Shown here: one piece after another, positions 1 to 64,000 of the stretch | Numbering within the stretch: the first letter of the stretch is position 1 | Layout: each line of letters begins with the position of its first letter | Origin: Opitutales bacterium | GTDB lineage: Bacteria; Verrucomicrobiota; Verrucomicrobiia; Opitutales; Opitutaceae | DNA: 64,000 nucleotides | NCBI GenBank assembly: GCA_044507675.1 | Contig: JBIQJF010000005.1 | Location: forward strand, 14,708 to 78,707 | Direction of reading: 5' to 3' | Notes under the pieces: generated by a model | The model's database searches: none | What the model was told of the DNA's origin: nothing | Seen by the model: only the letters and a program-made list of their open reading frames with translations | Translations under genes and position numbers: made by a program

Positions 1-586
1 CATCATCCTCGCCTACGTAATCGTGCGCTCGAAGATTCGCGGACGCCAGATTCTGGACTTCCTCGCCATGATGCCGCTCGCCGTGCCGGGGCTCGTGCTC
101 GCCTTCGGCTACCTCGCGATGAGCCAGGACGGAAAGTTCTTCTCGTTCATCAATCCCGTCGCGGATCCGACCATCCTGCTCATCGTCGCCTACTCCATCC
201 GCCGCCTGCCCTACGTCGTGCGTTCCGCCGCCGCCGGTTTCCAACAGACCAGCGAAACGCTCGAGGAGGCCGCGCAAAACCTCGGTTGCCCGCCACTCAA
301 AGCCGTCTTCAGGATCACGTTGCCGCTCATCATCGCCAATCTCATCGCCGGCGGCCTGCTCGCCTTCTCGTTCGCCATGCTCGAGGTCTCCGACTCGCTC
401 ATTCTCGCGCAGAAGCAGGTCTATTACCCAATCACCAAAGCGATCTACGAACTCTTCCAACTCCTCGGCGACGGCAAGTTCATCGCCTCCGCCCTCGGCG
501 TCTGGGCCATGGCCTTCCTCGGCATCACCATCGCCGGCATGACCATCCTCCTCGGCAAAAAGCTCGGTGCTATCTTCCGCGTCTAA
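1..586 (+). CDS. ABC transporter permease, Fe3+/thiamine (FbpB/ThiP-like); 5' part outside window
   Basis: Hydrophobic helices plus EAA loop (LEEAAQNLG); LAMMPLAVPGLVLAFG motif typical of this permease class; frame is open to the window edge. Confidence 0.85.
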   Translation, partial: IILAYVIVRSKIRGRQILDFLAMMPLAVPGLVLAFGYLAMSQDGKFFSFINPVADPTILLIVAYSIRRLPYVVRSAAAGFQQTSETLEEAAQNLGCPPLKAVFRITLPLIIANLIAGGLLAFSFAMLEVSDSLILAQKQVYYPITKAIYELFQLLGDGKFIASALGVWAMAFLGITIAGMTILLGKKLGAIFRV

Positions 587-604
587 TAACGCGAACTGGC
601 GTTC

Positions 605-671
605 AGCGGTAAGCATTAAGCCAAACCATGAACCCGGCAGCTTTCTGGCTTAGCGCTTAATGCTTATCGCT
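605..671. repeat. Intergenic inverted repeat built from GCTTAAT-like heptamers
   Basis: AGCGGTAAGCATTAAGC (605-621) vs GCTTAATGCTTATCGCT (655-671): 17-bp stem, 1 mismatch. Confidence 0.8.
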
Positions 672-679
672 CATTCCCC

Positions 680-1519
680 ATGCTCTACCTCGTCCTCGTC
701 TCCCTCCTCTGGGCCTTTTCTCCCGGCCTGACCAAGGGGCTGACCGCGGGACTCGACAGCAGTTTTGTGGCGGCGGCCCGACTCACGCTCGCCATGCTGG
801 TGTTCCTGCCGTTTCTAAGACTCAAGGGTCTTGCACCCCGGCTCATGCTCTCACTCGGCGCGCTCGGCGCAGTGCAGTTCGGCGTGATGTATCTGGCCTA
901 TAACGAGAGCTTCCGCCACCTGCAGGCCCACGAGGTCGCGTTGTTCACGCTCACCACACCGGTCTTCGTCACGCTGATCGCCGACATCTTCGACCGCACT
1001 TTTCGCACGCGCGCCCTCGCCGCCGCGCTGCTCGCCGTCGGCGGCACCGTTGTCGTCGTTTTCCAAGGCCAGCATATCCGGCCGACGCTTTGGGGCCTCG
1101 CGTTGGTGCAGATTTCCAACCTCGCCTTCGCCGCCGGCCAGATCGGCTACAAGCGCCTGCGTGCGAAACACCCCACGCTCCGCGATCGCGAAGTCTTCGG
1201 CCTGCTCTACGCCGGCGCTGTCGCGCTGACGCTGCCCGTCGCCTTGCTGCAGATGGACTTCGCCGCCTTCACGCTGACTTTCGCCCAAACAACGACGCTC
1301 CTCTACCTCGGCGTGCTCGCCTCAGGCTTCGGTTTTTTCCTCTGGAACCTTGGTGCCACCAAGGTCGGCACGGGCGCGCTGGCGGTAATGAACAACGCCA
1401 AGATCCCGCTCATGGTCGCCATCTCGCTCCTCGTCTTCGGCGAATATGCCGACATCCCCCGCCTCTTCATCAGCCTCGTCCTCCTCACCACCGCTGTGTG
1501 GTTCGCCGAGAGACGCTGA
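680..1519 (+). CDS. EamA/DMT-family transporter (resembles E. coli YigM/BioP type)
   Basis: About 10 TM segments, two EamA halves; N-terminus LVSLLWAFS...AARLTLAMLVFLPF. Confidence 0.8.
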   Translation: MLYLVLVSLLWAFSPGLTKGLTAGLDSSFVAAARLTLAMLVFLPFLRLKGLAPRLMLSLGALGAVQFGVMYLAYNESFRHLQAHEVALFTLTTPVFVTLIADIFDRTFRTRALAAALLAVGGTVVVVFQGQHIRPTLWGLALVQISNLAFAAGQIGYKRLRAKHPTLRDREVFGLLYAGAVALTLPVALLQMDFAAFTLTFAQTTTLLYLGVLASGFGFFLWNLGATKVGTGALAVMNNAKIPLMVAISLLVFGEYADIPRLFISLVLLTTAVWFAERR

Positions 1520-1534
1520 GCCTCAGGCCAATTC

Positions 1535-1644
1535 GGATTTAACACAAAGGACACGGAGGGCTCAGAGGGAATTCCCCCGCCTCAAGCATCCGATCCGGAA
1601 TTTTCCTGTTTCCCCTGCGGTCTCGGTGACCTCCGTGTTGAACC
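1535..1644. repeat. Intergenic palindrome of 9-nt units (ACACGGAGG family)
   Basis: ACACAAAGG-ACACGGAGG-GCTCAGAGG (1542-1568); exact reverse complement CCTCCGTGT at 1630-1638. Confidence 0.7.
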
Positions 1645-1772
1645 TGCACAGGGTATTAGCCGGAGGTCATTCTGTAGATTCCGCCTTTGGCGGATTCCAT
1701 TGGTGGTTTCACCCGGTTCGGCACCCGCCAACCCGGACTTGCGAACGCCGGCTGGCCCGATTCGCTAGCCGG

Positions 1773-2594
1773 ATGCCAAGGATTCCTCTGGAGGACAATT
1801 TCACCGACGTCATCGGCAAGGCCCAACGTGGGCGCCAACTCAGCGATGCCGCACTCGCCGCTCAGGCCAAGATCACGCCCGCCGAACTGAAGGCCGTCAA
1901 ATCCGGCGAGGTTCGCGAGCCACCCTTGCGTGCCATCGCCGCCGCGCTTGGTCTCGGTCGCAACAGCCTCCTCGCCCACGCCCGCAAGGAATGGTATCCG
2001 GAGCAACCGCAGTTCCCCCGCGGCTTCGCCATGTTCAACACGGTGCACGAGGACATGACGGTGAACGCCTACCTCGTGTGGGACAAAAAGACCAAACTCG
2101 CCGCCGCGTTCGACACCGGCGCCGACGCCTCGGGCATTCTCGACACCATTGCCGCCGAGGGCCTCACGTTGCGCTATATCTTTCTCACGCACACGCACGA
2201 CGACCACGTCGCCGACTTGCCGCGTCTCGCCGCCACCGGCGCCGAGGTCTGGGCCAGCGAACTCGAGCCCGCGCCCATCGCCGGCGCGAAAACCTTTCAG
2301 GAAAACGCCCACTTCCACATCGGCGAACTCGCCATCAAGACGCTCTTCACGTGGGGCCATTCGCCGGGCCAAACCAGCTACTACGTCACCGGTCTCGCCT
2401 GGCCGCTCGCCATCGTCGGCGATTCCCTCTTCGCCAGTTCCATGGGCGGCGGGCTCGTCTCCTACGAGGCCCAATACCGCAACAACAAGACCAAGCTCTT
2501 CAAGCTCCCGCTCGACACTGTCTTCGCCTGCGGCCACGGCCCGCTGACCACTCTCAAGCAGGAGCGGAAGCACAATCCCTTCTTCGCGGGATGA
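1773..2594 (+). CDS. MBL-fold metallo-hydrolase (glyoxalase II-like) with N-terminal XRE-like HTH
   Basis: THTHDDH (HxHxDH), GHSPG, VGDSLF and GHG motifs; first ~75 aa resemble an HTH; ATG at 1773. Confidence 0.85.
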   Translation: MPRIPLEDNFTDVIGKAQRGRQLSDAALAAQAKITPAELKAVKSGEVREPPLRAIAAALGLGRNSLLAHARKEWYPEQPQFPRGFAMFNTVHEDMTVNAYLVWDKKTKLAAAFDTGADASGILDTIAAEGLTLRYIFLTHTHDDHVADLPRLAATGAEVWASELEPAPIAGAKTFQENAHFHIGELAIKTLFTWGHSPGQTSYYVTGLAWPLAIVGDSLFASSMGGGLVSYEAQYRNNKTKLFKLPLDTVFACGHGPLTTLKQERKHNPFFAG

Positions 2595-2614
2595 ACGATT
2601 CCCCAGAGGTTTTC

Positions 2615-2712
2615 GCCACGAAGAGGCACAAAGAACCCAACGGCCGGCGCAACGCACAAGGCGCCCATAAGCGCACGGAAGATCAAGCGCTGCGCGCAAG
2701 AGCCTTTTGTGC
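2615..2712. repeat. Degenerate intergenic palindrome, ~10-nt units (GCACAAAG-like)
   Basis: GCCACGAAGAGGCACAAAG on the left; CCTTTTGTGC at 2703-2712. Confidence 0.45.
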
Positions 2713-3059
2713 ACTTTCCCAGCCGCAGTGCAGGCTGGGCGACTGGCCCCGGGCTCACAGCAGTGAGCAACAGGGTGTGGCCAACCCACCTTGGTCCGAA
2801 CTTGGTGGAACCACTAATTCGTTTCGCCAAATGGTGAAACTTACAGTCTCCCCTCCGACTGATCATCTCCGGAATTGGCCCTTGGGGTCCGCTTATCGCA
2901 GACTTGTTCCCGACCGGCGATCAGCCGGTGGCCGGAACCCCTCGCTGAAGGCGATCAGCCGAAAGCTGACTTCGAAAGCTTCATCCTTGATGAAGCCCAT
3001 CAGCGGTGCCCCTGTCCTCTTCCGGTCCGATTTTGCGATTTTTGTGGCCACTCCTTCCC

Positions 3060-4424
3060 ATGTCTGAGCGCACCCACGATCCCTATGCCGCGCTGCGCCA
3101 CACGGGCTATCGCCGCTACCTGATCGGCAACTTCCTGGCCAACGTTGGCCGGCAGGCCTTCAACGTCGCGGCCGCCTGGCAGATCTACCAGTGGACCAAT
3201 TCCGCCACGGCTCTCGGTCTCGTCGGTTTGGCCAATGTCGTGCCGCTCCTCGCGCTCGTGCTGCCCGCCGGTGCGCTCGCCGATCGCGCCGAGCGCCGCG
3301 TCATCATCATGCGCACGACCATCGTTTCCACGATGCTCTCGCTTGCGCTGGTGTTCGTGACGCATTTCCACGCCTCGATCCCGCGCTTCGGCCTGCTCGA
3401 ATACGCCAACGACCTGCTGCACTCCATCGCCCTGTTCTTCGAGCGACACGCCGACCCCGCCACGCTGCGCTTCGACAATCCTGCGCTGCCCATCACCTAC
3501 CTGATCCTTTTCGTGCAGGCCTGCCTGCGCGTGCTCGCCGGACCCTCGCGTGGCGCCTTCGTCCCCTCGCTTGTGCCGCAGGCCTCGCTCAGCAACGCCA
3601 TCACCTGGACGTCCAGTTCCTTCGAACTTTCCACCGTTCTCGGTCCCGCCCTCGGGGGCTTGGTCGTCGCGTTCACCAATTACTCCACCGTCTATGTGCT
3701 CGATGTCATCGCGGGTGGCATCTTCGTCTGCATGTTGTTCGGCGTGCAACCGCTCGTCACCGGACGCAAAGCCGTGGGCCCGCGCACCGGCATGTTCGCC
3801 GGCGTGAAGTTCATGTGGCGCAACCCGAACATCCTCGCAGCCATGTCGCTCGATTTGTTCGCAGTAATCCTCGGTGGCGTCACCGCCCTGTTGCCCATCT
3901 ACGCCGACAAAATTCTCCACGTCGGTCCCGCCGGCCTCGGCTGGTTGCGCGCTGCTCCCGCCGCCGGCGCCATCGCGATGGCCATGTTCACGGCCCATCG
4001 TCCTTCGTCAAAACGCCCCGGGCTCATGATGCTCTGGTCCGTGGCCGGCTTCGGCGCCGCGCTCGGGTTGTTCAGCATTTCGACCACGTTCTGGCTTTCG
4101 CTCGTCGCGCTCTTTTTCAGCGGCTGCTTCGACAACTACAGTGTCGTCGTCCGCCACTCCCTCGTGCAACTGATGACCCCCGACAACCTGCGCGGCCGCG
4201 TCACCGCCGTGAACCAGCTCTTCGTCGGTTCCTCCAACGAAATTTCCTCCCTGCGCGCCGGCCTCATGGCCGCCCTCTTCGGCCCCGTCGTCGCCGCCGG
4301 CGTCGGTGGCCTCGGCACGATCGCTGTGGTCGCCATCATCGCCTGGCTCGCCCCCTCCCTCAAAAACGTCCCCCCGCTCCACCAACTCAAAACCGAAGCC
4401 GACGAGGAAGAGAAGCCGTTGTGA
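3060..4424 (+). CDS. MFS transporter (EntS/MFS_3-like)
   Basis: 12-TM pattern, GALADRAERR motif A, LRGRVTAV in the second half. Confidence 0.85.
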   Translation: MSERTHDPYAALRHTGYRRYLIGNFLANVGRQAFNVAAAWQIYQWTNSATALGLVGLANVVPLLALVLPAGALADRAERRVIIMRTTIVSTMLSLALVFVTHFHASIPRFGLLEYANDLLHSIALFFERHADPATLRFDNPALPITYLILFVQACLRVLAGPSRGAFVPSLVPQASLSNAITWTSSSFELSTVLGPALGGLVVAFTNYSTVYVLDVIAGGIFVCMLFGVQPLVTGRKAVGPRTGMFAGVKFMWRNPNILAAMSLDLFAVILGGVTALLPIYADKILHVGPAGLGWLRAAPAAGAIAMAMFTAHRPSSKRPGLMMLWSVAGFGAALGLFSISTTFWLSLVALFFSGCFDNYSVVVRHSLVQLMTPDNLRGRVTAVNQLFVGSSNEISSLRAGLMAALFGPVVAAGVGGLGTIAVVAIIAWLAPSLKNVPPLHQLKTEADEEEKPL

Positions 4425-4450
4425 CGGACTTGTTATTACCAATGCAGCAT

Positions 4451-4471
4451 TGTGCTACATCATGTAGCACA
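4451..4471. promoter_or_regulatory. Perfect palindrome, probable TA autoregulatory operator
   Basis: TGTGCTACAT-C-ATGTAGCACA; last base is the A of the ATG of the antitoxin remnant. Confidence 0.65.
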
Positions 4472-4530
4472 TGAGATCGACCACCGTTCGGGAATTGCGC
4501 AACAACTACTCCAAGGTGCTCAAATGGGTT
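4471..4530 (+). pseudogene. Truncated Phd/YefM-family antitoxin (first ~20 codons)
   Basis: MRSTTVRELRNNYSKVLKWV matches the Phd N-terminus pattern, then similarity stops; no toxin follows. Confidence 0.6.
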
Positions 4531-4707
4531 GGCGGCTGCACGGAGCATCAAAGCGACCCTGTTTCTGTCATTCGACGCCGACCAACGAAAGCTGGCCTCC
4601 AGCGCGAAATTGGCCGTCGGCCCGTAACCTGGCACCCATTCCAGTCCTTGAATTTCAGGTCTTGCGGAACGGTAAAAATTGACCCAAGTTCCGCGCTCGT
4701 TTGGTCC

Positions 4708-4782
4708 GGTGCGGTAGCCAAGTGGTAAGGCCGAGCTCTGCAAAAGCTCTATTCGGCGGTTCGATTCCGCCCCGCACCTCCA
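4708..4782 (+). tRNA. tRNA-Cys(GCA)
   Basis: Acceptor GGTGCGG/CCGCACC, anticodon arm GAGCT-CTGCAAA-AGCTC, GGTTCGATTCC T-loop, encoded CCA. Confidence 0.97.
4762..4782 (+). repeat. attL core (3' end of tRNA-Cys)
   Basis: CGATTCCGCCCCGCACCTCCA, identical to 12234-12254. Confidence 0.92.
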
Positions 4783-4838
4783 AATCGCAACCCCTCTGGG
4801 AATCAGAGTTTGCGATTCTGAAAGGTGTCAAAAAGCGG

Positions 4839-4862
4839 GAACGGACACCAAAACGGACACCA
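4839..4862 (+). repeat. Tandem GGACACCA repeat, putative integrase arm-type site (left)
   Basis: GAACGGACACCAAAACGGACACCA; 23/24 identical to 12114-12137. Confidence 0.75.
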
Positions 4863-4943
4863 GCTTTTCCCACTCCGGGAAGATTTGGCGTAACGGGAGG
4901 TAACTCGCCCGCTACCGCTAACCCAGCGGCTCCGTTTCCGGCT

Positions 4944-5120
4944 ATCCAAGGCGTCAGCCTGCACAGCTACCGCTACGCGTGGGCCGAACGAGCCAAGACC
5001 GCCGGCTACCCCGAGCGCTTCGCCCAGTTCGCTCTCGGCCACAACAGCAAGGCCGTCCATCGCGTCTACGCCAGGAAAGCGCAAGTCTCGTTCCTCGCGC
5101 TGGGGGACTACGAAAAGCGC
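4944..5120 (+). pseudogene. C-terminal stump of tyrosine recombinase/integrase
   Basis: LHSYR (HxxR), ALGHNS and HRVY (catalytic Tyr) motifs; N-terminal arm-binding and core domains absent. Confidence 0.85.
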
Positions 5121-5339
5121 GACCGCTGCACCGGTCATCCCAATTCCCGTATCGACCACCGATGCTTACACTGTAGGGCGGGGTCGCTGACCCTGCCAAG
5201 GTGGTCGCCGATTTCCACATCGGCGACTTCGGCTCCATGGGTGGAGCGACTTGACCCCAAGGCGCTTCTGGAGGTTTGGCTTCGGGAACCAGAGGGACTT
5301 TCACCTTGTCATACGGCCTAGTATCGCTTTGATATCACC

Positions 5340-5558
5340 ATGCCAAAAAAGCTGGCTGTCCTCCTTTCCGCCCTCGCTCGCGCCGGATTTATCAATCGGG
5401 GCGGCAAGGGCAGCCATCGCAACTACGAGCATCCTTGTGGCCACCGCATCACCGTCTCCGTGCACAAGGGCGAAGCAAAGCCCTACCAGCAACGGGACAT
5501 CGAAGAGGCGATTGCCGTTGCCGAGGCTTGGACCCCGCCAGGCGCGGACAAGAAGTGA
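5340..5558 (+). CDS. hicA: HicA-family toxin (mRNA interferase)
   Basis: 72 aa, GGKGSH motif, upstream of hicB. Confidence 0.85.
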   Translation: MPKKLAVLLSALARAGFINRGGKGSHRNYEHPCGHRITVSVHKGEAKPYQQRDIEEAIAVAEAWTPPGADKK

Positions 5559-5592
5559 CCCTTTCAGAACCCGAATCCGAACCCGAAAGACC

Positions 5593-5955
5593 ATGAAGAC
5601 CCGTAAATCATCCCATCTAAGCGCCGCTGCCAAAGCGGCTCGCTACATCAAATTCGTCGAATGGTCCGAAGCCGACCAAGTGTATATCGGCCGCTGCCCG
5701 GGACTCTTTGCCGGCGGTATTCATGGCGACGACGAGGCCCAGGTTTACAAGGAACTCTGCGATGTCGTCGCCGAGTGGATCGCCAACATCGAAAAGAACG
5801 GCCAGCCGCTACCTCCTCCGACCGCCGGAAAAAAATACAGCGGCCAGTTCGTGGTGCGCGTTTCTCCGGAACTTCACCAGCGAGCCTCCTTGAAGGCACT
5901 GATGCACGGCGAGAGTCTGAATCAGTTGGTCGCTCGCACGCTGGTCGAGGCCTAG
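5593..5955 (+). CDS. hicB: HicB-family antitoxin with C-terminal RHH
   Basis: VEWSEADQVYIGRCPGL (RNase H-like fold); YSGQFVVRVSPELH (RHH). Confidence 0.85.
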   Translation: MKTRKSSHLSAAAKAARYIKFVEWSEADQVYIGRCPGLFAGGIHGDDEAQVYKELCDVVAEWIANIEKNGQPLPPPTAGKKYSGQFVVRVSPELHQRASLKALMHGESLNQLVARTLVEA

Positions 5956-5985
5956 CACGTAGGCGGCCCCGCGAGGCGTCACAGC

Positions 5986-6405
5986 ATGAAATCTGCAGGG
6001 TTTAACTTCGCCCGACTGCCCAAGACCTACTCCGGTCTCGTTGCGCTTCACATGCCGCGTCCGATCCACGACAAGGTGGCCTACGACAACGCGGTGGAGG
6101 TCGTGCATGCCTTGGCCGGCCACAAGCTAAACCACGATCAGGACGACTACCTCGCCATCATGGCCAAGCTCGTCGAGGACTACGAAAGCGAGAACGTCGC
6201 GGAGCCGAAGCCGGTCAAGGGCATCGAGGCCCTGAAATTCCTGCTGGGGGAAAATGACCTTACCGCCGACGACTTGGGCGAGATCATCGGCGTCAACCGC
6301 TCCATCGCCTACCGCAACCTCAAGCGGGCCCGGAACCTCACCGCCGATCATGTCAAAAAACTCGCTGCCCACTTCGCCGTGAGCGCCGATCTGTTGCTCG
6401 CCTGA
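5986..6405 (+). CDS. higA: HigA-like HTH antitoxin, orphan
   Basis: PRPIHD..AY..A.E, LVEDYE, C-terminal XRE HTH and LAAHFAVSADLL; no higB upstream. Confidence 0.75.
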   Translation: MKSAGFNFARLPKTYSGLVALHMPRPIHDKVAYDNAVEVVHALAGHKLNHDQDDYLAIMAKLVEDYESENVAEPKPVKGIEALKFLLGENDLTADDLGEIIGVNRSIAYRNLKRARNLTADHVKKLAAHFAVSADLLLA

Positions 6406-6414
6406 CTGTTCCGG

Positions 6415-6466
6415 TGGAGGGTCGACCTCCCGGTCGACCGCGGCCCAGCGGGAGCCGGGCCCTCCA
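6415..6466. repeat. Inverted doublet of GGAG-tagged REP-like elements
   Basis: + copy GGAG-GG-TCGACC-TCCC-GGTCGA-CC-G (6416-6440); - copy GGAG-GG-CCCGGC-TCCC-GCTGGG-CC-G (6441-6465). Confidence 0.8.
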
Positions 6467-6479
6467 GTGGCGCAACGTT

Positions 6480-6807
6480 TTACACAGTGAGACTAAACTC
6501 CATTGGCTGGCCGATCTCCACCCGCGGTCGGGCCGTCTTGTTTTGGTTCTTCGTCCGCCAGTGCTGGCTCACCGCGTTGGTCATTTTTGCCAGCCAGCTG
6601 CGATCCTTAGTCAGTTCGAGCACATCCACCGCCGCGAAATACTTCACGCTGTTCGGTTGCGGGCGTCCCCAGCGGCTTGAGCAGCCGCGCCACCAGCCCC
6701 GGAACATCATGCGCCTGGCAGTTCAGCACCCAAGCCGTTTGCTCCGCAGTCAGCCGTGCCGGCAGTTGTCCGAAGAGGTTGAGGAAGCGTTGTTGGTCGT
6801 CTCGCAT
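6480..6807 (-). pseudogene. Frameshifted small putative DNA-binding (excisionase-like) gene
   Basis: MRDDQQRFLNLFGQLPARLTAEQTAWVLNC...LLKPLG in one frame appears to continue as NSVKYFAAVDVLEL...WRTKN in another; break near 6660-6690. Confidence 0.5.
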
Positions 6808-7233
6808 GGATTCAGTTGAAACCAGTTCCACCGCGCCAACAACATGCCGCACCCCACGAAATCGCGGTAGCTGCTCTCCCCTAAAAGCGGTAGCGGTCTT
6901 CCGTGGTTCGGTCGTCCGATGCGACGAAGAGTTGGGCAGGTCAGCGAACGGGAGTCGCTGAAAATGGCCTACGTTCGCGCGTTCGAATCTACCGTGATCG
7001 TGGTAGGAGATCACGGGCCCCTAAATGCGCGAAACATAGCGGCTCGGCTTCGCTGGGAGGGGCCGACGCGCGTAAAAGCGTGGCGCTCGCCGCCGCCCCC
7101 GTGCCCCCGGGTCGCGGCAACTAGTGCAAGAAAGCAATGCCCGAACGCGCTCTAGTCTGTCCATCGACTCGCCCATTTCACTGCGGAACCAACTCGGTTT
7201 GCATCGTATCGTGGAGCGGCGCAAACGCTAAGG

Positions 7234-10200
7234 TCACCCGCTCGCCGCGACGCCTCCACTGTCGCTTCGCTCAACGGTGTTCCACACGAAGCCTAAGTCC
7301 TCGAGCATACGGCGGCGTTCGGTTGTGAGCCGAGCCGATCGCCAGCGCTGAGTGTTCACCCAACGACCAAGCTTAAGATTCTCAGGCCAGCGCTGCGGCA
7401 CGTTGCAGTGACCGTGGACTCGCTTGAAGGCGACGAGCTGTGCGAACATGTCCTCCCAGTCCGTCTTGGAGGTGAAGCCCCAGACAAAGCCCAACGAATC
7501 CAGGCGTGCGATCCTCGATCGCATGATTTCGCGTCCAACCTTTCGATCTCGCCGCTGATTCCTGACCCAATTGCCGAGTGCGGGGTTCGCAGCATAGAGC
7601 AACGGGACATTCGTGTGCCCGTGCTCGCGCTTAAATGCCTCCAGGGCGGCGAACATCTTCTCCCACTTTCCTGTGGTTGGCTCCCAATCAAACCCAAGAT
7701 TGTCAAGTTGAGCCACGTATTCCGCGGCTAGTCGTGCTTCCCTCCTTGTGCGGCGCATCCTGTCGACCCATGCGGCCAGCCTACGATTTTTTAGCCAACG
7801 CTGCGGCACTCGGCAGTGGCCATATTCCATACGAAAATCTGTTAGCTGCGCTATCATGTCCGGCCATGTGTCCATCTCCGCCGCAGCGGCGCCTAACGGG
7901 ACCTGGGCCGTGGGCACGCTCCACGCGAATCCAAGCGCTTCGAGCTGCGCAATTCGGTCCGGCGACACGCGGTGCTGCTTCCTTGCCCGCCGTTGGACCG
8001 AGACCCAATTCGCCAATCTCGGGTTTCCATCCCAGCCCGACGGAACACGGCAGTGCCCGAACTGCTCCCGATACCTGCGCAGCTCACCGAGCATCGCCTG
8101 CCAGCGATCATCAAAGGTATTGGCTAATGCCTCGGGCGCGACACTTGAATTGATAGTCCAAACAAATCCCACCTCGTTGAGCGCTTTGATCCGATCAGCG
8201 CTGAGTCGCCCCTTCCGGAAGAAATAGCGCTGCGTGGAGACCCAATTTCCCAGCTTCGGATCGTCGGCGAACGCTTGCGGGACTCTGGTGTGACCATGCT
8301 CGGCAGCGAACCGCTGTAGCCGTGCGAGCATATCGCCCCATGGTTCGGAATTCGGGTGTCCCGTAGCATCCGGCGACCATGCGAATCCAAGCTCGTCCAA
8401 CGCGGCAATGCGCGGTGGCGACAGCAGGTTGTTTCTCCGAAAGTAGCGCTGCGTCCGAACCCACGTGCTCAATTGCGGATCCTTCTCCCATTTCCAAGGA
8501 ACCAAACAATCACCGTGCGCAGCGTGATAGTTCTTTAGCCTCTGCAACATCGCTTCCCAGCGTTCTCCGTCAGGCTGAAGCTTGAAGTCGATTCCGCGGA
8601 GCACCGTTTCCTTATCAGCTGCTAGGCGTCCCTTACGGTGCTGTCGCCGTATGGCGATAATCCAGCGGCCCAAGTCAGTATCCACGGCCGGCGTTTCGCC
8701 GTCACGCATGGCCGCCCTTAACTTCGGGAACATTTCGTCCCAACGCGCCTCCGCGGCTGACCATGCAAACCCCAACGCATCCAGCGAGCTCACTTGGTCT
8801 GCCGTCAGCTTATCGCGGCCCCGCAGTTTACGGACCTCGACTACCCAACGCGCCAGTGCCGGATTCGCGGACCATGAATCAGGAACGTGGCAATTCCCGT
8901 GCAATTTAAAGTAGGAGACGAGTGTCGCCCGCATTTCCTGCCAACTGGCACCATTGACGCCCGCACCATCAACCGTTTGCCGCCTCGCGCTCTTAGGCTC
9001 CCAAACAAATCCAATGGAATCGAGTAACTGGATTCGCTGCTCAGACAGGCGTCCGTGTCGGCGCAGCGAACGCTGGAGCGCTACCCATTCCTTCAGGCTC
9101 CGTGTCGCCTTGTCCGTCGCCGCAACCAGAGCAGTCCCATGAGTTTGAACATAGGCCTTTAGTTCATCCGCCCTTCGTCGCCAATGCGCTTCACTCCCGG
9201 GGGCCGTCGAATCCCATGGAAATCCAACTTCGCTTAATCGTCTCTCGCGCTCTGGATCGAGCTTCCCCGCTTTGCGTGCAGCACGCTGGGCCTGCACCCA
9301 ACCAGCGATCGACCTAACTTCTGGGTCATCACGCGCGAAGTCGGTCCGGCCGGTTTCTTCGCGATACTTGATGAACCGGGCAAGCTTTTCGTCCCAGTCG
9401 GCGGCGTCCGGAATAGCCCGCGGAACTTCCCATTCGAATTGGATCGAGTTCAGTAGTTCGACGTGACGCGCACTTACCCGGCCCTGTCGATACTTGTAGC
9501 GCTGAGCTGCTGCCCAATTCCCGAGGATTGGGTTATCTTTCCATTTTACCGGGACGCGCGTGTTGCCGAACCGTTCCTTGAATGCGCAGAGCTCTCGGAA
9601 GCGTTGGTCCCACGTTCCAATTCGCGCTTCCCATCTGAATCCAATGCGATTCAGAAGCGCGATCCGCTCCGCACTGAGTTCACCACGGGCGTTCAACGAC
9701 CGCTGCAACTTTACCCAGCGTCCAAGGACGGGGTAGTCGCGATTATTCCCGGGAACTTCGCAATGGCCGTGCTTCCCCTTGTATTCGGTTAGCGCAACGT
9801 AGTTCGTTCGCCATTCCGTGCTGTAGGGATCCCAAGTGAAGCGAATGCGGTCGAGCAGATCGATTTGCTCGAGGGTGAGGCGGCCTTTTCGCCTCTCGTA
9901 GCGCTGGGCAACGATCCAAGTCGCAAGAACCTTGTATTCTTTGGAGCGGATCGGAATGTCGCAGGTCCCATGCCGCTTGAAATAGGCAACTAGTTGCCCG
10001 TAGCGCAGCATCCACGGCTTACCCAAGGCGTCGACGCATGCCGCCGTGATTGATCGTTGCAGTTCGTCAAGCGACACCGACGGGCCGCAAATCTCCACGC
10101 GCTGACGGAACGCCGAATCGTCATAGCCACCCACTTCGCCGCGCTGGGTCTGCATCGCATCGATGCTCTGCGCCAGTAGGTCGTCATGCTCGCGGAGGCG

Positions 10201-12006
10201 GTTCAGGATGCTCCAAATGTCATCGAAATTCGCGCGTTTCACCGCATCTTCAATGCTCTCTTCACGGGCATGCTCGACATACAGGGGGACCAACACGTAA
10301 CCAAAGGATTTGCCGTCCGTGCGCCGAATTGCACGACCCGTTGCCTGGACAATATCAACCAAACTGCGCCGCGGACTAAGGAACGCCACCATGTCGACGC
10401 CCGGCACGTCGACACCTTCAGTCAGGCAGCGCGCGTTCGAAAGCAGTGCTTGGGACGCACCGGCAAACTCTCTAATGAGCTTCTCGCGATAGCCCGCGGC
10501 CATGGCACCGCTCACATGCGCGCACAGGAATCCCTGTAGGTGATTTGCCACACCTTCAGGTCCGCTGCTCGCGAACGATTCGGCCGATGCCACGCTGCTG
10601 TGAAACGAAAATATCCGCTGCACCCCGTATCGTTCTACGGCCGCCTTTAGCGCAAGCTGGTTGGCAACCTGCCGAGCACGGACACGGGAATTCTCAATCG
10701 CAACGACGCCACGCCGGAGCAGTTCATCCGTGACCATCGTTGAAGTAACTACAGAGATCACGACCTTGTAATCCGCGATGATTTTATCCGCGATCGCTCG
10801 ACTGAAGGGGAGCCGATAGACTACCTCGCCATACGCGTCGACGGAATCCATGGAGTAAACTGGTTCGTCCGTTTCGCGCGCAGTGTCTTCCCGAACCCGC
10901 ACATGTCTCGGTGTTGCGGTCAGGAATAATCGGCGATTGATCCGCAAACGCTGATCGTTCAGCGCAAGCGTGAACAAGCCGCCTTCTTGCCCGGCCGTCT
11001 TGTGTGCCTCATCGAATATGCCGAGACAGAATGCGGGCAAATCCTTCGTCGCAGCCGCGATCACCTCGCACGACTGATAGGTTGAGAACACAACCTTCAT
11101 TGCATCGCTCGGGGTAGCGAGAAAGCGACTCACTTCCTCCGCATCGGTTGTCACCGGAAAGTCGACATCCGCCTGCGTGACAACCAATGCATCCTCCTCC
11201 GGAACCACCGAGGTGTCAGAACAGACGCACCGGTAGGCAACAGCACGCTCGCCAAGCCACGCGTGAACGACTTGACGCATCAGTGACAACGACGGCACGA
11301 GCAATAGCACTGTCTTGCACTGCATGCGCTCAGCAACCCATAGCCCGACAAGCGTCTTCCCCGTTCCACAAGCCATCAATGCGGTCGCACGAGGTGCCTT
11401 GGAAAGGCCGCGAGTGACCGCTTCGATCGCCTCCTCTTGGTGCTTTCTGGGTTGTGCGCGGGTTCTCGTCCGTTCGGCGCCGTTGATCCAATCGCCCATG
11501 ACCCGAAGGTCCTCCGGGGTAAGCCGGTCCAAATCCGCACCGCGGACAAAAATGGTATCGGGACGTTCGTGCGCTTCTTGGACGAATTCATCACAATTCG
11601 TGAAGACGAGCCTTCTGCATCCCCTGTCTGATAGGGCAAAGAACGTCGACAGATCGCCCAACCGCAGTCGCGGTCGCCCAGTCCGGAATTTGACCTGATA
11701 GCAAGTTACGCCGTCGGCTGCCTCAATGGTGCCGTCGATCCCTTTATCCTTCGAGGGGAGCCGGAGTGACGATTGCAGTTTCACGGGGACCGTGTCGCAG
11801 GGCCAAACTGTTATCGCTTGTGCGATTGGCTGATTGGCGAGCCACGCTTCAGCGAATACCTCGAAAGCGCGCCCACGCTCCAACTCGGTCGCAAGACCCT
11901 CTATTGTCTTCTCGACGTCTGCGAACGAGGCCATATCCGACAACGAAATCTTTGTCGAAAACCACCGGGCCGCTGGATGCCGCGGAGATGATTGGGCCAT
12001 GGCCAC
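7234..12006 (-). CDS. Mrr-like nuclease + SF2 DEAH helicase (Type ISP-like core) + 13 helicase-associated (HA) repeats
   Basis: DKGIDG..YQVKF; MACGTGKT, FDEAHK, TATPR, LTEGVDVP, DIVQATGRAIR; 13 repeats of W..M/F..L...G...VP / W...QR / LGF.W. Confidence 0.92.
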   Translation of the reverse strand: MAMAQSSPRHPAARWFSTKISLSDMASFADVEKTIEGLATELERGRAFEVFAEAWLANQPIAQAITVWPCDTVPVKLQSSLRLPSKDKGIDGTIEAADGVTCYQVKFRTGRPRLRLGDLSTFFALSDRGCRRLVFTNCDEFVQEAHERPDTIFVRGADLDRLTPEDLRVMGDWINGAERTRTRAQPRKHQEEAIEAVTRGLSKAPRATALMACGTGKTLVGLWVAERMQCKTVLLLVPSLSLMRQVVHAWLGERAVAYRCVCSDTSVVPEEDALVVTQADVDFPVTTDAEEVSRFLATPSDAMKVVFSTYQSCEVIAAATKDLPAFCLGIFDEAHKTAGQEGGLFTLALNDQRLRINRRLFLTATPRHVRVREDTARETDEPVYSMDSVDAYGEVVYRLPFSRAIADKIIADYKVVISVVTSTMVTDELLRRGVVAIENSRVRARQVANQLALKAAVERYGVQRIFSFHSSVASAESFASSGPEGVANHLQGFLCAHVSGAMAAGYREKLIREFAGASQALLSNARCLTEGVDVPGVDMVAFLSPRRSLVDIVQATGRAIRRTDGKSFGYVLVPLYVEHAREESIEDAVKRANFDDIWSILNRLREHDDLLAQSIDAMQTQRGEVGGYDDSAFRQRVEICGPSVSLDELQRSITAACVDALGKPWMLRYGQLVAYFKRHGTCDIPIRSKEYKVLATWIVAQRYERRKGRLTLEQIDLLDRIRFTWDPYSTEWRTNYVALTEYKGKHGHCEVPGNNRDYPVLGRWVKLQRSLNARGELSAERIALLNRIGFRWEARIGTWDQRFRELCAFKERFGNTRVPVKWKDNPILGNWAAAQRYKYRQGRVSARHVELLNSIQFEWEVPRAIPDAADWDEKLARFIKYREETGRTDFARDDPEVRSIAGWVQAQRAARKAGKLDPERERRLSEVGFPWDSTAPGSEAHWRRRADELKAYVQTHGTALVAATDKATRSLKEWVALQRSLRRHGRLSEQRIQLLDSIGFVWEPKSARRQTVDGAGVNGASWQEMRATLVSYFKLHGNCHVPDSWSANPALARWVVEVRKLRGRDKLTADQVSSLDALGFAWSAAEARWDEMFPKLRAAMRDGETPAVDTDLGRWIIAIRRQHRKGRLAADKETVLRGIDFKLQPDGERWEAMLQRLKNYHAAHGDCLVPWKWEKDPQLSTWVRTQRYFRRNNLLSPPRIAALDELGFAWSPDATGHPNSEPWGDMLARLQRFAAEHGHTRVPQAFADDPKLGNWVSTQRYFFRKGRLSADRIKALNEVGFVWTINSSVAPEALANTFDDRWQAMLGELRRYREQFGHCRVPSGWDGNPRLANWVSVQRRARKQHRVSPDRIAQLEALGFAWSVPTAQVPLGAAAAEMDTWPDMIAQLTDFRMEYGHCRVPQRWLKNRRLAAWVDRMRRTRREARLAAEYVAQLDNLGFDWEPTTGKWEKMFAALEAFKREHGHTNVPLLYAANPALGNWVRNQRRDRKVGREIMRSRIARLDSLGFVWGFTSKTDWEDMFAQLVAFKRVHGHCNVPQRWPENLKLGRWVNTQRWRSARLTTERRRMLEDLGFVWNTVERSDSGGVAASG

Positions 12007-12113
12007 GGTCTAGTGGCACGAGGCCATTTCGCAATAGTGCATCATACGTCGTGAGCGGAAGCTGATTTCAGTGCGGCGGAACGTGCGGTTAAGACCGCGC
12101 CAATATTGACGGC

Positions 12114-12137
12114 GAACGGACACCAAACCGGACACCA
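12114..12137 (+). repeat. Tandem GGACACCA repeat, putative integrase arm-type site (right)
   Basis: GAACGGACACCAAACCGGACACCA. Confidence 0.75.
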
Positions 12138-12233
12138 ACCAGACGAAAAAGCAGTTTTGGAGTAAGGTTAGTATAGGCTTGGTTCACCCGGGGAAGCGGC
12201 CACGTTGCCGCTGCAAATCACGATGATAGCCGC

Positions 12234-12254
12234 CGATTCCGCCCCGCACCTCCA
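12234..12254 (+). repeat. attR core
   Basis: Exact copy of tRNA-Cys 3' 21 nt. Confidence 0.92.
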
Positions 12255-12387
12255 CGCTGAGGCGAGATGAGGAGGACCAAAGTCGAGCATGAATGCTCAA
12301 AACCCTGCCCCGGATACCCTTGGGCGGGCGGACAAAGGCTAAAAGTTTCACCGGATGTGCCGATTCTGGGTGGTTATGGCAGCCACG

Positions 12388-12885
12388 ATGCAAATGAGCC
12401 GGACCCGCGCCCTGCTGGCCAAGCGGCCCGACGTGAAGAACGAGGACTTCTTCAAGGCACTGTGCCTCGACACGTCTGGCGATCTCGACGTGGACCAAAC
12501 GAGCGTCTGGACCTTTGCTCCGGACCGCAGCCGGATTGACTGCCATTGCTGCTTCGACGCCTTGGCCGAAACCTTCTCCAGCGGCCAGTCGCTGGGTCAG
12601 AAGGACTGTCCCCGCTACTTCCGAGAAATCGTGGAGGAGAGCTTCGTCTGTGCGGACAACGTGACCGACCATCTCGCCACCCGCGAATTTCTCGAAACGT
12701 ATTTCAAGCCCAACGGCATTGTGTCCCTGCTGGACTTCGTGCTGCACCACGACGGCGAGCCCTACGGCATCATCTGTTGCGAAAACCGCCGCGAACCCCG
12801 CATCTGGCAGGAATCCGATCGCAACTACCTGCGCTCGCTGGCGACCCTCACGTCGTTCCTGTTCCTCCCCGCCAGCCGGCACTAA
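12388..12885 (+). CDS. Stand-alone GAF-domain protein
   Basis: C-terminal SLLDFVLHHDGEPYGIICCE..REPRIW pattern of GAF; start codon uncertain (12355/12388/12394). Confidence 0.7.
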   Translation: MQMSRTRALLAKRPDVKNEDFFKALCLDTSGDLDVDQTSVWTFAPDRSRIDCHCCFDALAETFSSGQSLGQKDCPRYFREIVEESFVCADNVTDHLATREFLETYFKPNGIVSLLDFVLHHDGEPYGIICCENRREPRIWQESDRNYLRSLATLTSFLFLPASRH

Positions 12886-12908
12886 GCGGTTTCGCCAATC
12901 CCAGGGGA

Positions 12909-12935
12909 CGGCTCGTCGGGACGACTCGCCCTACC
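12909..12935 (-). repeat. GTAG-tagged REP-like palindrome
   Basis: Minus strand GGTAGGGCGAGTCGTCCCGACGAGCCG with imperfect stem. Confidence 0.6.
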
Positions 12936-13010
12936 CACCCAAGGGCTCGAGACGCCTGCTCCAGCCACTTCGCGCTAGACTCGCCGCCCGGCTTCCCGAT
13001 TAATCGCGGT

Positions 13011-13799
13011 ATGGGCTGCACCGTTTTCACCATCGCCAACCAAAAGGGCGGCGTCGGCAAGACCACCACCGCCGTCAATCTCGCGGCGGCGCTGGCCGAG
13101 CGCAAAATTCACACCCTCGTGGTGGATCTCGATCCGCAGGCCAACGCCACCAGTGCCCTCGGCGTGGAGAAACAGGAGGGCAAGAGCCTCTACGGTCCGT
13201 TGCACGGCGAAGGCAGCGCCTTCGAAATGCTCACGCCCACCGCCTGGCCCCACCTCGCCCTCATCCCTTCGGAGCAGGACCTCGCGGCCATCGAGATCGA
13301 GCTGGCCCAGCAGCAAAACTACCTCATGCGCCTGCGCACGGTGATCGAGCCGCTGCGCAACTCCGGCGGTTATCGCGCCATCATCATCGATTGTCCGCCC
13401 GCGCTCGGCATGCTCTCAATGAATTCCCTCGCCGCCGCCGACCATCTCCTCATCGCGCTCCAGTGCGAATACATGGCCCTCGAGGGCCTTGGCCAGATTC
13501 TCAAGGTCGTCGATCGCCTCAAGCAGGCCGGCGTGAACTCCTCGCTCGATGTCGGCGGGATCGTCATGACGATGTTCGACAGCCGCACCAACCTCGCCAA
13601 GCAGGTGGTGGACGAGGTGAAACAGCACCTGCCCGACAAGATTTTCCAGACGCTCATCCCGCGCACCGTGCGCCTGAGCGAGGCCCCCAGCTTCGGCAAG
13701 CCCATCTTTGCCTACGACCCTCACGGCCCCGGCGCCAAGGCCTACCGCGACCTCGCCAAGGAAGTCGCCGAGCGTTTCGGCCTGAAGAGCACGGAGTAA
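13011..13799 (+). CDS. parA: ParA/Soj-family ATPase
   Basis: NQKGGVGKTT deviant Walker A, VDLDPQAN, IDCPP, LSEAPSFG. Confidence 0.9.
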   Translation: MGCTVFTIANQKGGVGKTTTAVNLAAALAERKIHTLVVDLDPQANATSALGVEKQEGKSLYGPLHGEGSAFEMLTPTAWPHLALIPSEQDLAAIEIELAQQQNYLMRLRTVIEPLRNSGGYRAIIIDCPPALGMLSMNSLAAADHLLIALQCEYMALEGLGQILKVVDRLKQAGVNSSLDVGGIVMTMFDSRTNLAKQVVDEVKQHLPDKIFQTLIPRTVRLSEAPSFGKPIFAYDPHGPGAKAYRDLAKEVAERFGLKSTE

Positions 13800-13838
13800 G
13801 TGGCTGATCGAAATCGCGTCATTCTCCCCTTCAGTTGG

Positions 13839-13910
13839 TGGAGGGCACAGCTCCAGCTGTGCCGTTGGTTTACATGCGCATTCGCCGCACATTTGAAGCT
13901 GTGCCCTCCA
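13839..13910. repeat. Inverted doublet of GGAG-tagged REP-like elements
   Basis: TGGAGGGCACAGCT (13839-13852) and exact reverse complement at 13897-13910; internal stem CACAGC-TCCA-GCTGTG. Confidence 0.8.
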
Positions 13911-13970
13911 AACGAGGTGTCTTGCGGCAACACGACCCACCCGCTGACAGCTGGCTTGCGATTTCACCCT

Positions 13971-14047
13971 CCGTCATCTGACTGCTGCCTTCTGACCGCC
14001 GACATCTGATTTACGTCCTCTGCCTTCCGTCTTCCGTCCTCCGAAAT
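13971..14047 (+). repeat. 11 tandem degenerate heptamers (CCGTCYT/CTGNCYT family)
   Basis: CCGTCAT CTGACTG CTGCCTT CTGACCG CCGACAT CTGATTT ACGTCCT CTGCCTT CCGTCTT CCGTCCT CCGAAAT. Confidence 0.8.
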
Positions 14048-14858
14048 GTCCGCCCTGCTCGCCAAATACCGTTCCGTCTTCGCCGTCGGCATCCAAAGTA
14101 ATTTGGTTTACCGCTGGAACTTCGCCGTGCGAGCCAGCTTCTCGCTGATTCACCTCACCTTCGTGTTCATCCTCTGGGGCGCGGCCTTCGCCGGCCAGAC
14201 TGACATCGGCGGCTTCGACCTGCGGCAGACACTCACCTATTTCGTCACGTTGCTGGTGCTGCAGTTCTTCATCAGCGCCATGAACGAGGACTACGAGGTT
14301 TCGGAGGAAATCCGCAACGGCCTCATCAACCAGTTCCTGCTGAAGCCGGTGAACTACTACCTCTACCGCTTCAGCATCTTCCTGTCGGCGCGGTTTGTGT
14401 CGGGCTTTCTCGGTCTGTTGCCCGTCTGCCTCGCGCTGCCGCTGTTCTGGCACCAGCTCGACCTGCCGCCGCTCGGCTGGCAGCACGCCTACGCGGTGCC
14501 GGCACTGCTGATGTCCATGCTCATCCAGTTCACCATCGCCTACTGCTTCGGCTTGCTGACGTTCTGGTTCCTCGAAATCCAATCGTTCATCATTCTGTCG
14601 CTCGCAGTCGAGACGGTGCTCGGCGGACAGGTCTTCCCCCTCGATCTGTTTCCGAAGTGGCTCTACGATATCTCGGTGTGGCTGCCGTATTACTACCAGA
14701 TGTATTTCCCCGCGGCGCTGATCACCGGCCGCATCAACGACCCCGCCTTCGCGTTGCGCGGCCTTGGCATACAGTTCGGCTGGGTGCTCATCCTGCTCAC
14801 TGTCGCCCACCTGCTCTGGACCCGCGGCCTGCGCCGACATACCGCCGTGGGCGGATAA
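14046..14858 (+). CDS. ABC-2 family permease (DUF990 type)
   Basis: IRNGLINQFLLKPV, GGQVFPLDLFP, multiple TM helices. Confidence 0.85.
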   Translation: MSALLAKYRSVFAVGIQSNLVYRWNFAVRASFSLIHLTFVFILWGAAFAGQTDIGGFDLRQTLTYFVTLLVLQFFISAMNEDYEVSEEIRNGLINQFLLKPVNYYLYRFSIFLSARFVSGFLGLLPVCLALPLFWHQLDLPPLGWQHAYAVPALLMSMLIQFTIAYCFGLLTFWFLEIQSFIILSLAVETVLGGQVFPLDLFPKWLYDISVWLPYYYQMYFPAALITGRINDPAFALRGLGIQFGWVLILLTVAHLLWTRGLRRHTAVGG

Positions 14859-14871
14859 TTTTTACTTCGCC

Positions 14872-15660
14872 ATGTCCCACTACCTCCGCCTCTGGCTCGC
14901 TTCGGCCCGCTACTCCATCGTGCGGACGATGATGTTCCGCGCGGACTTCATCATGTGGGCGCTGGTCGAGTTGTTCTGGATGGCGGTCAACCTGCTACTC
15001 ATCGCCGTCATCTACAGCCACACCGACGCCATCGCCGGCTGGGGCCCATGGGAGATGACGCTCATCGTCGGCACGTCCATGCTCATCCAGCGCCTGCTCA
15101 TGGGCTTTTTCTGGACCAATCTCTTCGAGATGGGACGCAACGTGCGCAGCGGACACTTCGACTTTTTCATGGCCCAGCCCGGCTGGCCGCTGTTCATGGT
15201 GTCGACGCGCAAGATCGATCTCGACGGGCTCGCCAACATGCCGATCGCGATCGCGGTGATCATTTACGCCGCCCGACAACTTCATCTCGATCCCACCTGG
15301 CTGCAGATAGCCACCTACGCACTGTTCATCCTCTGCGGTCTCGTGATCCACTACGCCACGCTGCTGTTTTTCGTATCGCTGGTGTTTTGGATGCGCAGCG
15401 CCCACGGCATCGAACACGGCTATTTCGGCCTCAACGAATTTTCCCGCCTGCCGCGCGAAGCCCTGAAGGGCATCGCCTCCGTCGTTTTCGTTTATGCGCT
15501 GCCCGTGGTCGTTGTCACCAACGTCCCGGCGCGCACGCTTATCCACGGCGTGGAACTCGGACCCACGCTCTGGCTGGTAGGCATCGCCGCCTTCTGGCTC
15601 GCGGTGTCCGTCACGGTGTTCCATCGTGGTCTTCGCCGCTACTCGAGCGCGAGTTCGTGA
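14872..15660 (+). CDS. ABC-2 family permease (DUF990 type), second subunit
   Basis: VRSGHFDFFMAQP, FVYALPVVVVTNVPA; TM pattern. Confidence 0.85.
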   Translation: MSHYLRLWLASARYSIVRTMMFRADFIMWALVELFWMAVNLLLIAVIYSHTDAIAGWGPWEMTLIVGTSMLIQRLLMGFFWTNLFEMGRNVRSGHFDFFMAQPGWPLFMVSTRKIDLDGLANMPIAIAVIIYAARQLHLDPTWLQIATYALFILCGLVIHYATLLFFVSLVFWMRSAHGIEHGYFGLNEFSRLPREALKGIASVVFVYALPVVVVTNVPARTLIHGVELGPTLWLVGIAAFWLAVSVTVFHRGLRRYSSASS

Positions 15661-15680
15661 CCGAGCTTCGCCGGGAAACG

Positions 15681-15758
15681 CCAAAACCCAGACTCCCAAT
15701 GCCAAATAAATCCCGATTTCCTGTTTGGAGTTTGTGATCTGGCCCCTGTGATTTCGCT
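15681..15758. repeat. Intergenic heptamer palindrome (CCAAA../TTTGG.. units)
   Basis: CCAAAAC CCAGACT CCCAATG CCAAATA ... TTTGGAG TTTGTGA TCTGGCC CCTGTGA. Confidence 0.6.
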
Positions 15759-15761
15759 GTC

Positions 15762-16496
15762 GTGTCCAAATCAACTGCCAACCTCGAGCCATTGGAAAAA
15801 CGTCTGGGCTACCATTTCCGGAACCAGGCTTTGCTCATTGAAGCCCTGACGCACAGCTCGTTCCTGCAGAACAACCCCGAAGCCGGACCGCACAACCAGC
15901 GCCTCGAATTCCTCGGCGACTCCGTGCTCCAGTTCATCCTCACCGACGCACTTTACCGCGAGTTTCCCGATGACCGTGAAGGCGTGCTCAGCCGGCGGCG
16001 GGCGGTGTTGTCCAAAGGCGGATTTCTCACAGAGATGGCTCGTGACCTCGGGCTCGACACCAGCCTGCGTCTCAGCCGAAGCGAGCAGGATGCCGGCGGA
16101 CGCAACCGCGCCTCGATCCTCGAAGACGCCTTCGAAGCGCTGGTCGGCGCCGTCTATCTCGACAGCGACCTCGCCACGACCCAACGCCTCGTGCTCGCGT
16201 GGTATGGCCCGTTGGACAACCGACTCGCCGTGTCGGAGGATGCGGAGAATCCCAAAGGCCGCCTGCAGGAGCTCGTGCAGCCCGAGCACGGCAACAACGC
16301 CTTGAGCTACGAAGTGAGCGCTACTACCGGACCGCGTCACGCCCGCGTTTATGAGGTCGGGGTTTTTCTCAACGGGAAACAGATCGGCACCGGCAGCGGC
16401 TCGTCGAAGAAAACGGCCGAGGAAGCCGCCGCGCGCGTGGCCCTCGCCGCACTTCGTGCCGAAAGCAGCCAAGGCCAAACGCCAGGCGCCGAATAG
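15762..16496 (+). CDS. rnc: Ribonuclease III
   Basis: ALTHSS, NQRLEFLGDSVL signature, EDAFEALVGA, C-terminal dsRBD (NPKGRLQE). Confidence 0.97.
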   Translation: MSKSTANLEPLEKRLGYHFRNQALLIEALTHSSFLQNNPEAGPHNQRLEFLGDSVLQFILTDALYREFPDDREGVLSRRRAVLSKGGFLTEMARDLGLDTSLRLSRSEQDAGGRNRASILEDAFEALVGAVYLDSDLATTQRLVLAWYGPLDNRLAVSEDAENPKGRLQELVQPEHGNNALSYEVSATTGPRHARVYEVGVFLNGKQIGTGSGSSKKTAEEAAARVALAALRAESSQGQTPGAE

Positions 16497-16512
16497 GCAT
16501 CAACCTCCTGGT

Positions 16513-16603
16513 CTGTCATTGCGAGTATCCCGCGAATGCGGGAGACGAAGCAATCCAGCTGGATGGATCGCCACGGCTGGCTTCACCAGCCTCGCGATGA
16601 CAG
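16513..16603. repeat. Composite palindromic element of the GTCATTGCGAG...CTCGCGATGAC type
   Basis: Terminal IR CTGTCATTGCGAG/CTCGCGATGACAG; internal hairpins TCCCGC-GAAT-GCGGGA and GGCTGG-CTTCA-CCAGCC; GAAGCAATC..GGATCGCCAC core. Confidence 0.75.
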
Positions 16604-16677
16604 GACAAACCAGGACGACTATCCCAGGTTCTCTAAGGTTGCACGCGGGCGGATAGCCTGCACGTTGTCCCCTCCCC

Positions 16678-19600
16678 GTGTCTGAACCCACGGCCAGTTT
16701 TCGTCACAAGCTCACCGGAATTTGTCCGGCAGCGCACCCCCATGCCTTGGCGGAACTGGTCCGGACGCAGCCGTCGCCCGTATGGTTGGTGATCCACGAA
16801 GAGGCCGCCCACAGCGACACACTCGCCGAGGACATCGCCCTGTTTCACCGCGCCGCCGGCGGCACCGGTTTGGAAATTCTTATCTTCCCCGAGGCGCAAA
16901 CCGACCGCGAGATGCGCGATGCCTTCAGCGCCGCCAGCGACCGTCTCGCCGTGCTGTCCAAGCTGCGCAGCCTTGCTTCGTCCTCTGTTCTCCGTCCTCC
17001 GTCTTCCGTTCTGCTCATTCTCGCCACCCCCGCTGCGCTGCTCCAGCCAGTGCCACCGCCTGAGGATTTCTCTTCACGCGAGACCATCCTGTATCGCGGC
17101 GAAAACCGTCCGTTTCAGCAACTCCTCGAACTGCTCCGCGCCTACGACTACGACAGCGAAGCGGTTTGCGAGGCACCCGGCCAATACGCGGTGCGCGGCG
17201 GCATCGTGGACGTTTATCCCATCACGGCACACCAGCCCTACCGCTTGGATTTCTTCGGCGACACCCTCGAAGAAATCCGCGCGCTCGATCCAGTCACCCA
17301 GCGCTCCGGCGAACCGGCCGGGCAAATCACGCTCACGGCTGCGGCGCGACTGCACACCAGTGGCCTGCAGTCGAGTTTGTTGGATTATCTTGGTCCCGCC
17401 GCTCACGCGGTCATCGTTGAACCCAAGGCGATTGAGGAAGTGTTTGATTTGTCTGAAGGTGGAGCGCGGCCTCCGGCCACGCTGGGGTTCTCTGAAAACG
17501 CGTCCGGAGGCCGCGTTCCACCCTTGCTGCGCAAGCTGGCCGGCACCTGCACCCGGCTCTTCGGCCTCAGCGATCTGGATCTCGCCAGCGAACTGTTCGA
17601 CGGCGCAGCTGAGGAAGAAACTTGGGATACCGAATCGCTTTCCCATCACCGCTCCTACCCTGAGGAGCGTCAACTCGCCCACGAGCGGCTGCAGGCCGAG
17701 GACGAAGCCCGTCGCGATTTTCTCGAAAGGGTGCTGGCTTGGCAGCGCGAGGGTTATGCGGTGCAGTTCGTCGTTTCGAAGGAAGGCGAGGAGCAGCGCG
17801 TGCGCGAACTGCTCGAAGACGACAAGGAACTGCGCGCACTCAAACCACGCTTCCTCCGCGGCGCGCTGAGCGAGGGTTTCAAAATCACTTTCCGGAATTC
17901 GGGTGGGAACGAGCCTGCTCGCGAAAGCCCATCCAAAGGCATTGTCGTCGTCTCCGAAACCGAGATTTTCGGCCGCAAACGCCAACGGCGCTCCGCGCCC
18001 AAGCGCGCCATCGCTGCGCAATCGGCCGTGGACCAATTGCTCGATTTCTCCGAGTTGGTCGAAGGCGACTTCGTCGTCCACCTGCAGCACGGCATCGCCC
18101 AATACCGCGGGCTCACGAAACTCGAAAGTTCCGACGGCGTGCGCGAGGTGATCTCACTGGAATTCGACGACCATGTGACCCTGCACGTGCCGTTGCAGGA
18201 ATCGCACCTCATCAGCCGTTACGTCGGCCTGTCGAAGGCCAAACCGCAGCTCGGCCGGGTTGGCTCGGGTCGCTGGGAAAAAGCCCGCCAAGCCGCCGAA
18301 CGCGCCACGCTCGATCTCGCGGCCGAACTGCTCGCCATCCAGGCGAAGCGCGAGGCGCAGCCGGGCCACGCGTTCGCGGAGGACAACGTCTGGCAACGCG
18401 AATTTGAGGCGGCGTTTCCGTTCACCGAGACGCCTGACCAGATGAAAGCCATCGTGGACGTGAAGGCCGACATGGAGCGCACGCGCCCGATGGACCGGCT
18501 CGTGTGCGGTGACGTGGGTTTCGGCAAGACCGAGGTGGCGATCCGCGCGGCGTTCAAGTCAGTGATGGGTGGCAAGCAGGTGGCCGTGCTCGTGCCCACG
18601 ACGGTGCTGGCCCAGCAGCATCTGAACAGTTTTCGCGAACGCATGGCCGGTTATCCGGTGGCGATCGAGATGCTCAGCCGTTTCCGCACGCGCAAAGAGC
18701 AGCAGGGCATTCTCGCCGCGCTGGCCGCCGGCAAGGTGGATATTCTCATCGGCACGCATCGCCTCGTGCAGGCCGACGTGCAATTCAAGGACCTCGGCGT
18801 CGTCGTCGTGGACGAGGAGCAACGCTTCGGCGTGAAACACAAGGAGGTGTTCAAACGCTGGCGTGCCCATGTGGACATGCTCTCGATGAGCGCCACGCCA
18901 ATTCCGCGCACGCTCTATCTCGCACTGACTGGCGCGCGCGATCTCAGCACGATCGAGACAGCGCCGACCAACCGGCTGCCCATCCAGACCATCGTCAAAA
19001 GCTACGACGAAAAACTCGTCGTCGAGGCCATCCGCCACGAACTGCGGCGCGGCGGCCAGGTGTTTTATCTGCACAACCGGGTGCAAACGATTGATCTCGT
19101 GGCCGCCCGGCTTCGCGAGTTGCTGCCGGGCGTCACGGTCGGCATCGGCCACGGCCAGATGGGCGCCGATGGCTTGGAGCGCGTGATGACGGATTTCGTC
19201 GCGGGCCAATACCAGGTGCTCGTGTGCACGACCATCATCGAGAGCGGCCTCGACATCCCGAACTGCAACACGCTCATCATCGAGGGGGCGGACCGTTTCG
19301 GCCTGTCCCAGCTTTATCAGCTCCGCGGTCGCGTCGGTCGTTTTAAACACCAAGCCTACGCCTACCTGCTGCTGCACCGTCATGCACGCGTGCTGGACCT
19401 CGCGCGCCAGCGGCTGAGCGCCATCCGCCAGCACAACCAGCTCGGTGCAGGATTCCGCATCGCGATGCGCGACCTCGAGCTGCGCGGCGCGGGCAACCTG
19501 CTCGGAGCCGAACAAAGCGGCCATATCGTGGGCGTGGGCTTCGAGCTGTATTGCCAGTTGTTGCGCCAGAGCGTGGCCCGGCTGAAGGGCGAAAAACAGG

Positions 19601-20112
19601 CCGCACACGTGCGGGCCAACGTGAAACTCGACTTTGTTTTCGTCGGCGAAGGCGCGGACACGGAGGCACCGCGGGCCGAGGTCACGGGCAGTTTCAGCGC
19701 CCTGCGCCAAGCCGAGCGCATCGAAGGCGAGATCGACCGGATCCAAGCCCGCCTGCCCGCCGCCTACATCGCCGAGACCCGCCTGCGCATCGACTTTTAC
19801 CGGCGCCTGGCGCTGGCCGAGACCCCGAAACAGGTGAAGGAACTCGAACAGGAGCTGCGCGACCGCTTCGGGCGGTTCGGCGAACCCGTTCGCGCCCTGC
19901 TCCTCGTCACTGAAATCCGGGTGCGCGCGGAACAAAAGGGCGTGTTGTCCGTCGAATCGGACGGCAATCGGTTGAAGTGCATGCGCAACTCGGGACGCCG
20001 CGATGACTACATCCAGCTCAGCAGCCGCTTTCCCCGCTTGACCGCCCCCACCCCCCTTGCAAGGTTGAAAGAAATAATCACCTTTCTGCATAATCTCCCC
20101 GCTCCCCGATGA
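16678..20112 (+). CDS. mfd: Transcription-repair coupling factor
   Basis: UvrB-like N-terminus, CarD/RID (VHLQHGIAQY), CGDVGFGKTE, DEEQRFG, QLRGRVGR, TRCF C-terminus. Confidence 0.97.
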   Translation: MSEPTASFRHKLTGICPAAHPHALAELVRTQPSPVWLVIHEEAAHSDTLAEDIALFHRAAGGTGLEILIFPEAQTDREMRDAFSAASDRLAVLSKLRSLASSSVLRPPSSVLLILATPAALLQPVPPPEDFSSRETILYRGENRPFQQLLELLRAYDYDSEAVCEAPGQYAVRGGIVDVYPITAHQPYRLDFFGDTLEEIRALDPVTQRSGEPAGQITLTAAARLHTSGLQSSLLDYLGPAAHAVIVEPKAIEEVFDLSEGGARPPATLGFSENASGGRVPPLLRKLAGTCTRLFGLSDLDLASELFDGAAEEETWDTESLSHHRSYPEERQLAHERLQAEDEARRDFLERVLAWQREGYAVQFVVSKEGEEQRVRELLEDDKELRALKPRFLRGALSEGFKITFRNSGGNEPARESPSKGIVVVSETEIFGRKRQRRSAPKRAIAAQSAVDQLLDFSELVEGDFVVHLQHGIAQYRGLTKLESSDGVREVISLEFDDHVTLHVPLQESHLISRYVGLSKAKPQLGRVGSGRWEKARQAAERATLDLAAELLAIQAKREAQPGHAFAEDNVWQREFEAAFPFTETPDQMKAIVDVKADMERTRPMDRLVCGDVGFGKTEVAIRAAFKSVMGGKQVAVLVPTTVLAQQHLNSFRERMAGYPVAIEMLSRFRTRKEQQGILAALAAGKVDILIGTHRLVQADVQFKDLGVVVVDEEQRFGVKHKEVFKRWRAHVDMLSMSATPIPRTLYLALTGARDLSTIETAPTNRLPIQTIVKSYDEKLVVEAIRHELRRGGQVFYLHNRVQTIDLVAARLRELLPGVTVGIGHGQMGADGLERVMTDFVAGQYQVLVCTTIIESGLDIPNCNTLIIEGADRFGLSQLYQLRGRVGRFKHQAYAYLLLHRHARVLDLARQRLSAIRQHNQLGAGFRIAMRDLELRGAGNLLGAEQSGHIVGVGFELYCQLLRQSVARLKGEKQAAHVRANVKLDFVFVGEGADTEAPRAEVTGSFSALRQAERIEGEIDRIQARLPAAYIAETRLRIDFYRRLALAETPKQVKELEQELRDRFGRFGEPVRALLLVTEIRVRAEQKGVLSVESDGNRLKCMRNSGRRDDYIQLSSRFPRLTAPTPLARLKEIITFLHNLPAPR
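16971..17012 (+). repeat. Heptamer array inside mfd, in frame (LASSSVLRPPSSVL)
   Basis: CCTTGCT TCGTCCT CTGTTCT CCGTCCT CCGTCTT CCGTTCT; same units as 13971-14047. Confidence 0.75.
17458..17522. repeat. REP-doublet palindrome inside mfd, in frame (GGARPPATLGFSENASGGRVPP)
   Basis: 19-bp IR GGTGGAGCGCGGCCTCCGG / CCGGAGGCCGCGTTCCACC, 1 mismatch. Confidence 0.85.
17903..17925 (+). repeat. Single REP-like remnant inside mfd
   Basis: GTGGGAACGAGC-CT-GCTCGCGAA, resembling the Pseudomonas-type GTGGGAGCGAGCTTGCTCGCGA REP. Confidence 0.5.
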
Positions 20113-21098
20113 GTCTCCGCCGCTTTCGCCTTTCGATTCTGACCCTCTCCGCCGGTGTAGTCGGATTCGTGCAAGCCCAGCAGGCTGACGATCTTAACAT
20201 GCGCTATGCCAACGGCATAGTCGCTATTGCAGAAAACAAGATCATCACGGTCGACGACGTCCGCCGCGAAATCGGCCCCCTTGTTCCTGAGATTCAGCGC
20301 CAGAGCCGCAACGAGCAGGAGTTCAATGAAAAGCTCGAGGCCCTGCAGAACGATGTCATCCAGAATCTCATCGATCGCGTGCTCATCGTTAAGGAATTCT
20401 ACAAGGACGAGAAGCGCCGCGTGCCCGCCAGCTATATCGACAACCAGCTCGCCGAGACCATCATCACGCAGTTCGAAGGCGACCGCAGTAAATACCTCGC
20501 CTACCTCCGCGCCCGCGGCATCTCCCAACGCGAATACCGCCGCGAAATCGAGGAGGACATGATCTACAGCTTCATGCGCCAGCAGCAGGCCAAGTCGGGC
20601 AGCACGGTCAGCCCCGTGAGCATCGAAGAGTTCTACAACGAGAACAAGGAGCGGTTCTACCAGGAAGACAGCGTTCACCTGCGCCTCATCCAGATCGCTC
20701 GCGCCGCGGGCGACACCGACGAGACGCTCCGCGCCAAAGGCGATCAAGTCCTGGCCGAGCTCGATGCCGGTGCCGACTTCGCCGACGTCGCCCGCAAATA
20801 CAGCACCGACTCACGTAAAAGCCGTGGCGGCGATTGGGGCTGGCAGCAACGCTCCGACCTGCGCAAGGAATTCAGCGATGTCATCTTCGAGCTGAAGAAC
20901 GGCGAACGCAGCCGACCGCTCATCACGCCCGAGGGCCTTTTCCTTTTCTACGCCGAAGACCGCAAGTTTGCCGGCAACCTGCCGATCGATGAAGTTCGTC
21001 CCGATATCGAACGCTCGCTCGTGCAACAGGGCTCACGCCGCGCCATGGAGCGCTGGCTGGAGAAACTCCGACGCAACGCCTACATAAAGCACTTCTAA
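20109..21098 (+). CDS. SurA/PrsA-like parvulin peptidyl-prolyl isomerase
   Basis: Signal peptide, SurA N-domain, GADFADVARKYSTD..GGDWGW rotamase motif; ATGA overlap with mfd. Confidence 0.88.
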   Translation: MSLRRFRLSILTLSAGVVGFVQAQQADDLNMRYANGIVAIAENKIITVDDVRREIGPLVPEIQRQSRNEQEFNEKLEALQNDVIQNLIDRVLIVKEFYKDEKRRVPASYIDNQLAETIITQFEGDRSKYLAYLRARGISQREYRREIEEDMIYSFMRQQQAKSGSTVSPVSIEEFYNENKERFYQEDSVHLRLIQIARAAGDTDETLRAKGDQVLAELDAGADFADVARKYSTDSRKSRGGDWGWQQRSDLRKEFSDVIFELKNGERSRPLITPEGLFLFYAEDRKFAGNLPIDEVRPDIERSLVQQGSRRAMERWLEKLRRNAYIKHF

Positions 21099-21137
21099 GT
21101 GCGAGCCCGTGGGCCAGCGGGTGCAGCATCCCGGCCC

Positions 21138-21863
21138 ATGAGCAACGAGTCAGCCTCTTACCCTTCCCCGCGCGTCAAGGATCTCGCCGTCGGCGAACGC
21201 CCACAGGAACGTCTGGAAAAACTCGGCCCGGGCGCCTTGAGCGATGCCGAGCTGCTCGCCGTCCTCCTGCGCAGCGGACAGAAAGGCCACAGCGTCGTCA
21301 GCATCAGCCGCCAGCTCATCACCGAAGCCGGCTCGCTGGCTGCACTCACGCGCTGGCGCGAAGCCGATTTCCGCCGCATCAAGGGCATTGGCCGGATCAA
21401 GGCCCTGCAGCTCATCACCGTCATGGAAATCGCCAGCCGTGTGCTCAGCGCCGAGTCCGGCGCGAATCCGTTGCTCAACCGGCCGGAACTGGTCTTCGCC
21501 CACTTTCGCTCGCAGGCCAATGGGCTGAGCATTGAGAAATTCTGGGTCCTTTGCTTGAATCGCAAGAACCGCCTCATCCGGCAGGTCGAGCTCACCTCGG
21601 GCACAGCCACCAGCAGCCTGGCGCACCCACGCGAGGTTTTTCGCGAAGCCGTGCATCATGGCGCGACATCGGTGGTCTGCGTGCACAATCACCCCAGCGG
21701 CGACCCGGCCCCGAGCGCCGCCGATGTGCAGGTCACCCGCCAGTTACGCGAAGCCGCCAAGGCTTTGGATATCGAGCTGCTGGACCATGTCATCGTCGGC
21801 CAGATGAACGCCGATCCCCGCGGCCGGGGCTTCTACAGCTTCCGGGAGGCCGGCGTCATTTGA
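21138..21863 (+). CDS. radC: RadC family JAB-domain protein
   Basis: ERPQERL, LSDAELLA, HPREVF, HNHPSGDPAPSAAD, LLDHVI. Confidence 0.95.
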   Translation: MSNESASYPSPRVKDLAVGERPQERLEKLGPGALSDAELLAVLLRSGQKGHSVVSISRQLITEAGSLAALTRWREADFRRIKGIGRIKALQLITVMEIASRVLSAESGANPLLNRPELVFAHFRSQANGLSIEKFWVLCLNRKNRLIRQVELTSGTATSSLAHPREVFREAVHHGATSVVCVHNHPSGDPAPSAADVQVTRQLREAAKALDIELLDHVIVGQMNADPRGRGFYSFREAGVI

Positions 21864-21971
21864 CCTGAAAAGCGCGTGCGCGGCGCCAATAAGAGCCCAT
21901 TTCGGCTCCTGCAAAAAACCTCTTGGCAAAGCGCAAAACGCTCCCATACCTTCACCGTTCGTTCATTTGAT

Positions 21972-22059
21972 GGTGGAGTATCCAAGTGGCCAAAGGGCGT
22001 TGACTGTAAATCAATTCGGGTCTTCCCGTTCGCTGGTTCGACTCCAGCCTCCACCACCA
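21972..22059 (+). tRNA. tRNA-Tyr(GTA)
   Basis: GGTGGAG/CTCCACC acceptor, TTGA-CTGTAAA-TCAA anticodon arm, long variable arm, GGTTCGACTCC, CCA. Confidence 0.95.
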
Positions 22060-22066
22060 CTTTGAG

Positions 22067-22100
22067 AAAGCCCGCATCCTCCGAAGGATGCGGGCTTTTG
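22067..22100 (+). terminator. Rho-independent terminator after tRNA-Tyr
   Basis: AAAGCCCGCATCCT-CCGA-AGGATGCGGGCTTT perfect stem with short T tail. Confidence 0.8.
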
Positions 22101-22150
22101 CTTGGTGCGTCAGCCTTGCCAAGGCGCGGCGGTCTGGCGACGATGCGCCC

Positions 22151-23599
22151 ATGGATGAGGTCGAACAGGCCCTCGAAACCGTCGCGGAACACCCGGTCGC
22201 CAGCGGTGTGCTGTCCCACCTGCTCACGGTCATCGGTTTCCTGCTCGCCGTCTTTGCCATCGCGCGGCTCATGAGCGAGCGCAAGCAGCCCGGCAACACG
22301 TTCGCCTGGCTGTTCGCCATCGCTTTTATCCCCTACCTTGGCGTGCCGCTCTACCTGCTCTTGGGCGGTCGCAAAATCCGCAAGCTTGCCGAGCGCAAGG
22401 CGCGCCTGTGTCCGCTCAGTCCGGAAGAGGTCGCGATTCCGGAGAACGCCGGCTTTGCCTCCCGGGTGTTCACGCGTGACGGCGCCTGCCCGCCCATCGG
22501 CGGCAACCACGTGCAGTTCCTCACCAATGGCGAGGACTCCTACAACGTGCTGGAGCAAAGCATTCGCGATGCGAAAAAGAACATCCATATCATGGCCTTT
22601 ATCCTCGGGCGAGACGCCGTGGGCCGGCGTCTCGTGAAACTGCTCGCCCAACGCGCCCGCGAAGGCGTGAAGGTGCGCTTGCTGCTCGATGCCCTCGGTT
22701 GTTTCCCCACCAGCGGTCGTTTCTGCGATCCCATCCGCGAAGCCGGTGGAGAAGTCGTGAAGTTCATGCCGGTGGTGCCCCTGCAGACCCGCGGCTCGGC
22801 CAACCTGCGCAACCATCGCAAGATTGCCGTGGTCGATCACCGCATCGCGGCCGTCGGCGGACGCAACATCGCCATCGAATACATGGGCCCTACTCCCCAT
22901 CGCGGACGCTGGCGCGATCTCGGGGCGGTTATCGAAGGTCCGGCTGTTCGCCAGATCGAGGAAGTATTTCTCGCCGACTGGGCTTTCGCGAGCGGGCAAT
23001 CCCTCGACGATCTCCATCGCGAGCTGCCCGCCGAATGGCCGCGCCCCGCCGGTGTCGCCGACCTGCAGGTCGTCGCCAGCGGCCCCGACGTGGCCGGCGA
23101 TCCGCTTTACGAAGGCATCCTCTCATTGGTGCAGCAGGCCCAGCGCAGTGTGTGGATCGTCACTCCCTACTTCATCCCCGACGAAGTTCTGCAGCGCTCC
23201 CTCATGGTCCAGGCCCGAGCCGGCCTCGATGTGCGCATCGTGGTGCCCGCGCGTTCCAACCACCGCATCACCGATCTCGCCCGCCGGCATCACCTGCGCG
23301 AACTGCAGAAGGCCGGGGTGAAAGTGCTGCTTTACCAACCCGGCATGAACCACGCGAAGCTGCTGTTTGTGGACGGCGAAACGGCGCTTTTCGGGTCCGC
23401 CAACATGGACCTGCGCAGCCTCTTCGTGAACTTCGAGATCGGCTTGGTTTCCTATTCCCCCGCCGAAGCGAAGGTCGTGCACGCGTGGATCGAGGAAGTT
23501 TTCTCCCTCAGTCGCCCGATGTCGGAACGCCAGCGCGCCCGCCGCGTCTTCCCCGCCCTCGGCGAGGAAATCGCCCGCCTCCTCGCCCCGCTGCTGTAG
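22151..23599 (+). CDS. cls: Cardiolipin synthase (PLD family)
   Basis: N-terminal TM pair, two HKD motifs (NHRKIAVVD; NHAKLLFVD..GSANMD). Confidence 0.92.
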   Translation: MDEVEQALETVAEHPVASGVLSHLLTVIGFLLAVFAIARLMSERKQPGNTFAWLFAIAFIPYLGVPLYLLLGGRKIRKLAERKARLCPLSPEEVAIPENAGFASRVFTRDGACPPIGGNHVQFLTNGEDSYNVLEQSIRDAKKNIHIMAFILGRDAVGRRLVKLLAQRAREGVKVRLLLDALGCFPTSGRFCDPIREAGGEVVKFMPVVPLQTRGSANLRNHRKIAVVDHRIAAVGGRNIAIEYMGPTPHRGRWRDLGAVIEGPAVRQIEEVFLADWAFASGQSLDDLHRELPAEWPRPAGVADLQVVASGPDVAGDPLYEGILSLVQQAQRSVWIVTPYFIPDEVLQRSLMVQARAGLDVRIVVPARSNHRITDLARRHHLRELQKAGVKVLLYQPGMNHAKLLFVDGETALFGSANMDLRSLFVNFEIGLVSYSPAEAKVVHAWIEEVFSLSRPMSERQRARRVFPALGEEIARLLAPLL

Positions 23600-23663
23600 C
23601 GTAACCACGCTCTCATCCCGTTCACACGGGACTCTACCGCGGCCAAGCCCGGCGATGATGCAT

Positions 23664-23694
23664 AAAAAAGGCGGGGCTCTACGGCCCCGCCTTT
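23664..23694 (-). terminator. Terminator between convergent cls and desaturase
   Basis: AAAGGCGGGGC-TCTACG-GCCCCGCCTTT stem; A6 run gives a U-tail on the minus strand. Confidence 0.8.
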
Positions 23695-23714
23695 GGCGAA
23701 AACGTTTGGAAATC

Positions 23715-24863
23715 TCAGGTAGCCGAGGCGGCGTGTTTGAGCAGGCGGGTCGCTTGGCGGACTTCGCGGCGCATTTCCTGCAACGCGTGCCGGGCTTCAT
23801 CAAACTGGGCTTGAGCGCGGTCGGAATACTCGCTGCGCAGGGCGCTGGCCTTGCCGGCGTATTCCGCCTTGAGCGCTTCCCAGCGCTGACCGAGTTCGTG
23901 CAGCTTCACATCGGAAGCCTTCAACAACTCGTGCAACCGGGCGTTGGCACTGACCTTGGGACAAGCGATCTGCTCGCCAAGACGGCGGCGGGTGTCGGTG
24001 AGTTGGGCGAGCAGGATCTTGTCCTCGGAAACACGGCGCAGGCCGCGCACGAGGCCAACCTTCTCCAAGATCCAGATCGTCCACTTGGTCGGATCCCACT
24101 GCCACCACTTCACGCCGTTGCGGTAGTCGTGCTGAAACTCGTGGTGATAGTTGTGATAACCTTCGCCGAAGGTGAAGATCGCCATGAGCCAGCTATCGCG
24201 GGCGCTGCACTTGTTTGAATAGGGCTGGTTACCCACCGTGTGGCAGAGCGAATTGATGAAGAAGGTCATGTGCTGGACCGCCGTCACCCGGGCCACGCCC
24301 GCGATCAGGAATCCGCCCAGCGCACCGATTGCGCCGCCATGCCAGTAGCCGAGCAACGCCGGGAGCAGGAAGCCGAAGCCCACCGCGATCGGCACGTAGA
24401 AACGATCCTGCCACATCACGAGCGGGTCCTTGCGGAGGTCGTTGACGTTGTCCCACGGCGGCTCGGGATCGAGCTTGAAGAGAATCCAGCCGATGTGGGC
24501 GTGGAAAAAGCCCTTGGAGATGTCGTAAGGATCATCGTCGTGATCCACGTGTTTGTGGTGGCGGCGGTGGTCGGAGACCCACGCGAGGGCGCAGTTCTCA
24601 AAAGCCGTCGCTCCGAAGATGAGGGTGGAAAGACGCACGGGCCAGCTGGCTTGGAAAGCCATATGCGAAAACAGGCGGTGGTAGCCGAGCGTGATGCTCA
24701 AGCCGCTCGCGATGAAGAACAGCAGGAACATCGTCACCTGAAAGAGATCCACGCCATAGTGCCAGATGTAGAGCGGCACGGCTGTGCAGGTCACCACGGC
24801 CGTCCCGATGAGGAACGAGCTGTTGACCCAGTTAATGCGATCGAATGGAATACGGAGTTTCAC
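23715..24863 (-). CDS. Acyl-CoA/acyl-lipid delta-9 fatty acid desaturase
   Basis: His boxes HRLFSH, DHRRHH, GEGYHNYHH; C-terminal coiled coil. Confidence 0.92.
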   Translation of the reverse strand: MKLRIPFDRINWVNSSFLIGTAVVTCTAVPLYIWHYGVDLFQVTMFLLFFIASGLSITLGYHRLFSHMAFQASWPVRLSTLIFGATAFENCALAWVSDHRRHHKHVDHDDDPYDISKGFFHAHIGWILFKLDPEPPWDNVNDLRKDPLVMWQDRFYVPIAVGFGFLLPALLGYWHGGAIGALGGFLIAGVARVTAVQHMTFFINSLCHTVGNQPYSNKCSARDSWLMAIFTFGEGYHNYHHEFQHDYRNGVKWWQWDPTKWTIWILEKVGLVRGLRRVSEDKILLAQLTDTRRRLGEQIACPKVSANARLHELLKASDVKLHELGQRWEALKAEYAGKASALRSEYSDRAQAQFDEARHALQEMRREVRQATRLLKHAASAT

Positions 24864-24960
24864 GAATCCGGAGACTGTGACTGCCGCGCCCGGGTGCGAG
24901 CGGAATTTTCCGGATATTTTTCGCGTAAACCCCTGCTATTTTTGAACGCGCCGGACGCAC

Positions 24961-26319
24961 TCAGACAGCACGTTGCGCGATAAACGCCTTGATCGACGCG
25001 GCGTCGGCCGGAAGACGGTGCTTCACAATCGGGAGTGGTTTGAGCTCTTCGAGCGCGGGTGCGGTCGGTTCCTGGCCGATGGCTTCGCGGATGGCGGCGG
25101 GGAATTTCGCCGGATGTGCGGTCGCCAGCACGACGCTCACCCGCTGCGGATTGATATCCTTGAAGGCGCAGGCCGTGTGCGGATCCACGATGTAGCGGTA
25201 GCGCTCGAAAACCTTCCGGATGAGCCCGGTAATCTCAGAGTCGTCGGCCGACGAGGAGCTGAAAACCGACTTGTTGAGCAGGTCGAAACGGTAGGAACCC
25301 GTGGCCTTGAGTTGCGCCATGACGGTGCAAACGCGCGTCGGATTTTCGTCGAGCGCGTAGTAGAGGAATCGCTCAAAGTTCGACGCCACCTGGATGTCCA
25401 TCGAGGGCGCGAGACTTGGATACACTTCGCCGCTGCGATACTCGGCGGTCGTAAAGAGGCGGTGCAGGATGTCGTTGCGGTTGGTCGCGACCTTGAAACC
25501 CATGATGGGCACGCCCATCTGCTCGAGCAGCCAGCCGGCGAAGACGTTGCCAAAGTTGCCCGTGGGCACGACAAACTCGGTGTTCTCCCGCGCGGCATCG
25601 GGCAGACGCAGCCACGCGTAGAGATAGTAAACCGACTGGGCGAGGACGCGCGCGATGTTGATGGAATTGACCGCCGACAGGTGGTGCTGCCCGGCATAGG
25701 CCTTGTCGCCGAAGATTTCCTTCAACACGCGTTGCGCATCGTCGAAGCTGCCGTCGATGGCAATGGCGTGGACGTTGGCCGCGCCGGTGCAGGTCATCTG
25801 GCGCTCCTGAAGCGGCGACACGCGGCCCTCGGGATACAGGATGAAGATCGCGGTGCGCGGCTTGCCGAGCAGGCCGTGGATGGCGGCGGCACCGGTGTCG
25901 CCCGAGGTGGCGCCTAGCACATTGATGCTCCGGCCGGCCTGTTCGCACTGCCAGCCGTAGAGATTGCCGAGGAACTGGAGCGCGAAATCCTTGAACGCAA
26001 GCGTCGGCCCGTGGAAGAGCTCGAGCACATAGAGGCGGTCGTCTATCTTGCGCAGCGGCGCGATGTCGGGATGCGTGAATGTGCCGTAGGAACGATGCAC
26101 GAGTTGCTCCAGCACTTCGCGCGGCACATCGGTGGCGAAGATCGAAAGAAACTCCGTGCAGAGCTCGGTGTAGCTGAGGTTTTTCCAACCCGGCAACCGC
26201 GGGGAAATGTCGGGCAGGCTTTCGGGCAGGAACAGGCCGCCATCAGGCGCCAGACCGATGGCCACCGCTTCGTTGAAGGAAACGGGATCGGTCTGACCTC
26301 TGGTCGAGATGTAACGCAT
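24961..26319 (-). CDS. thrC: Threonine synthase
   Basis: MRYISTRG, FHGPTLAFKD (PLP Lys), ATSGDTG, VPTGNFG, ATAHPAKF. Confidence 0.97.
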   Translation of the reverse strand: MRYISTRGQTDPVSFNEAVAIGLAPDGGLFLPESLPDISPRLPGWKNLSYTELCTEFLSIFATDVPREVLEQLVHRSYGTFTHPDIAPLRKIDDRLYVLELFHGPTLAFKDFALQFLGNLYGWQCEQAGRSINVLGATSGDTGAAAIHGLLGKPRTAIFILYPEGRVSPLQERQMTCTGAANVHAIAIDGSFDDAQRVLKEIFGDKAYAGQHHLSAVNSINIARVLAQSVYYLYAWLRLPDAARENTEFVVPTGNFGNVFAGWLLEQMGVPIMGFKVATNRNDILHRLFTTAEYRSGEVYPSLAPSMDIQVASNFERFLYYALDENPTRVCTVMAQLKATGSYRFDLLNKSVFSSSSADDSEITGLIRKVFERYRYIVDPHTACAFKDINPQRVSVVLATAHPAKFPAAIREAIGQEPTAPALEELKPLPIVKHRLPADAASIKAFIAQRAV

Positions 26320-26320
26320 G

Positions 26321-26420
26321 ACAGAAGTCAGATGTCAGAGGACGGAAGACAGGGGGAGCCTATTTTGTGGATTGGGCTCGGAAATCTGTCCTCTGGCTTC
26401 CGTTTTCAGTCCTCCGGAAT
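26321..26420. repeat. Heptamer palindrome (same family as 13971-14047)
   Basis: ACAGAAG TCAGATG TCAGAGG ACGGAAG ACAGGGG ... CTGTCCT CTGGCTT CCGTTTT CAGTCCT CCGGAAT. Confidence 0.8.
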
Positions 26421-26425
26421 ACGTG

Positions 26426-27643
26426 TCACTTATCCAAACCAAACGCCGTGTGGGCGGCGCGCACGGCGTCGTCGGCCTTGGTGCGGTCGAGGGCGACGGT
26501 GATCTTGATTTCGGAGGTGGTGATGAGCTGGATGTTCACGCCTTTCTCGCCGAGCGCGGTGAAGAGCGTGGCGGCCACGCCAGCGTGCGTGCGCATGCCG
26601 ACGCCCACGACGGAAAGCTTCGCGATGTTGTCGAAGGCCTGCACTTCGCCACCGCCCAGTTGCTTCAGCACGGCGGGCAGCACGCGCACGGCGTTCTGCG
26701 CGTCGTCGCGCTGGACCGTGAAGGTGAGATCGGCGAGGCCGGCCGTGTGGCTCGTGTTCTGCACGATCATGTCCACGTTGATGGCGGCATCAGCCAGGGC
26801 TTTGAAAATGGTGGCCGCAGTGGCGGGCTTGTCGGGCACGTTGGTGATGGCGACCTTGGCCTGGTCCTTGTCCACGGCGACGCCGCGGACGACGACCTTC
26901 TCCATGTAGGCGACTTCTTCTTTCACGATGGTTCCTGGGTTGTGGTTGAAACTGCTGCGGACCTCGAACACGACGCCGTATTTCTTGGCAAACTCGACGG
27001 AGCGGGACTGCATGACTTTCGAGCCGAGGCTGGCGAGTTCGAGCATCTCATCGTAACTGATTTCCTCGAGCTTCTTCGCGTCTTTTACGACACGCGGGTC
27101 GGCGGTATAGACGCCGTCCACGTCGGTGTAAATCTGGCAAAGGTCGGCCTTGAGGGCGGCGGCCAGCGCGATGGCGGTGAGATCGGAACCGCCGCGGCCG
27201 AGCGTGGTAATCTGGCCTTGGTCATTGATGCCTTGGAAACCGGCCACGATGCACACCTTGCCGGCCTTGAGGTCGGACTCGATGGACTTCGGGATGATCT
27301 TTTTGATCTTCGCCTTGGTGAAAATCTCGTCGGTGACGATGCCCGCCTGCGCGCCGGTGTAAGACACGGCCGGAATGCCGATGGCCTGCAACGCCATGGC
27401 TGTGAGCGCGATCGTCTCCTGTTCGCCAACGGCCAGCAGCATGTCCATCTCGCGCGTATCAGGCCGGTCGGTGATCGCCTTGGCTTTGGCGATAAGCTCA
27501 TTGGTGACGCCGGAGCGGGCCGAGACGACGACCACGAGGCTGTGCCCTTCGTCACGAGACTTCTTGATGCGCTGGGCGACGTTCTTGATCCGGTCGATGT
27601 CGCCGACCGAAGTGCCGCCGTATTTCTGAACGATGAGAGCCAT
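26426..27643 (-). CDS. lysC: Aspartate kinase
   Basis: MALIVQKYGGTSV, TLGRGGSD, YTDVDGVYTADP, two ACT domains. Confidence 0.95.
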   Translation of the reverse strand: MALIVQKYGGTSVGDIDRIKNVAQRIKKSRDEGHSLVVVVSARSGVTNELIAKAKAITDRPDTREMDMLLAVGEQETIALTAMALQAIGIPAVSYTGAQAGIVTDEIFTKAKIKKIIPKSIESDLKAGKVCIVAGFQGINDQGQITTLGRGGSDLTAIALAAALKADLCQIYTDVDGVYTADPRVVKDAKKLEEISYDEMLELASLGSKVMQSRSVEFAKKYGVVFEVRSSFNHNPGTIVKEEVAYMEKVVVRGVAVDKDQAKVAITNVPDKPATAATIFKALADAAINVDMIVQNTSHTAGLADLTFTVQRDDAQNAVRVLPAVLKQLGGGEVQAFDNIAKLSVVGVGMRTHAGVAATLFTALGEKGVNIQLITTSEIKITVALDRTKADDAVRAAHTAFGLDK

Positions 27644-27982
27644 TGTCGTAAACCTGCTTAGATGGCCCGGGGCATCGGGTCTTGGCAAGGCGGGACTGAC
27701 AGGCTCACGTCATATTCCAAACTCTAAAGCACTTGTGCAAATCGGGGCGGCTGGGCGCGTTGTAAACACGACGACCCCCTTCACACCCACCAGCGTAATG
27801 CCCGCGATCAGACACCCATCGCAATGCCGTTGGCAGGCAGGTGCGGGTTCCCCGGCTCACGTTGTCCTTTCATTTAAGGACATTCGCACATGCCAAACCC
27901 GCCATCCGCTTCGACTTCCGCTCACACCCCGCTGCCGCCGAAAAATTCTTGCCGGCAGCAAGTCGGTTTCTTTTTCCGAAGC

Positions 27983-30055
27983 ATGCCTGGTCGCGTGGAA
28001 AAATACCTCATGGGAGGCATTTTCATAGCTGCACTCCTCTACAACTTTCTCGGCATCACCTATCACTGGTCGCAGGGATACCTCTCGGGCAACGGATTCA
28101 GGGAATCGCAGACCGCGCTGATTTGTTACTACATCGACCGGCAGGATAATTTTTCGCTGCTGTATGAAACGCCTCTGTTGGGCAAACCGTGGATTTCGAT
28201 CCTGCTGGAGGTCCCGCTGTATGAATGGGCCGTGGTCGGATTGAGCCGTCTCCTCGACCTGCCTCACGTCATCGCCGCACGGAGCGTCTCCGCGGCCTGT
28301 TTCTACCTCACCCTGCCGGCGGTTTATCTGTTGCTGGGGCACTTGAGGATCAGTCCTCCGCGCCGCCTGCTGGTTCTGGCCCTCACCTTGGCCTCGCCGG
28401 TTTATATCTGCTACTCCCGGGCCTTTCTGATCGATCCCATGGCCCTGATGGGAAGCGTGTGGTTCGTCTATGGATTTGCGCGAACCATGACCGAGCGGCG
28501 CGTTCGCTGGCTGCTGCTGGCCATCGGCGCTGGAACCATCGGCGCGCTGGTCAAGAATGCCATCTTCGCCGTCTGGTTGCTGCCGGCCGCGGTATACGGA
28601 ACATGGTTGTTGTGGCAGGATATCCGGGTCGCAAAGGGCTGGAAGCAACCTTTGACGACAATCGCATGGGGTCTCGCAACGGTGTTGGTTCCCTTGGGTC
28701 TGCTGCGCGGCTGGGTTCTTTATACGGATCCGATCAAAGCCGCGCATCCCTCCGCATGGATTTTCACTTCACAAAATCTTACCTTGGGGAACTGGGGCCT
28801 GTTCAATCCGAAACCAATTTTCTCCGCTGAAACCTGGAAGTTCTGGTTCGGCTGTTGGGAACAGGCCGTGATGCCGCGATGGCTGATCGGTGCAGCCTTG
28901 CTGACGGGAGCGCTGCTGGCCGGACAACGCCGGCTCGTGCTCGGCGCCGGTGCGCTCTTCTTTGCATCCCAGTTTCTGTTCCCCTTCGCCTACGCTTACC
29001 AAGACTACTATTACTACGGCAACGCGCTCTATCTGAACGCGGCCATCGGTTTCGCACTGCTGGCGATCCTCGACTCAAAACTGCCGCGCTGGCTGGCGCT
29101 GCCCGTCCTGTTGGTCCCGTTCGTCGCCCAAGTCACGACCTACTGGCAGGGTTATCGGCGGCTGCAGAGCATCGTCTCGTCAGGCGACGCCCCCCACACG
29201 GCGGCGTTGCGCGAACTGACACCGGAGAACTCCGTGATCGTGGTGGCGGGTGACGACTGGCTGGCGCTGACACCCTATTATTCACAACGCCGGGCGCTCA
29301 TGATTCGTCGCGGTCTCGAACACGATCCGGCTTATCTTCGTCGCGCTTTCCTCGACCTGGCAAACGAGGACGTCTCCGCCGTTGTGCTGTTTCGCGAACT
29401 GCGCACCAACCGGGATTTTCTCCATCTCGCAGCGATCCGGTTCGACTTGGATCTTACCCAGCCGACTTTCTCCGCCCACGATCTCGATGTTTACGTCACG
29501 CGGCCTTATATCCGGAACGTCCTGGCCGGACTCAAGCAAAGCGAACGCTATTCCACTCTTACCGCCGCGCCAGAGCCACCTCGGGATTCGGGCTCGGACG
29601 AACTAAAAGCGATCAGCGCCGAACTTGCGCGCGAAATGTTTGCCGAGGTCTCCCCTGCTCCCTCCCAATTCCGCTTCCGCTTCGATCCCGGCCGGCAACG
29701 CCGTCAAAATGATTCAGTTATCCTGGCCAATCCGGATGCGGATCTCTGGGTCGAACCTGCGGCGACCGCCACGCAGATTGAATGGGGGTTCGGAATTTTT
29801 CCGGAGGCTTACCAAACGCCCGGTCACGCGACCGACGGCGTCGAATTCATCATCACGGGCGAACAACCCGACGGCAGCTTTCGACGCCTCTATCGCCGCG
29901 TGCTCGAGCCCATGGCCGAGCCAGCAGATCGCGGCGATCAACGGGTGGTTATCGCCTATCGTCCCGTGCCGGGGGAAAGACTTCGGTTCAGCACGAGACC
30001 TGGCGGCGGATCGGCCTACGATTGGTCCTATTGGACCCGCATCGACGTGCGTTGA
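27983..30055 (+). CDS. Polytopic membrane protein, GT-C (PMT/ArnT-like) glycosyltransferase with soluble C-terminal domain
   Basis: FRESQTA and LLEVPLYEW loop motifs, YSRAFLIDP, ~11-13 TM helices then hydrophilic tail; start uncertain. Confidence 0.6.
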   Translation: MPGRVEKYLMGGIFIAALLYNFLGITYHWSQGYLSGNGFRESQTALICYYIDRQDNFSLLYETPLLGKPWISILLEVPLYEWAVVGLSRLLDLPHVIAARSVSAACFYLTLPAVYLLLGHLRISPPRRLLVLALTLASPVYICYSRAFLIDPMALMGSVWFVYGFARTMTERRVRWLLLAIGAGTIGALVKNAIFAVWLLPAAVYGTWLLWQDIRVAKGWKQPLTTIAWGLATVLVPLGLLRGWVLYTDPIKAAHPSAWIFTSQNLTLGNWGLFNPKPIFSAETWKFWFGCWEQAVMPRWLIGAALLTGALLAGQRRLVLGAGALFFASQFLFPFAYAYQDYYYYGNALYLNAAIGFALLAILDSKLPRWLALPVLLVPFVAQVTTYWQGYRRLQSIVSSGDAPHTAALRELTPENSVIVVAGDDWLALTPYYSQRRALMIRRGLEHDPAYLRRAFLDLANEDVSAVVLFRELRTNRDFLHLAAIRFDLDLTQPTFSAHDLDVYVTRPYIRNVLAGLKQSERYSTLTAAPEPPRDSGSDELKAISAELAREMFAEVSPAPSQFRFRFDPGRQRRQNDSVILANPDADLWVEPAATATQIEWGFGIFPEAYQTPGHATDGVEFIITGEQPDGSFRRLYRRVLEPMAEPADRGDQRVVIAYRPVPGERLRFSTRPGGGSAYDWSYWTRIDVR

Positions 30056-30092
30056 GGACGCGGACGAGACAGGCAATCCACCTTTCAGCCGG

Positions 30093-30788
30093 TCACGATG
30101 TCGGCGGCTTCTTGGCGAACTTGTTCTCCGTGCCGGCGAGCAGGCGTTTGATGTTCTCGCGATGGCGGATGATCACGAAGAGACCGAGCGCGGTGACGAC
30201 GACGTTGAGATAGATCGGGTTACCGCGCAGCCAACTGGTCGCGGGAACGGCGACCGACGCGAGGATGGAACCGAGCGAGACGTAGCGCGTGGCGTAAAAC
30301 GTGATCACCCACACGACCGCACCGATGAGGCATGAAGTGGGCACGAGCACGAGCACGCCGCCAGCGGCGGTGGCCACGCCCTTACCGCCTTTGAATTTCG
30401 TGAAGATTGAAAACGAGTGCCCAAGCACCGCGGCCACGACACCGGCCAGGCCAATCAACCGCCAATCATCGCCGGCGATCGTCGTGGCCTCGAATCCACC
30501 CCAGCCCTCGAAATCGTAGGTCACGGTCGTGCCCGTCCGCGCGAGCAGCGCCCAGCTGGCCGCAAATGCGCCTTTCAGCACGTCGAGCGCGAACACGAGG
30601 TTGCCGGCGCGTTTGCCTTTCGCGCCGAATTTCTCGCCGAGCACGCGCTTGACGTTCGTGGCGCCGGGGTTGCCACTGCCCTCCTTGAAAATATCAACGC
30701 CGTGCGCCCGGGCCACGATGGCGCCGAAAGGCAGTGACCCGAGCAGGTATCCAATGAAGGCGGAGACGAGTAACCCGGCGAATGGCAT
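30093..30788 (-). CDS. plsY: Glycerol-3-phosphate acyltransferase
   Basis: [35 protein letters not shown]. Confidence 0.95.
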
Positions 30789-32377
30789 CAGAGAGTGACG
30801 ACCTGAGCCTGTTTGATGGCCCGATGGCTGGTCAACTCCTTAACCGTCGCCTCCGTCGGCGCGCTGTCGAGATTGAGCACGCAGAGCGCGGTGCCGCCGG
30901 CGTTGTTGCGGCTCAGCGACATCGCGGCGATGTTCACCTTCTCGCGGCCGAGGAGTGTGCCGACCATGCCGATGATGCCCGGCTCGTCGTGGTTCTCGTA
31001 AACGAGGAGCGCGCCCTTCGGTTCGGCTTCCACGTCGCGGCCGTTGAGCGCCACGATGCGCGGGCTGGCCGATTTGCCGAGCAATGTGCCGGTGGCCGAA
31101 AAAACCGCGCCGCCGGCCGTCACCGCCTCAACCTGCATGAGCTCGGTGTAATCGGTTTCGACGTTGGACTTCACGACCTCGGCCTGCACGCCGAGGCGTT
31201 CCAGCACGACGGGAGCGTTGATGAAATTCAGGCTCTCGCTGCTGATCCGGCTGAGGAAACCGCGCTGGATGGCACGGGTGACGGGGTTGGCGTCGAGTTC
31301 GACGATCTTGCCCCAGTAGGCGATGCGAAGCTTCTCGACGCGGTCAGTCGCGAGCTGCTGCACGAGCGTGCCGAGCTTGTTGCCGAGTTCGAGGTAGGGC
31401 CCGATGATCTTGAGCGTCGCGGCGTCGAGCGAGGGCATGTTGACGGCGTTGCGGATGACACCGCCGTTGAGCACGTCGGCGATCTGCTCCGCGACCTCCA
31501 CACCCACGGCGTCCTGCGCCTCGGCGGTCGAAGCGCCGAGGTGCGGCGTGAGGGTGACGTTGGGCAGTTTGCGCAACTCGTGGTCGGCGGCGAGGGGCTC
31601 GTCCTCGAACACGTCGAGACCGGCGGCAGCCACGTGGCCGGACTTGAGCGCGGCGACCAAGGCAGATTCCTTGATGATGCCGCCGCGGGCGCAGTTGAAG
31701 AGACGCACGCCCTTCCTGCACTTCGCAAGCGCAGCCTCGTCGATCATGTATTGGGTCTGCTCGGTCAGCGGCATGTGGACCGTGATGTAGTCCGCCTGCT
31801 TGAGCAGGTCATCGAGCGTCACGGCCTCAATCTGCATGGCCTTGGCGCGGCTCGGCGCGAGATAGGGATCGTAGGCGACCACGGTCATGCCGAAGGCCTG
31901 CGCACGCTTGGCGACCTCGGCGCCGATGCGGCCAAGACCGATGACACCGAGCGTTTTCTTGAAGAGCTCGATACCCGAGAAGCTCTTGCGGTCCCACTTG
32001 CCGTCGCGCATCGAGGCGGCGGCCTGCGGCACCGGACGGGCGCCGCACAGGATGTGGGTGAAAGTCAGCTCAGCCGTGGCAATCGTGTTACCCGAGGGCG
32101 TGTTCATCACGATCACGCCGCGTTCGGTGGCGGCGTCCACGTCCACGTTGTCCACGCCCACACCCGCGCGGCCCACGACCTTGAGCAACGGCGCGGCGGC
32201 GATGACTTCGGCGGTGATCTTCGTCTCCGAGCGGACGGCGATCGCGTGGACGTCCTTGACCAGTTCCAGCACCTTGGCCGGAGAGGAGCCGTAGGCCTCC
32301 ACCACTTCAAAGCCCTTCTGCGCGCGCAGGAAGGCAACTCCCTTGGGTGAGATCTTATCGGCAACGAGAATTTTCAT
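30788..32377 (-). CDS. serA: D-3-phosphoglycerate dehydrogenase
   Basis: [28 protein letters not shown] and ACT domains. Confidence 0.97.
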
Positions 32378-32543
32378 GGGAAAGGGTCAGGAAAGCAGAC
32401 ACGCCGCCCAAAATGCAACCTTCCAGAAGAACCCCACTGTCCGGCAAGGGCGGTTATGACGCGACACTGGGGCAAGGACGCGTTTCCATAAAGTGTGCCG
32501 CCACAGAAGGTTCCCGGTTGCACTGGCTTGCAACGCGGTTTCG

Positions 32544-33230
32544 ATGGAGGGCGTGAAATCCCCCATCCTGCCCCGCCTGCTCCTTACGCTCTGCACATTT
32601 CTCGCGCTTCTGGCGGCACCCGCCGCGAATGCTGCCCCGGAACGCTGGACCAAGGAAATCGACGCTCTCACCGCCAAGGACGCCACCAATCCGCCGCCCA
32701 CCGGCAGCGTGGTCTTCGTCGGCAGTTCATCCATCAAGCTCTGGAAAACGCTCGCGGAAGACTTTCCCGACATCGTCACGATCAACCGCGGTTTCGGTGG
32801 CTCGGAGCTGGCCGACAGCGTGTTTTATTTCGACCGCATCGTGCGGCCTTACCAGCCGCGCCTCGTGGTGCTATACGCCGGCGAAAACGACGTCCAAAGC
32901 GGCAAAGCGCCCGAAACCGTCCTCGCTGACTTCCAAGCCTTCCGTGCAAAACTTCATGCCGCCCTCCCCGCGACCAAGCTCATCTACGTCTCGATCAAGG
33001 AAAGTCCCTCCCGGGCACGCAAGGGATCGCTTTTTCTGGCCACCAACGAACTCATCGCCGCCGACTGCGCGACCGACAAGCGTTGCCTCTTCGTGGACGT
33101 GAACACTCCCATGCTCGACGCCAGCGGCGGCACGCGACCGGAGCTCTTCGCGAAGGACCAGCTGCACCTCAACGTCGACGGCTACGCCATCTGGAAGCGC
33201 GAACTCACGCCGCACCTCGCCACCAAGTAA
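32544..33230 (+). CDS. Exported SGNH/GDSL-family hydrolase
   Basis: Signal peptide, FVGSSS block I, NRGFGGS, YAGEND, DQLHLN; start 32544 or GTG 32553. Confidence 0.88.
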   Translation: MEGVKSPILPRLLLTLCTFLALLAAPAANAAPERWTKEIDALTAKDATNPPPTGSVVFVGSSSIKLWKTLAEDFPDIVTINRGFGGSELADSVFYFDRIVRPYQPRLVVLYAGENDVQSGKAPETVLADFQAFRAKLHAALPATKLIYVSIKESPSRARKGSLFLATNELIAADCATDKRCLFVDVNTPMLDASGGTRPELFAKDQLHLNVDGYAIWKRELTPHLATK

Positions 33231-33342
33231 GAGTTAAGAATGAGGAAGGAAGAAGAGACCCTGCTGTTTCCTCTGATTTCTTCCTTCATCCTTCTTAATT
33301 CTTCCTTTCCCGGGTTTCCGTGTATTCCGTGTGTTCCGTGGG
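33227..33342. repeat. Heptamer palindrome (TTCTTCC type) followed by three 9-mers TTCCGTGTN
   Basis: GTAAGAG TTAAGAA TGAGGAA GGAAGAA ... TTCTTCC TTCATCC TTCTTAA TTCTTCC; TTCCGTGTA TTCCGTGTG TTCCGTGGG. Confidence 0.75.
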
Positions 33343-33964
33343 CACTTCCTCCTCCCTCTCCCCCGCCGAACGCCTCCGCCGACAGATCGCTTTCATCGCC
33401 GAAGCGGACAAGCTCAAGGAGGTCTTCCGCCAGACCATCCTCACGCAGAGCCGCCGTGACGAGAACAGCGCCGAGCACTCCTGGCACTTCGCGCTCATGA
33501 TCATCGTGCTGGCGGAGCACTCCAACCACCAGCCACTCGACGTGCTGCGCGTCCTCAAGATGGTGCTCATCCACGACCTCGTGGAAATCGACGCGGGCGA
33601 CACCTTCGCCTACGACACGAAGAACATGGCCGACCAGCACGAGCGCGAGGCACGCGCCGCCGACCGCATCTTTGGCCTGCTGCCGCCCGACCAATGCGTC
33701 GAATTTCGCGCGCTCTGGGATGAGTTTGAAGCACGCCAGACGCCCGAATCGCGCTTCGCCGCCGCCTGCGATCGTTTTCATCCGATGCTGCTCAACTGCC
33801 TGACCGACGGCCACGCGTGGCGGAAACACGGCGTCACGCATGATCGTGTCCGCGCCCGCAACGCGCACGTCGCCGAAGGTTCGACGGCCATCTGGGAATA
33901 CGCCGTCAAGATGATCGACGACGCCGTGGCCAAAGGGCACCTCGCCCCGGGACCGAAACCTTAG
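33320..33964 (+). CDS. HD-domain phosphohydrolase (YfbR/HDDC2-like)
   Basis: ENSAEHSWH, LIHDLVEIDAGD, EFEARQTPESRFA; start uncertain because it lies in the repeat. Confidence 0.88.
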   Translation: MYSVCSVGTSSSLSPAERLRRQIAFIAEADKLKEVFRQTILTQSRRDENSAEHSWHFALMIIVLAEHSNHQPLDVLRVLKMVLIHDLVEIDAGDTFAYDTKNMADQHEREARAADRIFGLLPPDQCVEFRALWDEFEARQTPESRFAAACDRFHPMLLNCLTDGHAWRKHGVTHDRVRARNAHVAEGSTAIWEYAVKMIDDAVAKGHLAPGPKP

Positions 33965-33989
33965 ACCGGAATCGTTGATCCGCCTTGCC

Positions 33990-34014
33990 GGAGGGCTCGC
34001 GTCTCTGCGAGCCG
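33990..34014 (+). repeat. GGAG-tagged REP-like element
   Basis: GGAG-GG-CTCGCG-TCTC-TGCGAG-CC-G. Confidence 0.65.
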
Positions 34015-34039
34015 GCCCGCTTTCAGGACACTCAATACT

Positions 34040-34137
34040 CACCCCGGCGCGTTGCGCCACTCCCTCTTGATAGAGGGGAATCAAACTAGCGGCGTCCAAA
34101 ATCCCCTCTGGAGAGGGGCGGCCCTCAGGGCGGGGTG
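34040..34137. repeat. Composite palindromic element with CCCCTCT..AGAGGGG hairpins
   Basis: Outer IR CACCCCG/CGGGGTG; hairpins TCCCTCT-TGAT-AGAGGGG and CCCCTCT-GG-AGAGGGG. Confidence 0.65.
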
Positions 34138-34169
34138 TGGAATTAACCGCGCCTCACGCGTATGCCGAA

Positions 34170-35138
34170 TTACCGCAAACCGCAGTTCTTGCGGGCGCGG
34201 GCCATGACTTTGTCGGCCACGGCGCGGGCACGTTGGGCGCCATCGCGCAGCACCTGCTCGACGTGGTCGAGATTGGCGGCGAGTTCGGCGCGCTTGGCGC
34301 GGTAAGGCGCGAAGTGATTCCAGTAGTGCTCGAAGAGTCCTTTCTTCAGGTCGCCGTAGCCGAGACCGCCCGCGCGCAGGCGATTCTCGTAGTCGGCCGC
34401 CACGTCCTTCGGAGCAACGTGCTTCAAGAGCTGGATGGCGAGGTTCTTGTCGGCGTCGGGCTTGGGCTCCTGCGGCGTGCGTGAGTCCATGACGATGCCC
34501 ATGATCTTTTTGCGGAGCGCCTTCTCGTCGCCGAAGATCTCGATCGTGTTGCCGTAGCTCTTGGACATCTTCTGGCCATCGAGGCCGGGAATGACGGCAA
34601 CCTCTTCCGAGATGCGCTCCTCGGGCACGACGAAGGTCTCGCCATACGTGAGGTTGAACTTGATGGCGATGTCGCGCGTCATCTCGAGGTGCTGCTTCTG
34701 GTCCTTGCCGACGGGCACGACGTTGGTGTCGAAGAGCAGGATGTCGGCGGCCATGAGCACAGGATAAGAGAAAAGGCCGAAGTTGGGCGCGATGCCCTTG
34801 GCGAGCTTGTCCTTGTAGCTGTGGGCGCGCTCCAACAGGCCCATCGGCGTGAGTGAACCGATCATCCAGGTGAGTTCGCAAACCTCCGGGATGTCGCTTT
34901 GGCGCCAGAACACGGCTTTGGCGGGATCGAGTCCGCACGCGAGCCAGTCGAGCGCGATACCGAGCGTGTATTCGCGGCGCTCCTTCGGGTCGGTGATGAC
35001 CGTCATCGAGTGGTAATCCGCGATGAAGTAGAACGCATCGCCGCCCGCCTGCAGTTCGATGGCGGGGCGCATGGCGCCGAAATAGTTGCCGATGTGAAGG
35101 GTGCCGGAAGGCGTGATGCCGGTAAGGATGCGGGGCAT
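34170..35138 (-). CDS. trpS: Tryptophan--tRNA ligase
   Basis: TPSGTLHIGN (HIGH), VPVGKDQ, KMSKS. Confidence 0.97.
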   Translation of the reverse strand: MPRILTGITPSGTLHIGNYFGAMRPAIELQAGGDAFYFIADYHSMTVITDPKERREYTLGIALDWLACGLDPAKAVFWRQSDIPEVCELTWMIGSLTPMGLLERAHSYKDKLAKGIAPNFGLFSYPVLMAADILLFDTNVVPVGKDQKQHLEMTRDIAIKFNLTYGETFVVPEERISEEVAVIPGLDGQKMSKSYGNTIEIFGDEKALRKKIMGIVMDSRTPQEPKPDADKNLAIQLLKHVAPKDVAADYENRLRAGGLGYGDLKKGLFEHYWNHFAPYRAKRAELAANLDHVEQVLRDGAQRARAVADKVMARARKNCGLR

Positions 35139-35146
35139 TTTAGATG

Positions 35147-35228
35147 ATCGTGCTCGTTCTCTTAATCGTAATCTTTCTCAAGAAGCCGGATAGAGAGAAC
35201 GAGAAAGATTGGGAGAACGAGAAAGATT
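35147..35228. repeat. Hexamer-unit palindrome
   Basis: ATCGTGCTCGTTCTCTTAATCGTAATCTTTCTC then two GAGAACGAGAAAGATT copies (35195, 35213). Confidence 0.75.
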
Positions 35229-35233
35229 TTCGT

Positions 35234-35914
35234 TCAATCTCTGCGGGCGAGGGTCGTCACGCTGTGGCGGACGCGGGCGATGGTGGCGGCGGGCAAGACG
35301 CCGCCAAAGGACATCGTAGGCATGACCAAGGCGCGCGGGCCGAGCAAAGAGCCGGGATTGAGCACGGCGTTGCAACCGACCTCGGCCTTGTCCCCTAGGA
35401 TGGCGCCGAATTTCCGGAGCCCGGTCGCCACCGTGCGGTCAGGCAGGCGCACCGTTACCTCGGCCTGGTCGAGGCGGAGATTTGAGCAGATGGCCCCCGC
35501 CCCGAGATGCGCGCCGTTGCCGAGGATGGAGTCGCCCACATAGTTGAAATGCGGCACCTGCACGCCGTCCATGAGCAGGCAGTTCTTGAACTCGCTGGAA
35601 TTGCCCAGCACGCAGCCCTCGCCGGCAATGACGTTGCCCCGGATGAAGGCGCCCGGCCGGATGTCGGTATTGGCCCCAATCCATGTCGGGCCTTGGATGA
35701 CAGCAAAGGCCGGCAGCTTGACCGAAGGATGCAGCCAGACCTTGCCCTCGATCTGCACGCCGGCGGGGATTTTGAGTTCGAGCGGGCCGAAGGATTCGGC
35801 CTCCAAGGCCGCGGCGATCTTCTTCAACCACTCCCATGGCGCCGCCTCGCTCGGAAAAAACGCCGCAAAGCGGGCCAGCGAGGGAGGCAGGTTGAAGAAT
35901 TCGGAGGCTTTCAC
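35234..35914 (-). CDS. Left-handed beta-helix (hexapeptide) transferase, GlmU C-terminal-like
   Basis: IRPGAFIRG, NSSEFKN, VPHFNYVGDSILG, KFGAILGD; no N-terminal nucleotidyltransferase domain. Confidence 0.82.
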   Translation of the reverse strand: MKASEFFNLPPSLARFAAFFPSEAAPWEWLKKIAAALEAESFGPLELKIPAGVQIEGKVWLHPSVKLPAFAVIQGPTWIGANTDIRPGAFIRGNVIAGEGCVLGNSSEFKNCLLMDGVQVPHFNYVGDSILGNGAHLGAGAICSNLRLDQAEVTVRLPDRTVATGLRKFGAILGDKAEVGCNAVLNPGSLLGPRALVMPTMSFGGVLPAATIARVRHSVTTLARRD

Positions 35915-36080
35915 GGCGGCCTTGATAACGAAAACCCCAGTGGAAACCAGCGGTTTTTAGAAGTCTCGCCCGGCGACATGGCTATATGCGAACTGCCAGG
36001 CGTATCGGGCGAACCCCGAGATTCCCAACGGGGCTGCGCACCATGGCGGGGCCCTGCGGTTATGAGATGATAGCGGCATC

Positions 36081-36941
36081 ATGAAATCTTCGAGCAACCA
36101 ACCCGGCACCACCCTCATCACAGGTTCCTCCAGCGGTATCGGTTACCACTTGGCGCGGGAATTCGCGCGCCACGGACATCCGCTCGTGCTCATCGCTCCC
36201 GTTTCCGACGAGTTGCAGGACATCGCTGCCGACCTGCAACAGGAATTCCGGGTGGACGTTCGGACACTCGGCGCAGATCTGACGCACACCGATGTGACCA
36301 CAGAAATTTCCACCGCCCTCGCCCAGTCCGGGATTAAGATAGACTGCCTCGTCAATAATGCCGGTTTTGGCGAACGCGGCCGTTTCTGGGAAATCCCGCC
36401 CGAGAAACACATCTCCATGATTCGCCTCAACACCGAGGCGGTGGTCCGTCTCATTCATCTTTTCCTCCCCGACATGGTGGCGCGCGGGCACGGTCGTATT
36501 CTGAACACCTCATCGATCGCGGGTTTCGAGCCTGGTCCCAACCTTGCCGTATATCACGCGACCAAGGCCTTCGTCCTCTCGCTCTCCGAGGCTTTGGCCA
36601 CCGAACTTCGCGACACCGGAGTCACGGTCACTGCGCTCTGCCCGGGCGCAACCGACACCGACTTCTTTGAGAAGGCGCACATGCTCGACACGAACGCCTT
36701 TCAAAAGCAGCCCGTGATGGCCCCACAGGAAGTGGCCGAAGCCGGCTATGCGGCCTTGATGAAGGGCGAACGCGTCGTCGTTCCGGGCGGCATGAACAAG
36801 ATGATGGTGGCTGCGCGACGGATTCTTTCGGAATCCGCGCAGGCCAAGCAGAACGAAAAACTGTATGAGGAGACCAAACCGTTGGAACGCAAACGCGAGC
36901 GCGGGGACGTCGAAAACGCCGAAACCGCGCGCCGATCGTAA
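36081..36941 (+). CDS. Short-chain dehydrogenase/reductase
   Basis: ITGSSSGIG, VNNAG, YHATK. Confidence 0.92.
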   Translation: MKSSSNQPGTTLITGSSSGIGYHLAREFARHGHPLVLIAPVSDELQDIAADLQQEFRVDVRTLGADLTHTDVTTEISTALAQSGIKIDCLVNNAGFGERGRFWEIPPEKHISMIRLNTEAVVRLIHLFLPDMVARGHGRILNTSSIAGFEPGPNLAVYHATKAFVLSLSEALATELRDTGVTVTALCPGATDTDFFEKAHMLDTNAFQKQPVMAPQEVAEAGYAALMKGERVVVPGGMNKMMVAARRILSESAQAKQNEKLYEETKPLERKRERGDVENAETARRS

Positions 36942-36972
36942 GACCGGAGCAATCCCTCGGACGAGTCGAAGG

Positions 36973-38115
36973 ATGGAACGACTCATTGAAATGGGATCCC
37001 CTACCCACTCCCGCGCTCGTTCCGACCGAATCCTCAACGATCGCGTTCATAACCCACGCTCACTCACCACTACTCCCGAGATAAATCACGCCGCCCGCCA
37101 AGCCGGACTGCGCTACTTCGATGATCGGTCGCCGGGCTTCACTCGGCGACTCCGCGGAAAATCATTCCGCTATTTCACGAGTCGTGGAAGGCCGCTGGCC
37201 AACCCTGTTCAGCGAAGGCGAATTGACGAATTGGCGATTCCACCGGCGTGGACCTCCGTGTGGATTTGTCCGGTGCCGGACGGCCATCTTCAGGCGACCG
37301 GACGGGACGCGCGGGGGCGCAAGCAGTATTGTTATCATCCCGCATGGCGAACGACGCGGGATGAGGCAAAATTTGAACACATGCACGTTTTCGCCCGGGT
37401 TCTGCCGAGGATCCGCCGTCGCGTCGCTTCGGATCTGCGCGGACGGCCAACTGAGCGAAACACGGTCTGCGCCGCCATGGTGCGCCTGCTCGACACGACC
37501 TTGGTCCGCGTCGGAAATGAGGAATATGTGCGCCAGAACAACTCGTTCGGACTCTCCACGCTCCGACGCCGTCATGTCAGCGCTGGCCGAACGCGCATCG
37601 TGCTTCGCTTCCGCGGAAAGGGCGGCCGGAAACATGAGGTCGAAGCACACGATCCGCGCGTCGCCGCCGTCATCCGCCGATTGCAGGATCTGCCCGGACA
37701 GGAAATTTTCCAGTATGTGGATGACCGTGGCCGCCTCGTGAACCTCGGATCCACCGACATCAACGCCTACCTGCGGGAAATCTCAGGCGCCGACATTACC
37801 GCGAAAGATTTTCGCACATGGGCGGCCACCCTCGAAATGGCGCGACTGCTGGGCTTGGCGGCCCGGGAGGAAAATCGCCCGACGAAGCGGCGGGTTGCCC
37901 GTGCAATCGCAACCGTGGCCGAACGCTTGGGCAACACTCCCGCGATCTGCCGGAAATGCTATGTGCACCCTGCCCTCGCCGAGGCCTATCTCGCAGGCGC
38001 CGTCCTCGATTTCGCCGGACCATCAACACGCGCGACCCAACAAGCGCTGCTCCGTTTCCTCAAGCCAGCGAAATCTAGAAATCCGAAAACGAAGGCCGGT
38101 GCCTCACATCTGTAG
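36973..38115 (+). CDS. DNA topoisomerase IB (bacterial/poxvirus-like)
   Basis: IPPAWTSVWI, DARGRKQY, RVGN..Y, FRGKGG, AKDFRTW, LGNTP..CRKCYVHP (catalytic Tyr); start uncertain. Confidence 0.93.
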   Translation: MERLIEMGSPTHSRARSDRILNDRVHNPRSLTTTPEINHAARQAGLRYFDDRSPGFTRRLRGKSFRYFTSRGRPLANPVQRRRIDELAIPPAWTSVWICPVPDGHLQATGRDARGRKQYCYHPAWRTTRDEAKFEHMHVFARVLPRIRRRVASDLRGRPTERNTVCAAMVRLLDTTLVRVGNEEYVRQNNSFGLSTLRRRHVSAGRTRIVLRFRGKGGRKHEVEAHDPRVAAVIRRLQDLPGQEIFQYVDDRGRLVNLGSTDINAYLREISGADITAKDFRTWAATLEMARLLGLAAREENRPTKRRVARAIATVAERLGNTPAICRKCYVHPALAEAYLAGAVLDFAGPSTRATQQALLRFLKPAKSRNPKTKAGASHL

Positions 38116-38143
38116 AGAACCCACAATTAACGACCCTGCCCAA

Positions 38144-38608
38144 ATGAAAGTCGGTGCGAACGAGTCCAGAAAAACTTCCCCCATTCCTGCCTACCCAACC
38201 TCAATCGGTGCGCGATTCCGCGGCTCGGCCTTGCTGGCAGGCCTGCAAGGCGGCTTCTACATGATCAGCGGCGTGTGGCCCTTGGTCGCGCCCGACAGCT
38301 TTCAAGCCTTTACCGGTCAAAAAATGGACTTCTGGCTCGCCCAAACCGTCGGCGTCTTGATTGCCATCACCGGCATCGTGCTACTCCGTGCGGCGCAGCG
38401 GGCGGCCATCACTGCGGAAATCGCCCTGCTGGCCGGCCTTCAGGCGGCCGCTTTGGGCGTGGTGGATATCTATTGCGTCGGGCAGCCCGGGACAACGCCG
38501 GTCTACCTCCTCGACGCGGTAGCCGAGTTCGCGATTGCCCTCGGGTGGGTTTGGGCGTGGTCACACCGCCCACGCCGGGCTGCCTCCACCCGCGTGCCGC
38601 GGCTTTAA
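38144..38608 (+). CDS. Small 4-TM hypothetical membrane protein
   Basis: QGGFYMISGVWPLV..SF..FTG.K.DFWLAQTVG pattern; start uncertain. Confidence 0.65.
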   Translation: MKVGANESRKTSPIPAYPTSIGARFRGSALLAGLQGGFYMISGVWPLVAPDSFQAFTGQKMDFWLAQTVGVLIAITGIVLLRAAQRAAITAEIALLAGLQAAALGVVDIYCVGQPGTTPVYLLDAVAEFAIALGWVWAWSHRPRRAASTRVPRL

Positions 38609-38653
38609 TTTCAAAAACAGCACAGACGCACGACTGACCACACCTCCGGAAAC

Positions 38654-39175
38654 TCAACGTTCCACCTCGACCGAGAAAACCGTAAACACAGCGTCGACTT
38701 CGCCCGAACTCCTCGTCGAAACCTCCAGCAGGCATTTCTCCAAGGCGAGATACGGAGCACGCTGATCGAGTTCGCGATAGAACTTCACCAATGCGGCGAG
38801 GTCCGCGCGGCGGAAAGCGACCTGCACCGTGTGAAAAGCCAGTTGCTCTGTGCGCTCGGTCCGCGGTGGTTCCACCGCGACCGCCAGCCCCAGCTCATTC
38901 GCGATGGCCGAAACCTCGCCGACCAATCGCGTGGAATCCAGCGTGCGCCCGGCATCGAGACTTCCGGCAGCCTTCCGGGCGCGTTCCTCAATGGGCGCGC
39001 GACGTTCCAGCCACAGCTCCTGCCCGGCCAGATCAGCGGCGGTCACACGCGATTCGCGCCATTTTTCCTGCAAGCGACTGCTAGCGGAAACCAGCCAAAC
39101 CACAGCGGCGGCGAAAAGAAAGAACAGGATTAGCACCCGTTCGCGAGGCGTTCGACGCAGGAGCACGCTGTTCAT
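38654..39175 (-). CDS. gspM: T2SS GspM/PilO-like protein
   Basis: RTPRERVL + single TM, coiled region, ferredoxin-like C-terminus; last gene of the gsp run. Confidence 0.7.
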   Translation of the reverse strand: MNSVLLRRTPRERVLILFFLFAAAVVWLVSASSRLQEKWRESRVTAADLAGQELWLERRAPIEERARKAAGSLDAGRTLDSTRLVGEVSAIANELGLAVAVEPPRTERTEQLAFHTVQVAFRRADLAALVKFYRELDQRAPYLALEKCLLEVSTRSSGEVDAVFTVFSVEVER

Positions 39176-40278
39176 GGCTTGTCCTCCGTCTTTCCCTGCG
39201 TGGCCGGATCGAATTGAAGCGCGAGCACAAAGCTCGTAAGTCCTTCGCGCGACCGGATGTCGCGCACCTCGATCCCGGTTAACGCGGGTTGCCGCCGCAG
39301 CACCGCTTCATACTCGCCGACCGCCGCGGCATGGGCCGTCTGCGCGTCAATGGCCAACGAGCGATCGTTGTTGCTCACCACACGTGTAAACCGGATGGAG
39401 CGCGGGCGCAGCGAACTCACCAAGGACAGCCACTCGAAAGGTTTCTCCTGGCGAGCGGCGAGATCCTCGATGCGCGTGGCCAAAGTCTGCGCCGTTTCAA
39501 TCCGCCGCACTTCGCCGGCCTGATTCGCCACGAGCGCCTCGCGTCGTTCATTCCAAATACCAAGTGCGCCTCGGGCCAGTTCGAGTCCCGCGGCGAGCAA
39601 CCAGAGCCCTGCTGCCGCGCGCAACGCCCAAATCCAGCCGCGCCGGCGCGCATCCTCGCGGCGTTTTTCCTCCATGAAGGACTTGTCTCGCACGTCAGCA
39701 TGGGCGATCGAGGCCGCCGGGAATCGCGCGGTTTCCTCGCCTGCAATGCGAAAGATCGCATCGCCGTTTTCGTCGAATCCCACTCCCACCGGCCCGTCGA
39801 GTCGTTTGGTTTCGATGGCCTCCAAGCCGGCCTGACGCGCGAGTTCCGCCGACATCTCGTGCACCTGCGCCTCCGACGGCTCGGGCATGGCCTTGACCAA
39901 AACGACTACCGGAAGACCGGCGCGCCCGTTCCACACAGCTCCGCTCAGCCCGCCAGGGTGCACATGAACGACTGTGAGCGGACGGTCCGGTGGTTGACCA
40001 ATCAACGCAAGAAACTCCGGCAGCACCGCCGGGGCATCCGGCCACTCCGCAATTTCCTCCGGCGCGAATCGCCGGCGATACGCGGCATAACCCAGCGCTC
40101 GCTGACCATCCACACTGGTCACAAAACCGTGATAGAGCTGCGGCAGCGGAAACGGCGAGGACTCTTCCAGCCCCACCTCCACTTGCGTCGCCGCCGGGAC
40201 CGCGGGGTCCAGTTCGATTTCCTTCAGGAAAAACCGATCACCGGGAACAAGCGCGGGAACAGAAGCAACGGTGGGCAT
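39172..40278 (-). CDS. T2SS GspL/PilN-like protein
   Basis: Cytoplasmic N-domain, TM near residue 235, periplasmic PilN-like domain; position between K and M. Confidence 0.6.
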   Translation of the reverse strand: MPTVASVPALVPGDRFFLKEIELDPAVPAATQVEVGLEESSPFPLPQLYHGFVTSVDGQRALGYAAYRRRFAPEEIAEWPDAPAVLPEFLALIGQPPDRPLTVVHVHPGGLSGAVWNGRAGLPVVVLVKAMPEPSEAQVHEMSAELARQAGLEAIETKRLDGPVGVGFDENGDAIFRIAGEETARFPAASIAHADVRDKSFMEEKRREDARRRGWIWALRAAAGLWLLAAGLELARGALGIWNERREALVANQAGEVRRIETAQTLATRIEDLAARQEKPFEWLSLVSSLRPRSIRFTRVVSNNDRSLAIDAQTAHAAAVGEYEAVLRRQPALTGIEVRDIRSREGLTSFVLALQFDPATQGKTEDKP

Positions 40279-40280
40279 AG

Positions 40281-41339
40281 TCATAAGGCAGACGGGACCG
40301 CTGATTCGACGTGTTCTTCGAAGGCCAGCAGTCTGAAAGGATAGCGCAGTTTCGATGTTTCCGAGAGCGAGGTCGCCGTCTGGGTTTCGCCCTCAGCCAA
40401 AGGCTGAAGCACGGGAGCCACGACCGCGGTCAACCGAAGCACGGTGCCACCTTCCTGCACCGCAACCTTCACGCGAAGACAACGCGCCTGCGTGTCGAAC
40501 CGTCCCCTCAGCGCAGTCACGCCCAAGGCTGTCTGGGCTTCCGCCACACTGCGGAAAAACGGCGGCGCCCCGGTCGCCCGGGAAACCTCGCCTCTTCGGT
40601 AGGCAATGACTTTTCCCACCTGATCTTCATCCAGGCCCATCAATGCGAGGGTCGCGGGAAGCGCACTGTTCAGGTTGGCCGCGGAAAAATAATGGAGCGA
40701 CACGTTGCGCACGAACTCCTCGCGCAAACGTGTCGGACGCCCGGCTGGAGTATAGAAGAAATCACGCGCCCCTGTGATGGCCGCCAGTTCTGCAAACGAC
40801 GCGAGCGGCCGGCCGGGAGGCCGATGCGGCGGATTGGCGAATTCATAACGCCGCGGATCGGTTTCAATCCGATTCGACGCGTGCTCCCGACGGGTCCACG
40901 CAAGCAGGGCGTCCGCCAGCTGCTCCGCCTCCGTTTTCTTCAGTCCCCATTTCTCACCCAATTCAATCAAACCGCTCTGGCCCAGGCGCGGCAGGGAAAT
41001 GAGCCCGCTTTCGTCCTCAATTTCCGCAGTGATGATTCGGCCATCCCGCGAAACGAGATCCAAATCGTCCAGCGGCGTGCCCCATCCTTGGGCCGGGGCG
41101 TGCAGGCCCTCATCAACGGCTTGGTAATCGGCCAGCACCGCGAGGCTCGCCTCCAGCGCGGAATGCGCATCGGCGCGCAGGCGTTCCGCCTGACGAGCGC
41201 GCGACTCCACCAACATCTCCGTCATCGCGCGCTCGATGAACTGGCTGAGCAGGAACGCAGCGAGCGTGATCAAACCCAACACGAGCACAATCACGGCGCC
41301 GCGACGCGATCCGGCTAAAGACTGGAAGTGGGTTCGCAT
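40281..41339 (-). CDS. gspK: T2SS minor pseudopilin GspK
   Basis: RRGAVIVLVL, IEDESGLISL, LADALLAW, NLNSA. Confidence 0.85.
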   Translation of the reverse strand: MRTHFQSLAGSRRGAVIVLVLGLITLAAFLLSQFIERAMTEMLVESRARQAERLRADAHSALEASLAVLADYQAVDEGLHAPAQGWGTPLDDLDLVSRDGRIITAEIEDESGLISLPRLGQSGLIELGEKWGLKKTEAEQLADALLAWTRREHASNRIETDPRRYEFANPPHRPPGRPLASFAELAAITGARDFFYTPAGRPTRLREEFVRNVSLHYFSAANLNSALPATLALMGLDEDQVGKVIAYRRGEVSRATGAPPFFRSVAEAQTALGVTALRGRFDTQARCLRVKVAVQEGGTVLRLTAVVAPVLQPLAEGETQTATSLSETSKLRYPFRLLAFEEHVESAVPSAL

Positions 41340-41345
41340 GAAAAA

Positions 41346-42005
41346 TCAGAAAGCCGGCAACGCCTGAACGGCAGGCGGGATTCTCACCACCCGGTCGGCG
41401 GAGAAACGGTCGTATTGGAAGTGGAGCCGGCAACGCACGGGCAGCGGCGCGTCTTCACCATTTCCGGCAATCGGAGAGGACCGCGCCGTCCACGATCTCG
41501 TATCGCGGCGATAATACTCATACTCGATTCCACGAACGAGTGGCGAAATCACCAGGCTCCGCGGCGTGGTCTTTTCGTAACCGATCTCCCATCGTGACTG
41601 CCAATATAGCACCAAGCCCTGCTCCGGCACGAAATCCACGGCACATTGCACATCGGGCAAAGGTCGTTCCGGCCAAGGGAACAATCGATCGCCGGCGGGA
41701 AGCTCAAAGGTGAGCAAAGGCCCCCGCCCCACGCCGGGCACCACGCTCGTCTCCACCCGCAGGCGGCGATCGGCGTCGGCCACCAGTGTTCCTCGTTGCA
41801 ACAAATCCTCCACGTGGCGCGCCACCGCCCGCACATGCTGGTCAAACAATCGTTGCTGCCGGTTTGCGCCCCACAACTCTGTCATCGAAAGAAGAAACTG
41901 GTTCATCGCGACCAGCAGCACGGACACCAAGGCGAGTGACAGCAGCACCTCCACCAAGGTAAAACCCTGCTGACGGAAACGGAGTCTGGTAATACGTTGC
42001 TGCAT
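41346..42005 (-). CDS. gspJ: T2SS minor pseudopilin GspJ-like
   Basis: QQG/FTLVEVL prepilin motif; gene order. Confidence 0.7.
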   Translation of the reverse strand: MQQRITRLRFRQQGFTLVEVLLSLALVSVLLVAMNQFLLSMTELWGANRQQRLFDQHVRAVARHVEDLLQRGTLVADADRRLRVETSVVPGVGRGPLLTFELPAGDRLFPWPERPLPDVQCAVDFVPEQGLVLYWQSRWEIGYEKTTPRSLVISPLVRGIEYEYYRRDTRSWTARSSPIAGNGEDAPLPVRCRLHFQYDRFSADRVVRIPPAVQALPAF

Positions 42006-42006
42006 G

Positions 42007-42468
42007 TCACAAACGTTGCTTCAGCAGCCGTGCTCGCGACTCGGCGCGCAGTTTTTCCCGTTGCTCCTCCTGAGACCAGGTTGGTCGCAGCAGCAGAAAG
42101 CTTTCGCGTTCACGACGCGGTGAACTTCGACCAGACGCAGAGACCTCCCAGGCCAATTGCACTTCAAACAGGTCCGCAATTGGGGTCTCTTCGATCTTCG
42201 TTTCCCAGCGCAATGTTCCACCATCGGCCAGCGGCATCTCGCCGCCGCGCTCAACCTGCGCCCGGTCGGGCTCCGCCAGCAACGCCGCCCGGGCCAGAGT
42301 CAGTTCGCTCCGATCCACTTCCTGCTGTCGCAGGAGGTGGTAGTTGAGCAATACGTTCACATAAGCGGTGCCCAACACCACCGCAGCCAGAGCAAAAATC
42401 CCCAAGCTCACGAGGACTTCGAGCAACGTGAAGGCGCTCCTTCGGGCGACGCGACAAATGAGATTCAT
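42007..42468 (-). CDS. gspI: T2SS minor pseudopilin GspI-like
   Basis: RRSA/FTLLEVLVSL prepilin motif; gene order. Confidence 0.7.
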   Translation of the reverse strand: MNLICRVARRSAFTLLEVLVSLGIFALAAVVLGTAYVNVLLNYHLLRQQEVDRSELTLARAALLAEPDRAQVERGGEMPLADGGTLRWETKIEETPIADLFEVQLAWEVSASGRSSPRRERESFLLLRPTWSQEEQREKLRAESRARLLKQRL

Positions 42469-42968
42469 GGCCTTGCCTCCAAACCTGGTGCACACGTCCA
42501 GGGATCGATTGCCATGAGCCGGACCACTCCCTCCGGCAGCCGCAACTGCAACCTCACCGGATCACATGTGCCGTCGGGATAAAATCGCATCGCCGGCAGA
42601 AGTGAGGTCTCGATCCGTCGCCCCCCGATCAGCACAGCGTCTGTGTTGTCGGCGCGCAAAAAACCGATTTCCATTCGCTGATCCCCTGCGGACAGATCCA
42701 CGCCAGCGGCATTATCCCAGACAAAGCGTTGCGCGCGGGCATCGAATTGCATTTCCACAGGCCGGCCGCGCAACACGGCTTCGCGCCTCGCCTGCTGGAG
42801 AATCAACGCCACTTCCTCCTCGGGATTGACCAGCCGCGCGCGCCGAAAAATCGCGCTGGCCGACGGCAGTAGTAAGGCCGCGCCTAGCACCAGCAGCGCA
42901 AGCACGAGCAGCGTCTCCACCAGCGTGAAGCCCCGGTTCGACATCATGATGAAGGGAGACAGCCTCAT
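42465..42968 (-). CDS. gspH: T2SS minor pseudopilin GspH-like
   Basis: NRG/FTLVETL; ARREAV; FYPDG motif. Confidence 0.75.
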   Translation of the reverse strand: MRLSPFIMMSNRGFTLVETLLVLALLVLGAALLLPSASAIFRRARLVNPEEEVALILQQARREAVLRGRPVEMQFDARAQRFVWDNAAGVDLSAGDQRMEIGFLRADNTDAVLIGGRRIETSLLPAMRFYPDGTCDPVRLQLRLPEGVVRLMAIDPWTCAPGLEARP

Positions 42969-42974
42969 GCGAGC

Positions 42975-43400
42975 TTACCAATTGCCGATGTCGTCGGCTG
43001 TGTCGGGTTGATGATCCGGACCCTTCGAATAAAGATCGTAGCCGCCCACGTTTCGCGTGCCCGGATAGCGGTAGAGATAGGGTTCACCCCAGGGATCCAG
43101 CGGAAGTTTGCCGCCCTTTGCCTCCAAATAGGGCCCCTGCCAGCGATCCGCTTTTGCCGAAGGCGCAGTCACCAGCGCCTGCAATCCCTCGGCTGTCGTG
43201 GGATAATCCCCCATGTCGCGCCGGTAGCTCACCATCGGGATTTTGATTGTTTCCTGCACAAAGATGGCGGCGACCGCCGTCTGGCTGCGCCCGAAAATCT
43301 TGTCGGTGTTCGTCACGAGGACGCCCACGAGCAGGCCGATGATCGCGAGGACCACGAGTATTTCCACGAGCGTGAAAGCAGAGGTTGGACGGATTCTCAT
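42975..43400 (-). CDS. gspG: T2SS major pseudopilin GspG
   Basis: SA/FTLVEIL; YPTTAEGLQAL, WQGPYL, DPWGEPY.Y, YDLYSKGPD. Confidence 0.92.
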   Translation of the reverse strand: MRIRPTSAFTLVEILVVLAIIGLLVGVLVTNTDKIFGRSQTAVAAIFVQETIKIPMVSYRRDMGDYPTTAEGLQALVTAPSAKADRWQGPYLEAKGGKLPLDPWGEPYLYRYPGTRNVGGYDLYSKGPDHQPDTADDIGNW

Positions 43401-43402
43401 AA

Positions 43403-43963
43403 TTAGTTTCCCGGTTGGACAGGTTGTTGGCGCCGGCGCCGAATCTCGTCGGCCATTTCCTGCAAGCGCTGGCTCTGCGCGGCATCCATGCCGGACGATG
43501 AGGAAGGAGCCGATGCTTCCGACTGCGTGGAGCGACCCGCATTTTGACCACCCTCGCCCGCAGACGGCAGCGGTGCGGGCGAAGTGCCATCTGTGATCTG
43601 CCCGGCGGTGTGCGCCGACTGGAGTTTGAGCGCAAGATTGCGACCCTGATAGTCAATGGTCAGAATGTCCTCCTCCTGGTTGTAGCTCCGGACAACGTAA
43701 GGGAGATCCGTCTCCCCGAACGTCACCCACTTCGATTCGCGGGCGGATTGATCATAGATGCTGAAGAAGAACTCCCCCAGTTCGAAAACCACGCTGCGAA
43801 ATTCGAGAGGCCCCCCTTCGCCGGACGCCGTAATCGGGGCGGCGCCGGTGATCGGTAGAAACGGAGAGTCCCGCACCAACGACTCCAACGGGTCATCCGG
43901 CACGGTCACCTGCGCAGCCAAGGTCACGACAGCCACCGGAAAAATGGTCAGAAAAGCACGCAT
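43403..43963 (-). CDS. Exported/membrane-anchored hypothetical protein, positionally GspC-like
   Basis: N-terminal hydrophobic segment, SPF motif, beta-rich core, low-complexity tail; directly upstream of gspG. Confidence 0.55.
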   Translation of the reverse strand: MRAFLTIFPVAVVTLAAQVTVPDDPLESLVRDSPFLPITGAAPITASGEGGPLEFRSVVFELGEFFFSIYDQSARESKWVTFGETDLPYVVRSYNQEEDILTIDYQGRNLALKLQSAHTAGQITDGTSPAPLPSAGEGGQNAGRSTQSEASAPSSSSGMDAAQSQRLQEMADEIRRRRQQPVQPGN

Positions 43964-43974
43964 GCGAGGACCGC

Positions 43975-45189
43975 TCAGCGGAAAAATTCCCACAACCGGA
44001 GATATGCGACCGCCAACCCCGCCTCATCCGAGGCCGAGGTCCGCAGTTCCCGCTGCATGCGCCGCAGGACGCACGGATTCACCAGCATCACCGGCTGCCA
44101 GAGCAACACCGGCAAGGTTCGCAAAAGACGCTCGCGGGGATAACGGAAGGCCGGCGCTCCCCACACGCCCCGCAGTCCGAGACGGCGGACATTCACCAAC
44201 CAGTTTCGCCAGCGGCGATGGCCGGGGCATTTCGGTGCCGGATGCCACGCATAATTCATCGGCGAATTGAAATTCACTCCCAACCGCCGGCTTTCCAGCC
44301 ATAACCACACCCGGCATCCCAACTGTGAAATCGCCGCCCAGTCCCTGTCCAATTCCACGGCAGTCCGCTCGCTCCGGTGAGGCCGCAACTTGAAAACCAC
44401 CCCCGCCGCGTGCTCACCGCGCACGGCCTCGATCCACGACGGGTTTGCCGGCAGGCTCAACGCGGCCAGCCGTCGGCCGCGTTCTTCGCAACTGCCGTGA
44501 TACTGGCCCGCCGCGGTCAACACCGCATCGCCCAGCGCCAACCGGGCCTTGGCGAGATTACGTTCGACGAAATCCGCATCATCGGCCGTGAACGGTTGGT
44601 GCGCGAGACGCTGACGGGCGAGCAACAGTCCGGTGCAGCGATTCATCAATAGCCGCGTCGCCTCCTCGATAGAAATGTCTTCCGGCCGCAGATGATGCAC
44701 ACAATCCGCCAGCAGATCTGCCGGGCCACTCACGCGGTGATGCCCGCGAACGAGGTCGTAGGAAAACATCGTAACGGGCCCGCGTTGCAGATCGGCCAGC
44801 GATATCACTTTGAATTCCACTTCCACTCCCGCCGGCTCCGAAAGTGCATGCGCCAAGCGATTCAGGGCGCGCCGGTGGCGCCATTCGTTGAGCACGGTGC
44901 TCCCGCGCAGCAGGACGTAGTATTCGAGATCGTTGTAAGGTCGGTCGCCGTCCGGCGTGTGAAGCACTCCACCCTCGCCCCGACCATAACCTCCACCCAA
45001 CAGAATACCCTCCAAGCGCTCCTCCGGAATGAGTGATTCCACAGCCGTGCGCACGCGCGCGCATGTCTCACGCAGGTGTCCTTCCAATCCCGCATCGCCG
45101 TTGAGGGTGAACCGTCCGGCCGACGCGACCGCCGTGTTTGGCGCCGTCGTCAGGGATGCGAGAGGTGATATTGTAGCGGCAACCTGCAT
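43975..45189 (-). CDS. Pol-beta superfamily nucleotidyltransferase-like protein
   Basis: LLGGGYGRGEG...YNDLEY fits hG[GS]x9-13Dh[DE]h; helical C-terminal domain. Confidence 0.7.
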   Translation of the reverse strand: MQVAATISPLASLTTAPNTAVASAGRFTLNGDAGLEGHLRETCARVRTAVESLIPEERLEGILLGGGYGRGEGGVLHTPDGDRPYNDLEYYVLLRGSTVLNEWRHRRALNRLAHALSEPAGVEVEFKVISLADLQRGPVTMFSYDLVRGHHRVSGPADLLADCVHHLRPEDISIEEATRLLMNRCTGLLLARQRLAHQPFTADDADFVERNLAKARLALGDAVLTAAGQYHGSCEERGRRLAALSLPANPSWIEAVRGEHAAGVVFKLRPHRSERTAVELDRDWAAISQLGCRVWLWLESRRLGVNFNSPMNYAWHPAPKCPGHRRWRNWLVNVRRLGLRGVWGAPAFRYPRERLLRTLPVLLWQPVMLVNPCVLRRMQRELRTSASDEAGLAVAYLRLWEFFR

Positions 45190-45192
45190 GGC

Positions 45193-46128
45193 TCAGGCCC
45201 CCGGGGAGGTCGGAGGCGACGATGCCCATTGGGTCCACACTGGCGGATGCGCTGCATCGGGTGCGGCACGATAATCCTGCCACCCGGCGCGAAAACCCGC
45301 CAGCCGGGCCTGCCGTTGCACCCAGCGTATGCGCAGCGCATGGGGCCATTCCCCCAACCGGTGATGACGCAGACAAAAACCAAGGTCGCGTCGTGCATCA
45401 TTCAGACTGCCCAGCAGGACCGTGCGCAGGAAATTGAATTTTCCGGGATGACCGTCCCACATGGCCGCCAGGGCGCGACCTTCACCAAAACTCCGTCGCG
45501 CCGCTTGCTGCGGGGCATAGTTGTGGGAATGGGTCACCACCGATTCCGGCACATAGAGCACACGATAACCCTGGGCGCGGGCCCAGCGTGTGTATTCGTC
45601 GTCTTCCGAATACTGCATCGCTTCGTTGAATCCGCGCGGCGTCCACAGGTCCTTGCGAATGCCGCTGCTCACCATGCTGAAGAAATGATCCCAGCGCGCG
45701 GAAGCGCGGCGGGCACCGAAGCACTGTTCGTAGTCGGCGGCATACACCGCCTGGCAATCGGGGCGCGGCACTTGTCGACCGAACACCGCCGCCACTCCGG
45801 GGTCGTGCAAGGCCCTGACCAAAGGAGCAAGCCAGTGCGCGTCCACGGGAGTGGCGTCGGCGTTCAGAAAGACGACAAAGTTGGCGCGAGCCAGACGCAC
45901 GCCCAGGTTGAGAACGCGCGGCGGATGATATTCGTGCGGCTGGATGCTGATGTAATGCTGCGGGGCCGCCGCGCGGATGAGTTCGTCCGAATCATCCGTC
46001 GAACCGGAATCGATGACGATCAACTCATAGTCCTTGAACGTCTGCTGCCGGAGGGCCTGCAGAGTTCCCTTGAGAGCCCAGCCCTCGTTGTAGGAACGCA
46101 TCACGATGCTGACCGCCGGTGAATTCAT
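45193..46128 (-). CDS. GT2 glycosyltransferase (rhamnosyltransferase-like)
   Basis: VSIVMRSYN, IDSGSTD, FLNADA, YSEDDE. Confidence 0.88.
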   Translation of the reverse strand: MNSPAVSIVMRSYNEGWALKGTLQALRQQTFKDYELIVIDSGSTDDSDELIRAAAPQHYISIQPHEYHPPRVLNLGVRLARANFVVFLNADATPVDAHWLAPLVRALHDPGVAAVFGRQVPRPDCQAVYAADYEQCFGARRASARWDHFFSMVSSGIRKDLWTPRGFNEAMQYSEDDEYTRWARAQGYRVLYVPESVVTHSHNYAPQQAARRSFGEGRALAAMWDGHPGKFNFLRTVLLGSLNDARRDLGFCLRHHRLGEWPHALRIRWVQRQARLAGFRAGWQDYRAAPDAAHPPVWTQWASSPPTSPGA

Positions 46129-46271
46129 GGACGGATGCTACGCGCTGCGCTGGCCCGACCCCATGGGGTGATTGCCCCCATCATTTCGGGTCCCGCAACC
46201 CATCTTCGCCTGCGTGATCGCCCGGTAGAGTAACCCAGTTGCCTCTCGCCCACCTTTCACCCGCAACCACC

Positions 46272-47441
46272 ATGTTCCCACGCAGCAGCCCCCGGAGAAT
46301 CACGGTGTCGATCGGATTGCTCGCGCGGAACGAGGAAACCCGCATCGGCCGCACCCTCAACACGCTCTTCAAGCAGACGCTGTTTCGAGAGCTCGACCAA
46401 CGTGGCCAGCGGGCGGAAATCTGGTGTGTCGCCAATGCCTGCACGGACGACACCGCGGCCGTGGCTGCGCGCTGCTTCCATGAGCAACGCTCGCTCCATG
46501 CGCACGCCGACGCGTTTCTCGCCAACAGTGTATCCGTCGCCACCCCGGGCAAAATCAACGCCTGGAATCTGTTCGTGCACGAGATTTCCCATCAGGATTC
46601 CCACTACCTGATCCTGATGGACGCCGACATCCGCCTCGGCGAAGCCACCACGCTGTGGAATCTCGTCCGCGGCCTGCAGGAAAACGAGGAGGCACACGTG
46701 ACCGTGGGCGAACCGGTGAAGGACATCGCGCTCAAACCGGCCGTGAGTCTGCGCGAGCGCCTGTCGTTGGCCACGTCCCGCCTGACTCAAAATTCCGCGG
46801 CGCAACTCACCGGGCAACTCTACTGCATCCGGGCAAAAGTCGCGCGCGCCATCCGATTGCCCCGCGATCTCGCGGCGTGCGAAGACGGCTTCATCAAGAA
46901 TCTGGTGTGCTCGGACATGTTGCGAAAGCCGAGCAATCCCGCGCGCATCCAGCGCGTGGGAGGCGCATCGCATATTTTCGAAGCCTACACGACGGTGCCC
47001 GCAATCCTGCGAAACCAGAAGCGCCAGATGATCGGCCAGGCGTTCGTGCATGTGCTCGTGGACAAATGCCTGCCGGACGCCTGTTGGAAAACCGCCACCA
47101 CTCCGGGTGAATTGGTGACCAAGCTCGACGAGACCAATCCCGCGTGGCTGCGCGAATTGATGGACGAACACGTGCGTGAGGCCGGCCGCTTCTGGCGGCT
47201 GTTTCCGGATGTCGCGAGTTTTCGCCTGAAGCGCTGGCGCAATCTGCCCATCCGTCGCAAGCTCACACATCTGCCGGCCACGCTGCTCGGCACGGGTGTC
47301 ACCCTGCTGGCTGCATGGATGGCCTATCGGTCACTCCGCCGCGGAGCATTGGGTTACTGGCCCCAGAAGCCGCCGAGCGCCGATGATTTTTCCCCACCCG
47401 GTTTCTCCGACGGTCTCGATCTCGCCCCCACCCATAGCTGA
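46272..47441 (+). CDS. GT2-like glycosyltransferase
   Basis: IGLLARNEE, ANACTDDT, GKINAWN, LMDADI (DxD), EDGF. Confidence 0.82.
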   Translation: MFPRSSPRRITVSIGLLARNEETRIGRTLNTLFKQTLFRELDQRGQRAEIWCVANACTDDTAAVAARCFHEQRSLHAHADAFLANSVSVATPGKINAWNLFVHEISHQDSHYLILMDADIRLGEATTLWNLVRGLQENEEAHVTVGEPVKDIALKPAVSLRERLSLATSRLTQNSAAQLTGQLYCIRAKVARAIRLPRDLAACEDGFIKNLVCSDMLRKPSNPARIQRVGGASHIFEAYTTVPAILRNQKRQMIGQAFVHVLVDKCLPDACWKTATTPGELVTKLDETNPAWLRELMDEHVREAGRFWRLFPDVASFRLKRWRNLPIRRKLTHLPATLLGTGVTLLAAWMAYRSLRRGALGYWPQKPPSADDFSPPGFSDGLDLAPTHS

Positions 47442-47456
47442 GTCCACCCGCTTCCC

Positions 47457-48938
47457 ATGAACGAACTGCCCATATTCATCGAATCCAAGGACCTGATCGG
47501 CCTTCTGCTTTTTCCGATAGGCACCGTGATTGTTTCCGCCGCGCTGCTGTTTTGGCCCACATTGCGTTCCGCCGCGTTCTTTCTCATCGTCGGGGGACTG
47601 GCCCTGAGCAACTGGGGCGACCTGAACATCTACAGTGCCTACTGGTATCGTGGCACGACCCGCGGCTTTGAAGTCAGCGTGTTTGATGTGCTGGCACTGG
47701 GACTTTTGTTCAGCTCGTTGCTGGCGCCCCGGCCTGGTGAATTGCGCCGGTTCTGGCCGGCGAGCCTCGGCATGATGCTGGTGTTTCTGCTCTATTGCGT
47801 AGGCAGCACCTTGATGGCCGATCCGGTCATCTTCGGCCTGTTCGAGATCAGCAAGCTGGTGCGCGGAATCGTGTTCTTCCTCGCTGCGGCGATGTTCTTG
47901 CGCAACGAGCGTGATCTTTCGCTCCTGGCCCTCGCCCTGGCCATGGTGGTCATCGTCGAGTCCCTCATGGCCGTCCGGCAACGCGTCTTCATGGGAATGT
48001 ATCGTCCGGCGGGATCACTGGACCATCCGAATAGTCTTTCGATGTTCCTTTGCCTCGTCACGCCCGTGCTGGTCGCCGCGGCCTGCTCCACTCTCGGCCC
48101 GTGGATCCGGCGCTGCTGCTGGCTCGCCGTGATCGCCGCGGCGGGCACGATGGTGCTCACCTTGTCGCGCGCGGGACTGCCCGTGTTCATCGCCGTCACC
48201 GGCGCCGCCCTCGTGTGGTGCGCTTCGTGGCGCCCCACCCCGGGGCGTTTGGTTCTCGGCGTCCTGGCGATGACCGCCCTGGGCTTGTTCGTGGCAAAAT
48301 CCTGGCCGCTGCTAACCGAACGCTTCGGGCAGGCCACGCTGCAGGAGGAATACTTCGACGCACCGGGTGAAACGCGCGGCCACTACTTCCGGCAGGCCGC
48401 AGTCATTCTCGAAGAGCGGCCGTTCGGGGTGGGACTCAACAACTGGTCATACTGGGTCAGTCGCGAATACGGAAAACCTCTCGGCATGAACTACCAGAAC
48501 TATGACGACATTGTTTACGCGCCACCGTCCGACCTGCTCTACATGTATCGCTACGCGGCTCCGGCGCACAACCTGGGCGTTCTGACGGCGGCCGAACTCG
48601 GCTGGGTTGGATTGGCGCTGATGCTGGCGCTGTGGCTGCGATGGATGTTCATGGGAGCGGGCTTTCTTTTTTCCCGCCGACCGGAGGCGATGCACCGCAT
48701 CGGCATCGGCCTCGCTTTCGGCATGCTCGGGGTCTTCCTGCACAGCTTCACGGAGTGGATTTTCCGGCAAACGCAAATCTTCCATATGTTCCACCTCATG
48801 GCGGGCGTGCTCGCCGCCTTGATCGCCCTCAAACACGCCGAGGCTGCGGCCGTGGAAAAATTCGAGGACGAGGCGGAGACGGATTGGGAAATCGACCCGC
48901 TCGCACAACCGGTGCCGATGAGCCCGCTGCAAAACTGA
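47457..48938 (+). CDS. O-antigen ligase/polymerase (WaaL/Wzy_C)-family membrane protein
   Basis: ~12 TM, GSLDHPN, LTLSRAG, large periplasmic loop, AHNLGV..AAELGWVG. Confidence 0.82.
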   Translation: MNELPIFIESKDLIGLLLFPIGTVIVSAALLFWPTLRSAAFFLIVGGLALSNWGDLNIYSAYWYRGTTRGFEVSVFDVLALGLLFSSLLAPRPGELRRFWPASLGMMLVFLLYCVGSTLMADPVIFGLFEISKLVRGIVFFLAAAMFLRNERDLSLLALALAMVVIVESLMAVRQRVFMGMYRPAGSLDHPNSLSMFLCLVTPVLVAAACSTLGPWIRRCCWLAVIAAAGTMVLTLSRAGLPVFIAVTGAALVWCASWRPTPGRLVLGVLAMTALGLFVAKSWPLLTERFGQATLQEEYFDAPGETRGHYFRQAAVILEERPFGVGLNNWSYWVSREYGKPLGMNYQNYDDIVYAPPSDLLYMYRYAAPAHNLGVLTAAELGWVGLALMLALWLRWMFMGAGFLFSRRPEAMHRIGIGLAFGMLGVFLHSFTEWIFRQTQIFHMFHLMAGVLAALIALKHAEAAAVEKFEDEAETDWEIDPLAQPVPMSPLQN

Positions 48939-48939
48939 C

Positions 48940-50196
48940 ATGCGCGCCGCCCATATCCTCCGCAAATACGTGCCCGCCGAATGGGGTGGCACGGAAACCG
49001 CCCTGCAGGGCCTCACCTCCGGTCTCGCGATGCACGGCGTCGACTCAGTCGTTTTTCACCCCACGACGGGTGCGGCTGCTTCGGATCCGCTCGCGCGCGC
49101 CGGTTGCGAGATGCGCCCGTTTCACGCGCACCTTCCGATCCTGGGGCTGCCGCCGGCCGAACGCCAGCGGATGCTCGCGGTCGGGGGCAACCTGGTCTCG
49201 TTCGATCTGCCGCGCATGCTCGCGAAAGAACCCGGTTTAACGATCATCAACAGCCATGTGCTCGGCCGGTTGGGCGGCATCGCCTGCACCATCGCGCATC
49301 GGCGCAATATTCCCTTTGTGGTGACAATCCATGGCGGTGTGCTCGCGGTGCCGGAACCTTTGAAACAGCAAATGAACGGACGTCCGCACCCCACGAGCCT
49401 CGAATGGGGCCAGCTCTTCGGCTGGTGGTGGCGCGCGCGTCACGTCCTCGAAGAAGCGGACGCGATCATCACGTGCAACGTGCGCGAAGCGGAGATGCTG
49501 AGCGCGCGCTATCCCGACCAGTTGATCGTGACGCAACCCCACGGGGTGAACACGGCCCTGTATCAGGTCGATCAGCGTGAAACAGCACTGGCGGCTTTCC
49601 CGACGATCGCAGGACACGACATCCTTCTCTGTGTCGCGCGCGTGGATCCGGTGAAGAACCAAGCCTGGCTGGTGCGCGAAATGCCCGCGATTCTTTCCCG
49701 ATATCCGCAGGCCATGCTGGTGCTCGTGGGTGCGTGCACCAACGCCGACTATGGTTCCGCTCTGCATCGCGAAATCAAGCGGCTCGGATTGGACGGCCGC
49801 GTGCTGTTGACCGGCGGGCTGCCCCCTCGTGATCCACGGATCATCGGCCTGATGCAACTGGCGCGCGCGAACATTCTACCGTCCATTTCCGAAACCTTCG
49901 GCCTCGTGATCCTGGAATCGTGGGCCTCCAACCTGCCCATGCTCGCCAACCGTTCCGCCGGTTCGGTGGAACTGCTGCGCGACGGCGAGAACGGATGCCT
50001 CTTCAACGTGGACCAGCCCGAAGCCTTCCACGCGCAGCTCGACCGCGTGCTCACCGATGCTGTTTTCCGGGGCCATCTCCTCGCCACGGGGCGCGAGTGG
50101 GTTCAGCGATACGACACGGTGGCCATGGCCGGACAGGTGAAGCAACTTTACGACCGGCTCTGTGAAGGCAAAAATGCACTACGTCATTCTGCGTGA
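48940..50196 (+). CDS. GT4 glycosyltransferase
   Basis: WGGTE, PHGV, ARVDPVKNQ, PSISETFGLVILE (Ex7E). Confidence 0.92.
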   Translation: MRAAHILRKYVPAEWGGTETALQGLTSGLAMHGVDSVVFHPTTGAAASDPLARAGCEMRPFHAHLPILGLPPAERQRMLAVGGNLVSFDLPRMLAKEPGLTIINSHVLGRLGGIACTIAHRRNIPFVVTIHGGVLAVPEPLKQQMNGRPHPTSLEWGQLFGWWWRARHVLEEADAIITCNVREAEMLSARYPDQLIVTQPHGVNTALYQVDQRETALAAFPTIAGHDILLCVARVDPVKNQAWLVREMPAILSRYPQAMLVLVGACTNADYGSALHREIKRLGLDGRVLLTGGLPPRDPRIIGLMQLARANILPSISETFGLVILESWASNLPMLANRSAGSVELLRDGENGCLFNVDQPEAFHAQLDRVLTDAVFRGHLLATGREWVQRYDTVAMAGQVKQLYDRLCEGKNALRHSA

Positions 50197-51103
50197 CGAC
50201 GACACGTGCGCCCTGACGCCGGTCGAATGCCTGGAAGCCCTCTACCGGCCGTTCCTCGACCGTGGACTGCCGGTCAATCTCGCCACGATCCCCAATGTCT
50301 GCACGAACGCGCGGCAACCCAACGGACAGCGCGAAGGATTCCTGCAATTCAGCTCGGGCAACTCCACGCCGTTCATCCCGATCGGACAGAACCGGGCTTT
50401 GGTTAATTATCTCCTGAGTGAACCGCTCTATCATGTCCTGCATCACGGCTACGATCACTCGCTCTACGAATTCGAATGTGATGCCGTCCAGGCCGAGCAA
50501 CGTTTATCCGCCGGCGCGCAACGCCTGCACGCCGCAGGCTTTCCCACTCCGCACGCTTTTGTCGCTCCTTACGACCGGTTCTCAGCCGCGAGCCTGAGAG
50601 CCGCGGCGGCCCGCTACCCGGTGATTTCAAGCGGATGGTTTGAATGGCGACGCCTGCCGGCGGCTTGGCGTCCCGCGTATTTGCTCAAAAAATTGCGCCG
50701 CCGGCCGCACTGGAAAATCAACGATACGCTGCTGCTGTCACATCCCGGCTGTCTGCTTTCCCACCACCGGCCGCTGACCGACATGTTGGAGAATATCAAA
50801 CAGGCGGTGGAAGGACAGTCGCTCACCGTGTTGGTCACGCACTGGTGGGAATATTATCGGGACACCCGGCCGGACACGGACTTCATCGCCACCCTCCATC
50901 GGACAGCTGATTATCTTTCCAGCCATCGCGACATTCGCGTCATCTCCTTCGCCGATCTGGCTACCGGCCGGGTAACGCTGCCAGGGAGCGAACCGGCGGT
51001 GGAGGCACCGGCGTCGGAAAGACATCTCGACACCGCTCCACAACCCGCTGGTCAGCCAGCTTGCTGGTCTTTCGAAGATCGATCGACTTCGCCTGCGCCC
51101 TGA
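50174..51103 (+). CDS. DUF2334/polysaccharide deacetylase-like protein
   Basis: ILRDDD, VLHHGYDH, FVAPY, THWWE (NodB-like motifs). Confidence 0.72.
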   Translation: MHYVILRDDDTCALTPVECLEALYRPFLDRGLPVNLATIPNVCTNARQPNGQREGFLQFSSGNSTPFIPIGQNRALVNYLLSEPLYHVLHHGYDHSLYEFECDAVQAEQRLSAGAQRLHAAGFPTPHAFVAPYDRFSAASLRAAAARYPVISSGWFEWRRLPAAWRPAYLLKKLRRRPHWKINDTLLLSHPGCLLSHHRPLTDMLENIKQAVEGQSLTVLVTHWWEYYRDTRPDTDFIATLHRTADYLSSHRDIRVISFADLATGRVTLPGSEPAVEAPASERHLDTAPQPAGQPACWSFEDRSTSPAP

Positions 51104-51998
51104 GGTCCGCCGACAGCGCCGACAGTTCGGACTCGGACCGCGTGGTCAGGAGACAGTTGAGAAACACCAGCGAGTCCCGCAGGTGCGCCTCGGGAGCCGC
51201 GCACGGGATCAGGCCTTCGTCCGTGATCTTTCGAAAACGATAGCCACAGCGATTGAGCAAAGCCACCGTCCTCTCCGGATAAGGCACCGCCGCCTCGGCG
51301 ATGATATCGGGGCGATGGCGGCGAAGGGTTTCCTCCGCTCCTTCAAAAAACGAGGGTTCATGGCCTTCGACATCCACTTTCATCAGGAAGCGATTCGGCA
51401 CCTCGCGCATGCCCGCAACGTAGGCATCGAGGCTTGAGACCGCAACGCTCACCACGCCGGCATGGTTCGAATCGAAACTCCGCTCGAGCGAGGAACTCAT
51501 GTCCGACTGATTCAGGAAAAACGGCATCACGCCCTCGTGATCGGACAGCGCAATCGGTTCCGCGACGATTCGATCGAAGCCGTTGGCCCGGATGTTGGCC
51601 GCAAGGAGAGCATGCAACCGCGGATGCGGCTCGAAAGCCACGACGGAAAGATTCGGACGCGCCACCGCCAGCCTCAACGAGAAGAATCCTATGTTCGCAC
51701 CGGCATCGATGAACAGCGTGGTGGATTCAGTCAGCCGCTCTGTCAGGCATGTGGTGAGCGGCTCGTAGTAATCCAGCCCGCGCCAGAAAAGCTCAAAGCT
51801 GAGATAGTTTTCTCCAAAGCTGGCCAGCTTCAGACGGTGGCCGGTTTGGGACGACTCCACCCCCGGCGTGCAACCGGGAAACCAATCGCGACGCGTGCGC
51901 AATCCCCAGCGGCAGAGGGCGGGACGGAGGGAGGGAAAACGGGTCGCGATTCCGAAAAGGAGGCGACCGAGCTGGCGTTTGGGCAGATAAGGAGGCAC
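50961..51998 (-). CDS. FkbM-family methyltransferase
   Basis: YEP, FIDAGANIGFFS, AFEP, MKVDVEGHE. Confidence 0.9.
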   Translation of the reverse strand: MPPYLPKRQLGRLLFGIATRFPSLRPALCRWGLRTRRDWFPGCTPGVESSQTGHRLKLASFGENYLSFELFWRGLDYYEPLTTCLTERLTESTTLFIDAGANIGFFSLRLAVARPNLSVVAFEPHPRLHALLAANIRANGFDRIVAEPIALSDHEGVMPFFLNQSDMSSSLERSFDSNHAGVVSVAVSSLDAYVAGMREVPNRFLMKVDVEGHEPSFFEGAEETLRRHRPDIIAEAAVPYPERTVALLNRCGYRFRKITDEGLIPCAAPEAHLRDSLVFLNCLLTTRSESELSALSADLRAQAKSIDLRKTSKLADQRVVERCRDVFPTPVPPPPVRSLAALPGR

Positions 51999-52019
51999 GG
52001 CGTGGATGGGGTTGAAAAA

Positions 52020-53216
52020 TCATGCGGAAATCGCCGCTTCACGTGGTAGGCCCGCACGGTTGACCGCATGCGCGGTCAGCGCATCGCGTCTCATTAAACC
52101 GTGGATATGCGGAATGGCGGTGACGGAATCAGGGACATCGGGCACGTTGGTCAGCAACGCGGCGTAACTGTGCGGTGCATCGGGATGATACCCGTGCATC
52201 GCGTGCAACGGGCGCTCGCCCATGTCACTGGGCACGATCAGCACGCCTTCCTCGACGAGGAAGATGAGTTCGCCGAAATACCGGTCGGGAAAAAATGTGC
52301 CGAGCTCGCGCAGCTCTGAATCAGGCAGAATCCGACCGGTCGTCACACCACGAAGACTCGCCGTAATCAGGTCCCTCGCCCGCTCGCTGAAAAACCAGAA
52401 GCGAGCCATCGTCGAATCATAGACCACGGCGTAATCCCGCGACAGGCGCAATGGCAGGGCCGAGATGCGCCGACGCAAATCAAGCAACCGCGTGCAATTC
52501 GCCATGCCGTGATCGCTGAATACATACAATCGCACGTCATGATAGTGCTCACGCGCAGTCGTCAGAAGTCTCGCCAGCCGCTCTTCGTAGTCGTCGAGCT
52601 TGGCCGGAACCTCCGGCGAATCATTACCGACCCGGTGCATCAGTCCGTCGAGGTCAGGCCAGTAGAGGAAGGCGAAATCAATTCGTTCGGCCGCAATATC
52701 CGCCTGCAAGGCCTGCAGGTTGCCCTCTTCCCCGCGCGCAGGTTCGCTGACGTGGTAAGGAATCGCCTCCTCTTCCAGGAAATCGAAGATGTTCGGCCCA
52801 CGGTTCATCCCGCCCGGCTGCAGCGGGCTCTTTTTCTCGGTGAAATCGAACTCCCCGATCTGGCTGAAAGAGAGGTTATATAAATCAAAGTAGCCTTTGA
52901 ACCCCATCGGCCCGCGCAAAAGCTTAGACAGCCAGCGGCGGAATATCCGGCGTGACGTGATCCAACGGGGAAGCCAGCCAAGCGGACGCAAAGCGCGAAA
53001 CGGCGACCGTTCGGGATCGTGGACGAAATAGCACCAGTTGCGATGCTCCTCCGGCCAGGTTCCCGCGAGTATCGAAGGGATACACGCCGAACTGTAACCG
53101 AAGACCGAACGCAGCGGCCGCCGCAACGGGGCGATGCCCCGGGCGAACGACCGGTCGCGGATGATCTCCCAACCACACGCGTCGATGAAAACAAAAAGAG
53201 GCAGCACAGGTTTCAT
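52020..53216 (-). CDS. Alkaline-phosphatase superfamily nucleotide pyrophosphatase/phosphodiesterase (NPP-like)
   Basis: FVFIDACG, GYSSACIPSI (nucleophile region), LDGLMH, SDHG, HAMHGY; ATGA overlap with STAS gene fixes the start. Confidence 0.85.
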   Translation of the reverse strand: MKPVLPLFVFIDACGWEIIRDRSFARGIAPLRRPLRSVFGYSSACIPSILAGTWPEEHRNWCYFVHDPERSPFRALRPLGWLPRWITSRRIFRRWLSKLLRGPMGFKGYFDLYNLSFSQIGEFDFTEKKSPLQPGGMNRGPNIFDFLEEEAIPYHVSEPARGEEGNLQALQADIAAERIDFAFLYWPDLDGLMHRVGNDSPEVPAKLDDYEERLARLLTTAREHYHDVRLYVFSDHGMANCTRLLDLRRRISALPLRLSRDYAVVYDSTMARFWFFSERARDLITASLRGVTTGRILPDSELRELGTFFPDRYFGELIFLVEEGVLIVPSDMGERPLHAMHGYHPDAPHSYAALLTNVPDVPDSVTAIPHIHGLMRRDALTAHAVNRAGLPREAAISA

Positions 53217-53545
53217 AGCAAAATCATGCGGGGTGGACGCGGAGGGGTGATCTCGAACAGACGATGCATGCGCACCAGTTCGCAAAGCTGGCGCAAGTCC
53301 GGCGGCGGATTGGTGATCCGCCACGACAGGGCGCCGTCGCCAGGATCGATTTCCTCGTAAGCCGTCATCAGCGCGTCCACGGTTTCGCAATCGGCGGAAC
53401 GCAGCAACGACAGGTCGAACTCGATGGCGGTGTGCTCCGATTTCAACGCCGTGCGCACATCCCGGACGAGCTCGTCGATGTCGGGTTCCTTCAATTCGCG
53501 CAGGTCGCTGACCCGAAGCGTTTCGCTTTCGGCGGATATCTTCAT
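53213..53545 (-). CDS. STAS-domain protein
   Basis: 110 aa, IEFDLSLLRSADC (DLS..D motif), ITNPPP.LRQL.EL.RM..LF. Confidence 0.7.
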   Translation of the reverse strand: MKISAESETLRVSDLRELKEPDIDELVRDVRTALKSEHTAIEFDLSLLRSADCETVDALMTAYEEIDPGDGALSWRITNPPPDLRQLCELVRMHRLFEITPPRPPRMILL

Positions 53546-54402
53546 ACCGGCGGATGGGCGACCGGCGAATGATCAGCCGGGATGAGCGGCGGATTGGATC
53601 CGGTGAGCGTTTGCGCAATGCGGCGGAACCACTCCGTGGGATCGCGTTGCTCACGAAGCGAGCAAAGCAGAATTTCATCCGGCACGTGCAGGCAGGAACC
53701 GTCGCGCCAGTTGATGAGCGTGCTGCCGAGCGCCAGCGAATCGGCGACCTCGGTGTTTTCCCCCACCATCGTCTCAGGCCCGACTATGCTGCGCACGACT
53801 TCGGCGCCCGGGGAGATCACGGCGCGATCCTCGACCACGGCATGTGGCCCGATTATCGCGCCGGATCCAACCCGCACTTTCTCGCCAATCCAACACGGCC
53901 CGCGCAACACCGCATCAGATGGAATCATGCTCTGCCAACCCACCCGCACACCGGGCGCAATTTCGCGGATGCCAGTGCGGTCGGGCGTAACTGCCCGCTC
54001 GCACCAAGCCTGGACCGCCGCATACCAGTCGGCATAGCTTTCCCCCATCCGTCGACTGGGCAGGCCCGGCAAATGATCCGCCAGCACCACATCGTGGGGC
54101 GCCCGCATCCATCCATCGCCACGACCGTGGCGGCCGCGCGCCTCGGCCACGGTCAGTTCATACATCTCGGTGACGACCCGAATTCGCAAACCCCAGCGCG
54201 ATCCGGAGCCAACCGCTTCGCGCACGGCCCAGGGACGATCGCTGGCGCAGATGGTGACTTCCCTGACGCCGAGCGCCGCGAGATGCACCAGCCAGTAAAC
54301 CACCAGTGATTCACCGAGCAGCGGCACGGCGGCCAAGGGCGCGGGATCGGTGAGATGTTTGAGCCCCGGACGGTAACCGGGGCAGATAAGGATGGATTTC
54401 AT
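53542..54402 (-). CDS. Degenerate NDP-sugar pyrophosphorylase-like protein with LbH repeats (Man-1-P guanylyltransferase-like)
   Basis: LT...PL..VPLLG..LV.Y..L..LGV.EV and GSRWG motifs; hexapeptide C-terminus; GGxGxR signature not intact. Confidence 0.72.
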   Translation of the reverse strand: MKSILICPGYRPGLKHLTDPAPLAAVPLLGESLVVYWLVHLAALGVREVTICASDRPWAVREAVGSGSRWGLRIRVVTEMYELTVAEARGRHGRGDGWMRAPHDVVLADHLPGLPSRRMGESYADWYAAVQAWCERAVTPDRTGIREIAPGVRVGWQSMIPSDAVLRGPCWIGEKVRVGSGAIIGPHAVVEDRAVISPGAEVVRSIVGPETMVGENTEVADSLALGSTLINWRDGSCLHVPDEILLCSLREQRDPTEWFRRIAQTLTGSNPPLIPADHSPVAHPPV

Positions 54403-54408
54403 GATAAG

Positions 54409-55137
54409 TCAGTAGGCGCCCGTGCCGGAAATGACGGCCGGCACCGTCTTGGTGATGATGACAAGATCCTTCCAGAACCCGCGGTTCTCGATGTAGCGGA
54501 CGTCCAGTTCGACTTGCCCGTGAAAATCAATCTGCGCCCGCCCGCTGATCTGCCAGAGGCACGTGATGCCGGGCTGCACCGCCAGACGCCGCCGGTCCGC
54601 CAGTGTGTAGAGCTCCACTTCCCGCGGCACCGGCGGGCGCGGCCCGACGACCGACATGTCCCCGCGGAACACGTTGTAGAACTGCGGCAGCTCATCGAGG
54701 GAGAACTTGCGCAGCAACCGGCCGATCCGGGTGATGCGGGGATCGTCCTTGATCTTGAAGGTGACGCCGGCGCTGTGATGGTTGCGCGCGAGTAGTTCGC
54801 GCAGCCTCTGCTCCGCGTCCGGGCGCATCGAACGGAACTTGAGCATGAGAAACTCCCGCCCGTGACGACCGACGCGCACTTGTCGGAAAAAAACCGGACC
54901 GCGGTCCTCAAGCTTGATGAGCAGCGCCAGCACAAGGAAGAGCGGGCTGAGCATAAGCAGGACCAGCGCGCTGAAGCAGACGTCGAAGGCGCGCTTCCGG
55001 AAATCAGGTGCCGGAATGCTCCATGCCCAGAACCGCCGCAGCAGCGCGAGTCGGAGATTCTGCCACCACCGCAATGGCCCGCGAGCAAGACGGCGCGAAC
55101 GGCGCAAAGCCAGAATGTTGAAACCTGCATTGTTCAT
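54409..55137 (-). CDS. Small monotopic phosphoglycosyl transferase (bacterial sugar transferase, PglC/WbaP catalytic type)
   Basis: KRAFD, GPVFFRQ.RVG, KFRSM, DPRIT..G..LRKFSLDELPQ, GPRP, PGIT.LWQ; start from ATGA overlap with udk. Confidence 0.93.
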   Translation of the reverse strand: MNNAGFNILALRRSRRLARGPLRWWQNLRLALLRRFWAWSIPAPDFRKRAFDVCFSALVLLMLSPLFLVLALLIKLEDRGPVFFRQVRVGRHGREFLMLKFRSMRPDAEQRLRELLARNHHSAGVTFKIKDDPRITRIGRLLRKFSLDELPQFYNVFRGDMSVVGPRPPVPREVELYTLADRRRLAVQPGITCLWQISGRAQIDFHGQVELDVRYIENRGFWKDLVIITKTVPAVISGTGAY

Positions 55138-55841
55138 GACAGCACGCCGGCGGCGCCGGCCATCGAAGGAGTGAAGGAGCGAAAGAGAGTCATGAGCTGT
55201 CCGCCCATCCCGGCGCTCACCGGCGTGAACCGGCTCAACCGTTCCTGCAGTTGGAGTATTTCCATTTCGCGACACGGATGATGCATGAGGAGATCGGCGT
55301 GGGCCGCCTGCGGGCTGACAAACTCGCGATGCATCGGCTCGACGGTCCGGTGGAACTGCTCGACCACCGACGCTTCGGTCCGCCCGCGTTCGGCCGCGTC
55401 GCGAGCGATCCGCCGGCGCAGGCGCTCCTCCTCACCGCAGTGGAGAAAAATGCTGAGTTCGAAGAGCCGGCGAATGGACGGGTGATGCAACAGCCACAAT
55501 CCGTCCACAATCATGACGGACCGGACGGGAAGATATTCTGCCTCCGGCAGCCGGCTGTGCGTTGCGAAATCATACACCGGCAGAAGACAATCCCGGCCCA
55601 TCCGCAGTGTCCGGAGAACGTCGGCAAAGCGCGCCCAGTCGAGCGCATCCGGATGATCGAAATTTACCTGGTGCCGCTCCGCGGCCGGCAAGTGCGACCA
55701 ATCGCGATAGAAATTATCCTGGGACAACCGTCCCGTATGCCGCCCCAACAGGCGATGCAATTGATCTGCCAGCCAGGTCTTGCCCGATCCGCTGCCACCG
55801 GTGACGGCCACCAAACACACTGGAGTTTCGGTCATCATCAT
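55134..55841 (-). CDS. udk: Uridine/cytidine kinase-like P-loop kinase
   Basis: VTGGSGSGKT, QDNFY, NFDHPDA, PVYDF.TH.R, RRIARD..ERGR. Confidence 0.85.
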   Translation of the reverse strand: MMMTETPVCLVAVTGGSGSGKTWLADQLHRLLGRHTGRLSQDNFYRDWSHLPAAERHQVNFDHPDALDWARFADVLRTLRMGRDCLLPVYDFATHSRLPEAEYLPVRSVMIVDGLWLLHHPSIRRLFELSIFLHCGEEERLRRRIARDAAERGRTEASVVEQFHRTVEPMHREFVSPQAAHADLLMHHPCREMEILQLQERLSRFTPVSAGMGGQLMTLFRSFTPSMAGAAGVLS

Positions 55842-57034
55842 CCGGCCAGCTCCGTGCTTCGCGTTGGTTTCACCCGTTCAAAAAGGTCTTCGAGTCCGTC
55901 GATGTAGCGGGGAAAATCGAAGCGCTCTGCGACGAGCGCCCTTCCCTGCTCACCCAACCGACGCGCGTAGTCACGGTCGCGCAGAAGCGCTTCCACGCGT
56001 CCGGCAAATCCCGCGCGATCCATTCTGGGTGCCAGCAGGCCGCTGACTCCGTCTTCGAGCCATTCGCGAACTCCACCCACGTCGAAAGCCACCACCGGAA
56101 GCCCGTGACGCAACGCCTCGAGCCCCGCCAGACCGAACGGTTCCGGCCACACCGAACTGAAAACCGCCATCGTCGCTGTCTGGTAATACGCCGCCACCTC
56201 GTCCGCGGGCACGTAGCCCGTGAATTTTACGCGACGTTCCAAACCCAGTCGCAGCGCGAGCTTTTCGCAATGCGCACGATGGTTGCCGTCGCCCATGATG
56301 ATGCACTCAAACGGCGTGCGCACCAGTGCGAGCGACTCGAGCAGCACATCAACGCCTTTACCGCGCACGATCTGCCCCGCGAAAACGATTCGGTTCAGCG
56401 CCCGCGCGTCCTCCGGAATCGGCGACTCCGGCAGCGCCCGCCCGGGCACGGGTGCATGGATCTCGATTTGTTCGGCGGAGAATCCGTTGCGACGCAGTTC
56501 TTCGAACATGTATTCGCTCGCCACGATCAACCGGGCGAAACGCCGATGCAGCGAGAGCTCCTGCTTTTTCCGCAGGTAATCGTCGAAAGCCAATGCCCAG
56601 CCCGTGGCGCGGCGCTGGACCACGCCGCCGCAGGGAATGAGACAAAGCGGCGAGAATGCGCGCGTGCAGGGCTCGCGACTCCACGAGGAGTAACGGCAGC
56701 CGCGCAGACAAAAGAGATGGTGATCATGCACCATGCGCACGACTGGAACCTCGCCCGCTGCCAAGCCCGCCGTCAGGGCGACTCCGGGAGAATTGTGCAG
56801 AAAGACGACCGATGGATTAAACTCCTGCAATGCCGTCCGGGCCGCATCGGGCTCTTGTGCGGAAAACCGCCGCGCAAATACCGCGCGCCATTGCTCCTCG
56901 CCACGCCCCGTGGACGCGCCATGCAGCAAAGCCAGCTCGTGACCGCGATCACGGAGCGCTGCAGCGACTTCCAACAGGTTGGCTTCGGCTCCCGCCCAAG
57001 CCCCCAAGTATTCATGAACGAACAGAACTTTCAT
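55838..57034 (-). CDS. GT4 glycosyltransferase
   Basis: GAE, HDH, FAGQIVRGKG, SVWPEPFGLAGLE. Confidence 0.92.
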   Translation of the reverse strand: MKVLFVHEYLGAWAGAEANLLEVAAALRDRGHELALLHGASTGRGEEQWRAVFARRFSAQEPDAARTALQEFNPSVVFLHNSPGVALTAGLAAGEVPVVRMVHDHHLFCLRGCRYSSWSREPCTRAFSPLCLIPCGGVVQRRATGWALAFDDYLRKKQELSLHRRFARLIVASEYMFEELRRNGFSAEQIEIHAPVPGRALPESPIPEDARALNRIVFAGQIVRGKGVDVLLESLALVRTPFECIIMGDGNHRAHCEKLALRLGLERRVKFTGYVPADEVAAYYQTATMAVFSSVWPEPFGLAGLEALRHGLPVVAFDVGGVREWLEDGVSGLLAPRMDRAGFAGRVEALLRDRDYARRLGEQGRALVAERFDFPRYIDGLEDLFERVKPTRSTELAG

Positions 57035-57192
57035 GGCGCGAAACGTTGGCTTTCATTGCCGCTACCATAACCGCCGCCACGGGGAATCCCCAGTGGGTGG
57101 AGACCCACAAAACAACGCATCCTGCGCCTACTTAGGTGCTTGCCTATCCGGCCGTCCCCTAGTGCGCCATCGGGCGAATTCCCACAGGTCGA

Positions 57193-57846
57193 TTATGCAC
57201 TTCCGACGCGCCGCGACTCGACTCTCACAAAGCCCTTTGAATAGGCGTAGGTGACGAGTTCGGCACTGGTGCGCAGGCCCAGCTTTGCCATGATCCGGCA
57301 ACGATGATTGCGCACGGTGATCTCACACAGGTTGACCGCTGCGGCGATTTCATCGTTGCCCAAGCCCTGACCGAAAAGTCGCAAGAGATCCTGCTCCCTG
57401 CTCGAAAGTATTTTGTCGAACGCCCCCGGATCATTGCGCAAGGCGGCCCATGCCTTCATGGCTCGCGGGGAAAAATACCTCTCACCGGACAACACTGCGT
57501 GAATCGCCGCGGCCAGTTGCCCGGAAGTATGGTCGTTCTTGTCCACGAACCCGTGCAACCGCGAGCCCAGCACGCGATAGACGGTGAACTCATCCACATA
57601 GCCGGAAAGCCCGATGATTTTCGCCTTCGGGCAGGTCGTAAGCAGGTCGTCGATCAGATCGAGCCCGTCGCAATCCGGCAGGGCAAGATCGAGGATCACG
57701 ATACCGGGTTTCTGCCGCCGGCAAAGCACCAGACCAGTGGCGGCGTCGCCCGCTCCGCGAGCCGTCGAACCGGGGATCGCTTCGCAACAAGCCCGAAGCA
57801 GCAAATCCCTCATCAGCGCGTGGTCTTCAATGACGGCAATCTTCAT
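57193..57846 (-). CDS. NarL/LuxR-family response regulator
   Basis: IEDH, ILDLALPD (phospho-Asp), LSSREQ..L.L...G..N.EIA LuxR HTH. Confidence 0.92.
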   Translation of the reverse strand: MKIAVIEDHALMRDLLLRACCEAIPGSTARGAGDAATGLVLCRRQKPGIVILDLALPDCDGLDLIDDLLTTCPKAKIIGLSGYVDEFTVYRVLGSRLHGFVDKNDHTSGQLAAAIHAVLSGERYFSPRAMKAWAALRNDPGAFDKILSSREQDLLRLFGQGLGNDEIAAAVNLCEITVRNHRCRIMAKLGLRTSAELVTYAYSKGFVRVESRRVGSA

Positions 57847-58031
57847 CGGAAAGCCCACAATTCCAGCATTCTCCCGTTCAGCAAGCCCGGAGGTGTGATG
57901 TTTAAACACCAAATGCACCTTTTGACGCGGTGGTATTTCAATCCCTACTTCGTGGGGTGATTTCTCCTCGCAACTCCGTGCCTTTCCCTATGGCGGGAAC
58001 CGGCCAAGAAATTAAGCTCAACCAACCAAAC

Positions 58032-61000
58032 ATGTCCTTGCCGCCGACTCCACCTGCCGATGCCGGCCGGGCCCTGCCAAAACGTTCCCTCGACCTCGCC
58101 ATGACCGGCGGAAAGGTGGGTGTATGGGAATGGAACATTGCCACCAATCACTTGCAATGGAGCGAGCCGGTTTACGCCATTCATGGGGTCGAGCCCGACA
58201 AGTTCGAGGTCACATTCGAGAGTTTCTTTCGTCTCATCCATCCCGAGGATGCCGATCGCGTGCATCGGGCGATCGACGAAGCCCTGAAAAGCGACGCCCC
58301 CTGCGAAATCGAGTTCAGGGTCATCCGACCGGATGGTCAGGTCATCTGGGTGTTCACCAACGCCACCGTCGAACGCCACCGCGGGCGTCCTATCCGGATG
58401 GCCGGCGCCATGGTGGATGTATCGAGCCGGCATCAGGTCAATGACACCAGCCTTTGGCTGGCGGCGATCGTGGACTCGTCCGACGACGCCATCATCAGCA
58501 AAAACCTCGACAGCATCATCACGAGTTGGAACGCCGCAGCCCAGCGTCTTTTCGGTTACTCCGCCAACGAGACCATCGGCCGTTCGGTGACGATGCTCAT
58601 GCCAGACGACCGGAAGAATGAGGAAGTCGCGCTGTTGGAACGCATCCGCCGGAGTGAGCGGGTTGAACACTTTGAAACGGTGCGCCAGCGCCGGGACGGT
58701 TCCCTGTTCGAAGTCAGCCTCACGGTTTCGCCGGTCAAGGATGCCGAAGGCCGCATTGTTGGCGCAACCAAGATTGTCCGCGATATTTCCGATAGAAAAA
58801 AGCAGCAGGGCGCGCTGCGCATGAGCGAGGAACGCTTCCGGCTGCTGGCCTGCAACGCCCCGGTGGGAATATTCCTGTCCAACGAGAGAGGCGGCTGCAT
58901 GTTCGTCAATGCGCGCTGGAGCGAGATGGCGGGCCTGCCACCCGAACAGGCGGAAGGCAGCGGCTGGATCGCCGCCGTGCATCCCGAGGATCGCGAGCGC
59001 GTGGCCGCCGGCTGGCAGCAGGCGGTGGAACGCGCGCACCCTTCGGTTTCCGAGTTCAGGTTCCTGCGGCCCGACGGCAGCGTCGTCTGGGTGCACGGCA
59101 GCGCGGTGCGCTTCGACAACGGCGGCACCTTTCACGGCTATCTCGGAAGCTGCCTCGACATCACGCAGCGGAAACAAGCGGAACTGCAGACGAAGTTCCT
59201 GCACGACCTCGGCGACCGGCTGGCCGTGTTGGGCGATCCCGCGCGCATTCGCTCGGCCGCGCAGGTGGCACTCGGCGAGCATCTCGGCGCAAACCGGTGC
59301 TTCTTTGTCGAAATCAACACCGAGGAAACAGGCGGCAGCATCTCCGATGATTGGCATCGTCCCGGGCTGGACAGCTTGGCTGGCCGCCACCTGCTGTCAC
59401 AATACGGCTCGCGTGATTTGCGCGACCGCATCGCGCGCCAGCAATTTTCCGTTTTCGACGTGTGGCTGCATCATAGCACCCGCACGCAACGCGAGAGATT
59501 CTCCTCACTCGACATCCGGTCGCTTGCGACTGCCGCCTTTTGGCAGGACGGCCGCTGGGTTTACTCGCTGGTGGTCACCAGCGCAGAACCACGTCACTGG
59601 ACGCAGGCGGAAATGGAACTCGTCGAGGACGTCGCCGCACGCGTCGGCCCCATCATCGAACAGGCGCGCGCGAGCCAGGCACTGCGCCAGAGCGAAAGAC
59701 TATATCGCGCTATCGGCGAATCCATCAACTACGGCATCTGGGTCTGCGGTCCCGACGGTCACAACCTGTATGCGAGCGATTCCTTCCTCAAGTTGGTGGG
59801 CCTGACCCAACAGCAGTGCTCTGAATTCGGCTGGGCGGGCATTCTCCATCCCGACGAAGTGGCGGCAACCACCGCGGCGTGGAGGGAATGCCTCCGCACG
59901 GGCTCATTTTGGGAACGCGAACACTCCGTCAAAGGTGCCGACGGGCGCTGGCATCCCATCCTCGCGCGCGGTGTGCCCGTCCGCGACGAAAACGGCCGGA
60001 TCCAGCACTGGGTTGGCATCAACCTCGACATCTCCGCTATCAAGGAAGTGCAAAACGCCGCCCGTCGCGGCGAGAACCAGCTCCGGCTCGTGACCGATCA
60101 CGCCTCGGTTTTTCTCGCCCACTGCGATCGTCAGCACCGCTTCAAGTTCGTCAACCAGCCCTACGCCGAGCGCCACATGCTCACTCGTGAGGAAATCATC
60201 GGGCACCACGTGTCAGAACTGACCGGCAGCGAAGCTTACGCGAAATTCAAGCATCGCATGGACGACTGCCTGGCGGGCCGGCGGATCGAATTCGAAGAAG
60301 AAATCCCCTACCAGACGATTGGGCAGCGCTGGGTGCACGTAATCTACGAACCGGAGCGCGCGCCCGATGGCGAAGTCGTCGGCCTCGTGGCTGCCATCGT
60401 GGATGTGACCGAGCGGAAGCGGGTGGAATTCGAGCTGTCGCGCGCGCGCGACAAGGCGCTGGCGGCCTCACGCGCCAAGGATGAGTTCCTGGCCTCATTG
60501 TCCCACGAATTGCGCACGCCCCTCAATCCCGTGCTGCTCCTCGCCAGCGATGCGGCCCACAATCCGGCGCTCACGCCCGAAGTCCGCGACAGCTTCGAGA
60601 TCATCCGGCGCAACATCAGTCACGAAGCACGCCTCATTGACGACCTGCTCGATCACACGCGCATCGTGCGAGGCAAACTGCAGCTCGATAAGACCCGGGT
60701 TGACCTGCATGCCGTGCTGCAAGAAGCGGTGGAGAGCATCCAACCCGACATCGAGCGCAGGCATCTCAACCTCCAGCTTTTCCTCGGCGCGCGCCAGACG
60801 GCGGTCATCGGCGACGTGGTCCGGTTGCAGCAAATCTTCGTCAACGTGCTCCAGAACGCGGTGAAGTTCACCCAGGAAGGCGGACAGATCACCGTGATTT
60901 CACGCGTCGCGGCGGAAACGGACCGGCTGATCGTGGAGATCCGGGACAACGGAATGGGCATGGCGCCGACGGAAATTGAGCAGGTGTTCACGGCATTCAC

Positions 61001-61607
61001 TCGTGGTAATCACGGGACCGGAAATCACCGCTTCGGCGGGCTGGGCCTCGGACTCGCCATATCCAGCCAGCTGGTCGAGCTACACGGCGGACGCATCCAT
61101 GCTTCCAGTCCCGGACGGAACCGCGGCTCCACCTTTGTCATCGAACTTCCGCTCGCGATGCCGGAAGGCGCAGAGTCCTCGCCCGCTCCGGTTGATACAT
61201 CACCCGCGGAGCAACCCGAACCGACGCCCCCTGTCCGCAGCATATTATTGGTGGAAGACCATGTTTCCACACGCGAAACCCTGAAAAGGCTCCTCTCCCG
61301 CCGGAATTACGAGGTAGTCGCGGCCGGCACGGTAGCGGATGCCCTGGCGCAGGCTAACGTCCGTTCGTTTGATTTCCTGGTATCGGATGTGGGCCTGCCC
61401 GACGGCGACGGCTACCAATTGATGGCCGCCATCAGGAAAATCCAACCGAACCTTCGCGGGATCGCGCTGAGTGGCTACGGCATGGAGGACGACTTGCAGC
61501 GATCCCACAACGGCGGGTTCGTCAGTCACCTCGTGAAACCGGTGAGCATCAGCCTGCTGGAAAATGCGCTGGCCCAAGCCGCACCCGTCGCCGCGACTTC
61601 CGCCTGA
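58032..61607 (+). CDS. Hybrid sensor histidine kinase: 5 PAS + GAF + HisKA + HATPase + REC
   Basis: Repeated PAS/PAC motifs (DIS.RK, DIT.RK, DVT.RK), SHELRTPL, NAVKFT, GLGLGL, C-terminal VEDH..SDVGLPD. Confidence 0.93.
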   Translation: MSLPPTPPADAGRALPKRSLDLAMTGGKVGVWEWNIATNHLQWSEPVYAIHGVEPDKFEVTFESFFRLIHPEDADRVHRAIDEALKSDAPCEIEFRVIRPDGQVIWVFTNATVERHRGRPIRMAGAMVDVSSRHQVNDTSLWLAAIVDSSDDAIISKNLDSIITSWNAAAQRLFGYSANETIGRSVTMLMPDDRKNEEVALLERIRRSERVEHFETVRQRRDGSLFEVSLTVSPVKDAEGRIVGATKIVRDISDRKKQQGALRMSEERFRLLACNAPVGIFLSNERGGCMFVNARWSEMAGLPPEQAEGSGWIAAVHPEDRERVAAGWQQAVERAHPSVSEFRFLRPDGSVVWVHGSAVRFDNGGTFHGYLGSCLDITQRKQAELQTKFLHDLGDRLAVLGDPARIRSAAQVALGEHLGANRCFFVEINTEETGGSISDDWHRPGLDSLAGRHLLSQYGSRDLRDRIARQQFSVFDVWLHHSTRTQRERFSSLDIRSLATAAFWQDGRWVYSLVVTSAEPRHWTQAEMELVEDVAARVGPIIEQARASQALRQSERLYRAIGESINYGIWVCGPDGHNLYASDSFLKLVGLTQQQCSEFGWAGILHPDEVAATTAAWRECLRTGSFWEREHSVKGADGRWHPILARGVPVRDENGRIQHWVGINLDISAIKEVQNAARRGENQLRLVTDHASVFLAHCDRQHRFKFVNQPYAERHMLTREEIIGHHVSELTGSEAYAKFKHRMDDCLAGRRIEFEEEIPYQTIGQRWVHVIYEPERAPDGEVVGLVAAIVDVTERKRVEFELSRARDKALAASRAKDEFLASLSHELRTPLNPVLLLASDAAHNPALTPEVRDSFEIIRRNISHEARLIDDLLDHTRIVRGKLQLDKTRVDLHAVLQEAVESIQPDIERRHLNLQLFLGARQTAVIGDVVRLQQIFVNVLQNAVKFTQEGGQITVISRVAAETDRLIVEIRDNGMGMAPTEIEQVFTAFTRGNHGTGNHRFGGLGLGLAISSQLVELHGGRIHASSPGRNRGSTFVIELPLAMPEGAESSPAPVDTSPAEQPEPTPPVRSILLVEDHVSTRETLKRLLSRRNYEVVAAGTVADALAQANVRSFDFLVSDVGLPDGDGYQLMAAIRKIQPNLRGIALSGYGMEDDLQRSHNGGFVSHLVKPVSISLLENALAQAAPVAATSA

Positions 61608-61626
61608 TATTTTTCGGGAAAAGCAC

Positions 61627-63462
61627 ATGGTCCAACCAACCTCCCGTTCCACTCCTTCCACCTCCGGCCGGGCCAGGCCGGGGCTGCGCAAGAACGGCCA
61701 CGTCACGACGAACGCATCCGTCACCGACATTTCTCCTCCGATGAAAACAAAAATTCCCCGTGGCAAAAAAACAGCCACACCGCGTGCGCGCACACGCCTG
61801 CGCAACACCCCTTCCGTTCTCATCGCCGCCGACGAACTCGGCCGCCTCCAGCAGAATCTTCGCATGGCGATGGAAACCATCGCCACCCTTCGACAGGAGG
61901 AGCCCAACGGCGCGGCCGGAGAGCAGGCGCGCTCCGAGGCGAACACTGATCAACCGTATCGGCTTTACGTCGAACGCATGCAGGAAGGCGCCGTCACCCT
62001 CGCGCCCGACGGACTCATCCTTCACTGCAACCCCCGCTTTGCCGAGATGCTCGGGATGCCGCTCGACCGCGTGACCGGCAGCAACATCTTTCGTTTCATT
62101 CCGGTCGAAGCGTGGCGGCGCCTGGAGGAGGTCTTCAAGGATCGTCTCGAAGTGGTGAAATACGAGACAGTGCTCCGGAGTGGCACCGATTCAGGCCGTC
62201 CGATCACGCTTTCCGCCAGCCGCTTTTCCTCTGCTGATACGAGCCGGATATGCCTGCTGGTGGCCGACCTGATCGTTCAGAAGGAAAAGGAAGACCTGCG
62301 GCTCGCCAAGGAAGCCGCGGAGCGTTCCAGCGCCGCGAAGGATGAATTTCTCGCCGCACTGTCCCACGAATTGCGCACGCCCCTGACCCCCGCGCTCATG
62401 GCCGCCACGGTCTTGGAGAAGGACACCGGACTGCCGGAAACCGCTCGCTCCGACATTTCACTCATCCGGCGCAACATCGAACTCGAAGCGCGGCTGATCG
62501 ACGATCTCCTGGACCTGACGCTCATCACTCACGGAAAACTCACGCTCCAGACTGATGAAATCAATCTTCACACCAGCCTTAACCGCGCCATCGAAGGCTG
62601 CCAGGGCGATGCCCGACTCAAGCGATTGAACATCCAGATCGAACTTAATGCGAAGCAGACCATCATCATGGGCGACCCGGTGCGCGTGCAGCAGGCCTGC
62701 TGGAACGTGCTCCGCAACGCCGTGAAATTCACGGCCGAGCGCGGCACCATTTCCATCAGCACCGGCAACGACGATCACAACCACATTTGGGTGCGTATCA
62801 CCGACTCCGGCCGCGGCTTCACCTACGATCAGGCGGCGCGAATCTTCGATCCTTTCGAACAGGGCGACCGGCACATCACGCGTCAGTTTGGCGGCCTCGG
62901 TCTCGGTCTGGCCATCACCCGCTCCATCATGCACGCGCACGGCGGCGGGATCGAGGGCCAAAGCCCGGGCCTTAACCAAGGGGCGACCTTCACGCTGCGT
63001 TTTCCGCTGGCTCGTGCCATTGCTAAAAAGAAGAGCGAAAAGCCCGCTGCGCGCTCGCCGGCCCAACCCTCCGGCCTGAACATCCTGCTCGTCGACGACC
63101 ACAAGGACACGCGCGTCTGCATCCAGCGCCTGCTCGAGGCCAACTCCCATCGGGTCACGTCGGCGGGCACCGCCCACGATGCCCTCGGGCTCGCGGAAAC
63201 GAGCAAATTCGACCTCATCATCAGCGACCTTGGCCTGCCCGACCTGAGCGGCTATGAACTCATGCACCGCCTCCATACCCGCTTCAATTTGCCGGGAATT
63301 GCGCTAAGCGGGTATGGCATGGAAGCCGACCAGGTCCAAAGCCGTGAAGCCGGTTTTCAATACCATCTCACCAAGCCCGTGAGCTTTGATCGCCTGAAAA
63401 GCTTCGTTGCGGAATTCGCCGCAAGCCGGGAGGATGCCCCCGAGACCGCCTCTTCGCCATGA
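61627..63462 (+). CDS. Hybrid sensor histidine kinase: PAS + HisKA + HATPase + REC
   Basis: PYRLYVERMQEGAVTL PAS, SHELRTPL, NAVKFT, GLGLGL, VDDH..SDLGLPD; start uncertain. Confidence 0.9.
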   Translation: MVQPTSRSTPSTSGRARPGLRKNGHVTTNASVTDISPPMKTKIPRGKKTATPRARTRLRNTPSVLIAADELGRLQQNLRMAMETIATLRQEEPNGAAGEQARSEANTDQPYRLYVERMQEGAVTLAPDGLILHCNPRFAEMLGMPLDRVTGSNIFRFIPVEAWRRLEEVFKDRLEVVKYETVLRSGTDSGRPITLSASRFSSADTSRICLLVADLIVQKEKEDLRLAKEAAERSSAAKDEFLAALSHELRTPLTPALMAATVLEKDTGLPETARSDISLIRRNIELEARLIDDLLDLTLITHGKLTLQTDEINLHTSLNRAIEGCQGDARLKRLNIQIELNAKQTIIMGDPVRVQQACWNVLRNAVKFTAERGTISISTGNDDHNHIWVRITDSGRGFTYDQAARIFDPFEQGDRHITRQFGGLGLGLAITRSIMHAHGGGIEGQSPGLNQGATFTLRFPLARAIAKKKSEKPAARSPAQPSGLNILLVDDHKDTRVCIQRLLEANSHRVTSAGTAHDALGLAETSKFDLIISDLGLPDLSGYELMHRLHTRFNLPGIALSGYGMEADQVQSREAGFQYHLTKPVSFDRLKSFVAEFAASREDAPETASSP

Positions 63463-64000
63463 AAAGCACGACCGTTTACCTCGCCCAGCTGACCGAGCCG
63501 GTCCGGGAAACGGCTCTGCTCGCCGCCCGCGAGACTTTTCCGCGGGCGCAACTGGTTTCCGTGCAATCGGTGGAGGAAGCAATCCAACTATCCGGACCGG
63601 ACCGGCAGCTGCTCGTGGTGGGTGAAGTTGGCGAAGCGTGGCTTGGCATCGCCGCCCAGACCATGACCGGCGGCGAACTGCCGCGCTGGGCCGTGGTGCA
63701 CATTGGACAGAATCCGTCCGACCTCGTCGAAACCGTTACGCCTCGGGAATGTTCGGTGCGGCTCCTTGCCCGGATCTTCCGCTCCGCCGTGCTTCACCAT
63801 GAACTGCTGCGCGAGAATCTTCAGCTGCGCGGCGATCTGCGCACCCTCTCACGCCGCTTCAATCACGACCTTCGCACGCCGCTCGGCTGCATCGATGCCG
63901 CTTGCACACTTTTCAACGAAGTGCCGGGAGCCGCGGAAGATCCGCACGCCGCGGATGCGCTCGCGGCGATCCGCACCGCCGCGACGGAAATAGATACGCT
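63459..64000 (+). CDS. Histidine kinase-like protein, 3' truncated by window edge (not in ORF track)
   Basis: ATGA overlap with the previous stop; open frame MKSTTVYLAQL...FNHDLRTPLGCI (H-box). Confidence 0.75.
   Translation, partial: MKSTTVYLAQLTEPVRETALLAARETFPRAQLVSVQSVEEAIQLSGPDRQLLVVGEVGEAWLGIAAQTMTGGELPRWAVVHIGQNPSDLVETVTPRECSVRLLARIFRSAVLHHELLRENLQLRGDLRTLSRRFNHDLRTPLGCIDAACTLFNEVPGAAEDPHAADALAAIRTAATEIDT

Follow-up and report, generated by a model that had tools for sequence, protein, structure and literature searches.

The window, the whole 64,000-nucleotide stretch of DNA that was analysed, contains a 7.5-kb island (4783-12254) next to parA. A tRNA-Cys(GCA) gene on the forward strand (4708-4782) is the integration target of this island; its 3' end makes up attL, an exact 21-nt direct repeat (4762-4782), and the second copy of this repeat, attR, is located at 12234-12254. 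The empty site was observed in congener G001, where the tRNA-Cys gene lies 86 nt from parA. The forward strand of the island carries a tyrosine integrase remnant (4959-5120), a complete hicAB pair (5340-5955) consisting of the toxin hicA (5340-5558) and the antitoxin hicB (5587-5955), and an Xre-like HTH ORF with a weak family match (5986-6405). Only the C-terminal catalytic stretch of the integrase is left, as judged by a weak match to profile positions 130-169 of 172 (E 0.0038), and an intact homologue of it is present in congener island L118. These features agree with an earlier note on this DNA, in which the gene studied here had been described as cargo of a tRNA-integrated island beside toxin-antitoxin genes.

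The gene occupies 7234-12006 on the reverse strand and encodes an Mrr nuclease, an SF2 translocase and 13 HA repeats in one ORF, which is uninterrupted over 1590 codons counted from GTG 12006. The database gene call begins at ATG 11934 and gives a product of 1566 aa, which is too short when compared with a start based on the 'PRHP' segment. As this segment, found at the extreme N-terminus of the nuclease domain, is conserved, translation is expected to start at ATG 12000 or GTG 12006, and on sequence grounds ATG 12000 is the probable start. The sequence was found in metagenome DNA runs only, with no RNA evidence. That the gene might be a pseudogene, or the decaying cargo of a dead island, was ruled out by the intact ORF and motifs together with a dN/dS of about 0.1.

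The N-terminal domain (11467-12000, reverse strand) was assigned to the Mrr family of PD-(D/E)xK nucleases by alignment with LlaBIII, an AF2 model and Foldseek. Its match to Pfam Mrr_cat_2 was sub-threshold (E 0.016), and the nuclease was identified by phmmer instead. Motif I is represented by E49 and motifs II/III by D87-x-G-x-D91 ... Q104-x-K106 (nt 11689-11748). Residues E49, D87, D91, Q104 and K106 align with E38, D74, D78, Q92 and K94 of LlaGI, respectively, each of which abolishes or impairs cleavage when mutated in that enzyme. Among 24 diverse homologues D87, D91, Q104 and K106 were invariant and E49 was present in at least 90%, and the nuclease motif was found in approximately 110 of 120 matches. 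The Mrr-like motif described in the earlier note is therefore present with all five LlaGI-critical residues and is kept family-wide.

The nuclease is followed by an SF2 helicase-like ATPase resembling the dsDNA translocase of Type ISP enzymes (10147-11466, reverse strand), as indicated by Pfam, phmmer, motifs and Foldseek. Pfam matches were obtained to ResIII (aa 185-367) and Helicase_C (aa 461-562). The Walker A sequence GTGKT is located at aa 214 (nt 11353-11367), the DEAH box at aa 332 (11002-11013) and motif VI, QATGRAIR, at aa 554 (10324-10347), and motifs I, II and VI were found in nearly all of 120 matches. When searched with phmmer, aa 28-619 aligned to residues 15-656 of LlaBIII (4xqk) with an E of 2.4e-56, and 5ffj was matched with an E of 7e-48. 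An AF2 model of aa 3-792 (pLDDT 85, pTM 0.80) gave LlaBIII 4xqk as the top Foldseek match (E 8e-35, TMq 0.64, 813 columns). In the earlier note, too, the helicase motifs had been said to follow those of Type ISP enzymes. A conserved helical linker (aa 621-655; 10042-10146, reverse strand), seen both in the homologue alignment and in the AF2 model, connects the motor to the HA array. This linker occupies the position of the coupler in Type ISP enzymes, the likeness being one of position. Sequence homology to LlaBIII stops at its residue 656; by structure, the 813 columns aligned with Foldseek reach into HA1-2.

The C-terminal 935 aa consist of 13 HA domains and a short tail, with no target-recognition domain. 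The tandem HA (PF03457) three-helix domains, each of 61-80 aa, extend over aa 656-1575 (7282-10041, reverse strand) and were delimited by Pfam and AF2; the same number of repeats had previously been placed at about 7270-10014. The Pfam HA profile matched in 13 stretches (E 3.2e-215, 697 bits against a gathering cut-off of 28.4), 13 three-helix units were predicted by AF2, and one repeat matched the solved HA domain 2kta. The array has a pI of 10.2 and a net charge of +48. With respect to its overall shape, a rigid solenoid was not supported, as the AF2 model of the array had a pLDDT of 77.6 but a pTM of 0.27 and several low-confidence linkers, and a Foldseek search of the whole array against the PDB returned nothing significant (best E 0.16).

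Every repeat keeps the core W1/W33/Q37-R38/GF-W (also given as W/L/G/VP/W/QR/L/GF-W), and the repeats of orthologues are collinear and individually conserved. To look for a TALE-like code, conservation between repeats was compared at each repeat position with conservation across orthologues. No position was both repeat-specific and conserved between orthologues, the variable positions varying in both dimensions, and such a code was not supported. Modular recognition by the array, as the earlier note had it, is likewise not supported by these data, in which collinear repeats share one invariant core, lack code-like positions and show a dN/dS of about 0.1. We know of no demonstrated modification-reading role for HA domains. 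DNA binding by HA is attributed to NMR work (PMC3637686) as cited in two other papers. Fusions of HA domains to PLD nucleases have also been reported (PMC12191111), in connection with restriction enzymes that depend on modification. Arrays of HA domains are a feature of TniQ in telomeric transposons as well.

No methyltransferase family was matched by the protein (Pfam, NCBIfam) or by any ORF of the island, in line with the earlier statement that the island has no methyltransferase gene. A PADLOC profile, REase_MTase_IIG, was matched at positions 18-652 of 1646 only. Modified-base readers (SRA, EVE/PUA, Mrr_N, iEndoIII and the like) are also absent from the protein, HA being its only C-terminal module. 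A conserved partner or a separate DNA methylase was sought among 250 ORFs lying up to 5 kb from homologues at 29 loci, and at 7 annotated loci; none was listed in these 36 loci. The gene can therefore be regarded as stand-alone, as had been proposed.

At least 371 matches to the Mrr-SF2-HA family were obtained from a one-genome-per-species collection, distributed over many phyla, among them Verrucomicrobiota, Planctomycetota, Chlamydiota, Proteobacteria and Actinobacteria. These proteins form a clade of their own (97/97), separate from Type ISP enzymes and from a TtrA-like clade (100/99), and the phylogeny of the family is incongruent with taxonomy. The same architecture was also recovered from MAG contigs of giant viruses, and from Chlamydiae and Babeliales with an obligate intracellular life. 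That the gene is phage-borne was rejected, as it was essentially absent among 50,697 phage records, and matches in IMG/VR were mostly to nuclease-less helicase-HA proteins or to giant-virus MAG contigs. The earlier designation as a candidate new defence system was overstated in that databases have a name for the architecture ('Helicase associated domain protein'), which is very widespread, and that its nuclease-less TtrA relatives have a non-defence role. What did hold is that PADLOC-DB v2.0.0 does not catalogue it as a system of its own; partial matches only, to RM, PbeA and other helicase models, were returned. The architecture is not novel, and any novelty would be confined to its function as proposed below. 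No functional study of the family was found in the literature searched.

The gene is both accessory and mobile. No orthologue was found in any of 24 congeners, the sole strong match among them being 36% identical; in the stretch examined, this match shows a motif of the Type ISP style and lacks HA. A copy with 86% nucleotide identity is present elsewhere; homology ends at the borders of the gene and the flanks of that copy are absent from this genome. Neither flanking inverted repeats nor an Acido-Lenti-1-like Rfam match was detected around the gene or this copy, and a hairpin inverted-repeat cassette was rejected for this lineage. As judged from these alignments, the family is moved horizontally as a single gene. 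Comparison with the 86%-identical copy gave dN/dS values of 0.09 for the nuclease, 0.08 for the motor and 0.12 for the HA array, and values of 0.06-0.08 were obtained against a 75%-identical copy; by this measure every module is under purifying selection.

When compared with known systems, the closest counterparts are the Type ISP enzymes LlaGI and LlaBIII, which are likewise single polypeptides with an N-terminal Mrr nuclease, the same five functional residues and a homologous SF2 translocase. While those enzymes continue with a gamma-class N6-adenine methyltransferase and a target-recognition domain, the protein studied here has 13 HA domains instead, as the extent of the LlaBIII alignment (15-656) and the domain assignments confirm for the arrangement first proposed. 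Since it contains no methyltransferase, self-protection by methylation is not possible for this protein. ATP-dependent Type IV enzymes such as SauUSI (PDB 7CLG) resemble it in combining a nuclease and an SF2 motor with no cognate methylase, and E. coli Mrr in having an Mrr-type nuclease, also with no cognate methylase; both attack DNA bearing a foreign mark. In contrast to the Mrr-type nuclease and HA array described here, SauUSI has a PLD nuclease and a C-terminal domain that reads modified cytosine, and its similarity is confined to the generic motor. The PLD-HA fusions of the END-nuclease study (PMC12191111) similarly join a restriction-type nuclease to HA as a presumed DNA sensor with no methylase, but their nuclease belongs to another superfamily, they have no motor, and the study gives them as a listing.

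We propose, at a probability of roughly 0.5, that the gene product is an endonuclease made of one polypeptide, which translocates with ATP and goes back to the restriction part of Type ISP enzymes, in which the HA array here replaces the methyltransferase and target-recognition domain, and that it acts as a barrier to foreign DNA. The HA array would hold or load the enzyme on DNA, as suggested by its charge, the cited HA NMR work and its place where the methyltransferase and target-recognition domain would be. By homology to LlaGI and LlaBIII the SF2 motor would then translocate along dsDNA with ATP, and by analogy with Type ISP the Mrr nuclease would cut upon blocked translocation or the collision of two enzymes. 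Without a methylase, the safety of self-DNA would depend on which DNA the array or the loading step accepts; candidate substrates are modified DNA, following a Type IV-like logic, or the ends or structures of entering DNA. Such an enzyme may keep out the DNA of phages, plasmids or competing mobile elements by means of a single gene, which is accessory and spreads horizontally; the present copy is cargo of a tRNA-Cys island that has decayed.

Attack on foreign DNA is the role we infer as most likely for the family as a whole. If the family does restrict foreign DNA, a common single-gene immune enzyme would have been missed by defence catalogues, the question would arise how a Type ISP-type motor nuclease spares self-DNA without methylation, and a first function would be defined for the HA domain, so far an orphan DNA-binding module. 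In favour of this role are the relationship to Type ISP enzymes with validated anti-phage activity, the variable presence among close relatives combined with a mobile-island location (a generic feature of defence genes), the PIN toxin-antitoxin pairs adjoining 2 of 7 annotated homologues, the hicAB pair in the island, and integrases or recombinases near several of 29 loci. Against it, the neighbours of homologues were mostly housekeeping or metabolic in Pfam tallies, and known defence genes were sparse, a plain tally over the 250 neighbouring ORFs giving scattered PADLOC matches, mostly to 'PDC' candidates. No self-protection mechanism could be identified, and the array displayed neither the diversifying selection nor the shuffling that a specificity module engaged in an arms race might show. 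An anti-phage role is also less obvious in giant viruses, intracellular Chlamydiae and Babeliales.

Among HA-helicases, genetic evidence exists solely for the TtrA proteins of Streptomyces, which act in the conjugal transfer of linear replicon ends. A rather unlikely reading, although the foremost of the alternatives, is that the gene encodes a DNA-processing or transfer factor of this kind for a mobile element, in which the array would read the element's own DNA or ends and the motor and nuclease would serve transfer, maintenance or integration. The motor of the 'Helicase associated domain proteins' of Streptomyces is related to the one described here (28-35% identity over aa 163-600). These proteins have 3-4 C-terminal tandem HA repeats, reside on mobile replicons and are encoded by the first gene at linear plasmid ends, and TtrA has been described as a conjugation helicase at telomeres, to which the HA arrays in TniQ of telomeric transposons can be added. 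An Mrr-SF2 protein with 8 HA repeats lies near the end of a Rhodococcus linear plasmid, megaplasmids of P. aeruginosa encode a helicase bearing 6 HA repeats, and the copy studied here is on an integrative island. However, the TtrA-like proteins have no nuclease and start directly with the motor, their Walker A lying at aa 36-46, and they fall into the separate clade noted above, whereas the protein described here has a nuclease of 180 aa and is encoded in a tRNA island by parA. For the most part the family consists of solitary genes on chromosomes, away from any conjugation or telomere genes, and in the present island the integrase has been lost, yet the gene is under strong purifying selection. 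Were the family not defensive, the link to TtrA would suggest a general DNA-end or DNA-transfer function.

A broader version of the barrier proposal, which we regard as unlikely, is that Mrr-SF2-HA(n) proteins make up a major class of restriction enzymes, so far overlooked, that work without a methylase. The ordered 13-unit HA array would then be an extended DNA reader that distinguishes host from incoming DNA with no host modification. Its targets could be a hypermodified base, DNA termini or ends bearing a terminal protein (hinted at by TtrA), or a long periodic or strand-biased feature, and linear-plasmid transfer helicases, telomeric-transposon TniQ proteins and giant viruses may have put the same device to further use.

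It is improbable that the protein is instead a helicase-nuclease of DNA repair or recombination, acting for example on stalled forks, crosslinks or breaks as optional equipment and not as an immune gene. Weak profile similarities to RadD, XPB, UvrB and Hef were observed, and XPB and RadD structures follow Type ISP in the Foldseek ranking, but the profile similarities are generic to SF2 and far below family cut-offs, and the specific relatives are restriction enzymes. One Streptomyces relative adjoins sbcCD, the family occurs in intracellular bacteria and in giant viruses carrying repair genes, and the missing arms-race signature of the array would fit such a role, although the patchy strain-level distribution, island location and gene-only horizontal transfer are atypical of repair functions. 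A selfish or addictive element, whose nuclease-motor would help nothing but itself to spread or persist, in the manner of homing or post-segregational systems, is very improbable. It would explain why the gene moves alone: the 86%-identical copy shares nothing past the gene borders and has no recombinase or flanking repeat. Toxin-antitoxin modules adjoining the gene in several loci would also fit. However, there is no antidote partner or methylase to make loss lethal, neither a target-site signature nor flanks of the homing type could be found, and long-term purifying selection on a 1590-aa protein in many phyla speaks for a function at the level of the host or the element.

The tRNA-Cys hotspot itself was occupied by other cargo in related genomes. 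A congener island at this site carries the PADLOC candidate pair PDC-M21A/B, and a sister island carries a rhamnosidase, indicating that the hotspot is not defence-specific.

The open reading frame at 7234..12006 (minus strand) comprises 1590 open codons. Pfam searches placed ResIII at aa 185-367, Helicase_C at aa 461-562 and 13 HA repeats (PF03457; E 3.2e-215; units of 61-80 aa) at aa 656-1575 (nt 7282-10041), in agreement with the coordinates and description in the earlier note, although Mrr_cat_2, which was also expected, matched the N-terminal 180 aa only below threshold (E 0.016). The public gene call for an identical protein begins at ATG 11934 and gives 1566 aa. Since an N-terminal 'PRHP' segment upstream of this ATG is conserved in homologues across phyla, the gene should start at ATG 12000 (or GTG 12006), which makes the database call too short.

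In a search of PDB sequences, aa 28-619 aligned to residues 15-656 of LlaBIII (E 2.4e-56), and the second Type ISP restriction-modification enzyme, LlaGI, was matched at E 7e-48. Residues E49, D87, D91, Q104 and K106 align with LlaGI E38, D74, D78, Q92 and K94; in LlaGI, cleavage is abolished by alanine at D74, D78 or K94 and impaired by alanine at E38 or Q92 (PMC2790908). For aa 3-792, AlphaFold2 with 31 homologues as input gave a confident model (pLDDT 85.1, pTM 0.80), whose top Foldseek PDB match was DNA-bound LlaBIII (4xqk_A; E 8e-35, TMq 0.64, 813 columns). While the nuclease and SF2 motor are common to LlaBIII, LlaGI and this protein, profile searches detected neither a methyltransferase nor a target-recognition domain (TRD) in the latter, which instead carries the 13 HA repeats at its C-terminus. 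Their absence, as first proposed from sequence, is borne out by the PADLOC Type IIG/ISP model, which was matched over the first 652 of 1646 positions only.

The HA repeats follow the consensus W-x6-L-x2-[YF]-x4-G-x3-VP-x8-L-x2-WV-x2-QR-x8-L-x7-L-x3-GF-x-W, and AlphaFold2 predicted 13 three-helix bundles for the array, in a model of low pTM (0.27) with flexible linkers; a Foldseek search with the whole array gave no match. With a pI of 10.2 and a net charge of +48 the array is strongly basic, in contrast to the slightly acidic nuclease and motor. Against an 86%-identical copy, dN/dS was 0.09 for the nuclease, 0.08 for the motor and 0.12 for the array, with each individual HA repeat below 0.25; against a 75%-identical copy it was 0.06-0.08. 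Orthologous arrays of 13 units are collinear, with HA1, HA3 and HA12 most conserved and HA10 and HA11 least. Conservation between repeats was compared, position by position, with conservation across orthologues. The structural core and the Q37-R38 pair were common to all repeats, other positions varied both among repeats and among orthologues, and this comparison yielded no repeat-specific position conserved between orthologues. A TALE-like or other modular recognition code predicts such positions and is not supported. The proposal of modular repeats holds only in part, for units that are individually conserved. Overall, the array resembles a long-established, ordered and constrained scaffold, putatively poly-DNA-binding, rather than a specificity module undergoing rapid reshuffling.

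With respect to distribution, no orthologue was found in any of 24 species of the genus; the sole strong congener match is 36% identical, its 'IQCK' motif is of the Type ISP style, and the stretch fetched contains no HA repeat. With a cut-off of E<=1e-10, a word-indexed search returned over 2500 proteins, of which the best 120 all had the same architecture (875-1832 aa), the named members among them being called 'Helicase associated domain protein'. Across a collection with one genome per species, at least 371 matches were confirmed, in Verrucomicrobiota, Planctomycetota, Chlamydiota (Parachlamydiales, Simkaniaceae, Waddliaceae), Babeliales, Gemmatimonadota, Nitrospira, Gallionellaceae, Deltaproteobacteria, Bifidobacterium, Colwellia and others. 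The nuclease motif is conserved across the family, as are motor motifs I, II and VI, while HA copies vary from 3 to 17 per protein and protein length tracks their number (r = 0.99). The suggestion of a new defence system can be kept only in part, as databases already annotate the Mrr-SF2-HA architecture and it is widespread; no description of its function was found in the literature searched.

A maximum-likelihood tree of the motor region resolved three clades: Mrr-SF2-HA (97/97), Type ISP (100/100) and Streptomyces TtrA-like (100/99). Branching within the first does not follow taxonomy, with Bifidobacterium, for example, grouping with Deltaproteobacteria and Verrucomicrobia, which indicates that horizontal transfer has been frequent. 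That the gene moves alone is directly visible in contigs L106-L108, where an 86% nt-identical copy is homologous to the window over 12001-7280 only, and its flanks (NADH-dehydrogenase-type and beta-lactamase-fold genes) have no match in this genome.

The final 21 nt of tRNA-Cys(GCA) (4708-4782) recur exactly at 12234-12254, and this direct repeat bounds an island of 7.5 kb (4783-12254). Of a tyrosine integrase it retains a C-terminal remnant (~4959-5120), matched weakly by Pfam at profile positions 130-169 of 172. A complete pair of hicA (5340-5558) and hicB (5587-5955) is present as well, alongside one HTH ORF and a few others that lack matches, so that the nuclease-helicase is, as initially described, the only large cargo of a tRNA-integrated island with toxin-antitoxin neighbours. 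A 24-nt direct repeat, GAACGGACACCAAAACGGACACCA, containing a tandem ACGGACACCA, lies just within both island ends (4839-4862 and 12114-12137; 96% identical) and is plausibly an integrase arm-type binding site retained after integrase loss.

The tRNA-Cys site is an insertion hotspot whose cargo differs among congeners. In G001 only 86 nt separate tRNA-Cys from parA and the site is therefore empty; the G007 island has its integrase intact and also carries the PADLOC candidate pair PDC-M21A/B, and G009 has a GH106 rhamnosidase at the site. A Verrucomicrobia MAG carries a 75% nt-identical gene between an att-like repeat and tRNA-Cys, with different co-cargo. Relative to parA, tRNA-Cys and the island segment are inverted in G009 and G007 as compared with the window (4650-4946, 12959-13786). 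Between attR and parA lies a GAF-domain ORF of 176 aa (12355-12885), which adjoins parA in G007, is elsewhere in G009 and is missing from that position in G001. A ~27-nt sequence between this ORF and parA (12909-12935) has copies in five other contigs of the genome and, in several congeners, occurs at up to ~17 places per genome (90-100% identity); it resembles short dispersed repeats of the REP/MITE kind.

The best-supported reading, to which we give a probability of about one half, is that the protein is a methylase-independent, restriction-like translocating nuclease serving as an accessory barrier to foreign DNA. This reading draws on the protein's specific homology with the restriction half of enzymes proven to act against phages, on catalytic residues that the family conserves, on strong purifying selection and mobility as a single gene, and on its setting in an island with toxin-antitoxin genes; the steps of the biochemistry, and how self would be told from non-self, we infer. 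PLD-nuclease/HA fusions have been listed among candidate modification-dependent enzymes (END-nuclease study, PMC12191111).

A TtrA-like function in the transfer or maintenance of mobile DNA is unlikely, though the foremost of the alternatives. TtrA has been described as a conjugation helicase that is located at telomeres and bears HA domains in tandem, and TniQ of telomeric Tn7-like transposons also carries HA arrays (bioRxiv 10.1101/2024.11.13.623437). Streptomyces accounted for 384 of 715 plasmid records matched, and its proteins match the TtrA type; the gene is the first at a linear plasmid end in two of three plasmids examined and adjoins sbcCD in the third. These proteins share motor and HA repeats with ours but begin at the motor, lack the nuclease, have 3-4 repeats rather than 13 and form a separate clade. 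A nuclease-bearing member does occupy a TtrA-like location: on a Rhodococcus qingshengii linear plasmid (L001), Mrr+SF2+8HA lies 12-16 kb from the end, with a NACHT-domain protein of 1086 aa encoded two genes away. P. aeruginosa megaplasmids (L002) encode a nuclease-less helicase of 885 aa with 6 HA repeats, conserved on large plasmids (~115 Pseudomonas plasmid records) and a long-branch sister of the Mrr-SF2-HA clade. In IMG/VR, Mrr and SF2 occur with 3-5 HA repeats in contigs of giant-virus MAGs, and with 2-5 when further viral contigs of low GC are included (GC 0.24-0.31; L131, L132, L148, L135, L140, L141, L151, L153), and the family is essentially absent from cultured phage genomes. Optional DNA repair is less probable again. 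Among the PDB structures matched by the model, SF2 motors of repair and remodelling, as well as SauUSI, ranked far below LlaBIII. A purely selfish element is the least probable. No hairpin-repeat cassette surrounds the gene or its 86%-identical copy.

Neighbourhoods were surveyed at 7 loci with precomputed annotation and 29 more (250 ORFs within 5 kb), with no neighbour gene conserved across them. No DNA methyltransferase occurred in the 7 annotated loci or the listed tallies of the 29, the rRNA methylase MraW being the sole methyltransferase family. The majority of neighbours were housekeeping or metabolic genes. PIN toxin-antitoxin pairs were present at 2 of the 7 annotated loci; tyrosine and serine recombinases, IS110 transposase and Bro-N also recurred, and PADLOC neighbours were scattered (SoFic, several PDC candidates, one Type I S subunit and a DRT-like RT-helicase, by raw tally). 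An FRG-domain gene, which may be a recurrent neighbour, lies directly upstream of the homologue in a Verrucomicrobia MAG (L012, 8501-9157) and of a relative on a Planococcus plasmid (L105, 3197-3997) that consists of nuclease and motor without the HA array.

Follow-up and report, generated by a model that had tools for sequence, protein, structure and literature searches.

A widespread Verrucomicrobiota polysaccharide locus with a co-inherited nucleotidyltransferase and phosphodiesterase and a possible STAS-type switch

The locus lies at positions 43,975-57,034 of the window, the whole 64,000-nucleotide stretch of DNA analysed here, in a Lacunisphaera-like member of the Opitutaceae. All 13 genes listed in an earlier note on this DNA are present where it placed them, although the longest open reading frames overcall the start of the phosphodiesterase gene (53678) and miss the frame of the PGT gene. 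Six genes on the minus strand form an operon. It begins with the glycosyltransferase GT4b (55838-57034; PF00534, E = 2.1e-35, and PF13439), which is syntenic in relatives, and continues with the uridine/cytidine kinase gene udk (55134-55841), a small monotopic, initiating PGT (54409-55137), a pseudo-pyrophosphorylase with a truncated NTP-transferase-like N-domain and an LbH domain (53542-54402), a diverged single-domain STAS-like protein (53213-53545) and an NPP-family phosphodiesterase/pyrophosphatase (52020-53216). Direct reading of the sequence confirmed all four ATGA overlaps claimed previously, and also the 6-bp gap. The GT4b stop overlaps the udk start at 55838, udk and the PGT gene are joined in the same way at 55134, further overlaps lie at 53542 and 53213, and the 6 bp separate the PGT gene from that of the LbH protein.

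Next to the operon is an FkbM-family methyltransferase (50961-51998, minus strand; PF05050, E = 3.1e-16), a variable accessory gene found in just 8 of 80 related loci. A plus-strand block contains a DUF2334 protein (50162-51103; PF10096, E = 9.3e-8), the glycosyltransferase GT4a (48940-50196; PF13692, E = 1.6e-25, and PF00534), a Wzy_C-family polytopic membrane protein (47457-48938; PF04932, E = 2.4e-12) and the GT2-like glycosyltransferase GT2b (46239-47441; PF00535, E = 5.3e-6). The DUF2334 gene had been called a deacetylase; the gene is there, but support for that function is limited to the DUF2334 match. The minus strand resumes with the glycosyltransferase GT2a (45193-46128; PF00535, E = 2.6e-20) and an NTase of 404 residues (43975-45189) with a Pol-beta fold, a large helical C-domain and the motif GGGYGRGEGG...NDLE...VEVEF.

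The Wzy_C protein has multiple hydrophobic segments, its gene adjoins Wza and a Wzz-like gene in a related locus (L112), and it is probably the Wzy polymerase. The locus itself has no gene for Wzx, Wza or Wzc, in agreement with the earlier reading that the window has no flippase, Wza or Wzc; all three are encoded at other sites of the same genome. In relatives, Wzx is found inside the locus, as are Wza and the Wzz-like gene in L112. Given the PGT and Wzy_C genes here and the export genes within relatives' loci, the best reading is a PGT-initiated, Wzy-dependent pathway of the exopolysaccharide type.

Synteny extends over the entire locus in 4 of 24 same-genus genomes, and blocks of it recur in 80 loci of other species, which indicates that the arrangement is more than chance. 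DUF2334 is present in 33 (as part of the block DUF2334-GT4a-WzyC-GT2b), GT4a in 51 and GT2b in 31 of these 80 loci. Parts are found again across the Verrucomicrobiota, with the synteny of NTase/NPP-type loci kept across classes. An accessory polysaccharide locus of this kind is widespread in the phylum, and the region is one of its copies. The proposal that five genes unexpected in such a cluster are part of one conserved functional unit is upheld by the ATGA overlaps, the congener synteny and the recurring blocks.

The NTase is the founding member of an unnamed family of 1,515 cluster representatives (50% identity), with no match in Pfam, NCBIfam, PADLOC or PDB sequences. Within the family G66-G74, D87, E89 and E125 are invariant, the catalytic carboxylates thus being unvarying. 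The top Foldseek matches of its AF2 model (pLDDT 90.4) are ANT(4')/KNTase and AAD(9) (E ~4e-4); the geometry is weak (TM 0.30/0.43, rmsd ~8 A), so that the match shows just a common two-domain NTase architecture. The oligonucleotide synthase HalB is among the weaker matches (rank 11), and neither the top Foldseek matches nor PADLOC showed a resemblance to CD-NTases. GT2a is a near-obligate partner, its gene being immediately upstream of the NTase gene in 73 of 80 loci. The NTase is also fused to partners of three kinds, GT2 (P0107, P0135 and L051:7797-10019), GT4 and LbH proteins, the last in G232.

The NPP (398 aa) scores 64.7 bits against PF01663 (cut-off 23) and has a mean column identity of 69%. 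Its invariant residues are D12, S42/S43, D190, H194, D235, H236 and H341, leaving the metal site intact. The AF2 model (pLDDT 80.5), in which an insert of ~65 residues (63-127) is poorly modelled, matches ENPP6, Xac NPP and ENPP5 in Foldseek with TM 0.61-0.66. Sequence and model together indicate an intact NPP-fold enzyme. No signal peptide or TM segment was found in the sequence, which points to a cytoplasmic location. In a sample of 201 genomes, the NTase occurs in 44 and the NPP in 45, with 43 in common. Co-occurrence of the two was the test proposed in the earlier note, and its outcome is strongly positive. The patterns of the two are identical in patchily populated families (f1, 1/15; f18, 2/17; f37, 6/17). 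Their genes are adjacent in many lineages, and in several genomes they lie far apart, as in Opitutus sp. ER46 (140 kb). Searches of databases and literature found no described pathway for the pair.

The udk product reaches 184 bits against NF004018 (cut-off 180; PF00485, E = 1.2e-31). As it passes the uridine-kinase equivalog cut-off, its substrate is probably uridine or cytidine and not a sugar or alcohol. It is the genome's single uridine kinase (sole tblastn match), and none was found in 15 other Opitutaceae (0/15). At least five distinct arrangements of the locus include the gene, which adjoins the NTase or NPP gene in two genomes (G204 and G050). Its presence in just 14 of 44 NTase-positive genomes marks it as a helper rather than a core part. 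NTase, NPP and udk are a co-inherited, unstudied enzyme trio.

The PGT (242 aa; PF02397, E = 7.4e-69; TIGR03025, 296.7 bits) has a single hydrophobic re-entrant segment (residues 49-78). The LbH protein (Hexapep, E = 1.7e-10) matches PF00483 below the cut-off (E = 0.019), its N-domain is truncated to ~145 residues, other residues stand in place of the GxGTR and PK motifs, and the LbH domain has no invariant His. From these sequence features the 'pyrophosphorylase' is predicted to be catalytically dead. Its PDB profile matches are eIF2B epsilon/gamma and GMPPA/B. Clear orthologues are far rarer than the NTase/NPP pair; some are fused to a dead Bac_transf (PGT) domain in which the D-E dyad reads R-W, and others to the NTase. 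The STAS-like protein (110 aa; STAS_2, E = 4.7e-5; STAS, E = 6e-4) scores 20-24 bits, so the gene is present as claimed but the call is sub-threshold when taken alone; orthologues reach 56-72 bits. With a score below the Pfam thresholds, the window STAS could be a decaying relic without function. Relatives have a HATPase_c_2-(GAF)-SpoIIE fusion, a lone kinase or a REC-PP2C-RsbW gene after the STAS gene, and in the clade of this genome the locus has lost this RsbW-kinase/PP2C-phosphatase gene. Cys53 of the window STAS aligns with Ser58, the phospho-acceptor of SpoIIAA. Where the locus encodes a kinase, the STAS protein keeps the serine of the D-S-x-G-L-G motif (9 of 9), while the 13 STAS proteins without one carry Cys or Gly (9), Thr (1) or Ser (3). 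Fusion of the LbH protein to a dead PGT in relatives, together with published STAS-PGT precedents, supports a regulatory role for STAS and LbH at the PGT, as the earlier note had partly proposed.

Taken as a whole, the reading we tentatively prefer, at somewhat less than an even chance, is an exopolysaccharide locus with a STAS-type PGT switch and a glycan-decorating nucleotide module. The small PGT, dead pyrophosphorylase-LbH protein and STAS would form a module controlling the first committed step, as the remnant of a SypA/SypE- or All4160/HenR-like partner-switching circuit. In those two systems, an RsbW-type kinase together with a PP2C phosphatase sets STAS phosphorylation and thereby turns the PGT on or off post-translationally. 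With no kinase/phosphatase gene left in the locus and a cysteine in place of the phospho-serine, the switch is probably locked here in the non-phosphorylated state. The pseudo-pyrophosphorylase would most likely dock on the PGT, possibly as a sensor of a nucleotide-sugar. The KNTase-like NTase would follow GT2a directly, on the cytoplasmic lipid-linked repeat unit, and move an NMP, probably UMP or CMP, to a sugar hydroxyl. The NPP would next cut the phosphodiester, either leaving a phosphate-type substituent and freeing the nucleoside or removing the NMP, and udk would recycle the pyrimidine nucleoside in a lineage otherwise lacking such a kinase. Hence NTase, NPP and udk would probably add and trim a nucleotide-derived phosphodiester on the glycan. 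We infer all chemical steps of this module, and likewise the binding partners within the PGT/LbH/STAS module. Characterised NPPs usually retain the NMP and release the alcohol; this chemistry would yield UMP and not uridine, making udk unnecessary, which counts against the proposed module.

Two hypotheses had been offered in the earlier note. The one in which the glycan receives a phosphodiester-linked or nucleotidyl substituent is the better fit, given the GT2/GT4 fusions and the aminoglycoside O-nucleotidyltransferase fold neighbours. The other holds that the NTase makes a nucleotide messenger, the NPP degrades it and the dead pyrophosphorylase or STAS acts as the PGT-gating receptor. Such signalling would account for co-occurrence in the manner of a cyclase/phosphodiesterase pair, for the LbH-NTase fusion and for an LbH protein that retains a nucleotide-binding-type fold without catalytic motifs, and HalB is among the fold matches. 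However, the top matches are antibiotic O-nucleotidyltransferases rather than cGAS/DncV-type enzymes, no PADLOC or CBASS-type match was obtained, and the NTase is tied most tightly to GT2a and not to LbH, whose clear orthologues are much rarer than the pair, or to STAS, which a kinase/phosphatase controls in relatives. A nucleotide signal is consequently unsupported and unlikely; of this hypothesis, the regulatory role at the PGT is retained. Modification of a protein also seems improbable. The NTase would AMPylate or UMPylate a protein of glycan assembly, for example GT2a or the PGT, and the NPP would erase the mark, comparable to GlnE/GlnD on GS/PII. Fusions to GT2, GT4 and LbH fit a regulator riding on its targets, the two resemble a writer/eraser pair and the helical C-domain is large, but the fold neighbours use small-molecule sugars, no conserved acceptor motif was identified and the udk linkage is unexplained, as de-nucleotidylation would give NMP.

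It is similarly doubtful that udk (or a udk-like kinase), NTase and NPP serve to produce, or to convert, an unusual activated donor for GT2a, the NTase standing in for the dead pyrophosphorylase. The operon's canonical pyrophosphorylase is inactive, GT2a is coupled to the NTase, and the LicA/LicC and MeOPN pathways likewise pair a kinase with a nucleotidyltransferase. Set against this are the probable uridine/cytidine substrate of udk, the absence of known sugar-1-phosphate activators among Pol-beta NTases, and two thirds of carrier genomes being without udk. Lastly, the genes could be unrelated passengers, with udk boosting pyrimidines for UDP-sugars, the NPP a housekeeping pyrophosphatase and the NTase a stray MNT/resistance-type enzyme. 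Not every copy of the locus has udk, and pyrimidine supply is reported to limit capsule synthesis in other bacteria (PMC5863508). This reading is very improbable, since the co-occurrence and the three fusion kinds already speak strongly against it; cross-class synteny and the high conservation of both families also stand against it.

Several known systems resemble parts of the preferred exopolysaccharide locus with its decorating module. Like ANT(4')/KNTase (1KNY, 6UN8) and AAD(9) (6XZ0), the NTase has a Pol-beta domain followed by a helical domain, a G-G/S loop and an acidic triad. It differs in having no sequence-level similarity, a helical domain about twice as large and a context of glycan assembly instead of resistance. 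ANT(4') and AAD(9) nucleotidylate sugar hydroxyls. The NPP shares PF01663, all metal ligands and the Ser nucleophile position with Xanthomonas NPP (2GSN/7N1S), ENPP5 and ENPP6, yet is cytoplasmic, carries its insert and has an NTase as obligate partner. An NTP-transferase-like domain with LbH and a lost catalytic signature is also seen in eIF2B epsilon/gamma, GMPPA and GlgD, inactive pyrophosphorylase paralogues that serve as regulatory or sensing subunits. Unlike these, the locus protein has a short N-domain, dead-PGT fusions in relatives and no active paralogue in the locus. The LicA/LicC/LicD phosphocholine and Campylobacter MeOPN pathways, set within glycan loci, add a phosphorus-containing decoration by a kinase, nucleotidyl transfer and an NTase-fold or hydrolase step. 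Here the likeness is analogy only, with no homology detected between the locus enzymes and those of Lic or MeOPN; the kinase is a uridine kinase and an NPP is involved.

For the control module, the nearest system is the Vibrio fischeri syp locus, a Wzx/Wzy-type polysaccharide locus encoding the single-domain STAS protein SypA. Its partner SypE is a fused RsbW serine-kinase/REC/PP2C-phosphatase acting in post-transcriptional control, and relatives of the present locus have the same pair. The window copy differs in lacking the kinase/phosphatase and the phospho-serine and in having the pseudo-pyrophosphorylase/LbH gene between PGT and STAS. To our knowledge, syp has no NTase/NPP/udk module. STAS is also coupled to a PGT in the cyanobacterial systems of Anabaena All4160 (STAS-Bac_transf, with phosphatase HenR and kinase Alr3423) and Synechocystis XssP, where phosphorylation switches polysaccharide synthesis off. 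In contrast to All4160, STAS and PGT are separate genes in this Verrucomicrobiota locus, with the LbH gene between them, and the STAS is non-phosphorylatable. EpsW acting on EpsZ provides another precedent for PGT control.

The thirteen genes, confirmed by ORF listing and profile searches, make up one conserved locus in which NTase and NPP are co-inherited and tied to GT2a, udk is recurrent, and a dead pyrophosphorylase is tied to the PGT. Six of them, GT4b to NPP, form a tight operon on the minus strand consisting of GT4b (55838-57034), udk (55134-55841), a monotopic PGT of 242 aa (54409-55137), the LbH protein with its degenerate NTP-transferase N-terminus (53542-54402), a 110-aa STAS-like protein (53213-53545), and an NPP-family phosphodiesterase (52020-53216) that STAS overlaps by ATGA. 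The sequence bears out the earlier note on its four ATGA start/stop overlaps and on its gap of 6 bp. Beyond the operon lie, in order, FkbM on the minus strand, DUF2334, GT4a, Wzy_C, and GT2b on the plus strand, and then GT2a and the 404-aa NTase, both on the minus strand with a 3-bp gap between them. The NPP start is at 53216, the longest-ORF call of 53678 being misleading, and the PGT frame is that of 54409-55275, the Ser/Arg-rich frame 54399-55130 being the wrong one. GC content is uniform over the whole window, and a promoter and terminator scan gave counts not above those of shuffled sequence. The convergent FkbM (-) and DUF2334 (+) genes overlap by 143 bp at their 3' ends (50961-51103), and a similar overlap occurs in relatives, such as the related locus L008 (3670-3800).

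To one side of the locus, at 43403-43993, lies orf196, a secreted or anchored, low-complexity protein of 196 aa with no family hit, whose more likely start is not the listed GTG but an ATG lying 30 nt further downstream. It probably heads a pseudopilin (gspG-...) operon. Glycosylation of the pseudopilin by the locus was considered and rejected: gspG is found within 10 kb of NTase in only 4/80 loci, and the orf196-gspG pair is retained in two congeners that lack the glycan locus, hence the adjacency of glycan and T2SS genes looks incidental. On the other side, divergent from the operon, 57193-61607 encodes a LuxR-type response regulator and a 1,225-aa multi-PAS/GAF hybrid histidine kinase, which may be local transcriptional regulators. 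This flank is kept in close relatives, with the LuxR regulator and PAS kinase in L011 and a 25-residue LuxR match at the end of L010. A search for conserved flanks in congeners without the locus found no clear orthologue of the PAS kinase.

The locus contains the PGT, five GTs, and Wzy_C. As the earlier note had reported, Wzx, Wza, and Wzc are absent from it; candidates are located elsewhere in the genome, and in relatives all three are encoded within the locus. Since the relatives' architectures include Wzx, Wza, and a Wzz-like protein, the product is probably a Wzx/Wzy-type exported polysaccharide, and the missing genes would be a local feature of the window.

By its named homologues the window falls within the Opitutaceae (phylum Verrucomicrobiota), in a Lacunisphaera/Oleiharenicola-like host. 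NTase is found in 4/24 other genomes of the genus, and the locus is wholly syntenic from GT4b to NTase in all four. Using NTase as bait with flanks of 10 kb, 80 loci from other species were compared. GT2a lies directly upstream of NTase in 73 of these, followed in frequency by GT4a (51), Wzy_C (45), DUF2334 (33), NPP (32), GT2b (31), STAS (21), LbH (18), PGT (15), and udk (6), the last few counts being too low because these genes, at a distance of ~9-10 kb, lie close to the limit of the flank. One recurring architecture is the Opitutaceae type seen in the window, and a second runs PGT, LbH-deadPGT, STAS, kinase/phosphatase, NPP, GT4a, Wzx, GT4, GT2a, NTase. A third arrangement, in L112 from another class, has an additional Wzz-like protein and Wza. 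Overall, the locus type is present in around one fifth of sampled Verrucomicrobiota genomes, the carriers being mostly metagenome-assembled genomes (MAGs). NTase loci ~50% identical to the query also occur in MAGs labelled Limnocylindrales, Haliangiales, Acidoferrum, Bifidobacteriaceae, and Methylomirabilota (L047, L092, L099, L101, L107); mis-binning of verrucomicrobial contigs, not transfer, is the most likely cause.

NTase belongs to the Pol-beta nucleotidyltransferase superfamily, with the signature G66-G74, N86-D87-x-E89, and E125 invariant in 48 sequences. At E <= 1e-3 its family numbers 1,515 sequences, each representing one cluster at 50% identity, and has no name anywhere, no Pfam model, and no solved structure. 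The protein has no match in Pfam (E <= 10), NCBIfam, or PADLOC, and a profile search of PDB sequences gave no match at E <= 1. Its AlphaFold (AF2) model has a pLDDT of 90.4 with the strands present, and every significant Foldseek match to this model is an NTase. The significant PDB neighbours are limited to ANT(4')/kanamycin nucleotidyltransferase and AAD(9), enzymes which attach an NMP to a hydroxyl of a sugar or cyclitol. The match to ANT(4')/KNTase reaches E = 4e-4, but the superposition is loose (TM 0.30/0.43, rmsd 8.5 Å). NTase therefore has an architecture in common with ANT(4')/KNTase, yet is not a member of that family. A comparison with CD-NTases (cGAS/DncV) had also been suggested; this identity does not hold, with none among the top 50 Foldseek hits, no PADLOC match, and glycan enzymes as neighbours. 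A defence role, as CBASS or MNT-HEPN, was likewise rejected, as PADLOC is empty and the context of NTase is always glycan assembly. Natural fusions of NTase to GT2 (P0107, P0135, L051:7797-10019), to GT4 (P0275), and to LbH (L016:6201-8519) tie it to glycan assembly. In one relative, a 4'-phosphopantetheinyl transferase gene (L051:10025-10774) immediately follows the GT2-NTase fusion.

NPP passes PF01663 with 64.7 bits against a cut-off of 23 and has the fold of a true NPP, with its AF2 model matching ENPP6, Xac NPP, and ENPP5 at TM 0.61-0.66 in Foldseek. D12, S42/S43, D190, H194, D235, H236, and H341 are invariant, so that the set of metal ligands is complete and the nucleophile position is occupied by Ser. 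This family is typically secreted or an ecto-enzyme, whereas the locus NPP is unusual in having no signal peptide or hydrophobic segment or anchor, its N-terminus beginning at the strand beta-1 that bears Asp12.

The co-occurrence of NTase and NPP raised by the earlier note was confirmed in 201 Verrucomicrobiota genomes, each >= 90% complete. NTase is present in 44 and NPP in 45 of these, with 43 encoding both; as the sampled genomes are interrelated, these counts are not independent events. The sole NTase-only genome has its NTase gene near a contig end, and the two NPP-only genomes give weak hits (E ~1e-7). Carriers are identical for the two genes in families where they are patchy: 1/15 genomes in f1, 2/17 in f18, and 6/17 in f37. 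The genes adjoin in many lineages and elsewhere are up to 140 kb apart, so their coupling is more than linkage. Even allowing for kinship, that the patchy families agree time after time speaks for a functional dependence.

The udk product contains the P-loop GGSGSGKT and scores above the NF004018 uridine-kinase equivalog cut-off (184 bits vs 180) but below that of TIGR00235 (168.7 bits vs 220.3), making its membership borderline but positive. A housekeeping role was rejected for the Opitutaceae, given that udk is the genome's single copy and that a search of 15 other Opitutaceae did not find it. It has been recruited to the locus recurrently and in varied orders: GT4b-udk-PGT in the window, LbH-udk-NTase in G204, udk-GT4-NPP-NTase in G050, and udk-Wzy_C in G134. 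As only 14/44 NTase carriers have it, udk is regarded as a helper.

The PGT is a monotopic phosphoglycosyl transferase, with 231 bits to Bac_transf PF02397 and a single hydrophobic segment at residues 49-78. The LbH protein encoded just downstream aligns with LbH-type sugar-1-phosphate nucleotidylyltransferases and eIF2B epsilon/gamma, although it falls below the PF00483 cut-off (E = 0.019). Its GxGTR signature reads C-P-G-Y-R-P-G, PKP reads APL with the Lys replaced, and the middle of the nucleotidylyltransferase domain is gone. The description of a degenerate pyrophosphorylase thus stands, and with these losses the protein is not a sugar-1-phosphate nucleotidylyltransferase. An acetyltransferase role of the PglD/NeuD/LpxA type was also rejected since Hexapep repeats are present but the LbH of 14 orthologues has no invariant His. 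Judged by its sequence, the LbH protein is a pseudo-enzyme. The longer of its orthologues extend at the C-terminus into a membrane segment and the latter half of a Bac_transf domain, with R-W in place of the catalytic D-E dyad. These LbH-dead-PGT fusions suggest that the LbH protein physically associates with the real PGT, whose gene is immediately upstream, and the joining of dead-PGT and dead-pyrophosphorylase pieces suggests that the target is the PGT itself. At L112:5144-7522 (G204), a dead Bac_transf remnant forms a triple fusion with GT4 and WecG/TagA (GT26), a second case of a catalytically dead PGT piece serving as a module.

The window STAS scores only 20-24 bits, under Pfam cut-offs, with its orthologues reaching 56-72 bits. 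In an alignment of the orthologues to B. subtilis SpoIIAA, it has a Cys where the phospho-acceptor Ser of D-S-x-G is expected. It is a STAS by descent that has lost its phosphosite. The gene after STAS encodes, in a dozen or more related loci, HATPase_c_2-(GAF)-SpoIIE, a lone RsbW-type kinase, or REC-PP2C-RsbW, which together with STAS is a classic partner-switching set. Opitutus sp. ER46, a carrier that can be cultured, encodes NTase, NPP, STAS, and the kinase-phosphatase. The phospho-acceptor Ser is present in 9/9 STAS proteins with an in-locus kinase, and the 13 without one have six Cys (the window among them), three Gly, one Thr, and three Ser. The window locus has neither an RsbW-type kinase nor a PP2C phosphatase; with its Cys, this indicates that its clade lost kinase/phosphatase and phosphosite together. 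The STAS thus descends from a partner switch that has decayed in the window. The only RsbW/PP2C pair on the contig (C17:130873-131836) is 60 kb away, in a complete partner-switching cluster of two STAS genes, an RsbW-like kinase, and a PP2C phosphatase (G000:C17:130058-131836, ~52 kb past the window end). It was rejected as the missing partner, as it has its own STAS genes and a link to the locus STAS cannot be claimed. In L112 the REC-PP2C-RsbW regulator (1293-2914) is split into overlapping ORFs, 1293-2048 and 2045-2914, dividing the SpoIIE domain; a frameshift, an error in the sequencing, or a genuine split would each explain this.

Published precedents for control of a PGT by STAS or small proteins are Anabaena All4160, V. 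fischeri SypA/SypE, and Myxococcus EpsW acting on EpsZ. All4160, a STAS-Bac_transf protein, is constitutively active when its STAS is non-phosphorylatable. In the window, the STAS/LbH pair may modulate the PGT. The loci form a natural series in which full partner-switch control of a PGT gives way first to kinase-only forms and then to a probably locked STAS, and this bears on the target of STAS proteins such as SypA in polysaccharide synthesis.

In the reading favoured here, still a tentative one, NTase would nucleotidylate the nascent glycan, NPP would trim the phosphodiester so formed, udk would salvage the pyrimidine nucleoside set free, and the STAS/LbH pair would modulate the PGT. That the odd genes are unrelated passengers is disfavoured by the matching carriers of NTase and NPP and by the fusions. 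The signalling version put forward in the earlier note, in which a nucleotide made by NTase and hydrolysed by NPP is read by STAS or the LbH protein, is a less likely alternative, as are a protein-nucleotidylation cycle and a donor-synthesis route. Literature searches found no described pathway with the parts of this locus. A more specific form of the favoured reading is a 'nucleotidylate-then-trim' route to a phosphate or phosphodiester on the lipid-linked polysaccharide unit, which would be unprecedented and which we consider unlikely as a specific proposal.

The NTase family, which at 50% identity amounts to ~1,500 clusters, is firmly coupled with a GT2 and with an NPP of a rare, cytoplasmic kind, and the chemistry of the pair could reveal a new mode of glycan decoration. 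Verrucomicrobiota are plentiful in soil, freshwater, and guts, and to our knowledge next to nothing is known about their surface polysaccharides. Under the 'nucleotidylate-then-trim' route, NTase would spend UTP or CTP to nucleotidylate the nascent glycan, placing an NMP onto a sugar hydroxyl. The cytoplasmic NPP would then trim the resulting phosphodiester by cutting on the nucleoside side, leaving the phosphate on the glycan, and the released pyrimidine nucleoside, uridine or cytidine, would be salvaged by the locus-encoded kinase udk. If true, its logic would make this route a bacterial analogue of mannose-6-phosphate tagging, with its two steps of 'cover and uncover'.
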